From Alphaproteobacteria bacterium (GTDB lineage: Bacteria; Pseudomonadota; Alphaproteobacteria; Micropepsales; Micropepsaceae): a stretch of 64,000 nucleotides of DNA. Positions within the stretch are counted from its first letter, which is position 1. Each line of letters begins with the position of its first letter. The notes beneath the pieces were generated by a model, which worked only from the letters and a program-made list of their open reading frames with translations, had not been told where the DNA came from and did not search any database. The DNA is taken from the NCBI GenBank assembly GCA_016792565.1, contig JAEUMK010000014.1, forward strand, positions 34,968 to 98,967, given 5' to 3'. Position numbers and translations under genes: made by a program. Below are positions 1 to 64,000 of the stretch, piece by piece.

Positions 1-135
1 GTGGGCGCCGTCGCGGGCCGCCTCGATCATCGCCAGCTGGTGGGGGCGCGCCGCCCAGCCGCGCCCGGCGAACCAGCCGGCGAAGCGCGGCGGGAGCAAA
101 GGATCGTCTGGAGCAAGGGGGCGCGGCCGCGTCAT
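1..135 (-). CDS. lhr: Ligase-associated DEXH-box helicase (Lhr-core type), N-terminal 45 codons only; runs off the left edge
   Basis: Hand translation from ATG at 135 (not in ORF track): MTRPRPLAPDDPLLPPRFAGWFAGRGWAARPHQLAMIEAARDGAH. The LP.RF..WF..RGW..R.HQL pattern is the typical N-terminus of this helicase family, and its usual partners (exonuclease, ligase) lie 2.3 kb away. Confidence 0.8.
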   Translation of the reverse strand, partial: MTRPRPLAPDDPLLPPRFAGWFAGRGWAARPHQLAMIEAARDGAH

Positions 136-143
136 CGGCGCGA

Positions 144-184
144 AGTGTAGCCGATGGCGCGGCCCGCCAGAACCGCAAGCGCAC
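144..184 (-). promoter_or_regulatory. Candidate sigma70 promoter for lhr with an overlapping LexA-like site
   Basis: Minus strand -10 TACACT (149-144), 17-nt spacer, -35 TTCTGG (172-167). GAAC-N7-GCAC at 170-184 is one mismatch from the alphaproteobacterial LexA box GAAC-N7-GAAC. Confidence 0.35.
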
Positions 185-222
185 GCCCGCCCGGCCGCTC
201 TGGGGGGAACGGCCGGACGGGC
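185..222. terminator. GC-rich stem-loop after the fasciclin stop; no clear U-tract
   Basis: CCGGCCG (191-197) pairs with CGGCCGG (210-216); outer GCCCG/CGGGC extends the stem. Confidence 0.4.
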
Positions 223-234
223 GGCTGACGGCGC

Positions 235-819
235 CTACATGGTGGGCATCAGCACCGTGTCGATGACATGGACGACGCCGTTCGCCTGCGCGACGTCGGC
301 GGTCTCGATGCCGGCGGCGTTGCCGGCGGCATCGACGACGACCCACTTGCCGTCCTTCTGCATGACGGTCAGCGTGCCGCCGGCGACGGTCGTAAGCTCG
401 GCCTTGCCGCCCATCTTTTCCGCCATCGCGGCGAGGTCGGCGGCAGCGTAGCTTCCGGCGACGACGTGATAGGTGAGGATACCGGTCAGCGTCGCCTTGT
501 TCTCCGGCTGCAGCAGCGTCTCGACGGTGCCGGCGGGGAGCTTTTCGAAAGCCGCATTGGTCGGCGCGAAGACGGTGAACGGGCCGTCGCCCATCAGCGT
601 CTCGACAAGGCCGGCCGCGCCCAGCGCCGCGACGAGCGTCGTCAGAGTCGCGGCCTTGGAAGCGTTCTCGGGGATCCGCTTATCGGCCATCATCGGCGCG
701 CCGCCGACTTCGACGGAGGCGGCCGTCTTGCCGTACGAGCCGGCGAGCGCCGGGCCGGCGAGGGCGATCATGCCGGCTGCAAAGACGGAGCCCATCAGGC
801 GGGCGATCGAGGGGTTCAT
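235..819 (-). CDS. Secreted fasciclin (FAS1) domain protein
   Basis: AGGAG RBS before ATG 819; signal peptide; FAS1 motifs [20 protein letters not shown] and [13 protein letters not shown]. Confidence 0.92.
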
Positions 820-869
820 GTCATTCTCCTGGATGTTCATGCGCGTCCGGGGGCGAACGCGGCAGGAGC

Positions 870-893
870 TACGGCGCGCAGGCGGCGCGGATG
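870..893 (-). promoter_or_regulatory. Candidate ECF-sigma promoter CATCC-N15-CGTA for the fasciclin gene
   Basis: Minus strand CATCC (893-889), 15 nt, CGTA (873-870), about 50 nt before the ATG. Resembles SigK-type promoter elements as I recall them. Confidence 0.5.
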
Positions 894-964
894 TGGCCGG
901 GATGAGCAATTCGCCAGGCCGCCGAGTTTATTTGCAGCTCACGCAGCCGTGACGGCCTCGCATG

Positions 965-988
965 CATCCTTGCGCAGCGCAGGACGTA
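965..988 (+). promoter_or_regulatory. Second CATCC-N15-CGTA motif, facing the 3' end of the anti-sigma gene
   Basis: CATCC (965-969), 15 nt, CGTA (985-988) on the plus strand. Confidence 0.35.
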
Positions 989-1053
989 CATTTCGAGTTA
1001 TGCGTGCTATCCAGTGGTCGCACGCGGCGTTCCGGCAGCGTTCGGCGGCCGTG

Positions 1054-1803
1054 CTAGAGGCTCTGGATCGCGCCCTTGGCGACAGCAGGCCCGGTCGCTT
1101 TGCCGCCCGGCGCGCCGCCGGGCGGCTCCATGGTAATCGCGAGGAGCGCGCCGTGATGGGCCCGCTCCATGTGGGCCGGCGGGAAAGGCGCGCGCTGCAT
1201 GCCCTTGTCAGGCACCACGCCGAGCGAAATCGGCGCTTCGCCCTCGCCGATGATCCACAGCTCGGGCACCTGCGCGCCGGCGACAGGAGCCTTCATCGGC
1301 ATGACGGTAATCGTCGCCGAACCCTGGTCGATGACCGCCATATACATCGGATCGCCGACATCGGTCGCAATGGCCGCAACCATCGGCATGCCGGGCGGCG
1401 GCGGGGGCGGCGTGGCGGGACCGCCCGCCGGCATCACCAGCAGCGCCAGGGCGAGCGCGCCTGCAGCAAGAGTCGATGAGCCGAACGCCAGGCCGCGCCA
1501 CAGGCCGATGCTGTTCCAGAGGGATTGCGGCTTCTGCGGGACGGCACCCTGGGCCTGCGACTGCCAGCCGAGACGCCGCTCGACTTCGGCCCACAGATGC
1601 GGCGGCACCTCGGACGGCGAGATCGTCTCGCTGAGCGGCACCAGGCGGGCTTCCCAGGCCGCCACGAGCGCGGCAAAGCCGGCGTCGGCCTCCGCCCGCC
1701 GCGAGGCGGACGCGCGTGCATTGCTATCCTGCACGCCCAGAACGTATTCCGCGGCCTGAAGGTCGTCGGAACTGCCTGTCCAGTCGTCCATCGCGTCGCT
1801 CAT
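1054..1803 (-). CDS. Anti-sigma factor, RskA (anti-sigma K) family
   Basis: N-terminal AAEYVLG...W..RL.PL, WR..A transmembrane segment, C-terminal ELWII and LAITMEPPGG; ATGA overlap with the sigma stop. Confidence 0.88.
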   Translation of the reverse strand: MSDAMDDWTGSSDDLQAAEYVLGVQDSNARASASRRAEADAGFAALVAAWEARLVPLSETISPSEVPPHLWAEVERRLGWQSQAQGAVPQKPQSLWNSIGLWRGLAFGSSTLAAGALALALLVMPAGGPATPPPPPPGMPMVAAIATDVGDPMYMAVIDQGSATITVMPMKAPVAGAQVPELWIIGEGEAPISLGVVPDKGMQRAPFPPAHMERAHHGALLAITMEPPGGAPGGKATGPAVAKGAIQSL

Positions 1804-2360
1804 CGCCCAACACACTCCTTGAGCGCGCTGAGGCCCCTGCGGATCCAGGTTTTCATCGTGCCCAGCGGCACGCCATCCTTCTCCGCCAGCGCCGCATAGG
1901 TGTGTCCGCCGAAGAACGCGCTGGAAATCGCGCCGCGCGTCCTAGGCTCAAGAATTTCCAGGCAGCCCCGCAACTTAGCGTACTCCTGAGACTGCTCAAG
2001 ACCGGCCTGTGCGTCCGGGGTCTCGTCGGCGATGTCGAAGCCCTCGGGCAGGGCGTCCGCGGGGCGGCGCTTCAAGGCGCGCAGGCGGTCGATCGCCCGA
2101 TTGCGTGCGATCGCCGCCAGCCAAGTCATCGGGCTCGCCAGACGCGGATCGAAGGCATGCGCCTTGTCCCATACCGTAATGTAAACCTCCTGCAGCACGT
2201 CTTCGGCCTCTTCCCTCTGAGGCAAGATACGAAGGCACACGCCCAAAAGTTTCGCGGAGGTTCGCCGGTAGATCTCCCGCAGGGCCGCGCGGTCCCGCGC
2301 CGCCGCGTGCCGCAGAAGGCTGGCGAGCTCGTCGCGGGCTTCGGTCTGGGCGTCAGCCAT
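1800..2360 (-). CDS. ECF RNA polymerase sigma factor (SigK-like)
   Basis: Region 2 AEDVLQEVYITVW...WLAAIARNRAIDRLR; region 4 GVPLGTMKTWIRRGL. Confidence 0.93.
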   Translation of the reverse strand: MADAQTEARDELASLLRHAAARDRAALREIYRRTSAKLLGVCLRILPQREEAEDVLQEVYITVWDKAHAFDPRLASPMTWLAAIARNRAIDRLRALKRRPADALPEGFDIADETPDAQAGLEQSQEYAKLRGCLEILEPRTRGAISSAFFGGHTYAALAEKDGVPLGTMKTWIRRGLSALKECVGR

Positions 2361-2484
2361 GGCGTCGGTCAAGCGGCAGGCGCACGGTCATAAACATCGC
2401 ATACAAGATTCGCGCGCCCGCCGCGAGGTTCGCGTTCGCGCCCCGCACAACCTATCTTCCCCCGAAGGCGTTCCCCATACGGTC

Positions 2485-3534
2485 ATGATCATTCGGCCCG
2501 AAACCCTGCTGCGCCCCGTTCCGGGCGGGCTCTACTGCCCGGCGGGGGATTTCTGGATCGATCCGACCCGCCCGGTCGCCCGGGCGGTCATTACCCATGG
2601 CCATGCCGATCATGCCCGGGCCGGGCACGGCGCCGTCCTAGCGACCAAGGAGACGCTCGCCATCATGGCGGCGCGCTACGGCGCCCGCTTCGCCGGGTCG
2701 ATGCAGGCCCTGGCCTATGGCGAGCGCGCCGCCATCGGTGGCATCGACGTGCGCCTGGTCCCGGCCGGGCATGTGCTGGGCAGCGCCCAGGCGGTGGTGG
2801 AGAAGGGCGGAGCGCGGGTCGTCGTCTCGGGCGACTTCAAGCGGCGGCGCGACCCGACCTGCACCGCCTTCGAGCCGGTCGCCTGCGACATTTTCATCAG
2901 CGAGGCGACCTTCGGCCTGCCGGTCTTCCGCCACCCGCCCGATGCCGGCGAGATCGCCAAGCTGCTGCTGTCGCTCTCGACGTTTCCAGATCGCTGCCAC
3001 CTGGTCGGGGCCTATTCGCTCGGCAAGGCGCAGCGCGTGATCGCGTTGCTGCGCGAGACGGGCTACGACGCGCCGATCTATCTGCACGGCGCGATGCAGA
3101 AGCTCTGCGACCTTTACGAGGCGCTCGGCGTCGGGCTGGGCGATCTGCGTCCGGCGCAGGAGATGATGAAGACGCCGCTGACCCGCGAAGTCTTCAAGGG
3201 AGCGATCGTGATCGCCCCGCCATCGTCGCTCAACGACATCTGGTCGCGGCGGCTGGGCGATGTGGTGACCTGCTTCGCGAGCGGCTGGATGCGGGTCCGC
3301 GCCCGCGCCCGCCAGAGACAGGTCGAACTGCCGCTGATCCTCTCCGACCACGCGGACTGGGACGAACTGACGGCGACGGTCGCCGAACTGAAACCGGGAC
3401 AGCTCTGGGTCACGCACGGCGCTGAAGAGGCGCTGGTGCATTGGGCGCAGACGAACGGCGTGCCGGCGCGGGCGCTCAGTCTCGTCGGCTATGACGAGGA
3501 CGGAGCGGGCGAGCGCGACGAGGCCGAGGCATGA
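2485..3534 (+). CDS. Ligase-associated DNA damage response exonuclease (MBL/beta-CASP)
   Basis: WIDPTRPVARAVITHGHADH, AGHVLGSAQ, SDHADW motifs; ATGA-coupled to the ligase. Confidence 0.92.
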   Translation: MIIRPETLLRPVPGGLYCPAGDFWIDPTRPVARAVITHGHADHARAGHGAVLATKETLAIMAARYGARFAGSMQALAYGERAAIGGIDVRLVPAGHVLGSAQAVVEKGGARVVVSGDFKRRRDPTCTAFEPVACDIFISEATFGLPVFRHPPDAGEIAKLLLSLSTFPDRCHLVGAYSLGKAQRVIALLRETGYDAPIYLHGAMQKLCDLYEALGVGLGDLRPAQEMMKTPLTREVFKGAIVIAPPSSLNDIWSRRLGDVVTCFASGWMRVRARARQRQVELPLILSDHADWDELTATVAELKPGQLWVTHGAEEALVHWAQTNGVPARALSLVGYDEDGAGERDEAEA

Positions 3535-5108
3535 ACCGCTTCGCCGCGCTGCTCGATCGCCTGGTCTATGCGCCCCAGCGCACCGTGAAGCTGCGGGCGA
3601 TCGAGCGCTACCTGCGCGACACGCCCGATCCCGACCGGGGTTATGCGCTTGCGGCGCTGACCGGCAGCCTCTCGTTCAAGCACGCCAAGGCGGGACTGAT
3701 CCGCACCCTCGCCGAAGCGCGCGTCGATCCGGTGCTGTTCCGCCTGTCCTACGACTATGTCGGAGACCTGGCGGAAACCGTCGCGCTGATCTGGCCGCAG
3801 CGCCGCGGCGCCAATCGCGCACCCGAACTCAGCGAGATCGTCGCCGGGCTGGAGGCGGCCTCGAAGGCCGAACTGCCCGGTCTGGTCGAAGGCTGGCTCG
3901 ATGCGCTGGACGCCGACGGGCGCTGGGCCCTGATCAAGCTGATGACCGGATCTCTTCGCGTCGGCGTCTCGGGGCGGCTCGCCAAGACGGCGGCCGCGGC
4001 GATCGGCGGCGTCGAACCGGACGAGATCGAACTGGTCTGGCCGGGCCTCCATCCTCCGTACACGGAGCTGTTCGCCTGGCTTGAGGGACGCTCGGAGCGT
4101 CCCCGCGGGATCGCGCGAGCCCCGTTCCGCCCCGTCATGCTGGCGCATGCGCTCGAGGAGCGCGATCTCGCCGTCCTGAAGCCCGGCGACTTCGCAGCCG
4201 AGTGGAAATGGGACGGCATCCGAGTCCAGGCGGTGAGCGACCGCGGCGAGGCGCGACTCTATACGCGCACCGGCGAGGACATCTCGGCCGCCTTTCCCGA
4301 TGTTGTCGGTCTGCTGGGGGGAGACGCGTCTATCGATGGCGAGTTGCTGGTGTTCCGCGACGGCGAACCGGCGAGCTTCAATGACCTGCAGCAGCGCCTG
4401 AATCGCAAGACGGTCACAAAGGCGGTGCTTCAGGACTATCCGGCCGGTATCCGCGCCTACGACATCCTGCATCTGGACGGGACGGACCTGCGGCCGCTGC
4501 CGTACCGCGCACGGCGGGCGCGGCTGGAAGACCTGCTTGGCGACGGCCGCGAACGCCTCGACCTGTCGCCGCTGGTGCCGGTGTCTGGCTGGGAGGATCT
4601 GCAGCGCCTGCGCGCGAACCCGCCATCGGCCGCCGCCGAGGGACTGATGCTGAAGCGCTGGGAGTCGTCCTATCTGCCGGGCCGGGTGCGCGGCGAATGG
4701 TTCAAGTGGAAGCGCGACCCGCGTCTCGTCGATGCGGTGCTGATGTACGCCCAGCGCGGCCACGGCAAGCGCTCGTCGTACTACTCCGACTACACGTTCG
4801 GCGTCTGGCGCGGCGAGGAGCTGGTTCCGGTCGGCAAGGCCTATTTCGGCTTCACCGACGAGGAACTGAAGGAGATCGACCGCTTCGTGCGCGCCAATAC
4901 GGTGAACAGCTTCGGACCGGTGCGCGAGGTGGCGCATACGCGCGACCTCGGCCTGGTGCTGGAGGTCGCGTTCGAAGGGCTTGCTCGTTCGCCGCGGCAC
5001 AAGAGCGGCGTCGCGATGCGTTTCCCGCGGATCAGCCGACTGCGTTGGGACAAGCCGCCCAAGGACGCCGACAGACTGGAGACGCTGGAGGCGATGCTGC
5101 CGGGCTGA
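3531..5108 (+). CDS. ATP-dependent DNA ligase (ligase-associated DNA damage response type)
   Basis: Motif I EWKWDG, EGLMLK, WFKWKRDP, C-terminal OB-fold SGVAMRFPRI. Confidence 0.95.
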   Translation: MNRFAALLDRLVYAPQRTVKLRAIERYLRDTPDPDRGYALAALTGSLSFKHAKAGLIRTLAEARVDPVLFRLSYDYVGDLAETVALIWPQRRGANRAPELSEIVAGLEAASKAELPGLVEGWLDALDADGRWALIKLMTGSLRVGVSGRLAKTAAAAIGGVEPDEIELVWPGLHPPYTELFAWLEGRSERPRGIARAPFRPVMLAHALEERDLAVLKPGDFAAEWKWDGIRVQAVSDRGEARLYTRTGEDISAAFPDVVGLLGGDASIDGELLVFRDGEPASFNDLQQRLNRKTVTKAVLQDYPAGIRAYDILHLDGTDLRPLPYRARRARLEDLLGDGRERLDLSPLVPVSGWEDLQRLRANPPSAAAEGLMLKRWESSYLPGRVRGEWFKWKRDPRLVDAVLMYAQRGHGKRSSYYSDYTFGVWRGEELVPVGKAYFGFTDEELKEIDRFVRANTVNSFGPVREVAHTRDLGLVLEVAFEGLARSPRHKSGVAMRFPRISRLRWDKPPKDADRLETLEAMLPG

Positions 5109-5186
5109 AGCCGCGCGAGACCGACCGTTGCCCTCGGCGATGACCCGCGTCATGCTTGCCCCAAAGTACATAGGGAGAAGCGCGAC

Positions 5187-6065
5187 GTGTTCAAGGAAGG
5201 TCTGCTGAAGGGCAAGAAGATCCTCGTCACCGGCGGCGGTACGGGCCTCGGCAAGGAGATGGCGAGCGCCTATGCGCGGCTCGGCGCCGAGACGGTGATC
5301 TGCGGACGGCGCCTCGGCGTGCTGCAGGAGACTGCGAAGGAGATCGAAGGCGAGACGGGGAGCCGTTGCACCCCGATCGCCTGCGACATCCGGGTCGCCG
5401 AGGCCATCGAGGACATGGTGACCCGCGTCTGGAACGAGGGCCCGCTGACCGGCCTCGTCAACAACGCGGCGGGCAACTTCATCTCGCGCACCAAGGATCT
5501 CTCGCCGCGCGGTTTCGACGCGATCGCCAACATCGTCTTTCACGGCACGTTCTACATGACGCTGGCGGTCGGCAAGCGCTGGATCGCCGACGGCTCGAAG
5601 GGTTCCATCGTCAACATCCTCACGACCTGGGTGTGGAACGGCTCGCCCTACACCGTGCCCTCGGCGATGTCGAAGGCGGGTGTCAACGTGATGGGCCAGA
5701 GCCTGGCGGTCGAGTGGGGTCCGCACGGCATCCGCGTGAATTCCATCTGTCCCGGCGCCTTCCCCACCGAAGGCATGTCGGCCCGGCTGAATCCGGGCCA
5801 GGGCGCCAAGGCCTATAGCGACATGAGCGCCAATCCGCTCGGCCGCGTCGGCCAGATGGAGGAACTCACCAACCTCGCGACCTTCCTGATGGCCGATGGC
5901 TGCGAGTATCTGACCGGACAGACGATCGCCATCGACGGCGCGCAGTACCAGGCGAGCGGCGGCAATTTCTCGCGCATGGCGAGCCTCACCGACGCCGACT
6001 GGGAGAACATTCGCGGCATGATCAAGGCGACCAACGACAAGGACAAGGCCAGGCGCGCCGTGTGA
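5187..6065 (+). CDS. SDR oxidoreductase, 2,4-dienoyl-CoA reductase-like
   Basis: GTG start after GGGAG; TGGGTGLG, NNAAGNF, SAMSKAG, AVEWG. Confidence 0.85.
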   Translation: MFKEGLLKGKKILVTGGGTGLGKEMASAYARLGAETVICGRRLGVLQETAKEIEGETGSRCTPIACDIRVAEAIEDMVTRVWNEGPLTGLVNNAAGNFISRTKDLSPRGFDAIANIVFHGTFYMTLAVGKRWIADGSKGSIVNILTTWVWNGSPYTVPSAMSKAGVNVMGQSLAVEWGPHGIRVNSICPGAFPTEGMSARLNPGQGAKAYSDMSANPLGRVGQMEELTNLATFLMADGCEYLTGQTIAIDGAQYQASGGNFSRMASLTDADWENIRGMIKATNDKDKARRAV

Positions 6066-6148
6066 TGACGCTAGGGGAGTGTTGACCGCGTCGCGCGCGC
6101 TGCATATGCCGGACGCGCATCGGCAACTCCACATTACGGAAAGCGGAC

Positions 6149-7114
6149 ATGAACGCGCTCGATATCGAAGGCGTCCGGCACGACTGGACGCGTGCCGAAG
6201 TGCTGGCGCTGTTCGACCGGCCGCTCATGGATCTTCTGTTCGAGGCGCAGGCCGTGCACCGGCGCTTCCATACCGCGAACGAGGTGCAGCTCTCGCAGCT
6301 CCTCTCGATCAAGACCGGCGGCTGCGCCGAGGACTGCGCCTATTGTCCGCAGGCCCAGAAATTCGCCGCCGAGACCGGCCTGAAGGCCTCAAAGCTCATG
6401 GGCCTCGACGCGGTGCTGGAGGCGGCTCGCGCCGCCAAGGCCGCCGGCGCCTCGCGTTTCTGCATGGGCGCCGCGTGGACGCGGCCCAAGGACCGCGATC
6501 TCGACGACATCGTGGAGATGGTGGAGGGCGTAGGCGCACTCGGTCTGCAGACCTGCATGACGCTGGGCATGCTGGAGGACTACCAAGCCAAGCGCCTCGC
6601 GGATGCAGGGCTCGACTACTACAATCACAACCTCGACACCTCGCCGGAATACTATAGGGACATCATCACCACCCGCACTTTCGAGGAACGGCTGGAGACC
6701 CTGGAGAATGTGCGCTCGGCCGGCATCAATGTCTGCTCGGGCGGTATCGTAGGCATGGGCGAAAGCCGCACAGACCGGGCCGGCATGATCGTCGCGCTGG
6801 CGACGCTGCCGCAGCACCCTCAGTCCGTCCCGATCAACCGCCTCGTGCGGGTGAAAGGGACACCGCTCGCCGAGGTGAAGGAGATCGACGGGCTGGAGTT
6901 CGTGCGAACTATCGCGGTTGCGCGCATCACCATGCCGCGCTCGGTCGTGCGGCTGTCGGCCGGGCGAGAGACGATGAGCGACGAGCTCCAGGCGCTCTGC
7001 TTCATGGCAGGTGCGGCTTCGATCTTCCGTGGCGAGAAGCTGCTGACGACAGCAAACCCCGGAGAGGATCGCGACCGGGCGCTGTTCGAAAAGCTCGGCC
7101 TTTCGCCGGCCTGA
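6149..7114 (+). CDS. bioB: Biotin synthase
   Basis: Radical-SAM [29 protein letters not shown]. Confidence 0.97.
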
Positions 7115-7129
7115 GGCCGGACCTGGCGT

Positions 7130-8257
7130 TCAGGGAAACGCGTCGTCGTCCTTATCCGGCGGCGGCTCCATTTCGAGATAGAGCGAACTCTCCAGATACT
7201 TGTCGATCAGGAATCGGCAGAGCACCGCGATGATCGCGGCGAGCGGCACGGCGAGCAGCAGGCCGACAAAGCCGAAGAGATAGCCGAAGGCGAAAAGGGC
7301 GAACATCAGCCAGACGGGATGGACGCCTGTGGCCTCGCCTACGATCTTCGGCGCGATGACGTAGCCTTCGAAAACCTGACCGAAAACGAAGACGCCGAGA
7401 GTGAGCGCGATCATCCACCATTCCGGCCAGAACTGGACGAGGGCGACTGCTCCGGAAACCATGAACCCGGTTACTGCGCCCACCAGCGGGATGAAGCTGA
7501 GCAGGCCCGCTCCGATGCCGATGACGATGCCGTAGTTGAGTCCGATGAGGAACAGCGCGACCGCATAGAACGACGCGAGCATCAGCACGACCGCGGTCTG
7601 ACCGCGCAGGAAGCCGCCGATCGCGTGGTCCATCTCGCGCCAGAGCCGGCGCACGGTGTCGTCATGGCGGCGCGGAAGCCAGCCATCGATCGTTTGCGTG
7701 AAGCGCGGCCAGTCGATCAACAGATAAAAGGCGATGATCGGCGTCACGACGACGAGCATGAAGGCGTTCATGATCGCCTCGCCGCCCGACCAGATGGAGG
7801 CGAGGATCTCGCCCAGCCAGCCGCCGGCCGAACGCACCATGTCGGCGATCGCGGTCTGGACCTCTCCAACCGCCTCAGGTCCGCCGATCCGCTCGATCAG
7901 CGGCGCGCCCTGCTCGGCGGCGAAGGCCTGCAGGCTGCGGATCACCTGCGGCAAGCTGGCGATCAGCTCGGTCAGCTGGTTGGCGAGGAACGGCACCATC
8001 AGCGTCGCGAGGATGGCGAAGAGGAGGATGATGGCGCCCGAGACAAGCAGAGCCGCCCCGGTGCGGCCGATGCGCAGCCGCTCCAGCCGCGTGGTCAGCG
8101 GATTCAGCAGATAGGCGAGAATGAGCCCCAGGACGAACGGAAGCAGGATGTCGCTGAGGACGTAGAGGAACAGAAAGACGACCAGCACGGCGCCGGCCCA
8201 GAACCAGGCCTGCTGGCGCAACGTCATTACCGCATGCCGCTCGTCGCCGTCGCTCAT
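7130..8257 (-). CDS. AI-2E family (PerM-like) transporter
   Basis: Multiple hydrophobic helices; PFVLG..LAYLLNP, FLRGQ, EG....PKIVG...GVHP motifs. Confidence 0.9.
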   Translation of the reverse strand: MSDGDERHAVMTLRQQAWFWAGAVLVVFLFLYVLSDILLPFVLGLILAYLLNPLTTRLERLRIGRTGAALLVSGAIILLFAILATLMVPFLANQLTELIASLPQVIRSLQAFAAEQGAPLIERIGGPEAVGEVQTAIADMVRSAGGWLGEILASIWSGGEAIMNAFMLVVVTPIIAFYLLIDWPRFTQTIDGWLPRRHDDTVRRLWREMDHAIGGFLRGQTAVVLMLASFYAVALFLIGLNYGIVIGIGAGLLSFIPLVGAVTGFMVSGAVALVQFWPEWWMIALTLGVFVFGQVFEGYVIAPKIVGEATGVHPVWLMFALFAFGYLFGFVGLLLAVPLAAIIAVLCRFLIDKYLESSLYLEMEPPPDKDDDAFP

Positions 8258-9225
8258 GGGGTCACCACTACCTTGCCGATGACCTTGCGCTCCTGGAGCA
8301 TCCGCATCGCCTCAACCGCCCGCTCCAGCGGAAAGGTGGCGAAGACATGAGGGCGGATGATGCCTTCCTCGGCCAGCTGGTCGATGGCTTCCAGGTTCTC
8401 GCGCCCGCGTGCCGGGAACCGGCGGCCATACTCGCCGGCTCTAACGCCGACCACGGAGAAGCCCTTGATGAGCGGCATATTCACGCTGATCTCCGGGATG
8501 CGACCGGAGGTGAACCCGATCACCAGAAGCCGCCCGTCGAAGGCGATGCAGCGCACCGACTCGTCGAAGACGTCGCCGCCGACGGGATCGTAGATCACAT
8601 CGGCGCCGAGGCCGCCGGTGAAATCCTTCACCGCCTCACGGAAGCCTGTGGACGGCAGCACCAGATGCGCGCCGCGCGCGGCGAGGAAGGCACGCTTCTC
8701 CTCGCTGGAGGCGGTGGCGATCACCCTCGCCCCGAAGGCAAGACCGAGATCGACCGCGGCGAGGCCGACGCCGCCTGCCGCGCCGTGCACCAGAAGCGTC
8801 TCGCCGGTCTCGATCGCGGCTCGGCGGACGAGCGCGACATAGGCCGTGAGATAGGCCGCCGGAAAGGCTGCGGCGGCGGAGAAATCCATGCCCTTGGGTA
8901 TCGCCCGCAGCGCGCTCTCTGCGGCGACGGCCTCCTCGGCGAAACCGCCGGTGCGCAGCCCGCCGACCACCCGGTCGCCCGCCCTGAACCGCGTGACGCC
9001 TTCGCCAACCGCCACCACCTCGCCCGCCCCTTCCATGCCGGGCGTGAAGGGCAGCGGCGGCTTGTGCTGGTACTTGCCCTGGATCATCAGGATGTCGGGG
9101 AAGTTGACCGACGCGGCGCGGATGCGCAGCCTGACCTCCCCGGGGCCGGGTTCGCGGACCGGGAGGTCCTCGACTCGGACGGTCGAGATGTCTTCGGAGA
9201 TGGCGCGGCAGACCAGCGCCTTCAT
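8254..9225 (-). CDS. NADPH:quinone oxidoreductase family (zinc-independent MDR)
   Basis: Start MKALVC at 9225; SVNFPD, PFTPGMEGAG, HGAAGGVG, IGKVVV. Confidence 0.92.
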   Translation of the reverse strand: MKALVCRAISEDISTVRVEDLPVREPGPGEVRLRIRAASVNFPDILMIQGKYQHKPPLPFTPGMEGAGEVVAVGEGVTRFRAGDRVVGGLRTGGFAEEAVAAESALRAIPKGMDFSAAAAFPAAYLTAYVALVRRAAIETGETLLVHGAAGGVGLAAVDLGLAFGARVIATASSEEKRAFLAARGAHLVLPSTGFREAVKDFTGGLGADVIYDPVGGDVFDESVRCIAFDGRLLVIGFTSGRIPEISVNMPLIKGFSVVGVRAGEYGRRFPARGRENLEAIDQLAEEGIIRPHVFATFPLERAVEAMRMLQERKVIGKVVVTP

Positions 9226-10256
9226 GCGCCGCGCCCGAAGGCCTGCTTTACGTCGGCAGCGATCTCGGCCAGCGCCTTGCGGGCCGCCGGAACGGCGCCA
9301 GACATCGCCGTGAACGAGTGCGACAGCGAATCGTAGCAGCGGTAGACGACGGCGACGCCTGCCGCCTTGAGCCTGGCCGCATACTCCGCGCCCTGCGTCG
9401 TCAGCGGATCGAACCCGGCATTGTAGATGAGTGCGGGCGCGAGGCCCGACTGGTCCGCCTCCAGCGCCGGCGAGACGCGCCAGTCGGTGCGCTCGTCCTG
9501 GCTGTTGAGGTAGTGGCCGGCGAACCAGTCCATCATCGCGGCGGTCAACGGGTAGACATTGGCCATCGAGACCATCGTGCCGCCGGTCGCGGTCCAGTCG
9601 ACGGCGGGATAGATCAGCAGCTGAAGCGCCGGCTGGGCTTTGCCCGCCTTCTTCATCGCATGGCAGACGACATTTGAGAGATAGCCGCCTGCCGAGTCGC
9701 CACCGACGCCGACGCGCTTGCCGTCGGCACCGAGGCTGCGCGCATTGGCGACAGCCCACTCATAGGCGGCGATCGCGTCGTCGACCGAGGCTGGAAACTT
9801 GTCCTCCGGGGCATGTCGATAGTCGACATTGAGGACGATCGCCCGGGCGTCCTCGGCGAGGATCGAGCACCAGGTGTCGCAGGTCCACAGGCCGCCGATG
9901 ACGCAGCCGCCCTGGTGGAAATAGACGAGCAGCGGCTCGCTGCCCGACGCTCCGGAGGGCGTGTAGAGCCTGGCGGGCAGGGCGGCGGCGCCGCCGCCGG
10001 GCACCGTCAAGTCCTTGACGGTCACGCTGGGGCGGCGCTTGGCGTCGATCACCGAGAAGCCCGCCCTCATGCCCTCGCGGACCATCGGCGGCGTCAGCGT
10101 CGAGAGCGCCGGCCCCTTCGACGCCTGCTTGGCCATCAGGGCGATGCGCGGATCGAGCGTCTTGCCGTCGATCGTCGTCTTCGGCCCGGCCATCGCCTGG
10201 ATGATGCCGGACGGCAGGCTGAAGATCAGGCCGGTCATGAAGGTTTGAAGGCTCAT
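9222..10256 (-). CDS. Alpha/beta hydrolase, HSL-family esterase/lipase
   Basis: Start MSLQTF at 10256; HQGG oxyanion motif, YRHAPE, GDSAG nucleophile, D(P)L and HSF catalytic residues. Confidence 0.88.
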   Translation of the reverse strand: MSLQTFMTGLIFSLPSGIIQAMAGPKTTIDGKTLDPRIALMAKQASKGPALSTLTPPMVREGMRAGFSVIDAKRRPSVTVKDLTVPGGGAAALPARLYTPSGASGSEPLLVYFHQGGCVIGGLWTCDTWCSILAEDARAIVLNVDYRHAPEDKFPASVDDAIAAYEWAVANARSLGADGKRVGVGGDSAGGYLSNVVCHAMKKAGKAQPALQLLIYPAVDWTATGGTMVSMANVYPLTAAMMDWFAGHYLNSQDERTDWRVSPALEADQSGLAPALIYNAGFDPLTTQGAEYAARLKAAGVAVVYRCYDSLSHSFTAMSGAVPAARKALAEIAADVKQAFGRGA

Positions 10257-10339
10257 CGCTGTCCCCGGGGCGTTTCGTATGGTTCTCACTGTGCTAGCCT
10301 CGCCCCGCAAGGCTATCAAGACAAGAGCAAGGAAGCGCC

Positions 10340-12058
10340 ATGAGCACGCACGATCTGATCGTCCGGAACGGCACGATCTTCGACGGCACCGGCGCGCCAC
10401 CTTTCGAGGGCGATGTCGCTGTCTCAAGGGGCAGGATTGTCGCCGTGGGCCAGGTTTCGGGCTCCGGCACCGAGGAGATCGACGCCAAAGGCAAGATCGT
10501 CACCCCCGGCTTCGTCGATATCCACACCCACTACGACGGCCAGGCGACCTGGGACAGCCGCCTTAGCCCCTCGTCGATCCATGGCGTCACCACGGCGGTC
10601 TTCGGCAATTGCGGCATCGGCTTTGCCCCGGTGAAGCCGGAGGATCACGACCGCCTGATCAGCCTGATGGAAGGCGTTGAGGACATCCCCCATCCGGTGC
10701 TCGCCGAGGGGCTGAAATGGAACTGGGAGAGCTTTGGCGACTACCTGAACGCCATGGAAGACGTGCCCCACGACATCGACTTCGCGGCGCAACTCCCGCA
10801 CGGGGCCTTGCGCGTCTATGTGATGGGCGAGCGCGGTGCGAAGCAGGAACCGGCGACGGACCAGGACATTTTCCGCATGGCGGCGCTCGCCCGCGAGGCG
10901 ATGCGTGACGGGGCGCTCGGCTTTTCCACTTCGCGCACGCTCAACCACAAGACCGCCGACGGCAACAACACGCCCTCCTACGGCGCGGCCGAGAAGGAGC
11001 TGGTCGGCATCGCCATGGGGCTGAAGCAGGCCGGCATGGGAGTGCTTCAGGTCGTCACCGATTTCCCCGGCGGCGAGGCGGAGTTCAACGTGCTGCGCCG
11101 CATGGCCGAGGCCTCGGGCCGTCCGCTCTCGGTCAGCCTCGCGCAGTCGCCGCTCGCCCCCGGCCTCTACAAGGACGTGCTCGGCTGGCTGAAGCAGGCG
11201 AACGACGACGGGCTGGAGATGCGGGCCCAGGTGGCGGGCCGTCCGGTCGGACTGCTGCTCGGCCTGGCGCTGACGCTCAATCCGTTCATCGCCCACACCG
11301 CCTACAAGGAGATCGCTGACAAGAGCCTCGAGGAGAGGCTGGCGGCACTGCGCGATCCGTGGTTCCGGGCGAAGCTTCTGGCCGAAACGCCGCGCGCCGA
11401 CCATCCCTTCGTCAAATCGGTGCTGCGCGGCTTCGGCGCGATGTTCGAACTGGGCGATCCGCCGAATTACGAGCCGCTGCCGGAGCATTCTGTCGCCGCC
11501 CGCGCGGCGGCCCGCGGCGTGAGCCCAGAGGAATACGCGCTCGATGTCATCACGGCAGGCGACGGGCGCGGCGCGCTCTACCTCACCTTCCTAAACTACG
11601 CGGACGGTTCGCTCGATCCATCGTTCGAAATGATGAACCACCCCAACACGGTGCTCGGCCTCTCGGACGGCGGCGCGCATCTGGGGACGATCTGCGACGG
11701 CTCGTTCCCGACCTCGAACCTCATTCACTGGACGCGCGACCGCACGCGCGGGCCCAAGATGAAGCTGGAGACGATGATCGCCAAGCAGACCCGCGGCACG
11801 GCCGAGGCGGTCGGCCTCCTCGATCGCGGCCTGCTGAAACCCGGCTGCAAGGGTGACATCAACGTCATCGACTACGACAATCTGCGGCTGCACGCGCCGA
11901 CCATTCTCTACGACCTGCCCTCGGGCGGGCGGCGGCTGATGCAGTATGCCGACGGCTACACCGCAACGATCGTCAGCGGCCGTCCGGTCTATCGCGACGG
12001 CCAGCCGACCGGCGCGCTGCCGGGGCGACTGGTGCGCGGCGCGCGCGACGCGGCCTGA
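10340..12058 (+). CDS. N-acyl-D-amino-acid deacylase family amidohydrolase
   Basis: PGFVDIHTHYD, GVTTAVFGNCG, SDGGAH, KGDINVID. Confidence 0.9.
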   Translation: MSTHDLIVRNGTIFDGTGAPPFEGDVAVSRGRIVAVGQVSGSGTEEIDAKGKIVTPGFVDIHTHYDGQATWDSRLSPSSIHGVTTAVFGNCGIGFAPVKPEDHDRLISLMEGVEDIPHPVLAEGLKWNWESFGDYLNAMEDVPHDIDFAAQLPHGALRVYVMGERGAKQEPATDQDIFRMAALAREAMRDGALGFSTSRTLNHKTADGNNTPSYGAAEKELVGIAMGLKQAGMGVLQVVTDFPGGEAEFNVLRRMAEASGRPLSVSLAQSPLAPGLYKDVLGWLKQANDDGLEMRAQVAGRPVGLLLGLALTLNPFIAHTAYKEIADKSLEERLAALRDPWFRAKLLAETPRADHPFVKSVLRGFGAMFELGDPPNYEPLPEHSVAARAAARGVSPEEYALDVITAGDGRGALYLTFLNYADGSLDPSFEMMNHPNTVLGLSDGGAHLGTICDGSFPTSNLIHWTRDRTRGPKMKLETMIAKQTRGTAEAVGLLDRGLLKPGCKGDINVIDYDNLRLHAPTILYDLPSGGRRLMQYADGYTATIVSGRPVYRDGQPTGALPGRLVRGARDAA

Positions 12059-12077
12059 CGGCGGAAAGGAAAATACG

Positions 12078-13151
12078 ATGGCAGAAGATCTTCTCGTATC
12101 GCGGGATGCGCTCGGGACCACGCGGATCGCCGCCGCGGCGGCGCGGGCGCTGGAGGACGGCGAGGCGCGGCTGAAGGTTGACGCCTTCTCGCTCACCGCC
12201 AACAACGTCACCTACGGCGTCTTCGGAACGGCGATGAAGTACTGGGACTTCTTCCCGGCGGCGGAAGGCTTCGGCCGCGTGCCGGTCTGGGGCTTCGCGA
12301 CGGTCGCGGAAAGCCGCGCCGAAGGCGTCGCGCCGGGCGCCCGGGTCTATGGCTATCTGCCCATGTCGGACACGCTGATCGTGCGGCCGGGCGCGGTGAA
12401 GGCGAGCGGGTTCTCCGACGTCTCGGCGCACCGCGCGCATCTGGCGGCGGTTTACAACAACTATGTCTTCACGGCTTCCGACCCGCTCTACACGGCGGAC
12501 ACCGAGGCGTTGCAGATGCTGTTCCGTCCGCTCTTCACGACATCGTTCCTGATTGACGATTTCCTCGCCGACAACGGTTTCTTCGGCGCGCGCCAGGTGA
12601 TCTTCTCCAGCGCCTCCGCCAAGACCGCCTATGCGACTGCCGGGCTGCTGAAGGCGCGCGGCGGCGTGACGGTCGCCGGGCTCACCTCGCCCGGCAATAT
12701 CGGTTTCGTGAAAGAGCTCGGCTGCTACGGCGCGGTCGTTCCCTATGATGCGATCGAGACGCTCGACGCCGCGACGCCCAGCGTCTTCGTCGACATCGCC
12801 GGCGACGCGGCGGTGCGCGGGCGGGTCCATCGCCATTTCCGCGACGCGCTGGCCTATTCCTGCGCGGTCGGCGCGACGCACTGGGAACACGGCGGCGGCG
12901 GCGGCGACCTCCCGGGGCCTCAGCCGCAATTGTTCTTTGCGCCGAACCAGGTCGCCAAGCGGATCAAGGACTGGGGCCCGACGGGCTTCGCGCAGAAGAC
13001 GGCCGACGCCTGGCGCGCCTTCCTGCCGGTCGCCGTCGCGTCGACACGGGTTGTCGAGGGCAGGGGGCTCGCCGCTGCCGGCAAGGTCTTCGCCGATCTC
13101 GTCTCAGGCCGCGTCAAGGCCGACGAGGGGCATGTGATCCGCCTCGGCTGA
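12078..13151 (+). CDS. DUF2855 family protein
   Basis: AAGGA RBS; FSLTANNVTY, YWDFFP, VPVWGFA, LFRPLFTTSFLIDDFL, SSASAKTA recalled from DUF2855. Confidence 0.75.
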   Translation: MAEDLLVSRDALGTTRIAAAAARALEDGEARLKVDAFSLTANNVTYGVFGTAMKYWDFFPAAEGFGRVPVWGFATVAESRAEGVAPGARVYGYLPMSDTLIVRPGAVKASGFSDVSAHRAHLAAVYNNYVFTASDPLYTADTEALQMLFRPLFTTSFLIDDFLADNGFFGARQVIFSSASAKTAYATAGLLKARGGVTVAGLTSPGNIGFVKELGCYGAVVPYDAIETLDAATPSVFVDIAGDAAVRGRVHRHFRDALAYSCAVGATHWEHGGGGGDLPGPQPQLFFAPNQVAKRIKDWGPTGFAQKTADAWRAFLPVAVASTRVVEGRGLAAAGKVFADLVSGRVKADEGHVIRLG

Positions 13152-13237
13152 TACGCCTAGTGCGCGTGGGCGTGGGGCGGGCGGGCGCGAGGCCCGTGGT
13201 CATGGGGCCGTTGGTCGTTGGGCTAGGGGCGGTGGGC

Positions 13238-13461
13238 GACATCAGGGAACTGCTGCGCCTCTCGGCCCACCCGAAGCGCCGTGCGCCGCGGCGGACCGTA
13301 TCGCCGCGCATCAGCTTGCCGAGGTCGAACGCAAGATCTCGCGCCTGAAAGCGCTGCGGCGCGAACTGAAGCGCAAGAGCGAGGGTCCGCACGGCAGGCT
13401 CGGCGAGTGCCGCATCATCGAGACGCTCGCCGATCATCGGTTCTGCGGAGCTGGCCCCTGA
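13238..13461 (+). pseudogene. 5'-truncated, frameshifted MerR-family (CadR/ZntR-like) regulator remnant
   Basis: DIRELLRLSAHPKR (from 13238), a one-base slip near 13278, then PCAAADRIAAHQLAEVERKISRLKALRREL...ECRIIETLADHRFC to TGA 13459-13461. No HTH or start codon. Confidence 0.72.
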
Positions 13462-13476
13462 GCGGCGCGGCCGCTT

Positions 13477-14370
13477 TCAGGCGATCCGGTCGCTGACCCA
13501 GCCTGCTCCGGCCGCGATCGCCGCGCGCGCCTCGCCCAGCAACGGGGCGAACATGTGGAACACATGCTGCTGGCCGGGCCAGACTTCGAGCCGCACCTCG
13601 ACATCGGCGCGACTGGCGTTTGCGGCGAGCCCGAGCGAATCGTCCAGCAACGTCTCGGCGGAGCCGACCTGAATGAGCAGCGGCGGCAGGCCTGCGAGGT
13701 CGCCGAAGAGCGGACTGCAGGGCGCTGCCCTCAGGTCTCCACCGGCTGCATAGGCGGCCGCATAGGCGTCGAGGCTGGCGGCCGAGACGATGAGATCCTC
13801 ATCCGCCTTTGAGGACATCGTGCCGCTGGCGTTGGTGAGATCGACCCAGGGCGAGATGCACCAGCCGCCCGCCGGGCTGGGCAAGCCTGCCTCGCGCAGA
13901 GCGAGCAGTGTCGCGACGGTGAGCCCGCCGCCCGCCGAATCGCCCGCGATGACGATGCGGCCGGGCTTCAAGCCCTGGTCCAGCAGAAAGCGATAGGCGA
14001 CGACAGCGTCCTCGATCGCCGCAGGACAGGGGTGCTCGGGTGCGAGGCGGTAGTCGAGCGAGAGGACACGACCCTCGAACGCGGCAGCGAGCGCCGTGGT
14101 CAACGCCCGGTGCGTTGCGATGGAGCCGATCGCGTAGCCGCCGCCATGCAGATAGAGGATCGCCGCATCGCCGGCTGCATCCGGGCGCGCCTGCCATTCC
14201 GCTGGAACGCCGTTCGCCGTCACAGGGGTCAGCGTAACGCCGGCGGCTTGCGGCAGGACGGCGGTGGAAGCCTCCATGGCGGCGCGCTGAGCCGGCCATC
14301 CGGTCGGCCGCTCGCGCAGCCGCGACTCGCGCAGCATGGCATTGATGGCATGGAGTTCGTCGGCGCTCAT
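13477..14370 (-). CDS. Alpha/beta hydrolase, HSL-family esterase
   Basis: LHGGGY, DYRLAPEH, AGDSAGG, SPWVDL, QQHVF. Confidence 0.92.
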   Translation of the reverse strand: MSADELHAINAMLRESRLRERPTGWPAQRAAMEASTAVLPQAAGVTLTPVTANGVPAEWQARPDAAGDAAILYLHGGGYAIGSIATHRALTTALAAAFEGRVLSLDYRLAPEHPCPAAIEDAVVAYRFLLDQGLKPGRIVIAGDSAGGGLTVATLLALREAGLPSPAGGWCISPWVDLTNASGTMSSKADEDLIVSAASLDAYAAAYAAGGDLRAAPCSPLFGDLAGLPPLLIQVGSAETLLDDSLGLAANASRADVEVRLEVWPGQQHVFHMFAPLLGEARAAIAAGAGWVSDRIA

Positions 14371-14405
14371 GAAGCGTCTCCTCGTTGATCGGCTGTGACG
14401 CCGGT

Positions 14406-15023
14406 TCAGGCTGCGTCCTGCGTCGCCGCGACGCAGTGCGGCAAAGCCTTGTAGCCGCCCAGGAAAAGTGCAGTGGCGAAGGCCGCTGCACCCTGCGGGT
14501 CGATCGGGTCGCGCTTGAGCATGTACTCTGCGATCTCAAAGCCGAGGCCCACGAATGAGGCGACGAGGAAGTCGACGTCCACCGGCGGGAAGAGGCCGTC
14601 CCCGATCGCCTGCGCGAGGTCGGCGCGCAGTTCGTCGAAGCCGGCGATGATTTCGGGCGTGTCCATCCTGATACGGATCGCATCGGCATTGCGACGGATC
14701 ACTGCGAAGGCGCGCCGATCCTCGGCGACCGACTCAAAGAATGTCACAAAGGTGCCGCTGACGAACTCGTCGATCGTGCGCGCGCGCTTGCGCTCCTCCC
14801 GCAGCCGCGGACGAACGCGCAGCGCCGTCTCGTCCTGGATCGCCTCGAAGACCTCTTCCTTGGACTTGAAGTAGTTGTAGAAGGTGCCGCTCGCCAGATC
14901 GGTCGCGCGAATGATGTCCCGCACCGTCGTCGCGCCATAGCCAAGCCTCGAGAACACATCGCGCGCCGCTTCCAGGATCGCCGTCCGGTTGTTCTTTTTG
15001 GTCTGCTCGCGTTTACCGCTCAT
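14406..15023 (-). CDS. TetR/AcrR family transcriptional regulator
   Basis: Start MSGKREQ; HTH ILEAARDVF...TTVRDI...GTFYNYFKSKEEVF. Confidence 0.92.
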   Translation of the reverse strand: MSGKREQTKKNNRTAILEAARDVFSRLGYGATTVRDIIRATDLASGTFYNYFKSKEEVFEAIQDETALRVRPRLREERKRARTIDEFVSGTFVTFFESVAEDRRAFAVIRRNADAIRIRMDTPEIIAGFDELRADLAQAIGDGLFPPVDVDFLVASFVGLGFEIAEYMLKRDPIDPQGAAAFATALFLGGYKALPHCVAATQDAA

Positions 15024-15140
15024 AGATTTCCCCTTGAGGCCGACGGGCATACGTTCTTGAAGACAAGGCGTCAATTTTTGAGGGCGGAGCGCAACAAGAT
15101 TCCGGCCAGAACCGGGGTCGCATGCTGTCTTGCTCTATCG

Positions 15141-15168
15141 TTGACGTAAGCGTCATGTTGACCGGTCA
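15141..15168. promoter_or_regulatory. Tandem palindromic operators: LiuR-like TGACGTAAGCGTCA and TGACCGGTCA
   Basis: TGACG-N4-CGTCA at 15142-15155 (starts within a TTGACG -35-like hexamer) and a perfect TGACCGGTCA at 15159-15168, between divergent tetR and thiolase. Confidence 0.55.
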
Positions 15169-15255
15169 TCTGACCGCGCCTAGTTCGCTGTCCAGGACTA
15201 TTCGAGGGCCGTCAGGCGATCCGGCTAATGCTGGCCCCGTCAGGGAGATCAAGCC

Positions 15256-16461
<1,206 letters not shown>

Positions 16462-16474
16462 GGGAGGGATCGCC

Positions 16475-18682
16475 ATGACCGCCTACGAAACCTTCAAGTT
16501 CTCGGTCGACAGCGACGGCATCGCCACCGCGGTGTTCGACGTCCCCGGCCGCTCGATGAATACGCTGACCGCCACGGTGCTGAAGGAGATCACGCTGATC
16601 GCCGAGCGCATCGGCGCCGATCCCGCCATCAAGGGCGCAGTCATTACCTCGGGCAAGACGTCGGGCTTCTGCGCCGGCGCGGACCTCGGCGAAATGGGCG
16701 AGAACGCCGGCGGCGACGCCCGCCTCTCCGAGCAGGAGCGCCTGCAGCGCGCCTTCGACAGCGCCTACGGCTTCAACAAGGTGCTGCGCGGGCTCGAGAC
16801 CTGCGGCAAGCCGATTGCGGCCGCGATCAACGGCCTGGCGCTGGGCGGCGGGCTTGAGGTGACGCTCGCCTGCCACTACCGCGTCGTCAGCGACAGTCCG
16901 AAGATCCAGCTCGGCCTGCCGGAATCGAAGATCGGCCTGCTGCCCGGCGGCGGCGGCACGCAGCGCCTGCCGAGGCTAATCGGCGCGCAGAAGGCGCTGG
17001 AGCTGATCAACGCGGGCAATCCCGTCTCGCCGCAGGAAGCGGTGAAAATCGGCATCGTGCATGCGACCGCCGCGCCGGGCACCGAAGTCTCCACCGCCAA
17101 GGACTGGATCCGCGCCAAGGGCGATCCGGTACAGCCCTGGGACAAGAAGGACTACAAGGTGCCGGGCGGCACGCCGCACAGCCCCGGCGGGGCGGGGGTC
17201 TTCACCATCGGTAACGCGCTGCTGCGCAAGAATTCGTACGGAAACTATCCGGCGCAGAAGTTCATCATGTCCTGCGTCTATGAGGGGCTGCAGGTGCCCA
17301 TGGACGCGGCCCTGCGTATCGAGTCGCGCTACTTCGCCAAGCTGCTGATGCACCCGGCGGCGAAGAACATGATCCGCTCGATGTTTCTCTCGATGCAGGA
17401 ACTGGGCAAGGGCGCGCGCCGCCCGGCGGGCCAGCCGCCGAGTGATGCGAGAAAGGTGACCGTGATCGGAGCCGGCATGATGGGCGCGGGCATCGCCTAT
17501 GTGCAGGCGATGGCCGGCATCGAGACTGTCCTGATCGACACCACCATCGAGGCGGCGGAGAAGGGCAAGGCCTACTCGGCCGCGCTGCTCGTCAAGCAGG
17601 TGGAGCGAGGCAAGATGGCGAAGGAGAAGGCCGATGCCGTACTCGCGCTGATCAAGCCGACGACCGACTATGCCGACGTGAAGGGCTCGGACCTCGTCGT
17701 CGAAGCGGTGTTCGAGAACCGCGAGATCAAGGCGGCGGTCACCAAACTGGCGGAGGCCGAACTCTCGCCCGGCGCGATCTTCGGCTCGAACACCTCGACA
17801 TTGCCGATCACCGGCCTCGCCGAGGCGAGCCGCCGGCCGGAGAACTTCATCGGCATCCACTTCTTCTCGCCGGTGGACAAGATGGGCCTCGTCGAACTCA
17901 TCCTCGGCAAGAAGACCGCGCCGCGCGCCGTCGCGGTGGCGATCGACTACGTGAAGAAGATCCGCAAGACGCCGATCGTCGTGAACGACAGCCGCGGCTT
18001 CTACACCTCGCGCTGCTTCGGCACCTATGTCGCCGAGGGTCAGGAGATGCTGGCCGAGGGCATCGCCCCGGCGATCGTCGACAATGTCGGGCGCATGACA
18101 GGCATGCCGCGCGGTCCGCTGGAGCTCGCCGACGATGTCGCGCTCGACCTTGCCTACAAGGTGCGCGAGCAGACGAAGAAGGACCTGGGTAGCGCCTATG
18201 TCGCTGGTCCCTCGGACGCGCTCATCGAGGCTCTGGTCGTCAAGCATGGTCGCCTTGGCCGCAAGAACGCCAAGGGCTTCTACGACTACCCGGCGAACAA
18301 AGGCCCCAAGACGCTGTGGCCGGGTCTCTCCGACCTCGTAGCCATCGAGGTGACCGAGGCAGACCCGGCGGCGGTGGAAGAACTCAAGAAGCGCTTCCTC
18401 TATCGCCAGGCGGTCGAGGCGGCGCGCTGCGTCGCCGAAGGTGTCGTCACCGATCCGCGCGACGGCGATGTCGGGGCGATCCTCGGCTGGGGCTTCGCGC
18501 CCTGGACCGGCGGTCCGATCAGCCTGATCGACACGGTCGGTCTGGCGAAGTTCGTCGAGGAGTGCGACCGCATGGCCCAGGCCTACGGCCCCCGCTTCGC
18601 CCCGCCGCAATTGCTGCGCGACATGGCGGCCAGGGGCGAGACCCTTTACGGGAACTGGAAGGCCGCCCCAAAGGCTGCCTGA
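16475..18682 (+). CDS. fadB: Multifunctional enoyl-CoA hydratase / 3-hydroxyacyl-CoA dehydrogenase (FadB/FadJ-like)
   Basis: Crotonase domain ([17 protein letters not shown]) then Rossmann [22 protein letters not shown]. Confidence 0.93.
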
Positions 18683-18709
18683 CGTCCCCGATGTGACGAT
18701 CGAGCGAAT

Positions 18710-18734
18710 GGCCGGGTCAAAAACCCGGCCTTTT
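18710..18734 (+). terminator. Rho-independent terminator of the thiolase-fadB operon
   Basis: GGCCGGGT-caaaa-ACCCGGCC followed by TTTT. Confidence 0.75.
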
Positions 18735-18853
18735 CGCGCCGATTGTGAGGGATTTCGCAAACTGAGCGGGTCGATGGTTCCGCTTTTCGCCGCAATTGCG
18801 TAAGAAGACGCCCGTCCGGGGCCGTTCGGCCCGCCTCTTGGGGAGCTTTCACC

Positions 18854-20404
18854 ATGCGTCTCAATCTGTCCGCCCTGTTCCTGTCCACCGCCCTCGCTAC
18901 CAGCTTCGGCGCCGGAGCCGCGGTGCTGCTCGCCCCCATCGCACCGATCGCGCAGGCGCAGGATGCCGGTATGGGCTTGCCGAGCGAAGTCGACGTCGAT
19001 GCGCTGCTCAAGCTTCTGCCGCCCGAGGTCAAGGCTAGCTACGAGTCGAAATCCTATGATGCGTTGTCGGGCTTCACGACGATCAAAAATCTGAAGTTCG
19101 CCGATCCCGCCAACGAGGCCGGCAACAATGTGGTCATCGGCTTGGTCAGCCTGCGCGGCCTAGACTTGGCGGCGTTCGAGTATGTCTTCGACTTCGCCAA
19201 GTATGGCGCGACACCGGACGAGACCTTCAAACAACTGTTCGGCGAGGTCATCGTGAACGGGGTCACGATCACGGCGAACGGCGCCCCCGCCGGCTCGATC
19301 GAGAGCCTCGCGTTCGGCGGCGTGCAGATGAAGCAGCTTCAGGTGAAGCCGCCGGGCACCGGCGGTGCGCCAGCCTCCGAAATCGACGGCATCAAATTCG
19401 CCGGCGCGCTGTTGGACAGCATCATCGCCGGCCCGCTGGAGCTGACCAATCTCGCGGTCGACTCCGAGGGCAGCAAGATCACGATCGGTCGCGCCGCGCT
19501 CGGAGGCTACACGCGCGGCCAGTACGGTAACTCGGAGCTCTCGGGGTTCGAGGCGACCGGCGACGGCAATATGACGAAGATGGCCTCGGCCCGCTCTGAC
19601 GGCGGCGACCTCTCCAAGGTGCTGCCCTGGATGGTGAAGGGCGAGCTGCCGCCCGTCGCGCCAGAGCCGCTGCTCTATATCGGCGCCGGCAACGTCAGCG
19701 GCCTGGAATACGACATCATGGGTACCAAGGTGTCGATCGCCTCCTATGGCGTCGATGCGATCAACTTCTTCTGGCTGGTTCCGTCACAGTTCAAGATGAA
19801 CATGACGGACATGATCGTCATTCCGGCCGCATCGGATGCTGCCCAGCTCCAGGAACTCGGCATTAGCCAGCTCGACATGGACTTCGGGCTCGAGTGGACC
19901 TTCGACGGCGCCGCCGGCACGGCGCAGCTGAAGGAGCTGCGGATCGACGAGAGCAGCCTCTTCAACACCAATCTGTCGGTCGATCTGACGGGCCTCAATC
20001 TTTCCCAGCTGGTCGATCCCAACATGATGCAGATGGCGGTCATGCAGATCGGGATCACTGGCGCGAAGCTGTTCGTGAAGAACAACGGCGGCGTCGACAA
20101 GATACTCGCCGCCGCCGCGAAGGAAGAGGGCTCCACTCCCGACGCGATGCGTCAGCAGATCCTCGACCAGATGAGCGCGATGGAGGCCGGCATGCCGGGC
20201 CCAGACGGCCAGCCGGTTCCGCTCAGCGACCGGATGAAGGGCATCGTTGCGGCTCTGAAGGCGTTCGTCACCTCGCCGGGCACGCTGACGGTAACCATGC
20301 AGCCGGCCCAGCCGATCAACGCCATGAATGGCATGGGCGCGATGATGGACCCGATGGCCGCCGCCGATGCGCTCGGCATCACGGTCGAATCCACGCCGCA
20401 GTAA
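18854..20404 (+). CDS. Exported protein of unknown function (516 aa), paralog of 21974..23554
   Basis: GGGGAG RBS, long signal peptide ending AQA, alternating beta-strand-like pattern, C-terminal KAFVTSPGTLTVTMQPAQP. Confidence 0.85.
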   Translation: MRLNLSALFLSTALATSFGAGAAVLLAPIAPIAQAQDAGMGLPSEVDVDALLKLLPPEVKASYESKSYDALSGFTTIKNLKFADPANEAGNNVVIGLVSLRGLDLAAFEYVFDFAKYGATPDETFKQLFGEVIVNGVTITANGAPAGSIESLAFGGVQMKQLQVKPPGTGGAPASEIDGIKFAGALLDSIIAGPLELTNLAVDSEGSKITIGRAALGGYTRGQYGNSELSGFEATGDGNMTKMASARSDGGDLSKVLPWMVKGELPPVAPEPLLYIGAGNVSGLEYDIMGTKVSIASYGVDAINFFWLVPSQFKMNMTDMIVIPAASDAAQLQELGISQLDMDFGLEWTFDGAAGTAQLKELRIDESSLFNTNLSVDLTGLNLSQLVDPNMMQMAVMQIGITGAKLFVKNNGGVDKILAAAAKEEGSTPDAMRQQILDQMSAMEAGMPGPDGQPVPLSDRMKGIVAALKAFVTSPGTLTVTMQPAQPINAMNGMGAMMDPMAAADALGITVESTPQ

Positions 20405-20426
20405 GCGCGCGTCGCACCTCAACCTG

Positions 20427-20460
20427 AAGCGGCGCGCCTCCGGGCGCGCCGCTTTCATTT
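20427..20460. terminator. Terminator hairpin between convergent genes, possibly bidirectional
   Basis: AAGCGGCGCGCC-tccg-GGCGCGCCGCTT then TCATTT. Confidence 0.75.
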
Positions 20461-21846
20461 GATGGCGGCGCTCGCCGGACAGGGATCGGGTGCATCGATC
20501 TCGGCGATCGTTCGCCGCAAAGTGGGATCGTTCAGCACCGCCAGGCGACCGGCGTCGATCAACTGCTCCACTTGATCAGGGGAGATCGTCAGCCCGGTCG
20601 GGATGTCTTTGAGGGCGTCGGCCGCCGGCTGGTCGCTGAGCGCGACATGCACCAGCGCCGCGCGCGCACCCAGATTTTCGCCCGTGCGCCCGGCGCATCG
20701 CAGCGCCGTCAGGTTGGCCGCCACGGCACTGCCTGAGCTTCGGGCAAGCCGCAGGGTCTCGAAATTGTACTGGTCGATCGTATTCGACGTAACAGCGTCG
20801 GCGATGCGCAACAGGTCGCCGACCACTGGCGTGCGGTTGATCTCGCGGTCCTGGGCGGACTGTCCGTCAATCGAAATAAATATGATGCGACGCAGCCGCT
20901 GGACGCGACCGGTCGGGTCAGGCGCGGCGGCAGGCGTGTCGTATCGCGAAATGTAGTTGAGCAGGCCGCGCATCGCGAGATTGTCGCCGACGCCCCCGTC
21001 GACCAGATGCACATAGGCGTCTCTGTCGGCCTCGGTGTAGCGCCGCGCCAGCTTCGCCTGCTGGCGCTGGCGCGACAGCGGGTCGGCATCCGCCAGCGCC
21101 GGCGCGATCCAGCCAGGCTCGGTCCTGCAAAAGGCGCTGTAGTTCTTGAGCGTGATCGGCGTGAAGAGGATCGGAAAGCCGTTTGAGGCCGCGACTGCCC
21201 GGGCCAGAGGGTAGTCGGAGAGATCCGAACAGATCAGGTCGAACTGGTTCTGGATAAACGGAAAGGGTGTGCCGCTGGCCAGATCGGTCGCCTGAATCAT
21301 CGCATAGGGCGGCCCGAGCTTCTGAAGGTCGCCAAAGGTCGCGCCGCGGAACATCAAATCGTCGTAGACCCGGGCCATCTCATCGTTGGTCCCCCAGTTG
21401 GGGTTGACCATCCAGTCCCAGCGCCAGGGCAGCAGGTAGATGCCGGCGATCTCGTCGTTCAGGTCCTCGTCCAGGAAGTCACGGCGAAAGGTCTCGAACA
21501 TCGCGTCGCGGTGCAGCGCATAGTAGGCGGCCGGGAAACTGCCGCCGGAGACTCCGGTTAGAAGATCGATCTCGTGCAGAAGGCTGCCGGTGCGCTCGCC
21601 GGATCCAAGGCCTATCTCGCGCATAGCCAGCAGCGCGCCGTAGCCGAAAGCCGCCGAGCGCTTGCCCCCGCCGGAGAACGAGACGACGACGAGCAGATCA
21701 TCCGAGCTGCGGGCCGACGAGAGACTGTCGAGGCGGTAGCCCTTCGTTTCGTCCATCGTTGCGAGGGGGGCGTTGACCTGCGCCTGCAGCGAGGCGCATC
21801 CGGCGGTCAACAGCCCGGCAAGACTGACTGCAACGAACGATCTCAT
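20455..21846 (-). CDS. Patatin-like phospholipase, predicted lipoprotein
   Basis: Start MRSFVAVS; lipobox LTAG-C; SGGGKR, GVSGG (GxSxG), DGG catalytic motif. Confidence 0.88.
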   Translation of the reverse strand: MRSFVAVSLAGLLTAGCASLQAQVNAPLATMDETKGYRLDSLSSARSSDDLLVVVSFSGGGKRSAAFGYGALLAMREIGLGSGERTGSLLHEIDLLTGVSGGSFPAAYYALHRDAMFETFRRDFLDEDLNDEIAGIYLLPWRWDWMVNPNWGTNDEMARVYDDLMFRGATFGDLQKLGPPYAMIQATDLASGTPFPFIQNQFDLICSDLSDYPLARAVAASNGFPILFTPITLKNYSAFCRTEPGWIAPALADADPLSRQRQQAKLARRYTEADRDAYVHLVDGGVGDNLAMRGLLNYISRYDTPAAAPDPTGRVQRLRRIIFISIDGQSAQDREINRTPVVGDLLRIADAVTSNTIDQYNFETLRLARSSGSAVAANLTALRCAGRTGENLGARAALVHVALSDQPAADALKDIPTGLTISPDQVEQLIDAGRLAVLNDPTLRRTIAEIDAPDPCPASAAIK

Positions 21847-21973
21847 GGCTACCCTCGATGCTCCCCAAGCGACTATGGCGGGCGCCAACGCACCGTCAAC
21901 GCTATCTGGTAGCCGAGCATGACAAGGCGTGCCGACTTCGTGTTCAATGGAGCCGGTCTGGATGGGAGAATTC

Positions 21974-23554
21974 ATGCGCCGCTTCATGCTCGCCGCCATT
22001 GCTGCTGTCTCGCTTGTTGCCCCAGCGCCTGCGCAGGTTCTGCCATCTGCAGACATCGATGCGCTGCTGGCGGCATTGCCTGGCGTCGTCGCCACCTACG
22101 AGACCAAGTCCGATATTGGTGGCGTCATTGCGCTTGACGGACTGAAGATCGCAATGAAGAACCCGGACGGCACGCCGGACGAGGCCAACAAGGTCGTCGT
22201 CAGGCGGGCCGAGGCGACCGGTCTCGACGCAGATGCGATCCTCGCCGTCTTTGACGGTGCCCGCTACGGGACAGAGCCCGACCAGACCTTCCGCAGTCTG
22301 TTCAGCCAGCTTGACCTTCGCGACGTTTCGGTCGTCGCCGGCGGCAAGACGGTCGCGACGATCGCCAGTTGGTCGGCCGCTTCGCTCGAGATGAAGCAGT
22401 TCTGGTTTAAGCCGGCAGCCGACATGCGCAGCCAGTTCGGATCGGATGTCGAAATGGCGGCCAAGGTCTTAGGCAATGTGCTCGACTCGACAAGGGCCGG
22501 GCTGTCGTCGATCTCCGGTCTGCACTTGGAAATCGATACTGCGGCGATGGCGGCGGCGATGGCGCCGGGCACGCCGATGCCGCCTTCGCAGGGCATCGAG
22601 GTCTACGACTATGCAGAGATCACGGTCGATGGCTTCGACCGCGGCCGGTGGGGCCGGATGACCTGGAAGGGCCTCTCGTCGCGATCGCCCATGCCGCCGC
22701 TGGGCGAGATGTCGGTCAGCGTTGCGGAGGGTCACTGGGATGGGGCCGACGTCAGCAAGCTCCTGCCCTGGCTGATGCGCGCCGAGTGGCCGCCGGCCGA
22801 ACGCGAGGGTCTTGTTTCCTTCGGGGCGACCTGTGCGACGTCCTACGTCATGTCGATTCCTGGAGTCGGCACACTGGACTTTCCCGAGACGTGCAGCGAG
22901 GCGATCGATTTCGTTTGGCTGATCCCGGTGCAGGTCAGGATCGACATGACCGGTACTTTCACACCCGCGCCGCCCGGTGAGTTCATTGCTCCACCACACG
23001 TCGCCAGGCACTTTAAAGGCCCCCTGGACGCCGGGCTGACGATCGAGGCGCGCTACGATCCGGACGCCGGCACGGCTGCCCTGACGCACTACGGATTTCG
23101 GCTCGGCGGTTTCGGGTCGGTCGACTTCTCTGCGACCGGCGGCGGTCTAGCGCTGGCCGGCCTGGGCCTTCTGCCCCAGACCTATGCCGACATGCTGACG
23201 CTCAATGCCGCCGCCGTCGAACTGGTCGATGAGGGCGGCGTCACCAGAATCCTGGAAATGGCGGCCGACACCGCCAACGCGGAATCCGGGGGTGCAGGTC
23301 AGGTGACCGCCGCCGCGCTAAGACTGCAGGCGAAGGCCGGGCTCGACATGGCCGCCGGCATGCTGGGCAACTCGCCCGAGGCCGCGGCGCTTATCCAGCC
23401 GGTCAAGGCGTTCATCGATGCCGGAGGCACGCTGACGCTGCGTCTCGCGCCGCCTTCGCCGCTGAGGGGCGCCGACTTCGAGGCGCTGGCCGGCAAGCCG
23501 CCTGCCGAAATGCTCCAGATCCTCGGCGTCGAGGCCTCTCACGCTGCGCCTTGA
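21974..23554 (+). CDS. Exported protein of unknown function (526 aa), paralog of 18854..20404
   Basis: GGGAG RBS, signal peptide MRRFMLAAIAAVSLVAPAPA, shared blocks with the first copy, C-terminal KAFIDAGGTLTLRLAPPSP. Confidence 0.85.
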   Translation: MRRFMLAAIAAVSLVAPAPAQVLPSADIDALLAALPGVVATYETKSDIGGVIALDGLKIAMKNPDGTPDEANKVVVRRAEATGLDADAILAVFDGARYGTEPDQTFRSLFSQLDLRDVSVVAGGKTVATIASWSAASLEMKQFWFKPAADMRSQFGSDVEMAAKVLGNVLDSTRAGLSSISGLHLEIDTAAMAAAMAPGTPMPPSQGIEVYDYAEITVDGFDRGRWGRMTWKGLSSRSPMPPLGEMSVSVAEGHWDGADVSKLLPWLMRAEWPPAEREGLVSFGATCATSYVMSIPGVGTLDFPETCSEAIDFVWLIPVQVRIDMTGTFTPAPPGEFIAPPHVARHFKGPLDAGLTIEARYDPDAGTAALTHYGFRLGGFGSVDFSATGGGLALAGLGLLPQTYADMLTLNAAAVELVDEGGVTRILEMAADTANAESGGAGQVTAAALRLQAKAGLDMAAGMLGNSPEAAALIQPVKAFIDAGGTLTLRLAPPSPLRGADFEALAGKPPAEMLQILGVEASHAAP

Positions 23555-23639
23555 ACGACGTCGATTCCCCATCGCCAGAGCGGCGAAGCCGCCGCACAAT
23601 GGTGTCATCGGCATTTCAAGACAGACATGGGGAAGCGCG

Positions 23640-24422
23640 ATGACGGCGTATCAGACGATCCTGGCGGAGAACCGCGGCGCGGTGACGCTGCTGACGCTGA
23701 ACCGGCCAGAGCGGCTGAACGCCTGGACTCCGCAGATGTTCATCGACCTCGGCGCGGCGATCGAGGCGGCCAACGCCGATAGGGCCATCGGCGCCATCGT
23801 GGTGACCGGCGCAGGGCGTGGGTTCTGTGCCGGGGCCGATATCCAGGACGTCTTCAAGGCGCAGGCCGAGACAGGCGCGGGCGAGGATGGCCGGACGGCA
23901 GGGGTCGACTGGATCAACCTCTGCCGCCGGTCGAAACCCCTGGTCGCCGCCGTCAATGGCCCTGCGGTCGGTATCGGCGTCACCATGATCCTGCCGTTCG
24001 ACGTGATCGTCGCTTCGGAGGCGGCCAAGATGGGACTGCCCTTCGTGCGGATGGGCATCGTGCCGGAACTGGCTTCCTCGCATCTTCTCAGCCGCCGGAT
24101 CGGCTTCGGCCGGGCCAGCGAACTGATGCTCACCGGACGGCTGATTTCCGGGGCGGAGGCGGCGTCCAAGGGGCTCGCCGACATCCTCGCCACGCCTGAA
24201 AACCTGATGGATGAGGCACTTCGGACGGCAGCCCTGATCGCCGCCAACCCCGACCCGATGCTGCGCATGACCAAGCAATTGCTGGCTGAGAATGCCGTGG
24301 AGAGCGATCTTGCTGCAGTGCAGCGCCGCGAGATCGAGATGTTGCGGGTCTGCTACCAGACGCCGGAGCACAAGGAGGCGATCGCCGCCTTCATGGAGAA
24401 GCGTCCGGCGCGGTTCCGCTGA
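23640..24422 (+). CDS. Enoyl-CoA hydratase/isomerase (crotonase) family
   Basis: LNRPERLNA, FCAGADI, AAVNGPAVG, EAIAAFMEKR. Confidence 0.92.
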   Translation: MTAYQTILAENRGAVTLLTLNRPERLNAWTPQMFIDLGAAIEAANADRAIGAIVVTGAGRGFCAGADIQDVFKAQAETGAGEDGRTAGVDWINLCRRSKPLVAAVNGPAVGIGVTMILPFDVIVASEAAKMGLPFVRMGIVPELASSHLLSRRIGFGRASELMLTGRLISGAEAASKGLADILATPENLMDEALRTAALIAANPDPMLRMTKQLLAENAVESDLAAVQRREIEMLRVCYQTPEHKEAIAAFMEKRPARFR

Positions 24423-24499
24423 AGCCCCCGGCGCTGCAATCACTTTCCTTCCGCCGCAGTCTGTGCTGATTTGCCCGTCTGCGGGACCACCCCTGGGAG

Positions 24500-25087
24500 A
24501 TGACTGTTCAGATGAAAGCCTTCGCTGCGGCCGCCGCCGCCCTTCTGCTCTGCGCCACGCCCACCTTCGCCCAGGAGGCCCCCGAGGCGCCTGCCGCCGA
24601 GGCTCCGGTCAAGGAAGCCAAGCCGATATCGCACTTCTTCGGTGTGTTCCAAGGCCCGACCAAGATTGTCAGCGGCGCCGGCGCTGACACGGCCGAGGCG
24701 TCCGGTCGCCTGTCGCGGGTCGAGACGACGGCCGCCGGCAAGGGATTCACCATCACCTGGTCGACCCTCTACATCGACGACGAGAACCCGTCGGAGATCA
24801 AGATCAAGGACTCCACCGAGATCACCTTCGTGCCGGCCAAGGAGGCGAATGTCTTCAAGCAGAAGGACGCGCCGGAACTGTGGACCGGCAAGCCGCACTA
24901 CTGGGCCCGTATCGACGGTGACACGCTGCACGTCTCGGCGCTGGTGCTCGACGCAAACGGCACCTACGACGTCACACACTACGCCCGCACCGTGCAGGGC
25001 GATGCGATGCGCCTTGAGTTCGCTCGCTTCAAGGACGGACAGCTGCAGCGCGAAGTGACCGGTACGCTGGAGCGCGCCGCCGACTAG
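24500..25087 (+). CDS. Exported hypothetical protein, beta-rich domain after an Ala/Pro/Glu linker
   Basis: GGGAG RBS, signal peptide ending TFA-QE, own terminator. Confidence 0.78.
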   Translation: MTVQMKAFAAAAAALLLCATPTFAQEAPEAPAAEAPVKEAKPISHFFGVFQGPTKIVSGAGADTAEASGRLSRVETTAAGKGFTITWSTLYIDDENPSEIKIKDSTEITFVPAKEANVFKQKDAPELWTGKPHYWARIDGDTLHVSALVLDANGTYDVTHYARTVQGDAMRLEFARFKDGQLQREVTGTLERAAD

Positions 25088-25104
25088 GCGGCAGCCCGCC
25101 ATTC

Positions 25105-25139
25105 GCCCCGGACGCGGAGCCCCCGCGTCCGGGGCTTTT
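25105..25139 (+). terminator. Rho-independent terminator
   Basis: GCCCCGGACGCGG-agccc-CCGCGTCCGGGGC followed by TTTT. Confidence 0.8.
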
Positions 25140-25156
25140 CGTTGCAGTGAGTCCGA

Positions 25157-26002
25157 ATGAGCGAACCCAAGCATCGTATGATCGGCCTGCCTGACGGCGA
25201 GGTCCACATCCTCGACTGGGGTGGCGGCGGTCCGGCCGTCCATTTCGCGCATGCCAACGGTTTCAACGGCGCGACCTATGCGAACATCCTCGCGCCGCTG
25301 GCTAACGAGGCGCGGCTCCTCGCTTCTGATCTGAGAGGTCACGGCTTCACGACGCTTCCCGCCCAGCCTGACGCCCATCCCGGCTGGCCGGTATTCGCCG
25401 CCGACCTCGCGGCGATGCTGGATGCGCTGGACGCCGGGCCATACGTGCTCGCCGGCCACTCAATGGGCGCGACGAGCAGCCTACTCGTTGCCGCGCTACG
25501 GCCCGAACTGGTGCGCGCCCTCGTCCTCTTCGATCCGGTCGCGTCCGACTTCCCGCCGGCTATCGACCGAGACGCGATCCCGCTGGTCGTCGGTGCGCGC
25601 AAGCGGCGGGCAGTCTTTCCGGATGCAGAGACGGCGTTGACCGCCTATATCGGCCGCGGCGCGTTCAAGACTTGGCCGGACGAGACCATCGCCGCCTATC
25701 TGAAGGGCGGCCTCAAGCCTGATCCCGAGGGTGTGCGCCTCGCCTGCGATCCGATGTGGGAGGCAGCCAATTTTCGCATGGGGCCGGCCGGGGTACAGGA
25801 GGCGGTCGATGCGGTGCGCTGCCCCATCGCAGTCTTCACCGCCGCTGAAGGCTCGACCACAGGTGCGCCGGCTCTGGCGCGGCTGCGCGATCGCCGCCCC
25901 GACGCGCGCATCGAGCGCGTGCCGGGCACGACCCACTTCCTTCCTATGGAACGGCCCGATCTGGTGCGTGCGGCGATCCGCGAGGCGCTCAGCTTGCGAT
26001 AA
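25157..26002 (+). CDS. Alpha/beta hydrolase
   Basis: HANGF, DLRGHG, GHSMG nucleophile, THFLPME. Confidence 0.9.
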   Translation: MSEPKHRMIGLPDGEVHILDWGGGGPAVHFAHANGFNGATYANILAPLANEARLLASDLRGHGFTTLPAQPDAHPGWPVFAADLAAMLDALDAGPYVLAGHSMGATSSLLVAALRPELVRALVLFDPVASDFPPAIDRDAIPLVVGARKRRAVFPDAETALTAYIGRGAFKTWPDETIAAYLKGGLKPDPEGVRLACDPMWEAANFRMGPAGVQEAVDAVRCPIAVFTAAEGSTTGAPALARLRDRRPDARIERVPGTTHFLPMERPDLVRAAIREALSLR

Positions 26003-26825
26003 GCCGGGCTGCGGCGGCGGCGACGCGATCCGGCAGGGGCACAGCCCTGCGGCTCGCCCGGTCGAGGAAAAGCGCCGCGCCCGCCGCCGCCGCCGCCATC
26101 TCGCCACTCTCGGCGTCGAACAACCAGTGGCGGAAGCGCACCGTCTTCGCGCTCATCGCGGTGACGTTCGTCAGCAGGCGGACGATCGATCCCGCCTTCG
26201 GCTTGACGCCATAGCGGATACGGTAGTCGAGCGTCGCGGTCGCAAGATGATGGGCCCGTTGCCAGGCACGCGGTGCATCGAGCATCGCCCAGAGGTGTCC
26301 CTGCGCCTCGGAGAAGCACGCCATCACGCCGCGCGGCGCGAGGCCGCCGTCCGGATCGCACTGCGCCACCTGGACGGCGTTCCGGATCGTCTCCTCGAAT
26401 CCCGCCGCCGCCTCCAGCGTACCTTCGCCTTCGGCGCCCTCGGCTAGGCCCGGCGCGGTCGGCCCGGCGGTGACGAGCGCCGTTCCCACCGGGACAGGAC
26501 CCTCCGCGCCGACATCGACCGCCACGCAGAGATCGCCGTGGCCGTTGCGGACCTCCAGCACGGCGTCCATCACGCCTTCTCCGATCCGCGTCACGCCCCC
26601 ATGAATGGCGACGAGGTCGCTGACATGCATCTCCTTCTGGAAGCGGATGCGATGCCGCGCGATGCGCACCGCCGCGCGGTCCTCGCGCGAGACGCCCATA
26701 GCTGCGAGCAGTCCCGCAAAGGCCTCCGAGGCCTTGGCCACATGGAACTGCACGTTCATGTGGCCCATCTCGTCGCAGTCCCATGGATTGACATAGCCGC
26801 GATAGACGATGGGGAGAGCGCTCAT
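25989..26825 (-). CDS. Double hot-dog acyl-CoA thioesterase
   Basis: YVNPWDCDEMGHMNVQFH in the first half and a degenerate second repeat VQVAQCD; 14 nt after the carboxylase stop. Confidence 0.8.
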   Translation of the reverse strand: MSALPIVYRGYVNPWDCDEMGHMNVQFHVAKASEAFAGLLAAMGVSREDRAAVRIARHRIRFQKEMHVSDLVAIHGGVTRIGEGVMDAVLEVRNGHGDLCVAVDVGAEGPVPVGTALVTAGPTAPGLAEGAEGEGTLEAAAGFEETIRNAVQVAQCDPDGGLAPRGVMACFSEAQGHLWAMLDAPRAWQRAHHLATATLDYRIRYGVKPKAGSIVRLLTNVTAMSAKTVRFRHWLFDAESGEMAAAAAGAALFLDRASRRAVPLPDRVAAAAARLIAS

Positions 26826-26838
26826 CGGCCGGCGTGCC

Positions 26839-28755
26839 TCACGCCGCCGCGATGGTCAAAAGAAGCGCGTTGGGGGCGACCTGTGCGCCTTCGGCGGTCG
26901 AGATGGCGCTGACGACGCCGCCCGCCCGGGCGCGGATCTCGTGCTCCATCTTCATGGACTCAAGGATCGCCACGATGTCGCCCTTGGCGACTATCGCGCC
27001 GACCGCAGCCTTCAGCGCCACCAGCTTGCCGGCCATCGGGCTTCGTACCTCGCCGCTCGCCGAGCCGCCGCCGGCCTCCGGCGGGGCATAGGTCGCGTCC
27101 TCGAACAGCGCCTCGCGCCCGTCGATCCCCAGATGGATGCGCGCACCCATCACCTTGGCGAGCACGCGCCGAACCCCGCCGTCAAGCTCCGCAGCATAGA
27201 GCGCGTTGCCCTCGCGGTCGTGGCCGCGCGGCACGAGTGCGACGCCGCCGTCGCCGGCGACGTCGATGCGGACCGTCGCGCCGCGTTCCTGCAGCAGCAC
27301 CGGCGTCCGCCGCACGCCGTTCGAGCTCCAGCCCGCCCCGGCCCCGCGCGCCAGTATGGCGGCGGCGATGGCGGCAAGCTCGTTGTCGGGGGCGGGAGCC
27401 GCGCTCTCGCGCCGCCCCAGCCAGGCCGTATCGGCCTCGCCGGCAATGAAGACCGGATCGTTCAGGATCGCCCGCAGATAGGCGCGGTTGGTGCGGATGC
27501 CGAGCGGCAGCAGCGCGCCAAGTGCCGCCTCCAGCTTCACCCGCGCCTCCTCGCGCGTTTCGCCGCGCGCGATCACCTTGGCGATCATCGAATCGTAGTC
27601 GCCGCTGACGACCGGCGTCCCGGCGAAGTCGATGCGCACCTGCGGCCACTCGCCCAGCGGCTCCAGCGTCAGCGGCCCGCGCTGCGGCTTGAAGCCGTCG
27701 TCGGGATCTTCGGCGCAGAGCCGCGCTTCGATCGCATGACCGCTGAGCGGCACATGATCGAGGTCGAAGGACAGCGGTCTGCCCATCGCCACGTCGAACT
27801 GGAGGCGGATGAGGTTCAGCCCCGTCACCTCCTCGGTGACCGGATGCTCCACCTGGATGCGGGTGTTCATCTCAAGGAAATAGAAGGCGCCGGAGCGGTC
27901 GATCAGGAACTCGACCGTGCCCGCATTGGAATAGCCGACAGCGCGCGCGAGCGTCTCGGCGGCGGCGCCCATGGCGGCGCGCAGCTCTTCGCTCATGCCG
28001 GGGGCGGGCGCCTCCTCGATGATCTTCTGGTTGCGCCGCTGCACCGAGCAGTCGCGCTCGCCGAGATGGGCGACATTGCCGGCGGCGTCGCCGAAGACCT
28101 GGATCTCGATGTGCCGGGCGAAGTCGATCGCCCTTTCCAGGATCACGCGGTCGTCGGCGAAGGCGCTTTTCGCCTCGCGCCGGGCGCTGGCGAGCGAATC
28201 GGCGAAATCCTCCGCGCGTTCCACGCGGCGCATGCCGCGCCCGCCGCCGCCCATCGCCGCCTTGATCATCACCGGCCAGCCGATCGCCTCGGCCTCGCGG
28301 GCGAGGCGCGCATCGTCCTGATCCTCGCCGTCATAGCCGGGGATCAAGGGCACGCCGGCGGCGCGGGCGATGCGCTTGGCCGCGCCCTTGTCGCCCATCG
28401 CCCGGATCGCCTCGGGCGATGGGCCGATCCACACCATGCCGGCGTCGATGACGCTTTGCGCGAAGTCGGCGTTCTCGGCGAGAAAGCCGTATCCTGGATG
28501 CACCGCCTCCGCGCCGGTCTCGCGTGCGATGGCAAGGATCGCCGGCACATTGAGATAGGAGTGCGCCGCCGCCGCCGGGCCTACCCGCCGCCGCACCTTG
28601 GCGGAGACGGCATGGGCGCTCCATTCGTCGGCGTCGGAGTAGATGGCGATGGGAACGAGGCCCATCGCATTGGCCTCGCGCACCACGCGCGCCGCGATCT
28701 CGCCGCGATTGGCGATGAGGACGCGCGTGAAGGGGCGGGCCGGGGCGCTCATCAC
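26839..28755 (-). CDS. Acyl-CoA carboxylase alpha subunit (biotin carboxylase + biotin carrier), AtuF/MccA-like
   Basis: IANRGEIA, HPGYGFLAEN, EMNTRIQVEHP; biotinylation motif ESMKME. Confidence 0.92.
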   Translation of the reverse strand: MMSAPARPFTRVLIANRGEIAARVVREANAMGLVPIAIYSDADEWSAHAVSAKVRRRVGPAAAAHSYLNVPAILAIARETGAEAVHPGYGFLAENADFAQSVIDAGMVWIGPSPEAIRAMGDKGAAKRIARAAGVPLIPGYDGEDQDDARLAREAEAIGWPVMIKAAMGGGGRGMRRVERAEDFADSLASARREAKSAFADDRVILERAIDFARHIEIQVFGDAAGNVAHLGERDCSVQRRNQKIIEEAPAPGMSEELRAAMGAAAETLARAVGYSNAGTVEFLIDRSGAFYFLEMNTRIQVEHPVTEEVTGLNLIRLQFDVAMGRPLSFDLDHVPLSGHAIEARLCAEDPDDGFKPQRGPLTLEPLGEWPQVRIDFAGTPVVSGDYDSMIAKVIARGETREEARVKLEAALGALLPLGIRTNRAYLRAILNDPVFIAGEADTAWLGRRESAAPAPDNELAAIAAAILARGAGAGWSSNGVRRTPVLLQERGATVRIDVAGDGGVALVPRGHDREGNALYAAELDGGVRRVLAKVMGARIHLGIDGREALFEDATYAPPEAGGGSASGEVRSPMAGKLVALKAAVGAIVAKGDIVAILESMKMEHEIRARAGGVVSAISTAEGAQVAPNALLLTIAAA

Positions 28756-29906
28756 GACCGTCCCGGCAGGGTGCCCATGCCCTTGCAGATGATCTGCAGC
28801 ATCACCTCGTCGGCGCCACCGCCGATGGAGCCCAGCCGTCCGTCGCGGTAGGAGCGCGAGATGCGGGTCTCGTCCATGAAACCCATTCCTCCATAATATT
28901 GCAGGCAGGCATCATTGACGATGCGGCCGAGCCGCGTCGCCTTCAGCTTCGCCATGCTGGCGAGCTGCGTCATGTCCTCGCCCGCGACATAGCGTTCCAC
29001 CGCTTTCCAGGTGAGCGCTCGCAGCGCCTCCACCTCGGTCTGGAGTTCTGCCAGCTTGAAGTGGACGACCTGGTTGTCGAGCACGCTCTTGCCGAAGATC
29101 TTGCGCTCGCGCGTATAGGCGATGCAGTCGTTAATCGTGCGCTCCAGTCCTTCGGCGGCGCTGAGCGCGGCGTACATGCGCTCCTCCTGGAACTGGATCA
29201 TCTGGTATTGGAAGCCGAGGCCTTCCTGTCCGATGCGGTTGCGCTTGGGCACACGCACGTCCTCGAAGAAGATCTGCGCGGTGTCCGACGAGTGCATGCC
29301 CATCTTCTTCAGCGTCCGCGCGACGGTGACGCCCCTGGACTTCATCGGTAGGCAGATCAGCGATTTGTTGCGATGCGCCGGGCCGTCGCCGGTATTGGCG
29401 AGCAGGCACATCCAGTCGGCCTGCGCGCCATTGGTCGTCCACATCTTGCCGCCGTTGATGACGTAGTCGTCGCCGTCGCTGCGGGCGGTCGTCTTGATCG
29501 AGGCGACGTCGCTGCCCGCCCCGACCTCGGAGACGCCGAGGCACGCGACATACTCGCCGCTGATCGAGGGCCTCAGGAATTCCTCGCGCAATTCGTCGCT
29601 GCCGAACTTCGCCAGCGCCGGGGTAGCCATGTCGGTCTGCACGCCGATCGCCATCGGCACCCCGCCGCAATTGATGTGCGCCAGCGCCTCGCAGAAGACG
29701 GCGGTAAAGGAATAATCGAGCCCGAGGCCGCCGAACTGCTCGGGCTTGCCGATGCCGAGAAATCCTTGCGCGCCCATCTTCCGGAACAATTCGTGCGCCG
29801 GAAAGATGCGCGCCTCCTCCCAGGCATCGACATGGGGATTGATCTCGGTCTCGATGAACCGGATCAGCGAGCGTTTCAGTTCGCGGTGCTGGTCGGTGAG
29901 TTGCAT
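28752..29906 (-). CDS. atuD: Acyl-CoA dehydrogenase, citronellyl-CoA dehydrogenase (AtuD)-like
   Basis: GVSEVGAGSDV, SIGGGADEVM; subfamily-like segments CGGVPMAIGVQTDMATPAL and MIQFQEER recalled from AtuD. An alternative GTG start is at 29915. Confidence 0.78.
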   Translation of the reverse strand: MQLTDQHRELKRSLIRFIETEINPHVDAWEEARIFPAHELFRKMGAQGFLGIGKPEQFGGLGLDYSFTAVFCEALAHINCGGVPMAIGVQTDMATPALAKFGSDELREEFLRPSISGEYVACLGVSEVGAGSDVASIKTTARSDGDDYVINGGKMWTTNGAQADWMCLLANTGDGPAHRNKSLICLPMKSRGVTVARTLKKMGMHSSDTAQIFFEDVRVPKRNRIGQEGLGFQYQMIQFQEERMYAALSAAEGLERTINDCIAYTRERKIFGKSVLDNQVVHFKLAELQTEVEALRALTWKAVERYVAGEDMTQLASMAKLKATRLGRIVNDACLQYYGGMGFMDETRISRSYRDGRLGSIGGGADEVMLQIICKGMGTLPGRS

Positions 29907-29936
29907 GACGGTCACTTCGCTGGTTGTCTGAAGACG

Positions 29937-31547
29937 TTACATCCGCCCGACGCCAAAGGTGTTGGGTCGCACGGTGCGCGCCTCGGCGTCGCGGCACACG
30001 GAGAGGCACATTCCCAGCACCCTGCGGCTGTCGCGCGGGTCGATGAGGCCGTCGTCCCACAGCCGGGCGGTGGCGTAGAGCGCGGTCGATTCCGCGTCGT
30101 ACTGGTCGACGATCATCTTCGCCTGCGCCGCCAGCATCTCGTGCGGCGGCTCCTTGCCGGCCCGGCGCGCGCCGTCCTCGGCGATGATGGTCATCACCTT
30201 GGCCGCCTGCTCGCCGCCCATCACGCTGATGCGGTTGTTGGGCCAGGCGAAGATGAAGCGCGGCCCGAAGGCGCGCCCGCACATGCCGTAATTGCCCGCC
30301 CCGAACGACGCCCCGATATGCAGCGTGATCTTCGGCACCGGCGCATTGGTGACGGCCTGGATCATCTTCGAGCCGTGCTTGACGATTCCGCCGCGCTCGG
30401 CGGTGGGACCGACGATGTAACCCGTCGTGTTCTGCAGGAAGACGAGGGGCGTGCCGCTCTGGGCACAGGCCTGCATGAAATGCGCGGCCTTGGTCGCGCC
30501 GTCCGGGTCGATCGGCCCGTTGTTGCCGATGATGCCGGCCTCGTGCCCCTCGATGCGGGCGAAACCGCAGACCGTCGCTGGACCGTAGGCCGCCTTGAAG
30601 TCGAGCCAGTCGCTGGCGTCCACGATACGGGCGATCACCTCGCGCGCGTCATAGGGCTTGCGATAGTCGGCCGGCACGATGCCGAGGATTTCCTCGGGGT
30701 CATAGGCGGGCGGCGGCGCGGCGGCGGGCGCGCTCACGCGGTCCCATTTCAGCTTCGCCATCACCTCGCGCGCCAGGCGGATGGCGTCGCGGTCGTCCTC
30801 GGCCATCCATTCGCCGAGCCCGGAAACCGTCGCGTGCATCTCCGCGCCGCCCAGTTCCTCGTCGGTCGAGATTTCGCCGGTCGCGGCTTTCAGCAGCGGT
30901 GGCCCGGCGAGGAAGATCTTGGTTTTGCCGCGCACCACGATGACGTAGTCGCTGAGGCCGGGCTGATAGGCCCCGCCCGCCGTCGAGGAGCCGTGCACCA
31001 CGGCGACGACCGGGCATCCCGCCGCCGACAGCCGCGCCAGATTGGCGAAAGTCGCCCCGCCGCGCACGAATAGCTCGGCCTGGCGCAGCAGATTGGCCCC
31101 CGCGCTCTCGACAAGCTGGATATAGGGCAGGCGGTTCTCCAGGGCGATCTGCTGGAGTCTGAGGCACTTGTCGAGGCCATAGGGCGTCGCGGCGCCGCCC
31201 TTGATCGCGCTGTCGCTGGCGTCGATGGCGCAGCGTATCCCTGCGACCGTGCCGATGCCCGAAATGCGTCCGCCGCCGCTGGCGTTCGCCCCGCCGTCGT
31301 CATCGTGGCACCCTAGGCCGCATAGCGTCGAGATTTCCAGCCACTCCGATCCGCGATCGAGCAGAAGGTCGATGCGGTCGCGCGGCGGCAGCTGGCCGCG
31401 CTGGGCGAATTTGGCGGCGGCCTTGTCGCCATGGGCGCGTATGCGCGCCTCGATGGCTCGCACCTCGGCCAGCAGCTTTAGATGCGCCGCCCGGTTCTCG
31501 GCAAAGCGCGCCGCGTGAACGTCGATCTCGGATCTGAAAACCGGCAA
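29937..31547 (-). CDS. Acyl-CoA carboxylase beta (carboxyltransferase) subunit, AtuC-like
   Basis: TTG start after GGGGAG; ESAGANL, HGSSTAGGAY, FLQNTTG, GAGNYGMCGR, YATARLWDDG; adjacent to atuD-like and alpha-subunit genes. Confidence 0.88.
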   Translation of the reverse strand: MPVFRSEIDVHAARFAENRAAHLKLLAEVRAIEARIRAHGDKAAAKFAQRGQLPPRDRIDLLLDRGSEWLEISTLCGLGCHDDDGGANASGGGRISGIGTVAGIRCAIDASDSAIKGGAATPYGLDKCLRLQQIALENRLPYIQLVESAGANLLRQAELFVRGGATFANLARLSAAGCPVVAVVHGSSTAGGAYQPGLSDYVIVVRGKTKIFLAGPPLLKAATGEISTDEELGGAEMHATVSGLGEWMAEDDRDAIRLAREVMAKLKWDRVSAPAAAPPPAYDPEEILGIVPADYRKPYDAREVIARIVDASDWLDFKAAYGPATVCGFARIEGHEAGIIGNNGPIDPDGATKAAHFMQACAQSGTPLVFLQNTTGYIVGPTAERGGIVKHGSKMIQAVTNAPVPKITLHIGASFGAGNYGMCGRAFGPRFIFAWPNNRISVMGGEQAAKVMTIIAEDGARRAGKEPPHEMLAAQAKMIVDQYDAESTALYATARLWDDGLIDPRDSRRVLGMCLSVCRDAEARTVRPNTFGVGRM

Positions 31548-31563
31548 GCGGCGTCTCCCCCTG

Positions 31564-31637
31564 GAGCATCCAAAGGCGCCACGGCAGTTTGATGCTCTTC
31601 GGCGCACGCGAACTTAAGCGCGATTCCGCGTGCGCCG
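31564..31637. other. Two tandem stem-loops in the leader of the carboxylase operon
   Basis: GAGCATC (31564-70)/GATGCTC (31591-97) and CGGCGCACGCG (31600-10)/CGCGTGCGCCG (31627-37). Confidence 0.5.
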
Positions 31638-31661
31638 CCACAGCTTCCGGCTAACGCGAGG

Positions 31662-32030
31662 TCACCCCTTCTTGCCCGGGATGAGCCCGCCCAGGACGCC
31701 GCCGCCGACGCCGCCCGCGACGAGGCTGGTCAGAACCGACATCAGGTCGAAGCCGCCGCCCTGGATCATCGGGATCAACGCAGCGCCGAGGCCGCTCGAT
31801 AGCCCGCCGGCGATCAGCCCGCCGATCGCCTTGGTCATGGCGCTGCCGCTGCTCGTTGCACCGGATACGGCGCCGGCCACGGCGCCCGAGCCGGCGTTGG
31901 CGACGCCTACAGCTCCCAAACCCGCAATGTTGATGCCGAGCTTGCCGACAATCTCGCCGAGCCCCGGCACAAAGCCGAGGATCGCCTGAATGATGACACC
32001 TACAATGGTGCCCAACCCTACGCCTTGCAT
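31662..32030 (-). CDS. Small Gly-rich hydrophobic (glycine-zipper-like) protein
   Basis: GGGGGA RBS, ATG 32030, 122 aa, repeated GxxxG, ends GGVGGGVLGGLIPGKKG. Confidence 0.72.
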   Translation of the reverse strand: MQGVGLGTIVGVIIQAILGFVPGLGEIVGKLGINIAGLGAVGVANAGSGAVAGAVSGATSSGSAMTKAIGGLIAGGLSSGLGAALIPMIQGGGFDLMSVLTSLVAGGVGGGVLGGLIPGKKG

Positions 32031-32150
32031 GTAGTCCCCCTGACTTTATGCGGAAGCCATCGCTAGCCGCCGCTCCGATGGAGACAGCTTAGGTTGGATT
32101 GGCGGAACTGTAGCCTCCCGCGCGGCGATGCGCCGCACAGGCGGGCGCGA

Positions 32151-32190
32151 CCTCCTCCGGGCGCTCGGCTGAATGATCGCCCGGAGGAGG
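32151..32190. terminator. Perfect 13-bp stem-loop downstream of the vWA gene
   Basis: CCTCCTCCGGGCG / CGCCCGGAGGAGG with a 14-nt loop; no U-tract. Confidence 0.45.
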
Positions 32191-32237
32191 CGCCGCGGCG
32201 GACCGTCTTGGCCGCCGCAGCCCAGTGGACGCGGGCG

Positions 32238-33968
32238 CTACTCGCCGCCGGCGCCGTTCATGCCGAGTGCCGGCAGCGCCGCCGCGCTTTGCGCAAGGCG
32301 CACGAGGCTGAGAAACTCGGCGCGGTAGCCAAAGCTGTCGGTGCCCTTGCCGGCGGTGCCGAGGCGAATGACGTCGTCATAGCCAAAGGATTTCAGATAG
32401 GGATCGGCCCTCAGGATCTGCGCGAACCCTGCGACCGCCGCCGCGAACTTGAAATCCAGCGGCAGGGCATCGACGCTGGCACGGACGTCGGCCTGGGTGA
32501 CGGGTCGCTCGATCAGTTTCGAGGCCGTCTCGCCGGGCAGTTTGTAGCGCATCTTGAGATAGGCGATCTCCCCGCACTCGGCCGTTCCCGAGGACAGCGC
32601 ACCGTAGCGCAGCGGCTCGGTCAGCCGGCCCTCGCTGCCGACCGGCGTAATCTCGTACAGCGCCGTCACGCGGTGGCCCGCGCCGATGTCGCCTGCGTCG
32701 ACCTTGTCGTTGTTGAAGTCAGCGGTCTCGAGCATGCGCGTCTCGTAGCCGATGAGACGATACTCGGCGACGCATTTGGGATTGAACTCGACCTGGAACT
32801 TGACATCTCCGGCGATGGTGAAGACGGTGCCGGCCATCTCGTCGACGAGCACCTTGCGCGCTTCGTTCAGCGTGTCGATATAGGCGGCGTTGCCGTTGCC
32901 TGCCTGGGCCAGCGTCTGCATCATCGCATCGTTGTAGTTGCCAGCGCCGAAGCCGAGCACGGTCAGCGTCACGCCGCTGTCGCGCTTGCGGGTCACGAAA
33001 TCCTCGAGCTGCTGGGGATCGGTGATGCCGACATTGAAGTCGCCGTCGGTCGCCAAGATTACGCGGTTGACGCCGCCCTTGATCAGGTTGGCTTCGGCCA
33101 GTTCGTAGGCGCGGCGGATGCCTTCGCCGCCCGCCGTCGATCCGCCTGCGGAGAGATTGTTGATCGCCTGTGTGATCTTCAGCGTCTCGTTGCCCGCCGT
33201 CGGTTCCAGAACGACACCGGCATTGCCGGCATATACGACGATCGAGATGCGGTCGCGCGCCGTCATCTCTTTGGCCAGCATCGACAAGGATTTCTGCAGG
33301 AGTGGCAGCTTGTCGGGATCCTCCATTGAGCCGGACACGTCGAGCAGCAGCACGAGGTTCACCGGCGGCCGCTCGCCTTGCGGCAGGCCGTATCCCTGGA
33401 TGCCGATATGCAGCACCTCGGTCTTGTCGTTCCAGGGCGTGGGATAAACCGCAACGCTTGGTTCGAACGGCCTCTCGCGGATCGCGGGCAGCGCGTAGTC
33501 GTAGTCGAAGTAGTTCACCATCTCCTCGATGCGTACCGCGTCGCGCGGCGGCAGGCGGCCGTCGTTGAGATGGCGGCGCACCACAGAGTAGCTTGCCGTG
33601 TCGACATCGGCCGAGAAGGTGGAAACCGGCTCGTCGGCGACGATTCTCACCGGGTTCGGCTTGGCGTCGGGATAGCGCTCGCGGTCCTCAGGCGAGGCAT
33701 AGGGCAGCGCCGCGGGGGCGGCCTCGGTCATCACCGTCCCGTTCACGGTGCTGGCCGGGGCGAGCGGCGCCCGCTTCTGGGCGACCGGCATGTCCGAGTA
33801 TTCCTCGTCGCGGACCGCGGCGAGTGCGTCGTCCGCCTCGGCGGCCTTCGTGCGCGTCCGGGCATCGTCGCCGCGTCCGGACCCTGGCATCTGCCCGCAG
33901 GCGGCGAGCATGGCGGCTGAAATCATGAGTGCCGGCAGCAGCCGGCCGAGAGCGTTGGCGTGAGCCAT
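32238..33968 (-). CDS. vWA-domain lipoprotein, YfbK-like (vWF_A + VWA + DUF3520)
   Basis: Start MAHANA; lipobox MLAA-C; STFSADVDTASY, MIDAS DVSGS, ATDGDFNVG, DAGDIGAGH. Confidence 0.9.
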   Translation of the reverse strand: MAHANALGRLLPALMISAAMLAACGQMPGSGRGDDARTRTKAAEADDALAAVRDEEYSDMPVAQKRAPLAPASTVNGTVMTEAAPAALPYASPEDRERYPDAKPNPVRIVADEPVSTFSADVDTASYSVVRRHLNDGRLPPRDAVRIEEMVNYFDYDYALPAIRERPFEPSVAVYPTPWNDKTEVLHIGIQGYGLPQGERPPVNLVLLLDVSGSMEDPDKLPLLQKSLSMLAKEMTARDRISIVVYAGNAGVVLEPTAGNETLKITQAINNLSAGGSTAGGEGIRRAYELAEANLIKGGVNRVILATDGDFNVGITDPQQLEDFVTRKRDSGVTLTVLGFGAGNYNDAMMQTLAQAGNGNAAYIDTLNEARKVLVDEMAGTVFTIAGDVKFQVEFNPKCVAEYRLIGYETRMLETADFNNDKVDAGDIGAGHRVTALYEITPVGSEGRLTEPLRYGALSSGTAECGEIAYLKMRYKLPGETASKLIERPVTQADVRASVDALPLDFKFAAAVAGFAQILRADPYLKSFGYDDVIRLGTAGKGTDSFGYRAEFLSLVRLAQSAAALPALGMNGAGGE

Positions 33969-34069
33969 GGAAATCCCCGTACGCGTGTGACCAGCCGAGG
34001 ATCGAAGGCTCGACGCCGAATGAGCCGCCCGAAGGGCAGCCGCGTGGCGAAAAAGCGGCGGCGCAGAGC

Positions 34070-34414
34070 CTATCCGCCCTTGGCCGCCTTGTGGGCGCGC
34101 AGCGCTGCGTTGTAGGCGGCGGCCACCTCTTCCTTCTCGCGCTGGTTCGCCTCGATCAGCGCCATGGCGTTCACCTTGTCCTGGGACGACATCTTTTCGT
34201 CCGGGTCGGCGATCACCGCCAGGATGCAGGATTGATAGTCGTCGGACTCGCGGATGTATTGCTCGACCTCGCGCTTCACGGCCTTGATCTCGGCCGCCGA
34301 GGCGCTCGCGCCGTCGGGGATGACGGGAGCATAGGGTTCCGAACAGCGCTCGGTTCCGGCCATTGCGGCGGGACTCAGCAGGAATACGGCGATGCAGGCG
34401 GCGAGAAGGCGCAT
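34070..34414 (-). CDS. Small exported hypothetical protein with two Cys
   Basis: GGAG RBS, signal peptide ending AMA, C24 and C63, helical C-terminus. Confidence 0.75.
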   Translation of the reverse strand: MRLLAACIAVFLLSPAAMAGTERCSEPYAPVIPDGASASAAEIKAVKREVEQYIRESDDYQSCILAVIADPDEKMSSQDKVNAMALIEANQREKEEVAAAYNAALRAHKAAKGG

Positions 34415-34537
34415 GGCGGGCTCCGGTGAGGGCGGTCGGCGGCCCAGAAGCCACGCGACGGTGCTGCGATCAAGAGCCGACGATCATCCGCGGCGCCTGA
34501 ACCGTGCTTGAACGGCGGCAGCCCGTCGCTCCGTCGC

Positions 34538-35149
34538 TCAGACCATCGCCTGATAGGGCGGCGCGGGATCGTACTCCATCCCCTTCTGGGTGGCGCGGGC
34601 GAGGTCGGGCGACCAGATCTGACCGGTCAGCCAAAGCGCCATGTCGATGCCGGCCGACACGCCCGCCGCGGTCAGCACGTTGCCGTCGCGGACATAGCGC
34701 ATGTCGGCGCGCACCTCCCGCGCTTCGCCCCGCGCCCGCAGCTGTTCGACAAATCCCCAATGGGTGGTCACGACCTTGTCCCGCGCCGGCCCTGCGGCGG
34801 TCAGTAGCAGCGCCCCGGTGCAGACGCTGGTCACCCAGCGTGCGCCCTCGGCCTGGACGCGGATCCACTCCAGCATCGCCGTGTTTTCGGCCTCGCGCCG
34901 CGTGCCCATGCCGCCAGGCACCAACAGGATGTCGGCCTTGGGCGCGTCGGTGAAGGAATGGTCTGCCAAGACGCGCAGCCCCTTGGCGCAGCGCACTGAC
35001 CCGCCGTTCTGCGACACGGTGAAGACGTGTGGAGGCTCGGCCTCGCGCTTCTGCAAGGCGATCACGTTGCCGGCCATGGTGAAGACCTCCCACGGACCGA
35101 CGAAGTCCAGTTCTTCGGCGTCGTCGAAGATAAGGATGGCGATGTTCAA
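34538..35149 (-). CDS. DJ-1/PfpI family protein
   Basis: TTG start overlapping the upstream TGA; ELDFVGPWEVF, VPGG, SVCTG, AGVSAGID, EYDPAPP. Confidence 0.88.
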   Translation of the reverse strand: MNIAILIFDDAEELDFVGPWEVFTMAGNVIALQKREAEPPHVFTVSQNGGSVRCAKGLRVLADHSFTDAPKADILLVPGGMGTRREAENTAMLEWIRVQAEGARWVTSVCTGALLLTAAGPARDKVVTTHWGFVEQLRARGEAREVRADMRYVRDGNVLTAAGVSAGIDMALWLTGQIWSPDLARATQKGMEYDPAPPYQAMV

Positions 35150-35844
35150 GGCGCGATCTCCCGGTGAGCGCTGCGGGCAGCCTCCAGCGCCGGCCGCATG
35201 CCGGCCGCCAGAGGCGTGAAGAACGAGGATAGGGCCGCCGTCAGTTCCGGCGGGGCCTCGTCGGGGTGGCCCGACGCGAAGGGCGGGGCAGGCCGGTACT
35301 CGATGCCGAGCTGTACCGTGCGAGCCGCATTCTCTCCCAGGAGTTCGGCGACGCAGGTGATCGCCATGTCTATGCCGGCCGTGACGCCGCCACCGGTGAT
35401 GCGATTGCGGTCGCGGACCACGCGTCCCGGCGTGTAGATGGCGCCGACGGCGGGGAGGAGATCGCGAAAGCCCCAATGGGTCGTCGCGCGATAGCCGTCC
35501 AGAAGGCCTGCCGCGCCGAGGATCAGCGATCCCGTGCAGACCGACGTGACGAATCGTGCGCCCGCCGCCTGGCGGCGCAGGAACTCCAGCACCTCGGCGT
35601 CCTCGTGCATCGGCGCCTGAGCCAGGCCGCCCGGCACGCAGATCACATCGAGTTGCGGGCAGTCCGCGAAATTCCGCGTCGCCGATATGGTGAGGCCGGT
35701 GTCGGAGGCCACGGGTAGCGTGTCCTTCCAGACGACATGGGTCTCGATGCCGGGCGTCGAGACGAACACCTGATAGGGGCCTGTAAGATCGAGCTGTGTG
35801 AGGCCGGGGTAGAGCAACAAACCGGCCTGGAATCTGGCGCTCAT
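35146..35844 (-). CDS. DJ-1/PfpI family, isonitrile hydratase (InhA)-like
   Basis: TQLDLTGP, CVPGG, TSVCTGSL, GGGVTAGID, EYRPAPPFASG. Confidence 0.88.
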   Translation of the reverse strand: MSARFQAGLLLYPGLTQLDLTGPYQVFVSTPGIETHVVWKDTLPVASDTGLTISATRNFADCPQLDVICVPGGLAQAPMHEDAEVLEFLRRQAAGARFVTSVCTGSLILGAAGLLDGYRATTHWGFRDLLPAVGAIYTPGRVVRDRNRITGGGVTAGIDMAITCVAELLGENAARTVQLGIEYRPAPPFASGHPDEAPPELTAALSSFFTPLAAGMRPALEAARSAHREIAP

Positions 35845-36845
35845 GGGAGTGTCCTTTGCGTGGTGGCGAAGCGGGCGCGGTAGTCGGCGGGACTGACGCC
35901 CAGCGTGCGATGAAAGGCGCGCCGCATGGTTTCCGCGCTCGAGAAGCCGCACTGCGCGGCGACCCGCTTGGCGACGGCGTGCGGTGCGCCGAGCCCGCGC
36001 CGCGCCGCATCGACGCGCATCCGCTCGACATAGTCGGCGGGCGTCGTGCCCAGTTCCTCGCGGAAGGCGCGCAGGAGCGAGCGTTCCGACAAGCCCGCCG
36101 CAGCGGCGAGCACGGGACTGCGCAGATCGCCGTCCAGGTGGGCGGCGATGTAGCGCCGCGCGGCGGCGGTGCGCGCACCTGCACTCTGCGTCTGGAGTTC
36201 GGCGCTGAATTGCGACTGGCCGCCCGGTCGCATCATGTAGAGGACATGGCGCCGGGCGACGGCCAGCGCGGCCTCGCGCCCGACATCGTGCTCGATCAGC
36301 GCCAGCGCGAGGTCCATCCCGGCGGTGATGCCTGCCGAGGTCCAAATGTCGCCATCGCGCACATAGATCGCATCGGGCTCCAGTCGCACCTTGGGGAAGA
36401 CCCGGGCCATCTCGGCGGCGGCGTTCCAGTGCGTCGTCGCGCGCTTGCCGTCGAGCAGCCCGGCGGCGGCGAGAATGGCGGAGCCCGAACAGACCGAGGC
36501 GATCCGCCGGACGTGGCGCCCCGCCCGCGCGACGAAGTCGATGAGTGCCTTGTTGCGCAGCGCCTTCAGCGTGCCGTCGCCGCCGGCAACCATGAAGGTG
36601 TGCACGCGTTTCAGTTCCGCGTCGGCGATGTCCGCGAAGGCGCGGTCGGCGACGAGTCGAAGGCCTGCCGTCGTCGCCAGCGGCCCAGCCCGCTCGGCCG
36701 CAAGCTCGATTTCATAGATCTGCGGTGCGGCGCGATCTGTCTCGTTGGCCGAGGCCAGGATCTCCAGTGGACCGGTCACGTCGAGAATCTGGCAGTTTTC
36801 GAAGGCGAGCATCAGCACGCGGCGGGGTGGGAGGTCCTCGGACAT
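35841..36845 (-). CDS. GlxA/InhR-family AraC regulator with DJ-1-like sensor domain
   Basis: ILDVTGP, SVCSG, TSAGITAG, RPGGQSQFS, double HTH ending SPADYR. Confidence 0.93.
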   Translation of the reverse strand: MSEDLPPRRVLMLAFENCQILDVTGPLEILASANETDRAAPQIYEIELAAERAGPLATTAGLRLVADRAFADIADAELKRVHTFMVAGGDGTLKALRNKALIDFVARAGRHVRRIASVCSGSAILAAAGLLDGKRATTHWNAAAEMARVFPKVRLEPDAIYVRDGDIWTSAGITAGMDLALALIEHDVGREAALAVARRHVLYMMRPGGQSQFSAELQTQSAGARTAAARRYIAAHLDGDLRSPVLAAAAGLSERSLLRAFREELGTTPADYVERMRVDAARRGLGAPHAVAKRVAAQCGFSSAETMRRAFHRTLGVSPADYRARFATTQRTLP

Positions 36846-36951
36846 GGGCCTATCCTACGCGCTCCTTCTCTGGCGGAAACGCCAATATCACCACGATTTC
36901 CGCCAGCGCTCGATACGGACCGTTGGATCGGCCGCTCGAGCGCCATAGACT

Positions 36952-37554
36952 TTGGCCAAATCTCTGCAGAGCCGCGCCGTGCCCGTTCGCCTCGCTGTCA
37001 TTCTCGTCGATCGCTTCGCCGATTGGGAGCACGGGTTCCTTACCGCGCCGGTGCGCGACTTCTTCCAGGGCGAGGTGAGATTCCAGACGCCAGGAGGCCG
37101 CACGGTAACGTCGGAGGGCGGAATGCGGGCTCTGGCCGATGGGGCGATCGAGACCCTGACGCCGAGTGACTTCGACGCCTTGGCGGTCATCGGCTCGTCG
37201 GCGTGGTTCGGCGGCGATGCGCCCGACATCACGGCGCTCGTGCAGGCCGCCGATCGCGCCGGACGAGTCGTCGGCTTCATCTGCGGTGCGACTCTCGCCG
37301 CCGCGCGGGCCGGGTTGCTTGATGCACGCGCCCATACCAGCAACGACGCAGCCACACTGTCCAAGGCAGCGGCCTATCGCGGCGCGGCGCACTACTGCGA
37401 CGTGCGCCGCGCCGTGCGCGACGGCAACCTCATCTCTGCCCCCGGTTTCGCGCCGCGCAGCTTCGCCTACGAGATGGTTGCCGCGTTGTACCCCGCCGAG
37501 TCGACCAATCTCGGCTATCTGAAGGCCGAACTGACCGCGGAAGACTTCGCCTAG
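36952..37554 (+). CDS. DJ-1/PfpI family (YoaZ-like); start uncertain (TTG 36952 or GTG 36979)
   Basis: FADWE, GFICGAT, HTSN, AVRDGNLISA. Confidence 0.85.
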   Translation: MAKSLQSRAVPVRLAVILVDRFADWEHGFLTAPVRDFFQGEVRFQTPGGRTVTSEGGMRALADGAIETLTPSDFDALAVIGSSAWFGGDAPDITALVQAADRAGRVVGFICGATLAAARAGLLDARAHTSNDAATLSKAAAYRGAAHYCDVRRAVRDGNLISAPGFAPRSFAYEMVAALYPAESTNLGYLKAELTAEDFA

Positions 37555-38624
37555 AGCGTCGCCAGCGCACCGGCGAGGCCCGGGATGGGCATACCCTTGT
37601 TGACGCGAGGCGTGCAGTCGACGAGACCGCGCATGTCGAAGCCGTGCGCGTCCGCGAGGTCCTCGATGTAGCGGCGGCTGTGCGACCAGCGCCGCGTCTC
37701 CTGCAGCATGAAGGGCGCCTCGCCCTCGTGCCGCTCGACGGTGAACAGGAAGAGGCCGCCCGGCTTCAGCACCCGCCTGATGCCGGCGAAGACCGCGGCG
37801 AGATCGCCAATATAGACGAAGACGTCGGCCGCCACGACGCGACCGAAGCGGCGCCGCGTCGTGGCGAGGTAGGCTTCGATGTCGGCGACCTCCAGCGCGT
37901 CGTAGAGGCCGCCGGCTTCGGCCTGGGCGATCATCTGAGGGCTGAGATCGACGCCGGCCAGCGTCGTTGCGCAGGGCCGGAAGGCCGGGGCGGCGAGCCC
38001 TGTGCCGCAACCCAGATCCAGCGTCGGCGTCTTGCGCAGCCGCCCACCCGCCACCAGCGCTCCCAGTTCGGCGAGAATCTCGGGCGCGCGGTAGGCCAGC
38101 GTCCCACGCATCCGCGTGTCGTAGTCGGCGGCGAACTGATCGAAGAGATGGCGCACATAGCCGGCGTCGGAGCGCGCCAGCGCCTGCATGGCGTCCAGCC
38201 GATCTCGCAACCCGTCCGATGCTTCACCCAGCGCCTCGGCCCGCGCCAGGTGTTCGCCCGCCTTCGCCGCCTCGCCGGCGTCGGCCCAGGCCTCGGCGAG
38301 CGCCAGCTCCGCCGCGCCGCAATCCCGGTCGATCCGCAAGGCGCGCTGGTACTCAGCGATCGCGGCAGGCAGGGCGCCGTTGGCAGCGAGCGAACGCCCG
38401 AACGCTACCGCAGCCTCGGGCCAGTCTCGGCCAAGCGCCACGGCTTCGCGCAGCACCGCCACCGCCTCGCCCGTCCGCCCGCAGGCGAGAAGCGCCTGCC
38501 CAAGCGTCAATTGCCCAAGCGGCCCCAGGCGGCCCGCCGCGGCAAGCGGTTCGAGTATTGCCAGTGCCTCGGACGGGTGTCCAAGAGCGACGAGGTGAAG
38601 AGCCTGATCGACGGGGTTATCCAC
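37551..38624 (-). CDS. TPR-repeat SAM-dependent methyltransferase (COG4976-like)
   Basis: N-terminal TPR-like helices; YVRHLFDQFAADYD, LDLGCGTG, AADVFVYIG. Confidence 0.9.
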   Translation of the reverse strand: MDNPVDQALHLVALGHPSEALAILEPLAAAGRLGPLGQLTLGQALLACGRTGEAVAVLREAVALGRDWPEAAVAFGRSLAANGALPAAIAEYQRALRIDRDCGAAELALAEAWADAGEAAKAGEHLARAEALGEASDGLRDRLDAMQALARSDAGYVRHLFDQFAADYDTRMRGTLAYRAPEILAELGALVAGGRLRKTPTLDLGCGTGLAAPAFRPCATTLAGVDLSPQMIAQAEAGGLYDALEVADIEAYLATTRRRFGRVVAADVFVYIGDLAAVFAGIRRVLKPGGLFLFTVERHEGEAPFMLQETRRWSHSRRYIEDLADAHGFDMRGLVDCTPRVNKGMPIPGLAGALATL

Positions 38625-38633
38625 TTGCGGGGC

Positions 38634-38771
38634 TCAAGGCGCGACCCGCGCCGGCGCTTCGGGGCCAAGCGAAGCGACGACGGTCGAGCCACAGGGAAAG
38701 CCCACAACAAAGCCTGCCAGCAGGATCAGCGCGCCGCGCACGACGAGCAGGCCCTGCAGCGGCCTTTCCAT
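38634..38771 (-). CDS. 45-aa single-TM small ORF or truncated membrane-protein relic
   Basis: AAGGA RBS, ATG 38771, MERPLQGLLVVRGALILLAGFVVGFPCG..., stop 10 nt before the next start. Confidence 0.4.
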   Translation of the reverse strand: MERPLQGLLVVRGALILLAGFVVGFPCGSTVVASLGPEAPARVAP

Positions 38772-38797
38772 GGACGTCCTTTTCCGGCCGTAACCGC

Positions 38798-39667
38798 TCA
38801 CGCTGTCAGCGTGCACTTGCCGTTGTTGATGACGACGACTTCGCGCTCCTTGATGCGGGCGCGGAACGAGACGACATTGCCGTCCTTCCACACATCCACC
38901 AGGACCGTCTCGCCGGGATAGGCGGGGGACGAGAACCGCACGTCGTAGCCGGCGATCGCCTCGGACTTGTATTCCAGCACGTTGGTGATGATCGCCCGGC
39001 AGGTCGTGCCGTAGGTGCACAGCCCGTGGATGATCGGCTTCTGGAAGCCGGCCATCTTGGCGATCTTCGGGTCGCGGTGCAGCGGATTGCGGTCTCCCGA
39101 AAGCGCATAGATGAAGGCCTGGTCAGCCTCGATCGTCGTCTCGAACGTGCCGTCCGGCTTGCGCTCGGGAATGGGGTGCGGCTCGGGCGCGCCGGTCGAT
39201 GGCCCCCCGAAACCGCCGTCGCCGCGCGCGAAGGTCGAGGACACCAGCGTCGCCAGCGGCTCGTTGGTGCCCTTGATGCGGATCTTCTTCTCGGTGACGA
39301 TGACGGCGCCCTTGCCCGCGCCCTTGTCGAACGCGCCGATCACCCGCTCATCCGAGACGATCGAGGCGGCCGAGGGCAGCGGCCGATGCAGCTGCACGCG
39401 CTGCTCGCCATGGACCACCATCAGATAGTTGATTCCGCTGTCGCGCATCGCGCCGCCACCCCATTGCAGCACGGTCGCCATGGTCGGCACGGTCTTGAGA
39501 TAGGCCGGATCGTTGACGCCTTCATAGACAAACGGCAGTTCGGCCTCGTTCATCGGATCGCGCCCGAAGCCGATGCCGAGCGCGTACAGCATCGTCTCGC
39601 GATCTCCGTAGGACGACTCTATCCCCTCGGACTTCAACGACATGATATGGTCGTAACTGATGGCCAT
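38798..39667 (-). CDS. MaoC-family (R)-specific enoyl-CoA hydratase 2
   Basis: Start MAISYD; YALGIG, VHGEQ, hydratase-2 motif YALSGDRNPLH, IIHGLCTYG. Confidence 0.92.
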   Translation of the reverse strand: MAISYDHIMSLKSEGIESSYGDRETMLYALGIGFGRDPMNEAELPFVYEGVNDPAYLKTVPTMATVLQWGGGAMRDSGINYLMVVHGEQRVQLHRPLPSAASIVSDERVIGAFDKGAGKGAVIVTEKKIRIKGTNEPLATLVSSTFARGDGGFGGPSTGAPEPHPIPERKPDGTFETTIEADQAFIYALSGDRNPLHRDPKIAKMAGFQKPIIHGLCTYGTTCRAIITNVLEYKSEAIAGYDVRFSSPAYPGETVLVDVWKDGNVVSFRARIKEREVVVINNGKCTLTA

Positions 39668-39741
39668 GGCGTTTCTCCCGCTTGTTCTGGCGGGCGACTT
39701 TGTCGTTGGCAGGGGGCGAAAGGCAAGAGCTTGGGGCTGAC

Positions 39742-40257
39742 GTGACGACACTGACCACGCCGCGCCTCGTGCTGCGCCGCGCCCGCGCGGACGATCTCGC
39801 CGCCATGCATGCCGTCCTCTCCGAGCCGCGTGCCATGGCTCATTGGTCCACATTGCCGCACCGAACGCTGGACGAAACTCGCGCTTGGCTCGCCGCCATG
39901 ATCGATTCCCCCAAGGAGGTCAGCGACGACTACGTCGTCGAGATCGATGGGCGCGTCGTCGGCAAGGCCGGATTCTGGCGCCTGCCGGAAATCGGCTATA
40001 TCCTGCACCCGGACGTCTGGGGCCTGGGCGTCGCGACCGAGGCACTGACCGCGGTGCTCGATCACGTCTTCGCCGCACGGTGTCTCGACGCCGCGATCGC
40101 CGACGTCGATCCCGCCAATTCCGCATCGATCCGTGTCCTCCAGAAGCTCGGCTTCCGCGAGACTCGACGGGCTGCGAACACATGGTTCATCGGCGGACGC
40201 TGGTTCGACAGCGTCTACTTCACGCTGCAGCGGGGCGACTGGCTTCAGCGCCGCTGA
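39742..40257 (+). CDS. GNAT acetyltransferase, RimJ/RimL family
   Basis: GTG start; LTTPRLVLR, EIGYIL...WGLGVATEA, NSASIRVLQKLGF. Confidence 0.88.
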   Translation: MTTLTTPRLVLRRARADDLAAMHAVLSEPRAMAHWSTLPHRTLDETRAWLAAMIDSPKEVSDDYVVEIDGRVVGKAGFWRLPEIGYILHPDVWGLGVATEALTAVLDHVFAARCLDAAIADVDPANSASIRVLQKLGFRETRRAANTWFIGGRWFDSVYFTLQRGDWLQRR

Positions 40258-40372
40258 AGCCTCGCTCAACTGGCGGCAGGCGCAGTAGGCGTCTAGTCTG
40301 CGCCGCGCTCTCTACGGGACGGACCTGTCCCGCCGCAGCCATGGCATAACCGCCCGCTTCAAAGGTGTCTCG

Positions 40373-40999
40373 ATGCCCCCCTACAAGCTGCTGGCCGCCA
40401 AGGGCGGCGGCTCGATGATCGTGGAGGGCGCCTTCGCGCTCGCCGGACTGCCGCTCGACGTCGAGTATTTCACCTGGACCGATCTCGGCCTGGAGCACGA
40501 GGAGATCAAGGCGGTCAATCCGTTGATGCAGGTGCCCAGCCTCGTCTGCCCGGACGGCCGCATCATGACCGAGAGCGCCGCCATCCTCATGCACCTCGAC
40601 GACATCGCGCCCGAGGCCGGCCTCTTCCCCGGCCGCGACCACCCCAGGCGGCGCGAGTTCCTGCGCTTCCTGATGCTTCTCAACACGGCGATCTACCCCT
40701 CCTTCACCTATGGCGACTCGCCGGCGAAGTGGCTGAAGGGCGATGAGCATGCGGGCAGAGTGCTGCGCGAAACGACCGACGACCACCGCAAGGCGCTGTG
40801 GCGCTATGCCGAGAGCTGGGCGGGCGCGCCATGGTTCCTCGGCGATACCTTCTCGGCGATCGACCTCTATCTCTGGCCGATGACCTGGTGGCGCCCGGGT
40901 CGCGACTGGTTCAAGGCCGAAGCGCCCCGGCTCCACGCCATCGCCCTCAAGGTCGAGACGCTGCCCGCCATCGCGTCGGTCCACGCGCGTCAGGACTGA
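40373..40999 (+). CDS. Glutathione S-transferase family
   Basis: VNPLMQVPSL, MTESAAI, FSAIDLY. Confidence 0.9.
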   Translation: MPPYKLLAAKGGGSMIVEGAFALAGLPLDVEYFTWTDLGLEHEEIKAVNPLMQVPSLVCPDGRIMTESAAILMHLDDIAPEAGLFPGRDHPRRREFLRFLMLLNTAIYPSFTYGDSPAKWLKGDEHAGRVLRETTDDHRKALWRYAESWAGAPWFLGDTFSAIDLYLWPMTWWRPGRDWFKAEAPRLHAIALKVETLPAIASVHARQD

Positions 41000-41053
41000 C
41001 GCCGCCGCTTCTGCATGCTAGGCGGGGGGCAGGGGACCAGCGGAGACTCTCGT

Positions 41054-42163
41054 GTGACGGCAGCACGCCAGACCAGGACCGTTCGCGCCATCGACGGCCT
41101 GAAGGGCGTCGGGGCGCTCGGCATCGTCGTCTTCCACATGTCGGCGGCGCTCGCCTATTCGCCGGAATTCGGCTTCACGGCGGGTTGGTTCGGCAAGTAC
41201 TTCCTGCTGCTTGACCTCTTCTTCGTCCTTTCCGGCTATGGCGTCGCGCTGGGCTACGCCGATACGTTCCGCGAACGGGTCACGGCGCGCGACTATGGCC
41301 GCTTCCTGTGGGGCCGCTTCGTCAGGCTCTATCCGCTCTATCTCTTCGTGCTGTTGGTCCTCGGCGCGCAGGAAATCGTCCACCTCGCCGCCATGACTGC
41401 GGGCTGGTACGACCCCGGTCATATTCCCTTCCAGAAGCCGACCGCCAACTGGTGGAACTATCTCACTTCGCTGGCGATGGTGCAGTCCTGGGGTTTTCAC
41501 AACAAGCTCGTGTGGAACATTCCCGCCTGGTACGTCTCGGCGCTGATCTGCGCCTATTTCGTCTTTCCTTTCCTGGCCTGGACGGCAGCACGTCTACCCG
41601 TGCGATATCGCGCTGCTGCCGTGATCGCGGTGGCCGGATGTGCGACAGTGGCGCTTCACATCGCCTTTCAGGCCCGCCTGTTCCCCGGCCCCAACGACAT
41701 GTCGCCGCTACGGGCCGTTGTGGAATTCGGCCTCGGCTACGGCATCGCCCTGCTTAAGCCCGGACCCGCATGGCGACGGTGGCTCCAGCTGCCGCTTGTC
41801 GTCGTCGTATTCTGGGGCCTGCATCACGGCTGGCGCGATTGGCAGATTCTCATCGCCATGACGGCGCTGCTCTGGGCGCTGCTGGACGATGTCGGTGTTG
41901 CCGCCGCGTTTCTGGGCTCGCGTGCAATGGTGTGGCTGGGATCCATCTCCTACGGCATCTTCCTCGTCCATCAGCCGATCCTCAGCTGGTTCGACGCACT
42001 CGGACGCTCGCCCCTTGCGCCGCATCTGTGGATCCTGTGGAGCCAGCACTTCAGCTGGAACATCGCCCTGCGCTTTGTGGTGATCGTGGTGGCCGGCTGG
42101 GCGGCGCACCGCTACGTCGCGACACCGGCGCAGCGTTGGCTGCAGGGCACCGCTGGGCGCTAG
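41054..42163 (+). CDS. Acyltransferase-3 (OafA-like) membrane O-acyltransferase
   Basis: IDGLKG, VFHM, DLFFVLSGY, RLYPLY, WNIPAWYVSA, LGSISYGIFLVH. Confidence 0.88.
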   Translation: MTAARQTRTVRAIDGLKGVGALGIVVFHMSAALAYSPEFGFTAGWFGKYFLLLDLFFVLSGYGVALGYADTFRERVTARDYGRFLWGRFVRLYPLYLFVLLVLGAQEIVHLAAMTAGWYDPGHIPFQKPTANWWNYLTSLAMVQSWGFHNKLVWNIPAWYVSALICAYFVFPFLAWTAARLPVRYRAAAVIAVAGCATVALHIAFQARLFPGPNDMSPLRAVVEFGLGYGIALLKPGPAWRRWLQLPLVVVVFWGLHHGWRDWQILIAMTALLWALLDDVGVAAAFLGSRAMVWLGSISYGIFLVHQPILSWFDALGRSPLAPHLWILWSQHFSWNIALRFVVIVVAGWAAHRYVATPAQRWLQGTAGR

Positions 42164-43971
42164 GCAGCGGCCTGCAACGCCTTGGGCAGGCCGTTCGCGT
42201 CGATCGCCTCGGCGACGGCGCGATAGCCGGCCTCGACCGCCGCATCGAACTTCTTCCAGTGCGTCAGCCCGATTCCCTTCAGGGCCGGGTCGATCACGAT
42301 GTCGGCCTGCGCACGCGCCTGGCGGCGCTGCAGTTCGTTGCCGACCGTCCCCGACCGCATGAGGATGGCGGCCATCGAGGGGGCGCCGCTGCGCCGGCGC
42401 TTCCAGGCGGCGAACCAGTTCTCGTCGCCATAGGCTTCGTCGGCGTAGCCGATGCCGGCTTCGCCCACCACGTCGATCGCAACGATGGGTCCCCGCCCGT
42501 CTGCGGCCATCAGATCGACCGGCAGGTTATTCATGATTCCGCCATCGACATGCAGATGTCCGTCCATCACCACCGGCGGCAACAGGCCGGGGATCGAGAC
42601 GCTCGCCTTGAGCGCCCGCCACAGGAGGCCGGCGTGATGCGCCGCCGCATGGCCGCTCGTCAGGTCTGACGTTACGCAGAAGAACGGCAGGCGCATGTCC
42701 TCGATGCGCGTGTCGCCGAAATGGCCGCGCAACTGATCGGCGACCTTGCCGCCGCGCAGCAGGGCGAAGAAGGGTATCGTATAGTCGTTCAGCGGCCGGT
42801 CGCGCAGGAAGGTGCGCCGCATCCGCTCTTCGAGTTCGCCGTCGTTCCAATCCATCGCGACGCCGGCCGCGACGATCGCGCCGATCGAGGTGCCGGCCGC
42901 CCGATCGAAGACGAGGCCGGCTTCACGCAGCGCCCGGATCGCGCCGATGTGGGCATAGCCGCGCGCCCCGCCCCCGGCGAGAACGAGGCCGACCGCCCGA
43001 CCGGTCATCAGCCGCGCCAGCCGCGCCACGTCGCCCTTCTCGGAGCTACGGATATTGTGCCGGCCCAGGGGCGCGCCATGCGGCGTCAGCCGGTCGTTGG
43101 CCGCGCCCTGCAGCACGATCAGCTCGTAGCGCCGCCCCGCCGCGGCGGCCTTCTGGAACATGGCGCTTTCGGCCTCGGCGCCGGCGCGTGTCAGCAGCAT
43201 CACGCGATCGGCCTGGCGAATGCAGTGCTGCGACCACACGGATCCCGCCGCATCGCCGACATAGACGACGACGTCGCTGCTCTGTTCGGCATTGGCGCGC
43301 GTCTCCGACGGCTCTTCGCGATGGCTCGGATCGAAGACGGCACATCCCAGACCCATCGCCGCCAGCGCCTCGGTCAGGCCGCGCGCGAAGCCGACCGCGT
43401 CTGCACCCGCCTCCAGCGGAATCAGTGCAAAGGTCTTGGGCCGCATCAGCGCGGCGGTGCGGGCGGTGGTCGCGCGCAGGCGGCGGATGATGAGACGGGT
43501 CAGGGTCGTCATCACGCGCGGCTCGCGCGCCGTGATGCGCTGGAAGGCGCCCTTGGTCAGCCGCAGCAGCTCCGTGTCGCGCACCGCGGCCAGCCGCGCG
43601 CTGTGGGAATCGCCGGCGATCAGCGACATCTCGCCGACCGTTTCGCCGGCCGGGACATGCGCGACGATGTGTTCCACGCCATTGTCGTCGGCGACATGAA
43701 CGGCGAGCCGTCCGCTCACCACCAGGAAGATCGCCTCGTCGTTCTCGCCGGCGCGGTCGAGATCGACGCCGCCGGGCAGGCCGAACCATGTTGCTTCCGC
43801 GGCGATGCGCAGAACGCAGGCGTCGTCGCATTCCTCGAACAGCGCGAACTTCCGGATGCGGTCGTAGAGGCCGCTCTCGCGCACGAGGTCCTCGTCGGAT
43901 GCTGGCGCAGCGAAGGCGCGACCGATCTGGGCGATCGCCTGGGCGACCGAATTGCGGGCGGCGGCGATCAC
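42160..43971 (-). CDS. Patatin-like phospholipase with N-terminal cNMP-binding domain (NTE/RssA-like)
   Basis: GTG overlapping the SDR stop; cNMP domain (VVSGRL...GEMSLI), GGGARG, GTSIG, DGG. Confidence 0.88.
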   Translation of the reverse strand: MIAAARNSVAQAIAQIGRAFAAPASDEDLVRESGLYDRIRKFALFEECDDACVLRIAAEATWFGLPGGVDLDRAGENDEAIFLVVSGRLAVHVADDNGVEHIVAHVPAGETVGEMSLIAGDSHSARLAAVRDTELLRLTKGAFQRITAREPRVMTTLTRLIIRRLRATTARTAALMRPKTFALIPLEAGADAVGFARGLTEALAAMGLGCAVFDPSHREEPSETRANAEQSSDVVVYVGDAAGSVWSQHCIRQADRVMLLTRAGAEAESAMFQKAAAAGRRYELIVLQGAANDRLTPHGAPLGRHNIRSSEKGDVARLARLMTGRAVGLVLAGGGARGYAHIGAIRALREAGLVFDRAAGTSIGAIVAAGVAMDWNDGELEERMRRTFLRDRPLNDYTIPFFALLRGGKVADQLRGHFGDTRIEDMRLPFFCVTSDLTSGHAAAHHAGLLWRALKASVSIPGLLPPVVMDGHLHVDGGIMNNLPVDLMAADGRGPIVAIDVVGEAGIGYADEAYGDENWFAAWKRRRSGAPSMAAILMRSGTVGNELQRRQARAQADIVIDPALKGIGLTHWKKFDAAVEAGYRAVAEAIDANGLPKALQAAA

Positions 43972-44768
43972 CACGAGCGCCAGCCTCCGTCGACGCCGAG
44001 ATCGATGCCGGTGACGAACGAAGCGTTGTCGCCCGCCAGGAAGACGACGGCCCCGGCGATCTCGTCCGGCTGGCCGATACGCCCCAGCATGGTTTTCTCG
44101 GCCAGCCGATCGGCGAAGGCCGGCTTCGCCGCGGCGATCGAGGGATTGGGGAAAGGGCCGGGCGAGACCGAATTGACCCGGATGCGCTTCGGCCCCCAAT
44201 GCGCCGCCATGTGGCGGGTGAGCTGAACGAGACCCGCCTTGGCGGGGCCATAGGCCGGCGGCGAGTTGAGGCCGCTCTCGCCGTAGATGCGCGGATCGGG
44301 CGAGACGTGCGCATACATCGTGGCGATGTTGATGATGCTGGCGTGACCCGTCGCCGCCACGGCGGCGTCCAACGCCGGCTCGGCCGCCCGCATCGCCTCG
44401 AAGGCGGCGGTGACGGTCGAGCGATAGGCGATGTCGAAGTCCTCGCCCGTCTGGCTCTCGACCTTGCCGGGCTTCACGGTGACGGCATTGTTGACCAGCA
44501 CGTCGAGCCGTTTGAGTCCGCCGAAGAAGACGCGGACGGCGGCGAAATCCATCATGTCGAAGCAGGCGGTCGAGACAGTATAGCCTTCTTCGGCCATCGT
44601 CTCGCGGAAGGCGTCCAGCCGCGCGGCGTCGCGGCCGTTGACGATGACATGCGCTCCTTCGGCGGCGAGGGCGCGCACCATCGCGGCGCCCAGATGCCCC
44701 GCGCCGCCGGATACGAACGCCATGCGTCCGTCGAGCCGGAAACTGCGCGCGGGACGGCCCTCGCTCAT
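43968..44768 (-). CDS. SDR oxidoreductase (type often found in nonulosonic-acid clusters)
   Basis: GGAGHLG, LVNNA, YxxxK in AYGPAKAG, SPGPF, VDGG. Confidence 0.88.
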   Translation of the reverse strand: MSEGRPARSFRLDGRMAFVSGGAGHLGAAMVRALAAEGAHVIVNGRDAARLDAFRETMAEEGYTVSTACFDMMDFAAVRVFFGGLKRLDVLVNNAVTVKPGKVESQTGEDFDIAYRSTVTAAFEAMRAAEPALDAAVAATGHASIINIATMYAHVSPDPRIYGESGLNSPPAYGPAKAGLVQLTRHMAAHWGPKRIRVNSVSPGPFPNPSIAAAKPAFADRLAEKTMLGRIGQPDEIAGAVVFLAGDNASFVTGIDLGVDGGWRSW

Positions 44769-45703
44769 TCGGTGCGTCGCGGCGGCCAGAGGGCGGGGTT
44801 CAGCAGCGCCGCCGGGAAGCGGGGCAGGCGCGGTTCGATGTCGGCGATCTCATCCGCCGTCATCGCCTCGCCGCCGAACAGCGCCAGATTGCGGTCGAGC
44901 TGCTCCTCGGTCTCCATGCCGATGACCAGGCCGTCGATCCAGTCCTGGCCGCGCACATAGGCGAGGCAGAGATCGGCGATCGAGACGCGGCCATAGAGCT
45001 GCGCCAGCGTGTCGAGCATGTAGAGCGTGCCCTCGGCGTCGACCCCGTGGACCCTCGGCCACAGCATGGAATCGTCGCCGGCGAGGATGCCCTGAAGATA
45101 GATCGAGCGGGCATGCACCGTCACGTCCGCGCGTGACCGCATCGCCGCCGGCACGCCGGCTTCCCGCCAGCGCTGGTCGATCAGATTGAAGGGCAGTTGA
45201 ATGTGTGTGACGGCCCTGAGGCTCAGCGCCTCGAAGGCTTCTTCGGGCGTCTGCACCGAAACGCCCAAGCGTCCGATGACCCCGGCTTTCTGCAAGCGTA
45301 CCAGACGCCGCCATACCGCGCCGCCATGCGATGAGAGATGCTGTGCGCGGTGCAGCAGCAGCGTGTCGAGCCGGGCGCGCTTCAGATTGACGAGGCTGGC
45401 GTTGACGCTTTCCTCGACCGCGCACTCCGCTTCCGCCTCCGAGGCGTCCTCGGGCAGCGCGTTCAGCGGGTCGAGCTTGGTGATTGTGTCGGGCTGGTCG
45501 GCACCGTCGAACGCCGCGCCGATGCGCGCTTCCGCCGCGCCATAGGCCCGCGCTGTGTCGAACGCCGCGATGCCGGCGAGGCGGGCGCGCCGCAGCAGGC
45601 GGATCGCGCGTTCGGTCGAGGGCAATCCCGTGCGGTTCGCGGCACCGTAGGGCGCGCCGATCTGCACGGTACCGAGAACCAGTCTGGACACATCGTTTCT
45701 CAT
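44765..45703 (-). CDS. Aldo/keto reductase
   Basis: LVLGTVQIGAPYG, FDTARAYG, LLLH, GVSV, QLPFNLID, ARSIYLQG. Confidence 0.9.
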   Translation of the reverse strand: MRNDVSRLVLGTVQIGAPYGAANRTGLPSTERAIRLLRRARLAGIAAFDTARAYGAAEARIGAAFDGADQPDTITKLDPLNALPEDASEAEAECAVEESVNASLVNLKRARLDTLLLHRAQHLSSHGGAVWRRLVRLQKAGVIGRLGVSVQTPEEAFEALSLRAVTHIQLPFNLIDQRWREAGVPAAMRSRADVTVHARSIYLQGILAGDDSMLWPRVHGVDAEGTLYMLDTLAQLYGRVSIADLCLAYVRGQDWIDGLVIGMETEEQLDRNLALFGGEAMTADEIADIEPRLPRFPAALLNPALWPPRRTE

Positions 45704-45776
45704 GGGCGCCAGCATACGCAGATCCGTTTGCGGCCCGGTTAATTGCTATGCGGAAAAAGGGTTTAGGAAGGCTGAA

Positions 45777-45796
45777 GCGTCGCTGCGCAGCGACGC
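45777..45796. repeat. Perfect 20-bp palindrome in an intergenic gap
   Basis: GCGTCGCTGCGCAGCGACGC equals its own reverse complement; CTTCAT-G-ATGAAG follows. Confidence 0.6.
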
Positions 45797-45823
45797 AAAG
45801 TCTTCATGATGAAGGCCGGAACC

Positions 45824-46324
45824 TTAAGACGAGGACACCGACTTCCCGGTCACCTTCCACACTGATGCGGCCTGGAAGATCGGTTCGCCGGCTACCGTGA
45901 AATCGCCGCGCGTAAAGATCATCGAGCGCGTCGCCCGGGTGACGATGGGCGTCACCTCGAGCAGATCGCCGACCCGCGCGGCGCGCAGGAAGGTGGAGCT
46001 CTGGCTAACCGTCACGCACCACGCACCGGGCGCGCAGGCGCCCCAAGCGGCGAGTCCAAGGACCGAGTCGGCGAAGGTCATCAGCAGTCCGCCATGGACG
46101 ACGCCGAGGCCGTTATCGTGGCGCGCATCGAGAGGCAGGGCATAGCTCGTCGTGCCGTCGGCGTTCGACCGCTTGAAGCTCTGGAAGACGAAGGCCTCGA
46201 ACGGATCGACCAGCCCCGTGGCGCCGTCATAGCCGGCCGGCATCGCGACGTCCGTGACCGCCGGGCGCTGCACCCTCATCCCGTTGAACGTCTCGGGCAG
46301 TTCGTCCAGCCAGTTCCCGCTCAT
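45824..46324 (-). CDS. PaaI-family thioesterase
   Basis: HDNGLGVVHGGLLMTFAD, TRATRSMIFTRG; ATGA-coupled to the upstream paralog. Confidence 0.88.
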   Translation of the reverse strand: MSGNWLDELPETFNGMRVQRPAVTDVAMPAGYDGATGLVDPFEAFVFQSFKRSNADGTTSYALPLDARHDNGLGVVHGGLLMTFADSVLGLAAWGACAPGAWCVTVSQSSTFLRAARVGDLLEVTPIVTRATRSMIFTRGDFTVAGEPIFQAASVWKVTGKSVSSS

Positions 46325-46743
46325 GCGCCGATGATCTTCCAGATGCCGCTCGCCGTCATCAGCAGGCGTCCGCCCTGGACGAGTTCGCCCGCCACGAAGA
46401 TCAGCGACCGTGTCTTTCGCGTGACCTCGGCCGTTCCGAGCACAGGCCCATCCGCCGTCCCGCCCGCCAGGAAGTCGGTGTTCAGCGTGACGGTCGAGGC
46501 GAACCGGTCCCCGGCCGCTTCGTTCGCGGTGATGCCGAGCACATTGTCGGCCAGGGTCATCAGGAAGCCGCCATGCAGCGCGCCGCCGCCGTTGAGGTGC
46601 TGCGGGCCGGGCACGAAGGCGAAGCGCGCGGCTTCCCCCGCAGCCTTGCCGGGATGGCGCAGCATCGTGCCGACATAGGCGTTGAAGCCCGCCATGGCGG
46701 ACATCGGGGTATAGGCGGACAGATCGATCGGAGAAGATGTCAT
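46321..46743 (-). CDS. PaaI-family thioesterase
   Basis: HLNGGGALHGGFLMTLAD, RKTRSLIFVAG. Confidence 0.9.
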   Translation of the reverse strand: MTSSPIDLSAYTPMSAMAGFNAYVGTMLRHPGKAAGEAARFAFVPGPQHLNGGGALHGGFLMTLADNVLGITANEAAGDRFASTVTLNTDFLAGGTADGPVLGTAEVTRKTRSLIFVAGELVQGGRLLMTASGIWKIIGA

Positions 46744-46787
46744 GACCGCGACTGTCTAGCGAAGCCGCGGGGCTGCGCCAAGCCGCC

Positions 46788-47486
46788 TCACTCCCAGGGC
46801 AGCGGCCCGTAGCGATCGTCGACCGGATTGCGGTAGGAGCGGTCTTCATTGCGGTCGTTGTTGCCGATGGCGTCTGCATCGTCCTGCGCAGTCGGGGGCG
46901 GGTTCAGCTTGGCGATCGCCGCCAGCGTCTCGGCGTCCGGCGCCTGCAGGCTCGCCGCGACACCGGGTCCCTCGCCGCGCCTCAGCATCAGCCCGTCGCA
47001 GGCCGGTTCCAGCAGGCGCCGCTCGGGCGACAGGCGGCTACAGGTCGTCCAGGTCGACCCGGGGCCGCCGGCCGTCTCGCGCTCCGCCCGTTCGTTGCGC
47101 CGCACGAACTCCTCCAGTGCCCTGGGATCGACCGGGCCGAACCCGCCCGCCGGTGGCGCATCGGGCGAGGCGGCGATGTCGGACTCCTCGTCCAGCTTGC
47201 GCACCGGCGGGGGCAGGGCGTTACTCGGCCGGTCGGTGGCGACGTCGGCGTCCGGCCTGGGCGCGGCGGTCGGCGCATAAGGCAGCACGACGACCTGGAC
47301 CGGCGGCCGGTCGTCCTGGACCGCCCGATCCGAGAGGCTCAGCGGCTTGGGTTCGGGCGCCGCGAGAATCCAGGCGATCACGAGCCCATGGACGAGCACC
47401 GATGCCGCCGCCCATAGGGGGAAATGCGGCCGCGCATTCTCGCGCGGCTCGGCGGCGGCCCATTGCTCGTACGCGAGTGCGGTCAC
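46788..47486 (-). CDS. Hypothetical membrane-anchored Pro/Asp-rich protein with a TonB-like anchor
   Basis: AGGA RBS, GTG 47486; one TM helix containing SVLVH (SxxxH), then a Pro-rich linker and a two-Cys C-terminal region. Confidence 0.65.
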   Translation of the reverse strand: MTALAYEQWAAAEPRENARPHFPLWAAASVLVHGLVIAWILAAPEPKPLSLSDRAVQDDRPPVQVVVLPYAPTAAPRPDADVATDRPSNALPPPVRKLDEESDIAASPDAPPAGGFGPVDPRALEEFVRRNERAERETAGGPGSTWTTCSRLSPERRLLEPACDGLMLRRGEGPGVAASLQAPDAETLAAIAKLNPPPTAQDDADAIGNNDRNEDRSYRNPVDDRYGPLPWE

Positions 47487-47585
47487 GGCGTCCTGATGAT
47501 CGCGCAATATGACGGCACTAAGGCCGGTTTGCGGCCCGTCCGGTCAAGGCGGAATTGGTCGCATTACAGATTTGTGTGGATAGAC

Positions 47586-47637
47586 CGGTGCATAACCGAA
47601 TCGCACCGTTGACGCTCCGCAAATCCAGGCGCAGCCT
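47586..47637 (+). promoter_or_regulatory. Candidate sigma70 promoter with an upstream inverted repeat
   Basis: TTGACG (47609-14), 17 nt, CAGCCT (47632-37); CGGTGC-N11-GCACCG (47586-47608) abuts the -35. Confidence 0.55.
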
Positions 47638-47643
47638 TGCACT

Positions 47644-48144
47644 TGAGGTGAAACGAAACCTGCTGGCGAAAGCTGGAGATTGGCGCGGGAAGCCTTTGAG
47701 GTCCACGGGGGCGACGGCTCTCGGCGGTCATCGGCGAAAAGGGCGAAAGTCCGAACTAGGCGGTGGACGGGAAGACCTTCGGTGCGGAAGGCCGCAAGGC
47801 GGACGCATCGGTCCATGAACCCAAAACGGCGGGCCAAGGCCGTTAAGAGGGCGCGAGCGGGACCGCAAGGTCTGCGCGGCGAGACCGGAGGCGCGACGTC
47901 TGGCCCCTACGGTCGAGCTTCGGAGAGGATGGGCTGGCAACGGTTCATCGGCTCAGCTTCGGATGAAAATCCCGCAAGGGGTCAGTCCGGAGCAGTCGGG
48001 ACGGGAAGGTGGGTCCGAATAGGGTTTGCCGGAAGGTTCGGGCGGCGGAGAGCTGAATAGGGCATCGGTTGCCGGCAACGGCAGCGCGAGGCCGGAGATC
48101 AGAGGCGGATCGGCGACGGGGCCACGTCGCCGATTTTGCTTTTT
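47644..48144 (+). ncRNA. Putative large structured non-coding RNA (~500 nt), family unassigned
   Basis: At least eight GNRA-capped stems, three CUUCGG motifs, G-U pairs that work only on the + strand, long-range GUCCAC/GUGGAC pairing, flanking promoter and terminator, no credible ORF. Confidence 0.75.
48109..48144 (+). terminator. Rho-independent terminator
   Basis: ATCGGCGACG-gggcca-CGTCGCCGAT then TTTGCTTTTT. Confidence 0.85.
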
Positions 48145-48225
48145 GGGGGCCTGCTGTGCGCCCCCGCCTTCGGCCGGCAGCTGCATGCATCGTCGCCGCA
48201 TCGCTGCACTGCACACTTCGCCAAC

Positions 48226-48254
48226 TCGTAACGCAGCAGTCATGGAACTGTTGC
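48226..48254 (+). promoter_or_regulatory. Candidate PhoB (pho) box
   Basis: Three 11-bp-period units TCGTAAC-N4-CAGTCAT-N4-CTGTTGC upstream of the receptor-phytase operon. Confidence 0.5.
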
Positions 48255-48304
48255 GCGCAACCGTTAGCCGCAGACCTCGAAGCCAGTCAGGCTCGGGGGA
48301 TGCC

Positions 48305-51121
48305 ATGAAGACCATTGTGAGACGCCTGCTCAGCGCATCGGCGATTGCCGCTGTGCTGGCCGCGCCCGCCTTTGCCGCGGCCGTATCCGGCCGGGTGATC
48401 GACAGCACCGGCCAGGCGGCGCTGGAAGGTGCCGAGATCACCCTCGTCGAACTCGGCCGCTCGGCCGAATCCGGACCAGGCGGCGCCTTCCGCTTTGCCG
48501 ACGTCGCCCCCGGCAGCTACACGCTGCGCGCCGCCTATGCCGGCGCCGAAAGCGTGGACGTGGCCGTCACGGTGACCGCCGAGGGCGATGTCGTGGTCGA
48601 TGTCCGCATCGGCCCCGATGCGGGCGACTACGGCGAGAGCGTCATTGTCGTCGGCCAGCGCGCCAACCTCGCGAGCTCGATCTCGCGCCAGCGCGCCGCC
48701 GACGGCGTCGAGAGCGTCCTGACCCGCGATGCGATCGGCCAGTTTCCCGACCAGAACGTCGCCGAGGCGGTGCGCCGCGCGCCGGGCGTCAACATTCTGA
48801 ACGACCAGGGCGAGGGCCGCTTCATCGCGGTGCGCGGCCTCGATCCTGATCTGAACGCCGCCACCGTCAACGGCGCGCGCGTTCCCGCCCCGGAGTCTGA
48901 CATCCGCGCGGTCGCGCTCGACGTCATCCCGTCCGAACTCATCGAGTCGATCGAGATCAAGAAGACCCTGACGCCCGACATGGACGCCGACACGATCGGC
49001 GCCTCCATCGAGATCAACACGACCAGCGCCTTCGACCGCGAGGGCGCGTTCTACGGCGCGACGATCGAAGGCTCGTACAATGACGCGACTGAGAAGGCCT
49101 CGCCCAAGGGAGCTTTCGACTTCTCAACCGTGATCGACGGCCGGGTCGGCGTGTCGGGCGGTGTCTCGTACTACCAGCGGCGCTTCGCCACCGACAACAT
49201 CGAGGCCGAAGGCTGGGACACGACCGGTGGCATCGCCCTGTTCGAGAAGCTCGAATACCGCGACTACGATGTCGAGCGCACCCGCATCGGCCTCAGCCTC
49301 GGCCTGGACTACAAGGCGAGCGAGAACACCACGCTCTACATCCGCGGCCTGCACTCGATTTTCGAAGATCAGGAATCGCGCCGGCGCCTGACCTTCGACA
49401 TGGGCGACATCGAGCCCTTCGCCGGCGACTCGGGGTCGGCCGACTATCGCTCCGACGACGAGCGCATCCGCGTCGAGCGCGACCTGAAGGACCGCTTCGA
49501 GCGTCAGCTCATCTCGTCCGTCACGGCGGGCGGCGAAACCTTCATGGACGCATGGAAGATCGAGTATGCGGCCGCCTGGTCGAAGGCGAGCGAAAAGGAA
49601 AACGGCTCGACCGACCCCATCGAGTTCCGTCGCGACTTCGAGGATCCGGGCGAGTTCGCCGTCGGCTTCCGGGGTCTTGACGGGTTCAAGCCGACCTATG
49701 CCGTGGCGACGGGTCTTGGCGCCTTCCTCGATCCCGAGGAATACGAGTTCGAAAAGTTCGAGCGCACATCGCTCAGCTTGGCCGAGGACGAAGAGCTGTC
49801 GTTCAATTTCGATATCGCGCGCGAATTCGCACTCGAAAGCGGCTCCTTCGAGCTGCAGTTCGGCGCCAAGGCGCGCATGCGCCAGAAGACGTACGATCTT
49901 CAGCTCGACGTCTATGACGGGTTCGACGGCGACTTCACGCTGGCTGACATCCTTGGGCGCCAGGACTACGATCTGGCGCTGATCGACCCGGTTCCGGGCG
50001 TCAATCAGTCCCGCCGCTTCATCGGCGCCAATTTCGGCGACTTCGAGCTGAACGACCTCGACACGCTGTTCGAGTCGGTCGCGGCCGACTACGATGTCGA
50101 GGAAGACATCTATGCGTTCTATCTTCTCGGTCGCTACGAGACTGCGGACCTGCGGGTCATCGGCGGCGTTCGCGTCGAGCACACCCGCAACGATGTCCGC
50201 GCCAATCTCGTCGAGTTCGTCGAGGAGGGTGCGATCCGCGACGGCGAGGAACTCGACGAGGATACGATCTTCATCACGCCGACCGGCTTCGCCCGCGAGT
50301 ACACTGATTGGCTGCCCAGCCTGTCGGTCCGCTACGACGCGGCGCCGGACGTCGTGCTTCGCGCCGGCGTCTTCCGCAGCGTGGTGCGGCCGCGGCCTGG
50401 CCAGATGGCGCCGCGCTTCCTGATCGAGGAGAACGACGACAACGAGCGCGAGGGCGAATTCGGCAATCCCGATCTTGAGCCCTACAAGGCGTGGAATTTC
50501 GACGCCGCCGCCGAATGGTACTTCTCGCGCAATGCGGTCGTGTCGGCAGGCGTCTTCTACAAGTCGATCGAGAACTTCATCGTTGAAGCCAATTTCGACA
50601 ATGTCACCTTCAACGGGATCTTCGCCGACGAGGCGCTGATCCCGATCAACGGCGACGACGCGAGCGTGTTCGGCGTCGAATTCAACGTCCAGAGCGAACT
50701 GGACTTCCTGCCCGAGCCGTTCGACGGCCTGCTCGCCGGCTTCAACTACACCTACACCGACGCCACGGGCGATCTGGGCGACCGCGAGATTCCGTTGCCC
50801 GCCGCCTCGAAGCACACCTTCAATGCGATGCTGGGCTACGAGAAGGACGGCTTCAGCGCCCGGCTCGCCGCTTCCTATCGCGCGGGCTATCTTGATGAAG
50901 TCGGCGGCGGCCCGGACGAGGACCGCTACGTCAAGGACCATCTGCAGTGGGATGTGACCGTGAAGTACCGCATCACGCCGAAGGTCCAGCTGTTTGGTGA
51001 GTTCATCAATATCTCCGACGAGCCCTACATCGCCTACCAGAAGGGGCCGGACGGCGAACGGCTGCTGCAGTACGAGGAGTATTCGTGGACGGCCAAGGGC
51101 GGCGTGAGGTTGACGTTCTGA
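48305..51121 (+). CDS. TonB-dependent receptor with N-terminal carboxypeptidase-regulatory-like domain, phytase-associated
   Basis: GGGGGA RBS, signal peptide, plug FPDQNVAEAVRRAPG...VRGL, C-terminal GGVRLTF. Confidence 0.93.
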   Translation: MKTIVRRLLSASAIAAVLAAPAFAAAVSGRVIDSTGQAALEGAEITLVELGRSAESGPGGAFRFADVAPGSYTLRAAYAGAESVDVAVTVTAEGDVVVDVRIGPDAGDYGESVIVVGQRANLASSISRQRAADGVESVLTRDAIGQFPDQNVAEAVRRAPGVNILNDQGEGRFIAVRGLDPDLNAATVNGARVPAPESDIRAVALDVIPSELIESIEIKKTLTPDMDADTIGASIEINTTSAFDREGAFYGATIEGSYNDATEKASPKGAFDFSTVIDGRVGVSGGVSYYQRRFATDNIEAEGWDTTGGIALFEKLEYRDYDVERTRIGLSLGLDYKASENTTLYIRGLHSIFEDQESRRRLTFDMGDIEPFAGDSGSADYRSDDERIRVERDLKDRFERQLISSVTAGGETFMDAWKIEYAAAWSKASEKENGSTDPIEFRRDFEDPGEFAVGFRGLDGFKPTYAVATGLGAFLDPEEYEFEKFERTSLSLAEDEELSFNFDIAREFALESGSFELQFGAKARMRQKTYDLQLDVYDGFDGDFTLADILGRQDYDLALIDPVPGVNQSRRFIGANFGDFELNDLDTLFESVAADYDVEEDIYAFYLLGRYETADLRVIGGVRVEHTRNDVRANLVEFVEEGAIRDGEELDEDTIFITPTGFAREYTDWLPSLSVRYDAAPDVVLRAGVFRSVVRPRPGQMAPRFLIEENDDNEREGEFGNPDLEPYKAWNFDAAAEWYFSRNAVVSAGVFYKSIENFIVEANFDNVTFNGIFADEALIPINGDDASVFGVEFNVQSELDFLPEPFDGLLAGFNYTYTDATGDLGDREIPLPAASKHTFNAMLGYEKDGFSARLAASYRAGYLDEVGGGPDEDRYVKDHLQWDVTVKYRITPKVQLFGEFINISDEPYIAYQKGPDGERLLQYEEYSWTAKGGVRLTF

Positions 51122-52197
51122 TGGTTGGACGTGATCGCACCGGCGCGCGCGCGCTGGTCATGACGGCGGGCGCGCTCGTGCTGGCCGCCTGCGCTCCGGG
51201 CGAAACGGCGATCCCGCAAGGTTCGGCGGCGCGCGGCGATCCGGCAAAGCCGGTCGCCGCCGTTGCCGAGACGGTGGTGACGACCGATCCGGCGGTCGAT
51301 GCCGACGATCCGGTCCTGTGGGCCGACCGTGGCGATCCTTCCCGGGCCCTCTGGATCGGCACTGACAAGTCGGATGGGCTCTACGTCCATAGTCTCGACG
51401 GCACGGTGCGTCAGTTCTTCCCCGACGGACCGCTCAACAATGTCGATCTGCGCGAGGGCTTCGTCGTCGACGGCAAGCCCTACGTCCTGATCGCGGCGGC
51501 GGAACGGGCGCGCTTCGGCATCGTCACCTATCTGCTCGATCCTGCGACGATGGAGGTGAAGCCCTACGGCTTCATCCCGACCGATATGGGCGAGCCCTAC
51601 GGCTTCTGCATGGGCAGGCGTGGCGATGCGATCTACCTGATGCCGAACAACAAGGACGGCGAGGCGCGCCAGTACCGCGTCGTCGCTGGGCCGCAAGGCC
51701 CGGTCGCGACACTGGAGCGGACGCTGAAGGTCGCCAGCCAGACCGAGGGATGCGTCGTCGATGACGTGGCCCAGGTCTTCTATCTTGGCGAGGAGGATAC
51801 CGGCATCTGGCGCTTCGACTTCGACCCCGCCGCCCCCGCGACGCCCACGCGGGTCTACGCAGTCGATCGCACCGTTCTGACCGACGACGTCGAGGGCCTG
51901 ACGATCATGCGCGACGGCGGTCGCACCTATCTCATCGCCTCCAGCCAGGGCGACAGCACCTATCCGGTGTGGCAGGTTGAAGGGTCGGTCTATGTCTACA
52001 AGGGCCGCTTCGCGGTCGAGGGTGGGGCGATCGACAACGTCACCGTGACCGATGGCATCGACGCCTGGTCCGGTCCGATCGGGCCGTATCCCGAAGGCGC
52101 GATCGCCATGCACGACACCGACGACGGCGATGGCCGGCAGCAGAACTACAAGCTGGTCGACTGGCGCGACGTGAAGCGGGCGCTGGCGCTGCCCTGA
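51121..52197 (+). CDS. Beta-propeller phytase (3-phytase), predicted lipoprotein
   Basis: TGATG coupling; lipobox VLAA-C; DADDP, GTDK, NNVDLR, EPYGFC, SQTEGCVVDD, DVEGL, SSQGDS, NYKLVDW. Confidence 0.92.
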   Translation: MVGRDRTGARALVMTAGALVLAACAPGETAIPQGSAARGDPAKPVAAVAETVVTTDPAVDADDPVLWADRGDPSRALWIGTDKSDGLYVHSLDGTVRQFFPDGPLNNVDLREGFVVDGKPYVLIAAAERARFGIVTYLLDPATMEVKPYGFIPTDMGEPYGFCMGRRGDAIYLMPNNKDGEARQYRVVAGPQGPVATLERTLKVASQTEGCVVDDVAQVFYLGEEDTGIWRFDFDPAAPATPTRVYAVDRTVLTDDVEGLTIMRDGGRTYLIASSQGDSTYPVWQVEGSVYVYKGRFAVEGGAIDNVTVTDGIDAWSGPIGPYPEGAIAMHDTDDGDGRQQNYKLVDWRDVKRALALP

Positions 52198-52201
52198 CAG
52201 G

Positions 52202-52990
52202 TCAGGCCAGCCCGGCCAGTTGCAGTCCCTGCCACAGCGCCAGCGCGATCACGACGCAGCCGACGATCCAGCTCATCCGGGTGGGCGGCAGAACGCGGGT
52301 AATCCGGGCGGCGAGCGGCGCGGCGAGCAACCCGCCCGCGATCAGGCCGAGCACCGGCCACAGATTGTCGCTGAGATGATCGGCCTCGTCCCAGTGCCCG
52401 GTCAGCAGAAGGCCGAGAAAGGCCGCCGAGACCGCGACGGCGACGAAGAACTCGGCCGTGTTGGTCGAGCCGATCGCCTTGCGTGGCTCGACCCCCGAAC
52501 CCACCAGCGTCGTCGTCACGGTCGGGCCCCAGCCGCCGCCGCCGATGGCGTCAAGGAAGCCGCCGACCACGCCGAGCGGCAGGGGAAAGCGAAACCGGCG
52601 CAACCGGGTTTCGATCGCTCGCCAGGCCCGGACCAGGATCACCAGGCCCATGACGCCCAGGTAGAAGATGATCACCGGCTTCAGCGTCGCGGCCGGAAGA
52701 CTGGTGACGATGTAGGCGCCGGCGATGCCGCCTGCCATGCCGCCGGCCGCCAGCCAGGCCGCGAGCCGGCGGTCGACATTGCCGTGCATCAGATGGGCTG
52801 TCGCCGACGCCGCTCCCGTGAACACTTTGGATGCATGGACGCTCGCCGAGACCGTCGCCGGCGGCACGCCGAAGGCCAGCAGCACCGTCGCCGCCGTCAC
52901 GCCATAGGCCATGCCCACCGCGCCGTCGATCAACTGCGCGGCAAAGCCGACAGCCAGAAAGATCAGGAAGCTCGCAAGCAGCGGGTCCAA
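52202..52990 (-). CDS. TauE/SafE (sulfite exporter) family membrane protein
   Basis: AQLIDGAVGMAYG, GGFLDAIGGGGWGP, AIGSTNTAEF. Confidence 0.9.
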   Translation of the reverse strand: MDPLLASFLIFLAVGFAAQLIDGAVGMAYGVTAATVLLAFGVPPATVSASVHASKVFTGAASATAHLMHGNVDRRLAAWLAAGGMAGGIAGAYIVTSLPAATLKPVIIFYLGVMGLVILVRAWRAIETRLRRFRFPLPLGVVGGFLDAIGGGGWGPTVTTTLVGSGVEPRKAIGSTNTAEFFVAVAVSAAFLGLLLTGHWDEADHLSDNLWPVLGLIAGGLLAAPLAARITRVLPPTRMSWIVGCVVIALALWQGLQLAGLA

Positions 52991-53072
52991 GCCAAATCCT
53001 CGCTTCGGGCGCGGACTGCGCTCCTGGTCGTGGCGATGCCATGCGGCCCGCAGGCCGAGCGACGCGGGCCAA

Positions 53073-53089
53073 CTTAATCATGGATTAAG
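53073..53089. promoter_or_regulatory. Perfect inverted repeat matching the CtrA consensus TTAA-N7-TTAA
   Basis: CTTAATC-ATG-GATTAAG; TTAA at 53074-77 and 53085-88. Confidence 0.5.
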
Positions 53090-53127
53090 CCGGTTCTTCG
53101 CGCCCAATCGAGTCCGCTGGCACGCCG

Positions 53128-53150
53128 GTTGTGTTACGATATAACATTCC
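53128..53150. promoter_or_regulatory. Zur box
   Basis: TGTTAC-GAT-ATAACA (53132-53146) followed by TTCC; one mismatch from TGTTATnnnATAACA; directly upstream of the znuD-like gene. Confidence 0.78.
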
Positions 53151-53184
53151 CTATACGACCCTCCCGCCTATTGGAGAGATCCCC

Positions 53185-55131
53185 ATGCCGCGTCTCAGTC
53201 TTGCCGCCCTTCTTCTCGCCGGAACCGCGCTCCCCGCGCTGGCGGCGGCGCCGCTCCCGGCGAACGAGGAGATCATCGTCACCGCGCCGCTGGAAGGGGC
53301 GCTGATCGAGAGTCTCCAGGGCGCCACGGTGCTGCGGCGCGATGCCATCGTCACCCGCCTCAGCACCTCGCTTGGCGAACTGCTCTCGGGTCTCCCGGGC
53401 ATCTCCTCGACCTTTTTCGGCGCGGGCGCCGGCCGTCCGATCATCCGCGGTCTTGGAGAAGATCGCATCCGGGTGCTTGAAAACGGCATCGGCACGATCG
53501 ACGCGTCGTCGGCGAGCCCGGACCACGCGGTCGGTGCCGACCCGATCGACGCCCGGCGGATCGAGGTGCTGCGAGGCGCCGCTGCGCTCGCCTATGGAGG
53601 CAACGCGGTCGGCGGCGTCGTCAACGTGATCGACGAGACCATTCCGACCAGCTTGCCCGAGCGCGGCTGGACCGCGCGCGGCGTTGCCGCATGGTCCTCG
53701 GCCGACGAAGGCGCGCAGGGCTCGCTCGGCCTTACTGCTGGTATCGGCGACGTCGCCCTCAGTCTCGATTGGGGAGGGCGCGACACCGGCGACTACGAAA
53801 CGCCCCTCGGTCTTGCCGAGAACTCATGGACCAATATGGAATCCCTGTCGGGCGGTCTGTCGCTGGTCAAGCCCTGGGGCTACGCCGGCATCGGCGTGAA
53901 GAGCTACCAGACGTCCTACGGCCTGCCCCCAGAGGCGCCCGGCGAGGCCGGCGGCCGGATCGAGCTGGAGCAAACCCGCATCGAGGCCCGTGGCGACGTG
54001 CGGCTCGATCTTGGCCCCTTCACCCGCCTCGACTGGGCGGCCCAGGCGTCGGACTATACGCACACCGAATTCGAAGCCGATGGCGCCCCCGGCACCGTTT
54101 TCGACAGCGACGGCTACGAAGCCCGCCTCGAACTGCACAATGGCGGCGAGGAGAGCCGCCTTTCCGGCGCGACCGGCCTCCAGTTCAGCCGCGTCGACTT
54201 CGCGGCGACGGGCGATGAGTCCTTCATCGCCCCGACGCTGACGCGCGACGTCGGCCTCTTCACCGTCCAGCGCTGGGACACAGGTTCCTGGGGTGTCGAG
54301 GGCGGCCTGCGCATCGAACACCGCGAACACGAAAACGACGTTTTCGGATCGCGGGACTTTACGCCGGTCAGCGCCTCGATCGGCGCCTTCTACCGCCCGG
54401 CTGAGGGTTGGTTCGCCGGCCTCACGATCGCCCGCACGGAACGCGCGCCGACCAATGTCGAGCTCTTCGCCGATGGCCCGCATCTGGCCACCGCCGCCTA
54501 CGAGGTGGGCGACCCTTCGCTCGACGTAGAAACCGCAACCTCGATCGAGGGATCGGTGCGCTATGCCTCGGACGCCTGGTCGTTCGAGCTCAGCCTCTAT
54601 CGTATCGGCTTCGACGGATACATCGCTCTTGTGCCGACTGGCGCCGACATCCTACTCGATGACGGCGACCTGCTGCCCGAATACCGCTTCGTGCAGCGCG
54701 ATGCGACCTTCACCGGCGGCGAGATATCGCTCTCTGTGCGTCTTGCCGAGATCGCTGGCGCGACGATCCGCGCCGATCTGCAGGCGGACATCGTCAGCGC
54801 CGAGTTCGACGCCGGCGGCGACCTGCCGCGCATCCCCCCCCGCAGCGTCACGCTCGGCCTGGAAGCCGAGGGCGCGCGCTGGCTCGCGCGGGTCGAGATG
54901 GTCGATATTGCCGAACAGACCGACATCGCGGCCTTCGAGACCGAAACCCCCGGCTCGACCGTCCTCAACGCGCGCCTCGCCTTCCAGCCCATCCCGGGCG
55001 AAGACGTGACGCTGATGCTCGACGGCCGCAACCTCACCGACGAGGAAGTGCGCGTGCACTCCTCCTTCCTGAAGGACGAGCTGCCGCGTCCCGGCCGCTC
55101 GGTGCGCCTGGCGGTATCGGCGCGCTACTGA
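53185..55131 (+). CDS. znuD: TonB-dependent receptor, ZnuD-like zinc receptor
   Basis: GGAG RBS; plug SPDHAV...RIEVLRGAAALAYG, His-bearing DYTHTE and GPHLAT segments; upstream Zur box. Confidence 0.8.
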   Translation: MPRLSLAALLLAGTALPALAAAPLPANEEIIVTAPLEGALIESLQGATVLRRDAIVTRLSTSLGELLSGLPGISSTFFGAGAGRPIIRGLGEDRIRVLENGIGTIDASSASPDHAVGADPIDARRIEVLRGAAALAYGGNAVGGVVNVIDETIPTSLPERGWTARGVAAWSSADEGAQGSLGLTAGIGDVALSLDWGGRDTGDYETPLGLAENSWTNMESLSGGLSLVKPWGYAGIGVKSYQTSYGLPPEAPGEAGGRIELEQTRIEARGDVRLDLGPFTRLDWAAQASDYTHTEFEADGAPGTVFDSDGYEARLELHNGGEESRLSGATGLQFSRVDFAATGDESFIAPTLTRDVGLFTVQRWDTGSWGVEGGLRIEHREHENDVFGSRDFTPVSASIGAFYRPAEGWFAGLTIARTERAPTNVELFADGPHLATAAYEVGDPSLDVETATSIEGSVRYASDAWSFELSLYRIGFDGYIALVPTGADILLDDGDLLPEYRFVQRDATFTGGEISLSVRLAEIAGATIRADLQADIVSAEFDAGGDLPRIPPRSVTLGLEAEGARWLARVEMVDIAEQTDIAAFETETPGSTVLNARLAFQPIPGEDVTLMLDGRNLTDEEVRVHSSFLKDELPRPGRSVRLAVSARY

Positions 55132-55262
55132 CGCGCCGCGCCCGCAAGGGTGGACCCCGCTCTCCGGACTTGGCTACAATGAGGTGCGTATCGCGCTCGC
55201 GATGCGCACCTCGTTCAAACGCTGATCGGCGCGTCCCCGCGGCGCCCTGAGGGAGCTTTTCC

Positions 55263-56465
55263 ATGGCCGCCGCGCCCGCCCGCAAGCCCCGCTCGCTGCT
55301 TCGCGAGTTCATGGCCGGCGAGGCGGCAGGCGGCATCGTGCTGATGGCTGCCGCGGCGGCTGCCCTGATCGTCGCGAACTCGCCGGCCGCACCCTGGTAC
55401 TTCGGCGCGCTGAAAAGCTATGTCGGCCCGCTCAGCCTCTCGCACTGGATCAATGACGCCCTGATGGCGGTTTTCTTCCTGCTGGTGGGGCTCGAAATCA
55501 AGCGCGAGTTCGTCGATGGCCAGCTTTCCACATGGCCTCGCCGCATCCTGCCCGGCGTCGCCGCGCTTGGCGGCATGGCGGCACCGGCGCTCATCTATGC
55601 CGCGCTCAACTGGTCCAATCCCGAGACGCTCGGCGGCTGGGCGATTCCGACCGCCACCGACATCGCTTTTGCGCTCGGCGTCCTCGCCCTGCTCGGCAGC
55701 CGGGTGCCGGTCTCGCTCAAGGTCTTCCTCACCGCTCTTGCCATCATCGACGATCTGGGCGCGGTCATCATCATCGCGATCTTCTATACCAGCGGCATCT
55801 CGGTCGCGTTCCTCGCCGCCGCCGCCGCGATTCTGACGGTGCTGATCGCCCTCAACCTTCTCGGTGTCCTCAGGCTCTGGATCTACCTGCTGCTCGGCGC
55901 GGCCCTCTGGTTCTGCGTCCTGAAGTCGGGCGTCCATGCGACGATCGCCGGCGTCGCGCTGGCGCTCACCATCCCGTTGCGCATGCGCCCTGGCGCAATC
56001 GACGATCTTCACGGCTCGCCGCTGCATCGGCTCGAACACGCGCTGCACAGCGTCGTGCCCTTCATCGTCGTGCCGGTGTTCGGTTTCGCCAATGCCGGCG
56101 TGCAGCTCACCAATATTCCGGCCGCGGCCTTCGTCGATCCGCTGACGCTCGGCGTTGCGCTTGGCCTCGTCGCCGGCAAGCTTGTCGGCGTCTTCGGCTT
56201 CGCGGCGCTGACGATCAAGCTCCGCCTCGCCGACATGCCCGCCCATGCCACCTGGATGCAGCTCCTGGGCGTCGCGCTGCTCTGCGGCATCGGCTTCACG
56301 ATGAGCCTGTTCGTCAGCCTCCTGGCCTTTGCCGATGCGCCCGCGCTGCAGGACGAGGCGAAGCTCGGCATCCTCGGCGGCTCGCTGATCGCCGGCCTGG
56401 CGGGATGGACGATCCTGCGTCTGCAGAAGCCGCCGGCCCGCGCGGCGACCGCGCCGCCGTCCTAG
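55263..56465 (+). CDS. nhaA: Na+/H+ antiporter NhaA
   Basis: [50 protein letters not shown]. Confidence 0.97.
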
Positions 56466-56485
56466 AGCCGTGACCTTGCCGCTCC

Positions 56486-56507
56486 GTCAGGGCTGACAGG
56501 CTGTCAG
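56486..56507. promoter_or_regulatory. Palindromic operator upstream of the second thiolase
   Basis: CTGACAG-G-CTGTCAG (56493-56507), overlapping GTCAG-GG-CTGAC. Confidence 0.5.
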
Positions 56508-56570
56508 TCTCTCGCCAAACGGCATCCGAGCGCGTAAAAACGCGCCCATAATCCAAGGGAGAGACCCGCC

Positions 56571-57778
<1,208 letters not shown>

Positions 57779-57782
<4 letters not shown>

Positions 57783-58306
57783 CGGACTACTCCATCCGCC
57801 TCGCGTCGCAGAACGACGCGAGGCAATGCGAGGCGGTCGAGATCGCGGCCGCCTCGCGTTTTGCCGACATCGGCATGGCCGACCTCGTCGAGATCACCGC
57901 CGGCGATCCCTATATGCGCGGCCACGCGGCCGAACACGCCGCCGAAGGCAATCTTCTCGTCGCCGTGGCGCCCGGCGGCGCGGTCGCGGGCTTCGCCGCC
58001 TTCTGGCCGTTCGACGGCCTCGCCCATCTTTGCGAACTCGATGTCCATCCTGACCATGCCGGACGTGGCCTCGGACGCCGCCTCATCGCGGCGGGCGAAG
58101 CCTGGGCGCGCGCCCGCGCGATGCCGGCGCTCACCCTGGCGACCTTCGTCGATGTGCCTTGGAACGGCCCGTTCTATGCCCGCCTCGGCTTCGTCCACTA
58201 CCCTGAGGATCAATGGGGCGAAGGCCACCATGCGATCTGGCGCAACCAGCTCGACAGCGCGCTCGACTGCTCGCGCCGTTTCCTGATGATCAAGCGGCTC
58301 GGCTGA
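57779..58306 (+). CDS. GNAT acetyltransferase; apparent CTG start overlapping the thiolase stop
   Basis: YSIRLA, ELDVHPDHAGRGLGRRL, LTLATFVDVPWNGPFYARLGF. Confidence 0.8.
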
Positions 58307-58328
58307 CGGCCCGCGCCCCTGGACGCGA

Positions 58329-58808
58329 TCAGGCGACCTGCTTCAGCGCGAACATCTGCCGGGCCGGCTCGCCCGCCATGAAGGCAAGATACTTCTCCGC
58401 CCAGCCGTCCGGCGCGATCTCCAGCATGAAGGCGTTCTCCAGCCACATCTCGATCAGATCGAAGCCCATCGGTCCGGGACCGCCGCGCCGGCAGACCCGC
58501 GTCGTCCAGCCTTCGCGCGCCCCGATCGCCAGGATTTCCTCCGGGCTCAGAACGGAGCTAACCAGAAGATGTGCCGAACTGAAGCGCGGGGTTGCCGGCT
58601 GCGTTTGGCAACTCATTTCGGCCGGGCCGGGGATGAAGGCGAGATCGCGCGGGCTGATCTCGACCTCGCTGCCCCGCCCGTCATGGGCATAGGCCATCCA
58701 GCTGCGCTCGATGGGCGGGAAGGGCACCGCCTCGCCCTTCCACAGTTCCGCGAAGACACGGGCGACCCGTTCGGGATCGTCGGCGGGAATGGATGCGTGC
58801 AGGATCAT
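58329..58808 (-). CDS. Hypothetical protein, possible VOC/glyoxalase-like fold
   Basis: ATGA-coupled to tetR; MILHASIPADDPERVA...EVEI, HLLVSS, DLIEMWLEN. Confidence 0.7.
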   Translation of the reverse strand: MILHASIPADDPERVARVFAELWKGEAVPFPPIERSWMAYAHDGRGSEVEISPRDLAFIPGPAEMSCQTQPATPRFSSAHLLVSSVLSPEEILAIGAREGWTTRVCRRGGPGPMGFDLIEMWLENAFMLEIAPDGWAEKYLAFMAGEPARQMFALKQVA

Positions 58809-59455
58809 TTGGTCTCTCCGGTCTTTTTGGCCCGCCGTCCGGCGCGCCCGGTCTGCGCCGCGTGGTCGCGCGCGGCCTGCATCAGCAGTTCGAGGACGAA
58901 GGACGAGGCTTTGCCCGCCACCGCGCCGTCCATCCCCCAATAGTCCTTCATCACCAGCCAGGCCGCGCCCGAATACAGAAGCTGCGCCGCCGCCGTGACC
59001 GCCGCCGCCTCCCCGGGCGCCAGACCCGCCACCGCGTCGGCGACCGAGGCGCGGATCGCCGCCTGGCGTTTCGCGTTGGCGTTCAGGCGGAACTCGCGGC
59101 CCTGCGGACTCATCCACATCGCGCGCATCAATTGCTCGTTGTCGTCGAAGGCCGGGAACACCCGCGCCGGAAAGGCGATGAGATCGGCCTCCGACTGCGG
59201 AAACGACTTCACGCCGATTCGCGGATCGAGCCACAGCCAAAGCGCATCCAGCAGCGCGTCCTTGGTCGGGAAGTGGCGATAGACCGTGCGCTCCTGCACC
59301 CCGGCCTCGCGGGCGATCGCGGCGAACGAGAGGCCTGCCGGACTGACAGCTTCGATCAGCCGTCCGGCCGCGTCGAGGATGCGCCGGCGGGTCTCCTCCT
59401 TCTGCGCGGCGCGCAGGGGGCTGTCGTAGCTTGATGTCAGTGAATCTGTATTCAT
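58805..59455 (-). CDS. TetR/AcrR family regulator
   Basis: Start MNTDS; TRRRILDAA, IAREAGVQERTVYRHFPTKDAL. Confidence 0.92.
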   Translation of the reverse strand: MNTDSLTSSYDSPLRAAQKEETRRRILDAAGRLIEAVSPAGLSFAAIAREAGVQERTVYRHFPTKDALLDALWLWLDPRIGVKSFPQSEADLIAFPARVFPAFDDNEQLMRAMWMSPQGREFRLNANAKRQAAIRASVADAVAGLAPGEAAAVTAAAQLLYSGAAWLVMKDYWGMDGAVAGKASSFVLELLMQAARDHAAQTGRAGRRAKKTGETK

Positions 59456-59491
59456 GTCAGTATAAATGACATAAACAGGTGCACTCGTCAA
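59434..59491. promoter_or_regulatory. Probable TetR autoregulatory operator
   Basis: ATGTCA-N7-TGACAT (59454-72) over the start codon; ATGTCAGT repeated at 59434 and 59454; minus-strand TTGACG at 59491-86. Confidence 0.6.
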
Positions 59492-59536
59492 CCGGCGTCC
59501 ATCGCGGGCGCCGCTACAGGCCGGCGTGGCGGCGCG

Positions 59537-59917
59537 TCAGCGCGCCGCGAAGGTCTGAAGGTAGCGGATGAAGAAGATGGCGAAGATCAGGTCCCCAACG
59601 CCGATCAGGAAGGCGCGGAAGGGAATTGCGCCGTTGATCAGGTAGATCGTCAGCAGTGCGAACGCCGCGAGTTTGCCGATGACGCCCAGCACGACGATGC
59701 TGCGATGGCGCACCAGATCGGACGACACCATGAAATAGCCGATCGCGAAGACCGTCACGAACGCGCCGGTCATGCGCAGGAATAGCCAGTCGCCCGTCGG
59801 CAGCTTGAATCCCGAGGCCCAGGCCAGAATCGACGGGTCGATCAAGAGCGGCAGGCCGGCCAGCAGATTGTAGAGACCGGCGATCAGGAAAAGCCGGATC
59901 CAGAAAGTGTCGCTCAT
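59537..59917 (-). CDS. Small multi-TM membrane protein of unknown function
   Basis: GGAG RBS; about four hydrophobic segments. Confidence 0.75.
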   Translation of the reverse strand: MSDTFWIRLFLIAGLYNLLAGLPLLIDPSILAWASGFKLPTGDWLFLRMTGAFVTVFAIGYFMVSSDLVRHRSIVVLGVIGKLAAFALLTIYLINGAIPFRAFLIGVGDLIFAIFFIRYLQTFAAR

Positions 59918-59964
59918 GAGGCGTTCTCCGCTGTTTGAAGGGGCCGGTGGAATGACATGTCGGG

Positions 59965-61257
59965 CTAGAGGGCCGTCGACCGAAGGTCCTGGCTCAGGGG
60001 CTGGGTGCCGGCATTGGGGTCGGCGCGGCCGACGAGTTTGTGGACATCGACGGTGCCGACGCCCTTGAGGGTCGCCGTGCCGCCCGCCGCGAAGACATGG
60101 CTGGTTCGCAGCCGGGCATGGACCTGCGGCGACACGGTGATGTCGCCGGTCTTGCCCTGACCTTCAAGGCGGCTCGCGACGTTGATCGTCTCGCCCCAAT
60201 AGTCGAACTGCGGCCGGTGGCGGCCGATCACCCCGCCGATCGCCGGCCCGCAGTGGATGCCGACCCTGAGGCCTAGCGGCAGCCCGTGCCGCGCCGCCGC
60301 CTCGCTCGCCAGCCTTTGGATTTCCAGCGCGAAATCCGCGAGCGGGCGCAGATCGTTGGGCGCGGTGCGGTTCTTGTTGGCGACCGCCATGTAGCCGTCG
60401 CCCATCGTCTTGACGCGCTCCAGCCCCAGCCGGGCGGCGGCGTCGTCGAAGGCGGTGAAGATCTCGTCGAGGATCGCAACGGTCTTGGAGGCGCCGAGCC
60501 GCCCCGACATCTGCGTGAAACCGGCCAGATCGGCGAAGAGGACGCCGATATTCTGGAACGATTGCGCGACGCGCTGCTCGCCGGCCTTCAGCCGCACGGC
60601 GGCGAACTCGGGCAGCATGGCCGAGACAAGGCTGTCTGATTTTGCCGCCTCGGCCTGCGCGGCGTTCTCGGCCACGAACTGCGCCCGCTTCAGCCGCTCG
60701 ACCAGCAGGGCGATCGAGGCGCCGATCATCCAGGCGAGCATGAAGGACGCCAGTGCGATCGCCGCCGCCTCGCCGCCGCCGCCGGCGTTTCGCACCAGCA
60801 TCAGCGGTGCGGCGGCGAACAGCGCGCCCATCAGCCCGGCCATCAGCGCCGAGAAGCCGCCCGCCGCGATGACACCCGTCATCACCACCGCCAGCGGCGC
60901 GGCGAAGAGCCCGGCCCCGTCCGGCCGGGCGATAAGATAGGAGAACGCCGCCGCGGCGCTCGCGAAGGCGGCTGCCAGCGTCACGCCGGCCACGGCCTGG
61001 CGCAGGGCAGGGGGCATCGGAAAAAGGGTCCCCGCCGCCGCAAGGATGCACAGCGGCAGCGTCACGGCCGCCGAGATTGTCTGCGAGGCGAATCCGAAGG
61101 CCGACGCGCCTTCGCCATGCGCAAAGATCGCGATCGCCGCCAGCACCACCAGGATCGAGGATGTGCCCCGCGTGAGGACGCGCAGATCCGCGTCGAAGGC
61201 CGCCTGGAAGCGGTCTTCCGTCGTCCGGTCGCGAAAGCCGACGGCCGACAGGCGCAT
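59965..61257 (-). CDS. Class III adenylate cyclase with membrane N-terminus
   Basis: FADLAGFT, VKTMGDGYMA, GIHCG, FDYWGETINVASRLE; K and D specificity residues are ATP-type. Alternative TTG start at 61266. Confidence 0.9.
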   Translation of the reverse strand: MRLSAVGFRDRTTEDRFQAAFDADLRVLTRGTSSILVVLAAIAIFAHGEGASAFGFASQTISAAVTLPLCILAAAGTLFPMPPALRQAVAGVTLAAAFASAAAAFSYLIARPDGAGLFAAPLAVVMTGVIAAGGFSALMAGLMGALFAAAPLMLVRNAGGGGEAAAIALASFMLAWMIGASIALLVERLKRAQFVAENAAQAEAAKSDSLVSAMLPEFAAVRLKAGEQRVAQSFQNIGVLFADLAGFTQMSGRLGASKTVAILDEIFTAFDDAAARLGLERVKTMGDGYMAVANKNRTAPNDLRPLADFALEIQRLASEAAARHGLPLGLRVGIHCGPAIGGVIGRHRPQFDYWGETINVASRLEGQGKTGDITVSPQVHARLRTSHVFAAGGTATLKGVGTVDVHKLVGRADPNAGTQPLSQDLRSTAL

Positions 61258-61262
61258 GGCGC

Positions 61263-61727
61263 TCAAAGATCCTTCGACAGGAAGTAACGCTCCACCCCGG
61301 CGCGCCCCATCTTCAACGTCCCGAACAGACGATAGCCCAGCTTCTCATAGAACGGACGGGCCTGGAAACTGAACGTGTCGAGCCACAGATTGAGCGCCCC
61401 GCGTCGCCGCGCCTCGTCCTCGCAGGCCGCCATCAGAGCCCGGCCGAGGCCTTTGCGCTGCAGTTTGGGATCGACCCAGGCCCATTTCAGGAAGGCGCTC
61501 TCGTAGTAGACCTCGACCCAGAAGCCGCCCCTGAGTTCGCCCTTCGCATCGCGTACGCCGGCGACGAAGTCGGAGGCGTTGTAGGACCCCGAAGCGGCCT
61601 TGTTGTGGGCCGACAGCCCCTTGCCGATCGTCTTCTTCACGGCGGCGAGCGGAGCTGTCTCCAGCCCCACCCGGTAGCTGCCGACGCGGCGCGGCTTTGC
61701 CGTCGCGCCCGCCTTGGCCTTTGTCAC
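61263..61727 (-). CDS. GNAT acetyltransferase
   Basis: WVDPKLQRKGLG, LDTFSFQARPFYEKLGY. Confidence 0.9.
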   Translation of the reverse strand: MTKAKAGATAKPRRVGSYRVGLETAPLAAVKKTIGKGLSAHNKAASGSYNASDFVAGVRDAKGELRGGFWVEVYYESAFLKWAWVDPKLQRKGLGRALMAACEDEARRRGALNLWLDTFSFQARPFYEKLGYRLFGTLKMGRAGVERYFLSKDL

Positions 61728-62734
61728 GGCTCAGGGCTGATCTGCACGACCAGCTTGCCGGTATTGCCGCCGGTGAACAGCTTCTGCAGCGCGGTCGGGG
61801 CGTTTTCCAGGCCCTGCTCCACGTCGACCCGCCACTTCACCTTGCCCGAGGCGATCCAGCCCGGCATGTCCTGCATGAATTCGCCGATGCGCGGGAAATA
61901 GTCGATCACGATGAAGCCCTTGATGAGCGCGCGCTTCATCAGGACGTTGCGGAACATATAGGGGCCCGGCACCGGCCCGTCGGCGTTGTAGGTCGAGATC
62001 AGGCCGCATAGCGGGATGCGGGCTTCCAGGTTGATCAGCGTAAGCACGGCGTCGAGGATCTCGCCGCCCACATTCTCGAAATAGACATCGATCCCCTTGG
62101 GGCACTCGCGCCGAAGCGCCTCCAGCACGTTCTCCTTGCGGTAGTTGATGCAGGCGTCGAAGCCCAGATCGTCCACCACCCAGCGGCACTTGTCGTCTGA
62201 TCCGGCGAGGCCGACCACGCGGCAACCCTTGATCTTGGCGATCTGCCCGACGATCGAGCCCACCGCCCCGGCGGCGGCCGAGACCACCACCGTCTCGCCG
62301 GGCTTGGGCTTGCCGATGTCGAGAAGGCCGAAATAGGCCGTGACGCCGGTCATGCCGAGCGCGCTCATATAGGCAAGGATCGGGGTCTGCGGCGTCACCA
62401 CCAGCTTCTGCGCCGCGGCGGTCACTACATAGTCCTGCCATCCCAGATCCATCGGCTGGACGATGTCGCCGGGCTTGAGGTCGGGGTTGTTGGAGGCCTC
62501 GACCACGCCGATCGTGCCGCCCCGCATCACGTCGCCGATCTCGACCGGCGGCATGTACTGGTCCATGTCGCTCATCCAGATCCGGTTGGTCGGATCGAGC
62601 GACAGATAGATGTTGCGGACCAGCGCCTGCCCGGGTCCGGGAACCGGGACCGGCGAGCTGACGAGTTCCAGGTCGCCCGGCGCGACGTCGCCCACCGGGC
62701 GCTTTTTCAGTCTCCACTGGCGGTTGACGGTCAT
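61724..62734 (-). CDS. NADP-dependent oxidoreductase (CurA/PTGR1-type alkenal/one reductase)
   Basis: NRQWRL, YLSLDP, GMTGVTAYFGL, SAAAGAVG, YFENVGG, GNTGKLVV. Confidence 0.93.
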   Translation of the reverse strand: MTVNRQWRLKKRPVGDVAPGDLELVSSPVPVPGPGQALVRNIYLSLDPTNRIWMSDMDQYMPPVEIGDVMRGGTIGVVEASNNPDLKPGDIVQPMDLGWQDYVVTAAAQKLVVTPQTPILAYMSALGMTGVTAYFGLLDIGKPKPGETVVVSAAAGAVGSIVGQIAKIKGCRVVGLAGSDDKCRWVVDDLGFDACINYRKENVLEALRRECPKGIDVYFENVGGEILDAVLTLINLEARIPLCGLISTYNADGPVPGPYMFRNVLMKRALIKGFIVIDYFPRIGEFMQDMPGWIASGKVKWRVDVEQGLENAPTALQKLFTGGNTGKLVVQISPEP

Positions 62735-62855
62735 GTTTCATCCCCACATATGAATTGCTCGGCCGCCGGCGATCACGCGATCGTCAGCCAGCGCGGTCGC
62801 CTGCGGCCCTCGCAGGACAGTATAGTCCGCCGCGCGCTCTTTTCAGGGGAATGAT

Positions 62856-64000
62856 TTGCTGCGTCCGCTGGCTCTCTTCGTCGCAGTCCTCGGCCTTGCC
62901 GGCCCTGCCGCCGCCCTCGAGGGCGCAGCCGTCAGCACGCCCAATGTCGAGGCGCGGCTGGTGGCCGAAACCGATGGCGTCCAGCCGGGCGGAACGGTCA
63001 CCGTCGCGCTGCGGCTCAGGATCCGCGAGCACTGGCACACCTATTGGCTCAACCCCGGCGATTCCGGCGAGCCGACCAGTATCGACTGGACCCTGCCCGA
63101 GGGGGTCACGGCCGGGGCGCTGCAATTTCCCTACCCCCACCGCATCGAGGTCGGGCCGCTCGTCAATTTCGGCTATGACGGCACAGTCCTCCACCTCGCC
63201 GATATCAAGGTCGCCGACGACGCCGCGCCGGGGACGACCGTCCCGCTGAAGGCCGATGCGGTCTGGCTGGTCTGCGACGATATCTGCATCCCAGAGGAAG
63301 CGAGCCTGACGCTTGACCTGCCGGTCGCTGCCGCTCCGCCCGCCGCCGACCCGGCCTACGCCGCCGAGTTCGCCGCGACCCGCGCGATGCTGCCCACGCC
63401 CAGTCCCTGGCCGGCCGTCTTTGCGCTCCAGGACGGCGCGCTTGCCCTCGCCCTCGACGCCCCGGACCTGGCGAAGGCGGGTCTCGCCGCCGCCGTCCTG
63501 TTCCCTATGTCGGCCGGCCACATCAAGAACGCCGCTCCGCAGACGCTCGAGGTCCGGGCCGGCCGCCTTGTCATCGCCGCCGAGGCCGGCCGTCACTTCG
63601 CGACCCCAGAAAAGGCCGCCAAGGTCGCCGCCATCCCGGCGGTCGTCGTCCTCACCGGCCAGGACGGCCAGACCCGCGCCTTCGAGCTGACCGCGACGCC
63701 CGGCCCCGTCCCCCCGCCCGCCGCCGCCGCCGGCCGCGACGGCGCGCTCCCGCTCTGGACGGCGCTCGCCTTCGCCTTTCTCGGCGGCCTCATCCTCAAC
63801 CTGATGCCCTGCGTCTTCCCGGTCCTCTCGATGAAGGCGCTGGCGCTGGCGAAGAAGGGCGGCGGCGACCTCGGCGGCGCCCGTGCCGGCGGCTTGGCCT
63901 ACACCGCCGGCGTCGTGCTCTCCTTCCTCGCCCTCGGCGGCGCGCTGCTCGCCCTGCGCGGTGCGGGCGAGGCGGTGGGGTGGGGCTTCCAGCTCCAGTC
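62856..64000 (+). CDS. dsbD: Protein-disulfide reductase DsbD family; partial, runs off the right edge
   Basis: Hand translation from TTG 62856 after AGGGGA; HWHTYWLNPGDSG, CDDIC, TM segment ILNLMPCVFPVLSMKAL. Confidence 0.9.
   Translation, partial: MLRPLALFVAVLGLAGPAAALEGAAVSTPNVEARLVAETDGVQPGGTVTVALRLRIREHWHTYWLNPGDSGEPTSIDWTLPEGVTAGALQFPYPHRIEVGPLVNFGYDGTVLHLADIKVADDAAPGTTVPLKADAVWLVCDDICIPEEASLTLDLPVAAAPPAADPAYAAEFAATRAMLPTPSPWPAVFALQDGALALALDAPDLAKAGLAAAVLFPMSAGHIKNAAPQTLEVRAGRLVIAAEAGRHFATPEKAAKVAAIPAVVVLTGQDGQTRAFELTATPGPVPPPAAAAGRDGALPLWTALAFAFLGGLILNLMPCVFPVLSMKALALAKKGGGDLGGARAGGLAYTAGVVLSFLALGGALLALRGAGEAVGWGFQLQ

Follow-up and report, generated by a model that had tools for sequence, protein, structure and literature searches.

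AsmA-like proteins are anchored in the inner membrane by an N-terminal alpha-helix (PMC10345924). The repeat of RBG proteins, such as TamB, YhdP, YdbH, VPS13 and BLTP1/LPD-3, consists of five strands plus a loop. LptA, LptC and the N-terminal domain of LptD are periplasmic beta-sheets with a hydrophobic groove for acyl chains, and YdgA and YihF (DUF945) are envelope proteins of about 500 aa whose function is uncharacterised. JlpA of Campylobacter jejuni, a lipoprotein of about 340 aa described as a surface adhesin, has an open, curved beta-sheet.

We compared these systems with two paralogous genes, here called A and B, which flank a patatin gene within a 64-kb stretch of alphaproteobacterial DNA (the window). 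The features of the locus are the following:

14406-15074, minus strand: TetR regulator (Pfam), divergent from the thiolase gene and kept upstream of A in relatives
15256-16461, plus strand: thiolase (Pfam), kept upstream of A in relatives
16475-18682, plus strand: FadB-like multifunctional enzyme (Pfam), kept upstream of A in relatives
18710-18735, plus strand: terminator-like hairpin and T-run 3' of fadB (sequence and palindrome scan)
18854-20404, plus strand: paralogue A, 516 aa, an exported protein of all-beta repeats whose family has no annotation (ORF, translation)
20427-20454: GC-rich hairpin with 10-bp arms, in the gap where A and the patatin gene converge (palindrome scan)
20455-21846, minus strand: patatin-like phospholipase lipoprotein, 463 aa, lipobox LLTAGC (translation, PF01734)
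21899-21872, read in the minus-strand direction: promoter-like site for the patatin gene
21974-23554, plus strand: paralogue B, 526 aa, of the same family as A; 530 aa with a start at 21962 (translation, BLASTP)
23640-24422, plus strand: enoyl-CoA hydratase, or crotonase (PF00378, E 1.8e-49)
24500-25087, plus strand: small exported protein of no family, 195 aa here and 191 aa in other gene calls (translation, signal peptide)
25105-25135, plus strand: strong intrinsic terminator 3' of the small exported ORF
25157-26002, plus strand: alpha/beta hydrolase (Abhydrolase_1/6), constant in the conserved block (Pfam, synteny)
25989-26825, minus strand: double hot-dog 4HBT_2 thioesterase, constant in the conserved block (Pfam, synteny)

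Two exported paralogues and a lipoprotein patatin

When A was aligned with B by BLASTP, 513 residues were paired at 28% identity (43% positives; E = 3e-38), and the alignment was collinear from the signal peptide through the C-terminus. By this comparison the similarity is far beyond chance and A and B are true paralogues. In our tree, the A clade and the B clade were each supported at 100/100 and each contained orthologues from several other genomes; the duplication is therefore old. Both N-termini are of the Sec type: the leader of A, MRLNLSALFLSTALATSFGAGAAVLLAPIAPIAQA, ends in AQA before QD, and the short leader of B, MRRFMLAAIAAVSLVAPAPAQ, ends in APAPAQ before V, both cleavage sites being read by eye. 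From these leaders A and B are both exported, and the mature proteins would have about 480 residues each. Neither A nor B matched a family in Pfam or NCBIfam, and the 35 close homologues of A are, every one, named 'hypothetical'.

The gene between them, which converges on A and diverges from B, matched the patatin family PF01734 (E 8.4e-13; 49.4 bits against a gathering cut-off of 27.7). As in the patatin-like phospholipases of this family, its motifs are all intact, namely GGGKR (the Gly-rich oxyanion motif), GVSGG (the GxSxG serine) and DGGVGDN (the DG[GA] aspartate). Its true start is at 21846, which gives MRSFVAVSLAGLLTAGC, a lipobox, and other gene callers give 463 aa. The lipobox follows a hydrophobic leader (MRSFVAVSLAGLLTAG, then C), as a bacterial lipoprotein requires, and is likewise present in the orthologues and paralogues of this gene. 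In contrast to other PF01734 patatins, this subfamily is lipoprotein-anchored and of the envelope; it was found in 10 of 301 alphaproteobacterial genomes. Sequence searches with the patatin detected no solved relative.

The first-pass annotation had described this locus as two exported paralogues arising from an old duplication, separated by a lipobox-bearing patatin and set among lipid-catabolic genes, and these points held: the ORFs of A and B lie where it had placed them, the seven motif pairs that it quoted were all found in the two translations, and the thiolase and FadB-like genes upstream and the crotonase gene downstream are confirmed. No FadL or FadD was found within the window. The small exported protein beyond the crotonase matched nothing in the PDB, and nothing in Pfam at a score above the cut-off. 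A relationship between its ORF and the patatin paralogue encoded on contig C58 (E 0.01) was rejected, since the match consisted of leader and low-complexity sequence only.

The hairpin at 18710-18735, after fadB, makes A a transcription unit of its own, and the hairpin at 20427-20454 is likely a bidirectional terminator for A and the patatin gene. Read in this way from the DNA, A, the patatin gene and B are three separate transcription units with terminators in between. The gap of 85 bp between B and the crotonase gene holds only a weak hairpin by palindrome scan, and the crotonase gene is possibly co-transcribed with B. No convincing shared operator or palindrome was found in the tetR/thiolase, fadB/A, patatin/B, B/crotonase and other intergenic regions.

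A large unnamed family and its predicted fold

An exhaustive profile search for the family of A and B returned 3830 cluster representatives at E<=1e-3 and 1872 at E<=1e-10, and all the representatives that carry a source name are 'hypothetical'. The family was present in 44 of the 301 alphaproteobacterial genomes (about 15%, or roughly one in seven), spread across many alphaproteobacterial families at one to three copies per genome, often in tandem, and its named carriers include Bradyrhizobium and Hyphococcus/Marinicaulis. When a sample of 401 genomes of the phylum was searched, 52 had a match, only 3 of which lie outside Alphaproteobacteria. A word-index search for homologues with a broad alignment recovered mostly the close clade again and four new Bradyrhizobium-type proteins, while a scan of genome contigs for related loci with a narrow alignment found only 8 loci. 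Ten diverse members, and then 74, were searched against Pfam and NCBIfam; neither set yielded a family, apart from a single DUF945 match to a leader, described below. Profile searches of PDB sequences with both alignments of the family returned noise only. The family is, on these searches, large, unnamed, mostly alphaproteobacterial and not covered by a Pfam or NCBIfam model.

The conserved columns of the family alignment are Gly, Pro, Asp and hydrophobic residues together with one Arg, and no conserved set of catalytic residues was seen among them. The alternation of hydrophobic and polar residues along the strands, which the first-pass annotation had noticed in A and B, extends across the family, and almost all strands have a break of register in their middle; an internal repeat is found at an offset of about 56 columns. 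A lipobox is present in 67 of the 173 full-length members (about 39%). To judge from these N-termini, the members of the family are Sec-exported proteins, either soluble in the periplasm or lipoproteins.

The AlphaFold2 models of A (pLDDT 85, pTM 0.74) and B (pLDDT 89.7, pTM 0.81) agreed in secondary structure at 89% of 459 aligned positions. Both contain amphipathic beta-hairpin repeats, with strands 10-16 residues long, and a C-terminal helical region; helices, three of them long and C-terminal, make up about 26-28% of the residues. Each protein is thus predicted to be a long antiparallel beta-sheet of hairpin units of about 56 residues, with one hydrophobic and one polar face, followed by a conserved C-terminal region of a strand plus three helices.

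Comparison of the models with solved structures by Foldseek gave no good match (TM 0.1-0.44), and for B no PDB match at E<=1e-3. The best of the weak PDB matches were nevertheless proteins with lipid grooves: LPD-3, LptD, JlpA, LptA/C and P47/OrfX2. LPD-3 (PDB 9cap) was matched at E 4.6e-4 by A and E 0.08 by B, with a TM-score of about 0.2, and LptD at E about 1e-3. The matches of both models to LptC/LptA had TMt of 0.29-0.44 over 137-193 columns, with probabilities of 0.6-0.9 and E of 0.01-0.5. Giant-virus chorein-N (VPS13-like) proteins were matched with E of 4.6e-7 and 1e-5 and a probability of 1.0, but a TM of only about 0.2. A phage tail fibre and porins were also among the structural matches, and the 3Di likeness of long beta-meanders may be partly generic. 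The modelled fold of A and B thus weakly resembles lipid-carrying grooves, with which the one-sided hydrophobic strands would be compatible. The earlier suggestion of beta-groove carriers is weakly supported by the confident models and by the kind of protein that they match best, at low TM-scores.

It is very improbable that A and B are outer-membrane beta-barrels. The weak Foldseek matches to AlgE, OmpC, CdiB and FadL, which could suggest it, had probabilities <=0.2 and TM <=0.2, and this reading is opposed by the helical content and the three long C-terminal helices, by the absence of a C-terminal aromatic residue from the translations of A and B, and by the many homologues that are lipoproteins.

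A resemblance to JlpA could instead point to a non-lipid ligand, or to an adhesin-like or polymer-binding protein of the surface or periplasm, in which the sheet would be a binding platform of the 'catcher's mitt' kind. JlpA (PDB 3uau) was the only PDB match of A at a probability of 1.0 (TMt 0.34-0.38) and was the top match of B, and many members of the family are, like JlpA, lipoproteins. The match of B was weak, however (probability 0.54, TMt 0.19), the comparisons had an rmsd of 8-21 Å without sequence similarity, and the Pfam family of JlpA had no match in A, B or the 74 relatives. The one-sided hydrophobic strands, found across the family, are more in keeping with apolar cargo, or with a buried core, than with a surface for polar ligands, and we consider a JlpA-like role improbable.

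A and B share beta-rich periplasmic repeats with long amphipathic strands with AsmA-like and RBG proteins. They differ in that the N-terminus of the family is a lipobox, or a signal peptide that reads by eye as cleavable (in A probably so), instead of an inner-membrane anchor, in that the repeat is the 56-residue hairpin unit and not the five-stranded one, and in their length of only about 480 mature residues, compared with AsmA-like bridges, which they match at TM-scores of about 0.2. No family of the AsmA clan CL0401 (AsmA, AsmA_2, TamB/DUF490, DUF748, DUF3971 and others) was found by hmmscan, with E up to 1, in A, in B, in ten members or in the 74 members. The periplasmic sheets of LptA, LptC and LptD are likewise comparable, the acyl-chain groove being presumptive in A and B, but A and B have 3-4 times the length of Lpt jellyrolls, a helical C-terminal region and no Lpt gene context; OstA and LptC gave no Pfam match in A, B or the 74 relatives. 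YdgA and YihF resemble A and B in size, in envelope location and in being uncharacterised. The only match to DUF945 (PF06097) covered residues 1-43, the hydrophobic leader, of one of the 74 members; a profile of the 74 sequences aligned with 16 DUF945 proteins by hhalign at a probability of 3.9%, and PF06097 is absent from the genome that carries this locus. Among the PDB matches of the models there was no structure of a DUF945 protein. Membership of the YdgA/DUF945 family or of the AsmA clan, at whose fold the first-pass annotation had guessed, is not supported by the sequence tests against both. For DUF2125 (PF09898) the hhalign probability was 1-4%; a separate, bona fide DUF2125 gene is present on contig C52 of the same genome.

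Conservation of the neighbourhood

In the close clade, the order of fadB, A and, further on, the small exported protein, hydrolase and thioesterase genes was kept down to 32% identity, and strain SO-S41 (complete chromosome AP024629) had the same arrangement. The small exported protein was syntenic in L001-L004, L008, L010 and L013, that is, on every close-clade contig that reaches that far. The patatin gene adjoins A in 8 of the 10 close-clade genomes and a single-copy A-like gene in L013, while L003 and L008 are close relatives in which A and B are present and the patatin gene is missing. Some close relatives have, between A and B, an inserted gene for a CYP102-like fatty-acid hydroxylase or for an SDR.

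The survey of 33 distant loci of the family showed no homologue of the patatin, small exported protein, hydrolase or thioesterase within 8 kb, and the 114 neighbours at 19 of these loci represent 138 Pfam families, among which no partner recurs. Outside the close clade the patatin subfamily never adjoins a member of the family. At the level of genomes, the family was present in 7 of the 10 that have the patatin subfamily and in 37 of the 291 that do not (Fisher p about 1e-4, phylogeny ignored). As far as these genomes reach, it is in this small lineage alone that A and B are linked with lipid genes. The association with patatin and beta-oxidation genes that had been predicted was therefore found in the close clade (8/10) and failed for the superfamily (0/33). 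The idea of a general module is not supported, given the separate transcription units, the loss of the patatin gene in two of ten close relatives and its absence from the 33 distant loci.

In 8 of the 10 close genomes the patatin gene adjoins A, in L013 it adjoins the A-like gene, and the patatin subfamily and the family co-occur at genome level; this could mean that A, B or both are accessories of the patatin (chaperone, inhibitor, activator or membrane-docking partner) and not carriers. This is a distinctly improbable explanation, against which stand the persistence of A and B in L003 and L008, which lack the patatin, the occurrence of two patatin paralogues in the same genome, and of relatives in three other genomes, without a member of the family nearby, and the wider distribution of the family (44 genomes against 10 of 301).

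The family could also serve general envelope housekeeping or act as a scaffold, in outer-membrane lipid homeostasis or as a tether, perhaps as an analogue of YdgA/DUF945, the placement beside patatin and beta-oxidation genes being an accident of gene order in this lineage and no sign of a shared pathway. Such a role would agree with the distant members that have no conserved neighbours, with the many alphaproteobacterial families that carry one to three copies per genome, with the frequency of lipoproteins and with the separate transcription of A, the patatin gene and B. The distributions are also complementary, since of 201 genomes sampled from the phylum 33 have DUF945, and none of these is alphaproteobacterial. 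On the other hand, the block is kept to 32% identity while the patatin, SDR and CYP102-like P450 genes come and go between A and B, and a conserved block in which lipid enzymes swap looks like selection for the neighbourhood. The co-occurrence with the patatin subfamily and the low hhalign probability for DUF945 also weigh against the housekeeping explanation, which we regard as rather unlikely, although a serious competitor.

Proposed role of A and B

The most likely role of A and B is a non-enzymatic one, in which they would bind lipids or other hydrophobic cargo in the periplasm, as suggested by the predicted amphipathic sheet and the lack of conserved catalytic residues. More specifically, we tentatively favour, at a little under an even chance, the reading that they are groove-type carriers of such cargo which serve the envelope patatin and the beta-oxidation neighbourhood. 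The amphipathic sheet would form a groove or half-barrel in which acyl chains, or a different hydrophobic cargo, are shielded while in the periplasm, and the pair would have settled, in this lineage, inside a conserved neighbourhood of fatty-acid and lipid catabolism. A and B would then probably hold lipids or fatty acids from the envelope patatin, or pass them on towards beta-oxidation, both the cargo and the contact with the patatin being putative.

The family comprises thousands of sequence clusters and has no name and no close solved structure, yet its predicted fold is confident. If its members bind lipids, they would constitute a compact class of signal-peptide proteins and lipoproteins beside Lpt, Mla/MCE and the AsmA-like bridges. 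This locus is useful because its conserved lipoprotein patatin, beta-oxidation genes and thioesterase suggest concrete substrates. Should the proteins turn out not to bind lipids, the family would remain a new, clearly delimited domain family that deserves a database entry.

A bolder extension of the carrier reading, to which we give little likelihood, is that A and B each supply one half of a periplasmic lipid bridge of a new kind. The halves would join head-to-tail as the Lpt jellyrolls do, but would be soluble proteins or lipoproteins of a family unrelated in sequence to AsmA and Lpt. The bridge would serve catabolism: fatty acids or lysolipids set free by the envelope-anchored patatin would travel along it to the inner membrane for beta-oxidation. 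The wider family would then be what YdgA/DUF945 proteins are in other Pseudomonadota, in an alphaproteobacterial version. Head-to-tail assembly of this sort would agree with the tandem arrangement in which other genomes often carry the family.

Paralogy and layout of the A/B locus

The first-pass annotation had quoted several motif pairs shared by the exported proteins A and B, and all of these were found in the translations of the two genes.

Features of the A/B locus (coding features from the ORF table)
18710-18735: hairpin with a T-run, 3' of fadB
Upstream of A: TetR gene, divergent from the thiolase gene and the FadB-like gene
18854-20404, + strand: A, 516 aa
20455-22095, − strand: patatin open reading frame, between A and B
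21929/21974-23554, + strand: B, 541/526 aa
24500-25087, + strand: exported protein, 195 aa
25105-25135: strong terminator, after the 195-aa exported ORF

Comparison of A and B showed 28% identity with 513 residues collinear (BLASTP, E 3e-38), and their paralogy is real. The A-type and B-type clades each received 100/100 support in a maximum-likelihood tree and, because they separate there, the duplication is old, as had been proposed. The B side of the tree also takes in several further metagenomic sequences, while the sister of the A clade is the single-copy gene of MAG UBA2784 (locus L013), which likewise adjoins a patatin. A whole-genome search found A and B as the only family copies in the window's genome; tandem copies are common in other genomes (three in G237, two or three in G079, and two at locus L065).

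The middle ORF scored 49 bits for PF01734, above the cut-off of 27.7. Initiation at ATG 21846 makes biological sense; it gives MRSFVAVSLAGLLTAGC, a lipobox, and a protein of 463 aa, the length reported by gene callers in other assemblies. Its GGGKR, GVSGG and DGGVGDN motifs are all intact in translation. The lipobox-bearing patatin and the export of A and B, both claimed from the sequence, were upheld.

A has its own ribosome-binding site (GGGGAG). A and the patatin gene are convergent, with a gap of 50 bp spanned by a GC hairpin with 10-bp arms (20427-20454), while the patatin gene and B are divergent, with a gap of 127 bp that contains a promoter-like site for patatin. From these hairpins, orientations and promoter-like site, A, patatin and B are therefore three adjacent transcription units; the intergenic search showed no operator shared by them. 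A crotonase gene lies 85 bp after B and is followed by the 195-aa exported ORF. Beyond the terminator are an alpha/beta hydrolase, a convergent 4HBT thioesterase and a biotin carboxylase/BCCP, acyl-CoA dehydrogenase and carboxyltransferase set (26839-31607, − strand). This methylcrotonyl- or geranyl-CoA carboxylase-type cluster adjoins the conserved block and is syntenic in Alphaproteobacteria bacterium SO-S41 too. Neither FadL nor FadD was found within the 64-kb window. For the 195-aa protein, neither Pfam (above cut-off) nor the PDB gave a match; it is syntenic in all close relatives with a long enough contig, L013 included, and may belong to the same system as A and B.

A large unannotated family of exported proteins

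Neither A nor B matched a Pfam or NCBIfam model. A word-indexed search reached no further than close relatives (35 for A, with at least 54% identity, and 13 for B), all named "hypothetical" and coming from SO-S41, Micropepsaceae and related MAGs. To size the family, 1.84 billion cluster representatives were searched exhaustively with a HMMER profile; 3830 matched at E<=1e-3, of which 1872 reached <=1e-10 and 117 reached <=1e-30, and the majority are 500-700 aa long. Named members, among them Bradyrhizobium diazoefficiens and Hyphococcus/Marinicaulis, are always annotated as "hypothetical protein". A lipobox is present in about 39% of full-length members and a hydrophobic leader in most of the remainder. 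A and B thus belong to a large exported family with neither a database model nor a solved relative. Whole-genome searches found it in 44/301 alphaproteobacterial genomes, and only 3 of the 52 positive genomes in a 401-genome phylum sample were outside the Alphaproteobacteria. The best-conserved part is the C-terminal ~245 residues, also found in ~410-aa proteins.

Pfam searches of ten and then 74 diverse members found no family except a caspase fusion and a DUF945 match in one member, which covered the leader only (43 residues) and was rejected as a domain match. The caspase (Peptidase_C14) domain is fused C-terminally to a distant member in the representative library (P0116, 1126 aa). Another protein (P0037, 506 aa) combines a carboxylesterase/Abhydrolase_3 domain with the ~165 C-terminal residues of an A orthologue (73% identity). 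It is encoded on an ENA contig only 1976 bp long and, given so short a contig, is either a genuine fusion or an assembly chimera.

Predicted fold and tests against named families

The AF2 models of A (pLDDT 85.1, pTM 0.74) and B (pLDDT 89.7, pTM 0.81) confidently predicted all-beta repeat proteins, with about 18 long strands (10-16 residues) in successive hairpins, short helices between them and a C-terminal strand-helix-helix-helix-strand. Their secondary structures agreed at 89% of 459 aligned positions, the input alignments overlapping. When the family profile was compared with itself, a second match appeared off the diagonal, shifted by ~56 columns (probability 60%, E 8.5e-5), which suggests hairpin repeats.

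Averaged over 74 members, nearly every strand alternates hydrophobic and polar residues, with a mid-strand register break of two consecutive polar positions, and one face of the sheet is therefore apolar throughout. The strands probably kink at these breaks, and the pattern would fit a sheet that wraps an apolar interior, whether as a groove or as a flattened sandwich. The conserved columns hold Gly, Pro, Asp, hydrophobic residues and one Arg, with no conserved Ser/His/Cys set; mature A lacks Cys and, with a net charge of −25, is acidic. Judged from these residues, an enzymatic role is unlikely.

Foldseek found no good PDB match for either model. The A model matched LPD-3 (E 4.6e-4, TM 0.17), LptD (9e-4), JlpA (probability 1.0, TMt 0.34-0.38), LptH/LptC and P47/OrfX2. 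The B model had no match at E<=1e-3; its weaker matches repeated JlpA, LptD, LPD-3 and LptC/LptA (the last at TMt 0.36-0.44 over 137-188 columns), with porins mixed in. Among predicted viral structures, the top two matches were giant-virus chorein-N (VPS13-like) proteins (E 4.6e-7 and 1e-5, probability 1.0, TM ~0.2) and the third was a phage tail fibre. Open, curved, antiparallel lipid-carrying sheets recur consistently among these matches, but every superposition is poor, and long beta-meanders in general may account for some of the similarity. The JlpA matches would also suit a binding platform for non-lipid ligands, which we consider improbable, and the porin matches an outer-membrane barrel, for which we see very little chance. 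A and B can be described as periplasmic beta-sheet proteins that probably handle hydrophobic cargo.

The kind of fold proposed in the first-pass annotation was therefore loosely upheld, whereas its kinship to YdgA/AsmA went too far. The hhalign probability against the family profile was 3.9% for DUF945/YdgA (16 sequences) and 1-4% for DUF2125 (12 sequences collected). An N-terminal helix in the inner membrane, a chorein-N domain and assignment to Pfam clan CL0401 characterise AsmA-like proteins (PMC10345924). A and B appear to lack the helix and matched no family of the clan; they may or may not share the chorein-N domain, to which the giant-virus matches at TM ~0.2 relate. DUF945 (YdgA-like; loci L078-L093) was present in 33/201 sampled phylum genomes and in none of the window's class, to which the A/B family is almost confined; such complementary distributions may reflect analogous roles, but are suggestive only. 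Weak partial DUF2125 matches also occurred at G042:C1:952685-954979 and G003:C151:2856-3125, in two reading frames (532 and 528 aa, ~1.3 kb apart) and a separate one of 702 aa; none of the three matched the A/B profile, and they may represent another unannotated family of similar size.

Gene neighbourhood and candidate role

A lipid-catabolic neighbourhood is conserved and clade-specific. In the ten genomes of the close clade, which extends down to 32% identity, fadB comes first, then A, and further on the small exported protein with the alpha/beta hydrolase and the 4HBT thioesterase directly after it; this order was constant wherever the contig reaches, L009 and L012 ending earlier. Patatin adjoins A in 8/10 of these genomes and is absent in L003 and L008. 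Some loci carry an inserted SDR or CYP102-like P450-reductase fusion, and others a TetR/ABC-2 efflux set ahead of A. The fusion of Micropepsaceae MAG 5N014 (L002, 11147-14332), a 1061-aa P450-flavodoxin-FAD/NAD reductase of CYP102/BM3-like architecture, lies between patatin and B. The same gene order occurs, at 60-66% GC, in two MAGs titled "uncultured Flavobacteriaceae bacterium" (L008, CAYMIJ010000009.1; L010, CAZBPO010000012.1), bins that are probably mislabelled or contaminated.

The 114 ORFs neighbouring 19 distant members matched 138 Pfam families with a maximum recurrence of three (ECH 3, GDPD 2, SDR 2, OmpA 2), patatin not being among those listed. A direct search within 8 kb of 33 distant loci found no patatin, small-protein, hydrolase or thioesterase homologue; ECH was present at 4/33, by a rough estimate about chance for so common a family. 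With three transcription units and no patatin partners at the 33 distant loci, the "module" of the first-pass annotation was an overstatement. These loci fit a general envelope role of A and B in which local gene order is functionally meaningless, the main alternative, which we regard as possible though somewhat unlikely, the order being constant in the close clade.

The patatin subfamily was present in 10/301 alphaproteobacterial genomes. The A/B family occurred in 7/10 of these and in 37/291 others (odds ratio 16, p ~8e-5; p ~4e-4 without the window's genome; phylogeny not factored into either value), and the two were never adjacent outside the close clade. This co-occurrence would agree with A and B as dedicated accessory factors of patatin, which the 37 genomes with the family alone make a poor candidate. 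We tentatively favour a reading in which the amphipathic sheet of A and B would form a groove shielding a cargo, this cargo would be a lipid or fatty acid, and both proteins would cooperate with patatin.

The window's genome encodes two more patatins paralogous to the lipoprotein (L111, G000:C58:343-1710; L112, G000:C95:14703-15917), with 35-36% identity and a lipobox in both; neither adjoins an A/B-family gene. An unrelated NTE-type patatin (42160-44199, − strand), with a cNMP-binding domain, an NTE P-loop and a patatin domain, is located in the window itself, 20 kb downstream of the A/B locus, near a MaoC dehydratase (38798-39853) and an Acyl_transf_3 protein (41015-42163).

Follow-up and report, generated by a model that had tools for sequence, protein, structure and literature searches.

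Within the 64,000-nt stretch of alphaproteobacterial DNA analyzed here (the window), the genes neighboring the locus of interest encode hotdog thioesterases, an aldo-keto reductase, a short-chain dehydrogenase, a TonB-dependent receptor, a phytase, and an unknown membrane protein. The locus itself is a gap between two genes, spanning positions 47508-48304. Upstream of it lies an open reading frame (ORF) of 239 amino acids on the minus strand (46788-47507), and downstream lies the plus-strand gene of the TonB-dependent receptor (48305-51121), which is followed by the phytase gene (51085-52197, plus strand). The RNA described here occupies 47644-48145 of the plus strand, with a length of about 502 to 505 nt (506 to 524 nt in homologs as aligned), and BLAST against the window's assembly found it as a single copy in its own genome. 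Its upstream neighbor encodes a genus-specific membrane protein for which no Pfam or NCBIfam match was obtained. This gene adjoins the RNA in every genome with enough flanking sequence; it was found in all nine genomes of the genus and in none of 32 others, and it is also present in both species of the genus that lack the RNA. Identity of the 239-amino-acid protein ranges from 48 to 83%, compared with 74 to 91% for the RNA, and by this comparison, the RNA, which is under purifying selection, is more strongly constrained than the adjacent protein gene.

Homologs of the RNA were collected as 14 distinct sequences of 506 to 524 nt from genomes of the genus and from metagenome contigs. BLAST identified the RNA, at 74 to 91% identity, in seven of the nine species genomes of this genus, six of which belong to species other than the window's. 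The genus is a Micropepsaceae-like group of little-studied soil and wastewater Alphaproteobacteria, and the cultured strain SO-S41 is among the carriers, with its copy on the minus strand of chromosome AP024629 at 3760664-3761168. When GTDB genomes were scanned for an exact pattern taken from the best-conserved segment of the core, these species came up again, the record titles of the matches including "Micropepsaceae bacterium" and "Alphaproteobacteria bacterium SO-S41," and a second exact-pattern scan yielded eight metagenome contigs. Because the metagenome loci were chosen with that pattern, they are bound to be invariant within it; no pattern entered into the BLAST search that gave the seven genome copies. 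A covariance model (R1) was then built on the core of the RNA (47813-47954) and scored 158 to 178 bits on the seven genomes. Elsewhere, R1 drew a blank: neither the family's remaining 292 genomes nor about 400 further Alphaproteobacteria, the window's own genome excepted, gave a match, in searches where strict filters were applied and scoring was limited to the few top-ranking candidates of each genome, such that weak relatives may escape. Two isolated matches were attributed to chance. One, in a genome of another genus (G012; 80% over 54 nt by BLAST), lies inside a glycine-codon-rich HflK-like coding sequence, and the other, an IMG/VR contig matching a pattern for the 5' domain, has its site inside an ORF and was not matched by the core model.

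The preliminary description of this DNA had noted a gap without a credible ORF, and comparison of the 14 homologs bears this out, as no frame is kept among them. The longest open frame switches among the three frames from one homolog to another, the number of stops differs, and 1-nt insertions or deletions shift the frame even between close relatives. Open frames do exist in the window, as is the case anywhere at so high a G+C content, and a protein-coding gene could in principle correspond to an ORF of 126 amino acids at 47680-48060 (plus strand) or to one of 162 amino acids at 47953-48441 (minus strand). Neither frame has a Pfam match, however, and the substitutions among homologs track base pairing rather than codons, so that we consider the probability of a coding gene practically negligible.

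Conservation is bounded at both ends and coincides with candidate signals for the beginning and end of a transcript. The conserved block runs from query position 46 (about 47645 in the window) to about 548 (about 48147), that is, from just past the putative promoter to the T-run of the terminator. It begins some 30 nt downstream of a -35 box that never varies; upstream of the RNA start, only this hexamer and a tandem repeat are conserved, and beyond the T-run the flanks cannot be aligned. The -35 box, TTGACG (47609-47614, plus strand), is present in 14 of 14 homologs, with a spacer that varies, and is the same hexamer as in the tRNA promoters of this genome, which follow the form TTGAC[AG]-N16-17-CYTAxx. 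At a spacing of 17 nt in the window, it is followed by a putative weak -10 element, CAGCCTT (47632-47638, plus strand), which is replaced by ACGCTT, ACTCTT, or ATGCTT in homologs, only GC(C)TT being common to them, and which lacks the TA of the genome's tRNA -10 boxes. Thus, of the promoter TTGACG-N17-CAGCCT proposed at the outset, both hexamers are present and the first is invariant, but the second makes a poor -10 element; a promoter scan using Escherichia coli-type sigma-70 criteria reported no promoter for the RNA. The start site presumably lies near 47644.

An imperfect tandem direct repeat on the plus strand (47576-47596), GTGGATAGAC / GGTGCATAAC, ends about 12 nt before the -35 box. Its form is GGGGATAAC-AAC-GGGGACAAAC in most homologs and GTGGATAGAC-C-GGTGCATAAC in the window; it is kept in all homologs for which upstream flanking sequence is available and is absent from the RNA-less species G003. 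When the window's own genome was searched for further copies that might reveal a regulon, the site proved to be unique. We regard the repeat as a candidate activator site. A consensus -35 box, a weak -10 element, and a tandem site centered about 45 to 70 nt upstream of the presumed start would fit an activator-dependent promoter, and the RNA may be controlled in this way.

At the other end of the conserved block, an intrinsic terminator extends over 48100-48145 (plus strand), with a core stem at 48107-48136 and the tail UUUUGCUUUUU. It was the one plus-strand terminator returned by the scan, which delineated a stem of 12 pairs followed by TGCTTTTTGG. Four pairs of the stem change on both sides among homologs (GGCGACG/CGUCGCC to GCCGAGG/CCUCGGC). 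The terminator with U-tract that had been pointed out in the preliminary description is a strong one, and its stem covaries.

Two species of the genus, represented by genomes G002 and G003, have no copy of the RNA. A search of the syntenic gaps of both genomes using R1 with filters off returned only noise, and BLAST with 7-nt words detected no remnant of the RNA in G003. In the latter genome, the upstream gene stands next to a kinase gene, with a spacer of about 320 nt and no RNA between them, while the proximal upstream sequence of the kinase gene is kept; this arrangement indicates that the upstream repeat, the terminator, and all that lies between them form one module, which a genome either has in full or lacks altogether. 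As read from these genomes, the RNA has been lost or was never gained in two species of the genus, and its confinement to one genus, of which two of nine species lack it, marks it as accessory rather than core.

Such a presence/absence polymorphism, with the whole module and promoter region missing in G003, raised the possibility that the RNA belongs to a mobile or defense element, as do omega RNAs, bridge RNAs, retron RNAs, and other reverse-transcriptase-associated ncRNAs, or is a relic of one. Against such an origin, the RNA is a single copy and sits in every carrier at one shared position, next to the upstream gene; its neighbors include no gene for a nuclease, transposase, reverse transcriptase, integrase, or recombinase; and IMG/VR contained no real match and provided no link to phages. 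An origin of this kind is highly improbable.

To evaluate whether the locus encodes a structured RNA, folding energies and patterns of substitution were analyzed. The plus strand at 47640-48145 was predicted to fold to -234.3 kcal/mol, with a z-score of -3.25 relative to dinucleotide shuffles, 0 of 100 of which folded as well, whereas the fold of the complementary strand was ordinary (z = +0.62). RNAalifold applied to the 14 sequences gave a consensus of 136 pairs in 25 helices. Canonical combinations accounted for 98.1% of cells over these 136 pairs, compared with 33 to 44% when the 3' partners were slid by 1 to 3 columns; compensatory (both-sided) changes occurred at 38 of the 136 pairs versus 6 to 13 in the slid controls; and the covariation score was 0.296 versus 0.036 to 0.063. 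None of 500 column shuffles reached the observed value for canonical cells, both-sided pairs, or score, a statistic that overstates significance, since all homologs belong to one narrow clade of about three or four subgroups and represent few independent events; the slid-partner control, which keeps this relatedness, was equally clear. Covariation among homologs, a kind of evidence asked for earlier, thus speaks in favor of a structured RNA.

The strand of the RNA follows from its wobble pairs. G·U combinations make up 13.6% of the paired cells, and the opposite strand would pair in only 84.6%, in agreement with the original argument that the G-U wobbles imply a plus-strand RNA. Local helices of the model are robust; the long-range closure, which differs between models built from 7 and from 14 sequences, is uncertain. 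A scan for additional conserved helices or pseudoknots outside the consensus gave no convincing result, its candidates resting on one divergent sequence (L028).

The consensus fold begins with a 5' hairpin domain of helices 2 to 5 (47645-47696, plus strand), which carries an invariant GAAA cap (47668-47671) and the invariant internal loops CGAAACC / GAGAUUGGCGCG; its pair 26:35 occurs as CG, GC, GU, and UG. In the second domain (47698-47779, plus strand), helix 6 closes a junction of helices 7, 8, and 9. Helix 7 ends in an invariant loop, GACG (47713-47716), helix 9 is GNRA capped in most homologs, and helices 8 and 9 each contain three pairs with both-sided changes. It is in this domain that the long-range GUCCAC/GUGGAC helix of the preliminary description was abandoned, as GUGGAC becomes CUCGAC in most homologs without a compensating change; in its place, 47698-47703 pairs with 47774-47779 and 47725-47733 with 47761-47769. 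The adjacent helices 10/11 (47780-47810, plus strand) enclose an invariant GAAG/GGA internal loop and are capped by GCAA or, in some homologs, by a loop of 6 to 7 nt.

Helices 12 to 17 form the core (47813-47954, plus strand), the most conserved part of the RNA, with a mean column identity of 92%. One internal loop in it (GA/AAGA, 47823-24 / 47845-48) is asymmetric; the core further comprises a hairpin capped by GCAA (47861-47872), helix 16, which is long, and helix 17, whose cap is GCAA or GCGA. The GA/AAGA loop was considered as a possible K-turn, and the fit was poor, with only two spare nucleotides in the loop strand and a G-to-A change in the window's copy; it is consequently named here only as an internal loop of the tandem-G·A type. 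The 8-nt apical loop of helix 16, GACGUCUG (47895-47902, plus strand), holds the self-complementary hexamer GACGUC (47895-47900), which is invariant in the seven genomes found by BLAST; the metagenome loci were picked with a pattern that includes this loop.

Beyond the core, helices 18/19 (47956-47993, plus strand) bear an invariant GCAA cap, and helix 19 has three pairs with both-sided changes. The following segment (47994-48060, plus strand) is variable between clades; it has a different set of hairpins in each of the two main clades, followed by a conserved GGCGRAGA-GCUGAAUAG, and the consensus contains only short helices there. Helices 22 to 24 (a hairpin at 48061-48093, plus strand) are GNRA capped and strongly covarying, with changes on both sides at every pair of helix 24 and, in helix 22, at two pairs out of three. 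Closing helix 1, which joins 47642-43 to 48094-95 by 2 bp and whose 3' strand completes the segment 48061-48095, is weak.

The description of the RNA as tetraloop rich is borne out by at least seven GNRA loops in the window's copy. All eight GNRA-capped hairpins listed earlier are present at their positions, and seven of them fall in consensus helices (5, 9, 10/11, 15, 17, 19, and 24), each of these seven with compensatory changes among its pairs; the remaining one, GCC-GGAA-GGU at 48028, belongs to the clade-variable region and is outside the consensus. Three CUUCGG words (47777, 47918, and 47957) likewise exist, but rather than forming tetraloops, they supply strands to helices 6/10, 16/17, and 18, and the third reads CUUCAAGG in most homologs. 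The repeated words AGCUUCGGA and GAAUAGGG, also remarked on at that stage, are conserved only in part.

To assign the RNA to a family, the whole window was compared with Rfam 15, a collection that takes in OLE, ROOL, GOLLD, HEARO, raiA, RNase P, tmRNA, 6S, SRP, group I/II introns, and riboswitches, and 0 matches were obtained at the gathering threshold. When the region was searched at an E value of up to 10, only noise appeared, the best hit of 19.3 bits against a cutoff of 45 bits covering the terminator alone, and a search of four homolog loci at an E value of up to 1 returned nothing on the RNA. ARAGORN predicted 0 tRNA or tmRNA genes in 46500-49000, and a literature search on this RNA, its family, and "MISL RNA" found nothing relevant. 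The family had not been recognized in the preliminary description, and the Rfam comparison likewise left it without a match; judged against Rfam 15, the RNA is a new family within the large structured bacterial ncRNAs.

A ribozyme would be one such RNA. Its active site would be the invariant core at 47813-47954, as in other large conserved bacterial RNAs, and the size of the molecule, its many GNRA caps, and the invariant nucleotides in the internal loops and junctions of the core are in keeping with that. Nevertheless, it bears no likeness to any ribozyme family in Rfam, neither flanking exons nor a processing site nor a substrate is evident, and its distribution is narrow and its presence dispensable. 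Catalysis is a distinctly unlikely account of this RNA.

The position of the RNA ahead of a receptor gene in the window calls for another comparison, as riboswitch leaders occur upstream of TonB-dependent receptor genes, an example being the cobalamin riboswitch before btuB. Like those leaders, the RNA lies upstream of a TonB-dependent receptor gene in the window and ends in an intrinsic terminator. It had been suggested that the RNA might serve the receptor-phytase operon as a long attenuating leader; in such a case, it would act in cis as a giant riboswitch or attenuator, with the terminator at 48107-48145 gating the operon. The receptor-phytase genes are co-directional and begin 160 nt past the terminator in the window, G005, and G008, with an unconserved spacer, and in five other loci, a kinase gene is co-directional about 75 nt past the terminator, so that a gene placed for such control does follow the terminator in these cases.

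The wider comparison of contexts does not support this reading, because the downstream neighbor changes between species. Among 16 oriented contexts (15 loci and the window, some overlapping the same genomes), receptor-phytase genes lie downstream in 5, namely, the window, G005, G008, and metagenome loci L026 and L032; a CHASE3 hybrid histidine kinase gene lies downstream in another 5, including the locus with the most divergent RNA (L028); and a convergent gene lies downstream in at least 4, a TonB receptor gene in 4 of these, including G001, the closest relative, whose RNA is 91% identical. The three downstream contexts are unrelated. The kinase gene that follows the RNA in other species is missing from the window, and G003 has this gene but no RNA. 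On this comparison, the window's region past the RNA has been rearranged. The downstream genes also keep conserved upstream motifs of their own: in the window, a palindrome (48246-48265); in G005 and G008, a site resembling TGTGA..TCACA; and before the kinase gene, TTGACGTTTCCGGCAGG. On reading the 14-sequence alignment, we noticed no conserved pairing of the terminator arm with another segment, the scan for extra helices having needed covariation and been aimed elsewhere. In contrast to btuB-type leaders, moreover, the RNA matches no riboswitch model, its downstream gene is unconserved and sometimes convergent, and about 500 nt of RNA plus 160 nt of unconserved spacer precede the gene. The suggestion of an attenuating leader was consequently set aside, and we consider a cis-acting role very unlikely.

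Bounded conservation, strong covariation, and the blank result against Rfam together support the other proposal of the preliminary description, that of a large independent ncRNA. It is very probable that the window at about 47644-48145 (plus strand) holds a real stand-alone structured RNA gene. With moderate confidence, we favor as the best explanation that this stand-alone, highly structured ncRNA gene specifies a product of about 505 nt that would act in trans as a compact fold. Transcription would proceed from the promoter with consensus -35 and weak -10 elements, possibly helped by a factor bound to the repeat at 47576-47596, and the product would then resemble the large ornate bacterial RNAs in acting, away from its own locus, through a compact tertiary fold. 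We infer such a fold from the size of the RNA, its GNRA-rich architecture, and its invariant internal-loop and loop sequences. It might scaffold a protein partner or self-associate; that scaffolding or self-assembly is specifically how it works is a suggestion to which we give somewhat less than even credence.

Trans action could also take the form of base pairing. The RNA would then be a long Hfq-type small RNA or a sequestering RNA (sponge), whose unpaired segments bind mRNAs or titrate a regulator and whose structure serves mainly for stability. Its putative promoter, which is possibly regulated, its intrinsic terminator ending in a U-tail, a trait of Hfq-dependent small RNAs, and its several invariant unpaired stretches are compatible with such a regulator. 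Seed pairing, however, needs far less structure than about 500 nt folded into some 25 conserved helices with invariant internal loops, and on reading the alignment, the loops contain no repeated GGA or CA-type protein-binding motifs. A regulator of this type is unlikely.

For the preferred compact fold, the palindromic loop of helix 16 offers a conceivable means of self-association. Its GACGUC (47895-47900) could form a symmetric kissing dimer; alternatively, the CGUC of that loop may pair intramolecularly with the GACG loop of helix 7 (47713-47716). No covariation can bear on either contact because both loops never vary, and among about 12 loops, one with a 6-nt palindrome is not especially unlikely to arise by chance. 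Self-interacting palindromic kissing loops have been documented in OLE (L9.3), GOLLD (L21a/b), and ROOL (L18), for which cryo-electron microscopy structures exist (PMC12286853). The one palindromic loop of the present RNA resembles them. In common with OLE, ROOL, and GOLLD, the RNA is stand-alone, measures several hundred nucleotides, and has many conserved helices and conserved loop and internal-loop sequences, and like them, it is abundantly capped by GNRA loops, which are suited to A-minor or tetraloop-receptor docking. It differs from them in matching none of their models, in being hosted by a Gram-negative alphaproteobacterial genus rather than the lineages in those families' names, and in a far narrower distribution (seven species genomes) that is not phage or plasmid linked. 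A bolder reading would make it a class of large "ornate" RNA, the first one in Alphaproteobacteria, either a compact particle self-assembling via the GACGUC kissing loop or a catalytic RNA, with a dedicated activator on the tandem repeat; we hold this reading to be unlikely.

A further comparison is with the raiA motif and other orphan structured ncRNAs that emerged from comparative genomics of intergenic regions (for example, PMC11109978, PMC10861870). As with these motifs, a long G+C-rich intergenic region free of ORFs harbors a covarying structure with its own terminator and no assigned function; the present RNA differs in occurring in one genus only and in having no match in Rfam 15, the collection through which it was compared with those motifs. 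To our knowledge, few bacterial RNAs longer than about 400 nt have an elaborate conserved structure (the rRNAs, RNase P, tmRNA, group I/II introns, OLE, GOLLD, ROOL, and a handful more), and each of these has proved to be a ribozyme, the core of a ribonucleoprotein, or, recently, a self-assembling nanostructure. We know of no such orphan large RNA from Alphaproteobacteria. A class without an Rfam relative would add a new fold to the short list of large bacterial RNAs. The narrow and patchy distribution limits the general importance of the RNA, and it allows the gain or loss of a complex RNA to be traced within one genus. Among its carriers, SO-S41 is in culture and has a complete genome (PMC8297455), which makes direct experiments on the RNA feasible.

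Within the structured RNA, the segment at 47994-48060 (columns 367-417 in the alignment of 14 distinct homologs) follows two unrelated designs, one per clade: the first is found in the window's copy and those of the congeneric genomes G001 and G006, and the second in all remaining homologs. Both flanks of the segment can still be aligned between the clades; thus, this peripheral domain appears to have been exchanged or rebuilt. At loci L021 and L026 (contig of 20141 nt), the RNA departs from the window's copy at a single base, a U to C at 47750 that turns a G·U of helix 9, GNRA-capped in most homologs, into a G-C pair. These loci come from a public MAG that bears the label "uncultured Hyphomicrobiaceae bacterium" and from an ENA metagenome contig; both probably represent the species to which the window's genome belongs, and the taxonomic label of the MAG is doubtful.

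Downstream of the RNA, a 20-bp palindrome, AACTGTTGCGCGCAACCGTT, was located at 48246-48265, 40 nt 5' of the TonB receptor start codon, and is a likely operator of the receptor-phytase operon. The equivalent position in genus members G005 and G008 is occupied by another motif, ATTGTGAYGATC..TTTCA, which resembles a CRP/FNR-type site. At L020, L030, and L031, where RNA homologs occur, a conserved TTGACGTTTCCGGCAGG motif lies about 40 nt 3' of the RNA terminator and 5' of a CHASE3 hybrid histidine kinase gene, of which it is probably the own promoter. A sequence related to TTGACGTTTCCGGCAGG also precedes this kinase gene in G003, a species lacking the RNA.

The divergent neighbor of the RNA gene (46788-47507, minus strand) encodes a 239-aa protein that is predicted to cross the membrane once and that has a proline-rich segment as well as two cysteines within its C-terminal region. 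Pfam and NCBIfam searches returned no match for it. The gene is present in all nine genomes of the genus, including both RNA-less species, and in 0 of 32 genomes outside it. On the same strand, a mechanically listed 351-aa ORF (45824-46879) is probably an artifact; the region seems instead to hold two distinct genes for thioesterases of the hotdog fold (PaaI-like), each in its own frame, apparently at 46321-46743 and about 45824-46300.
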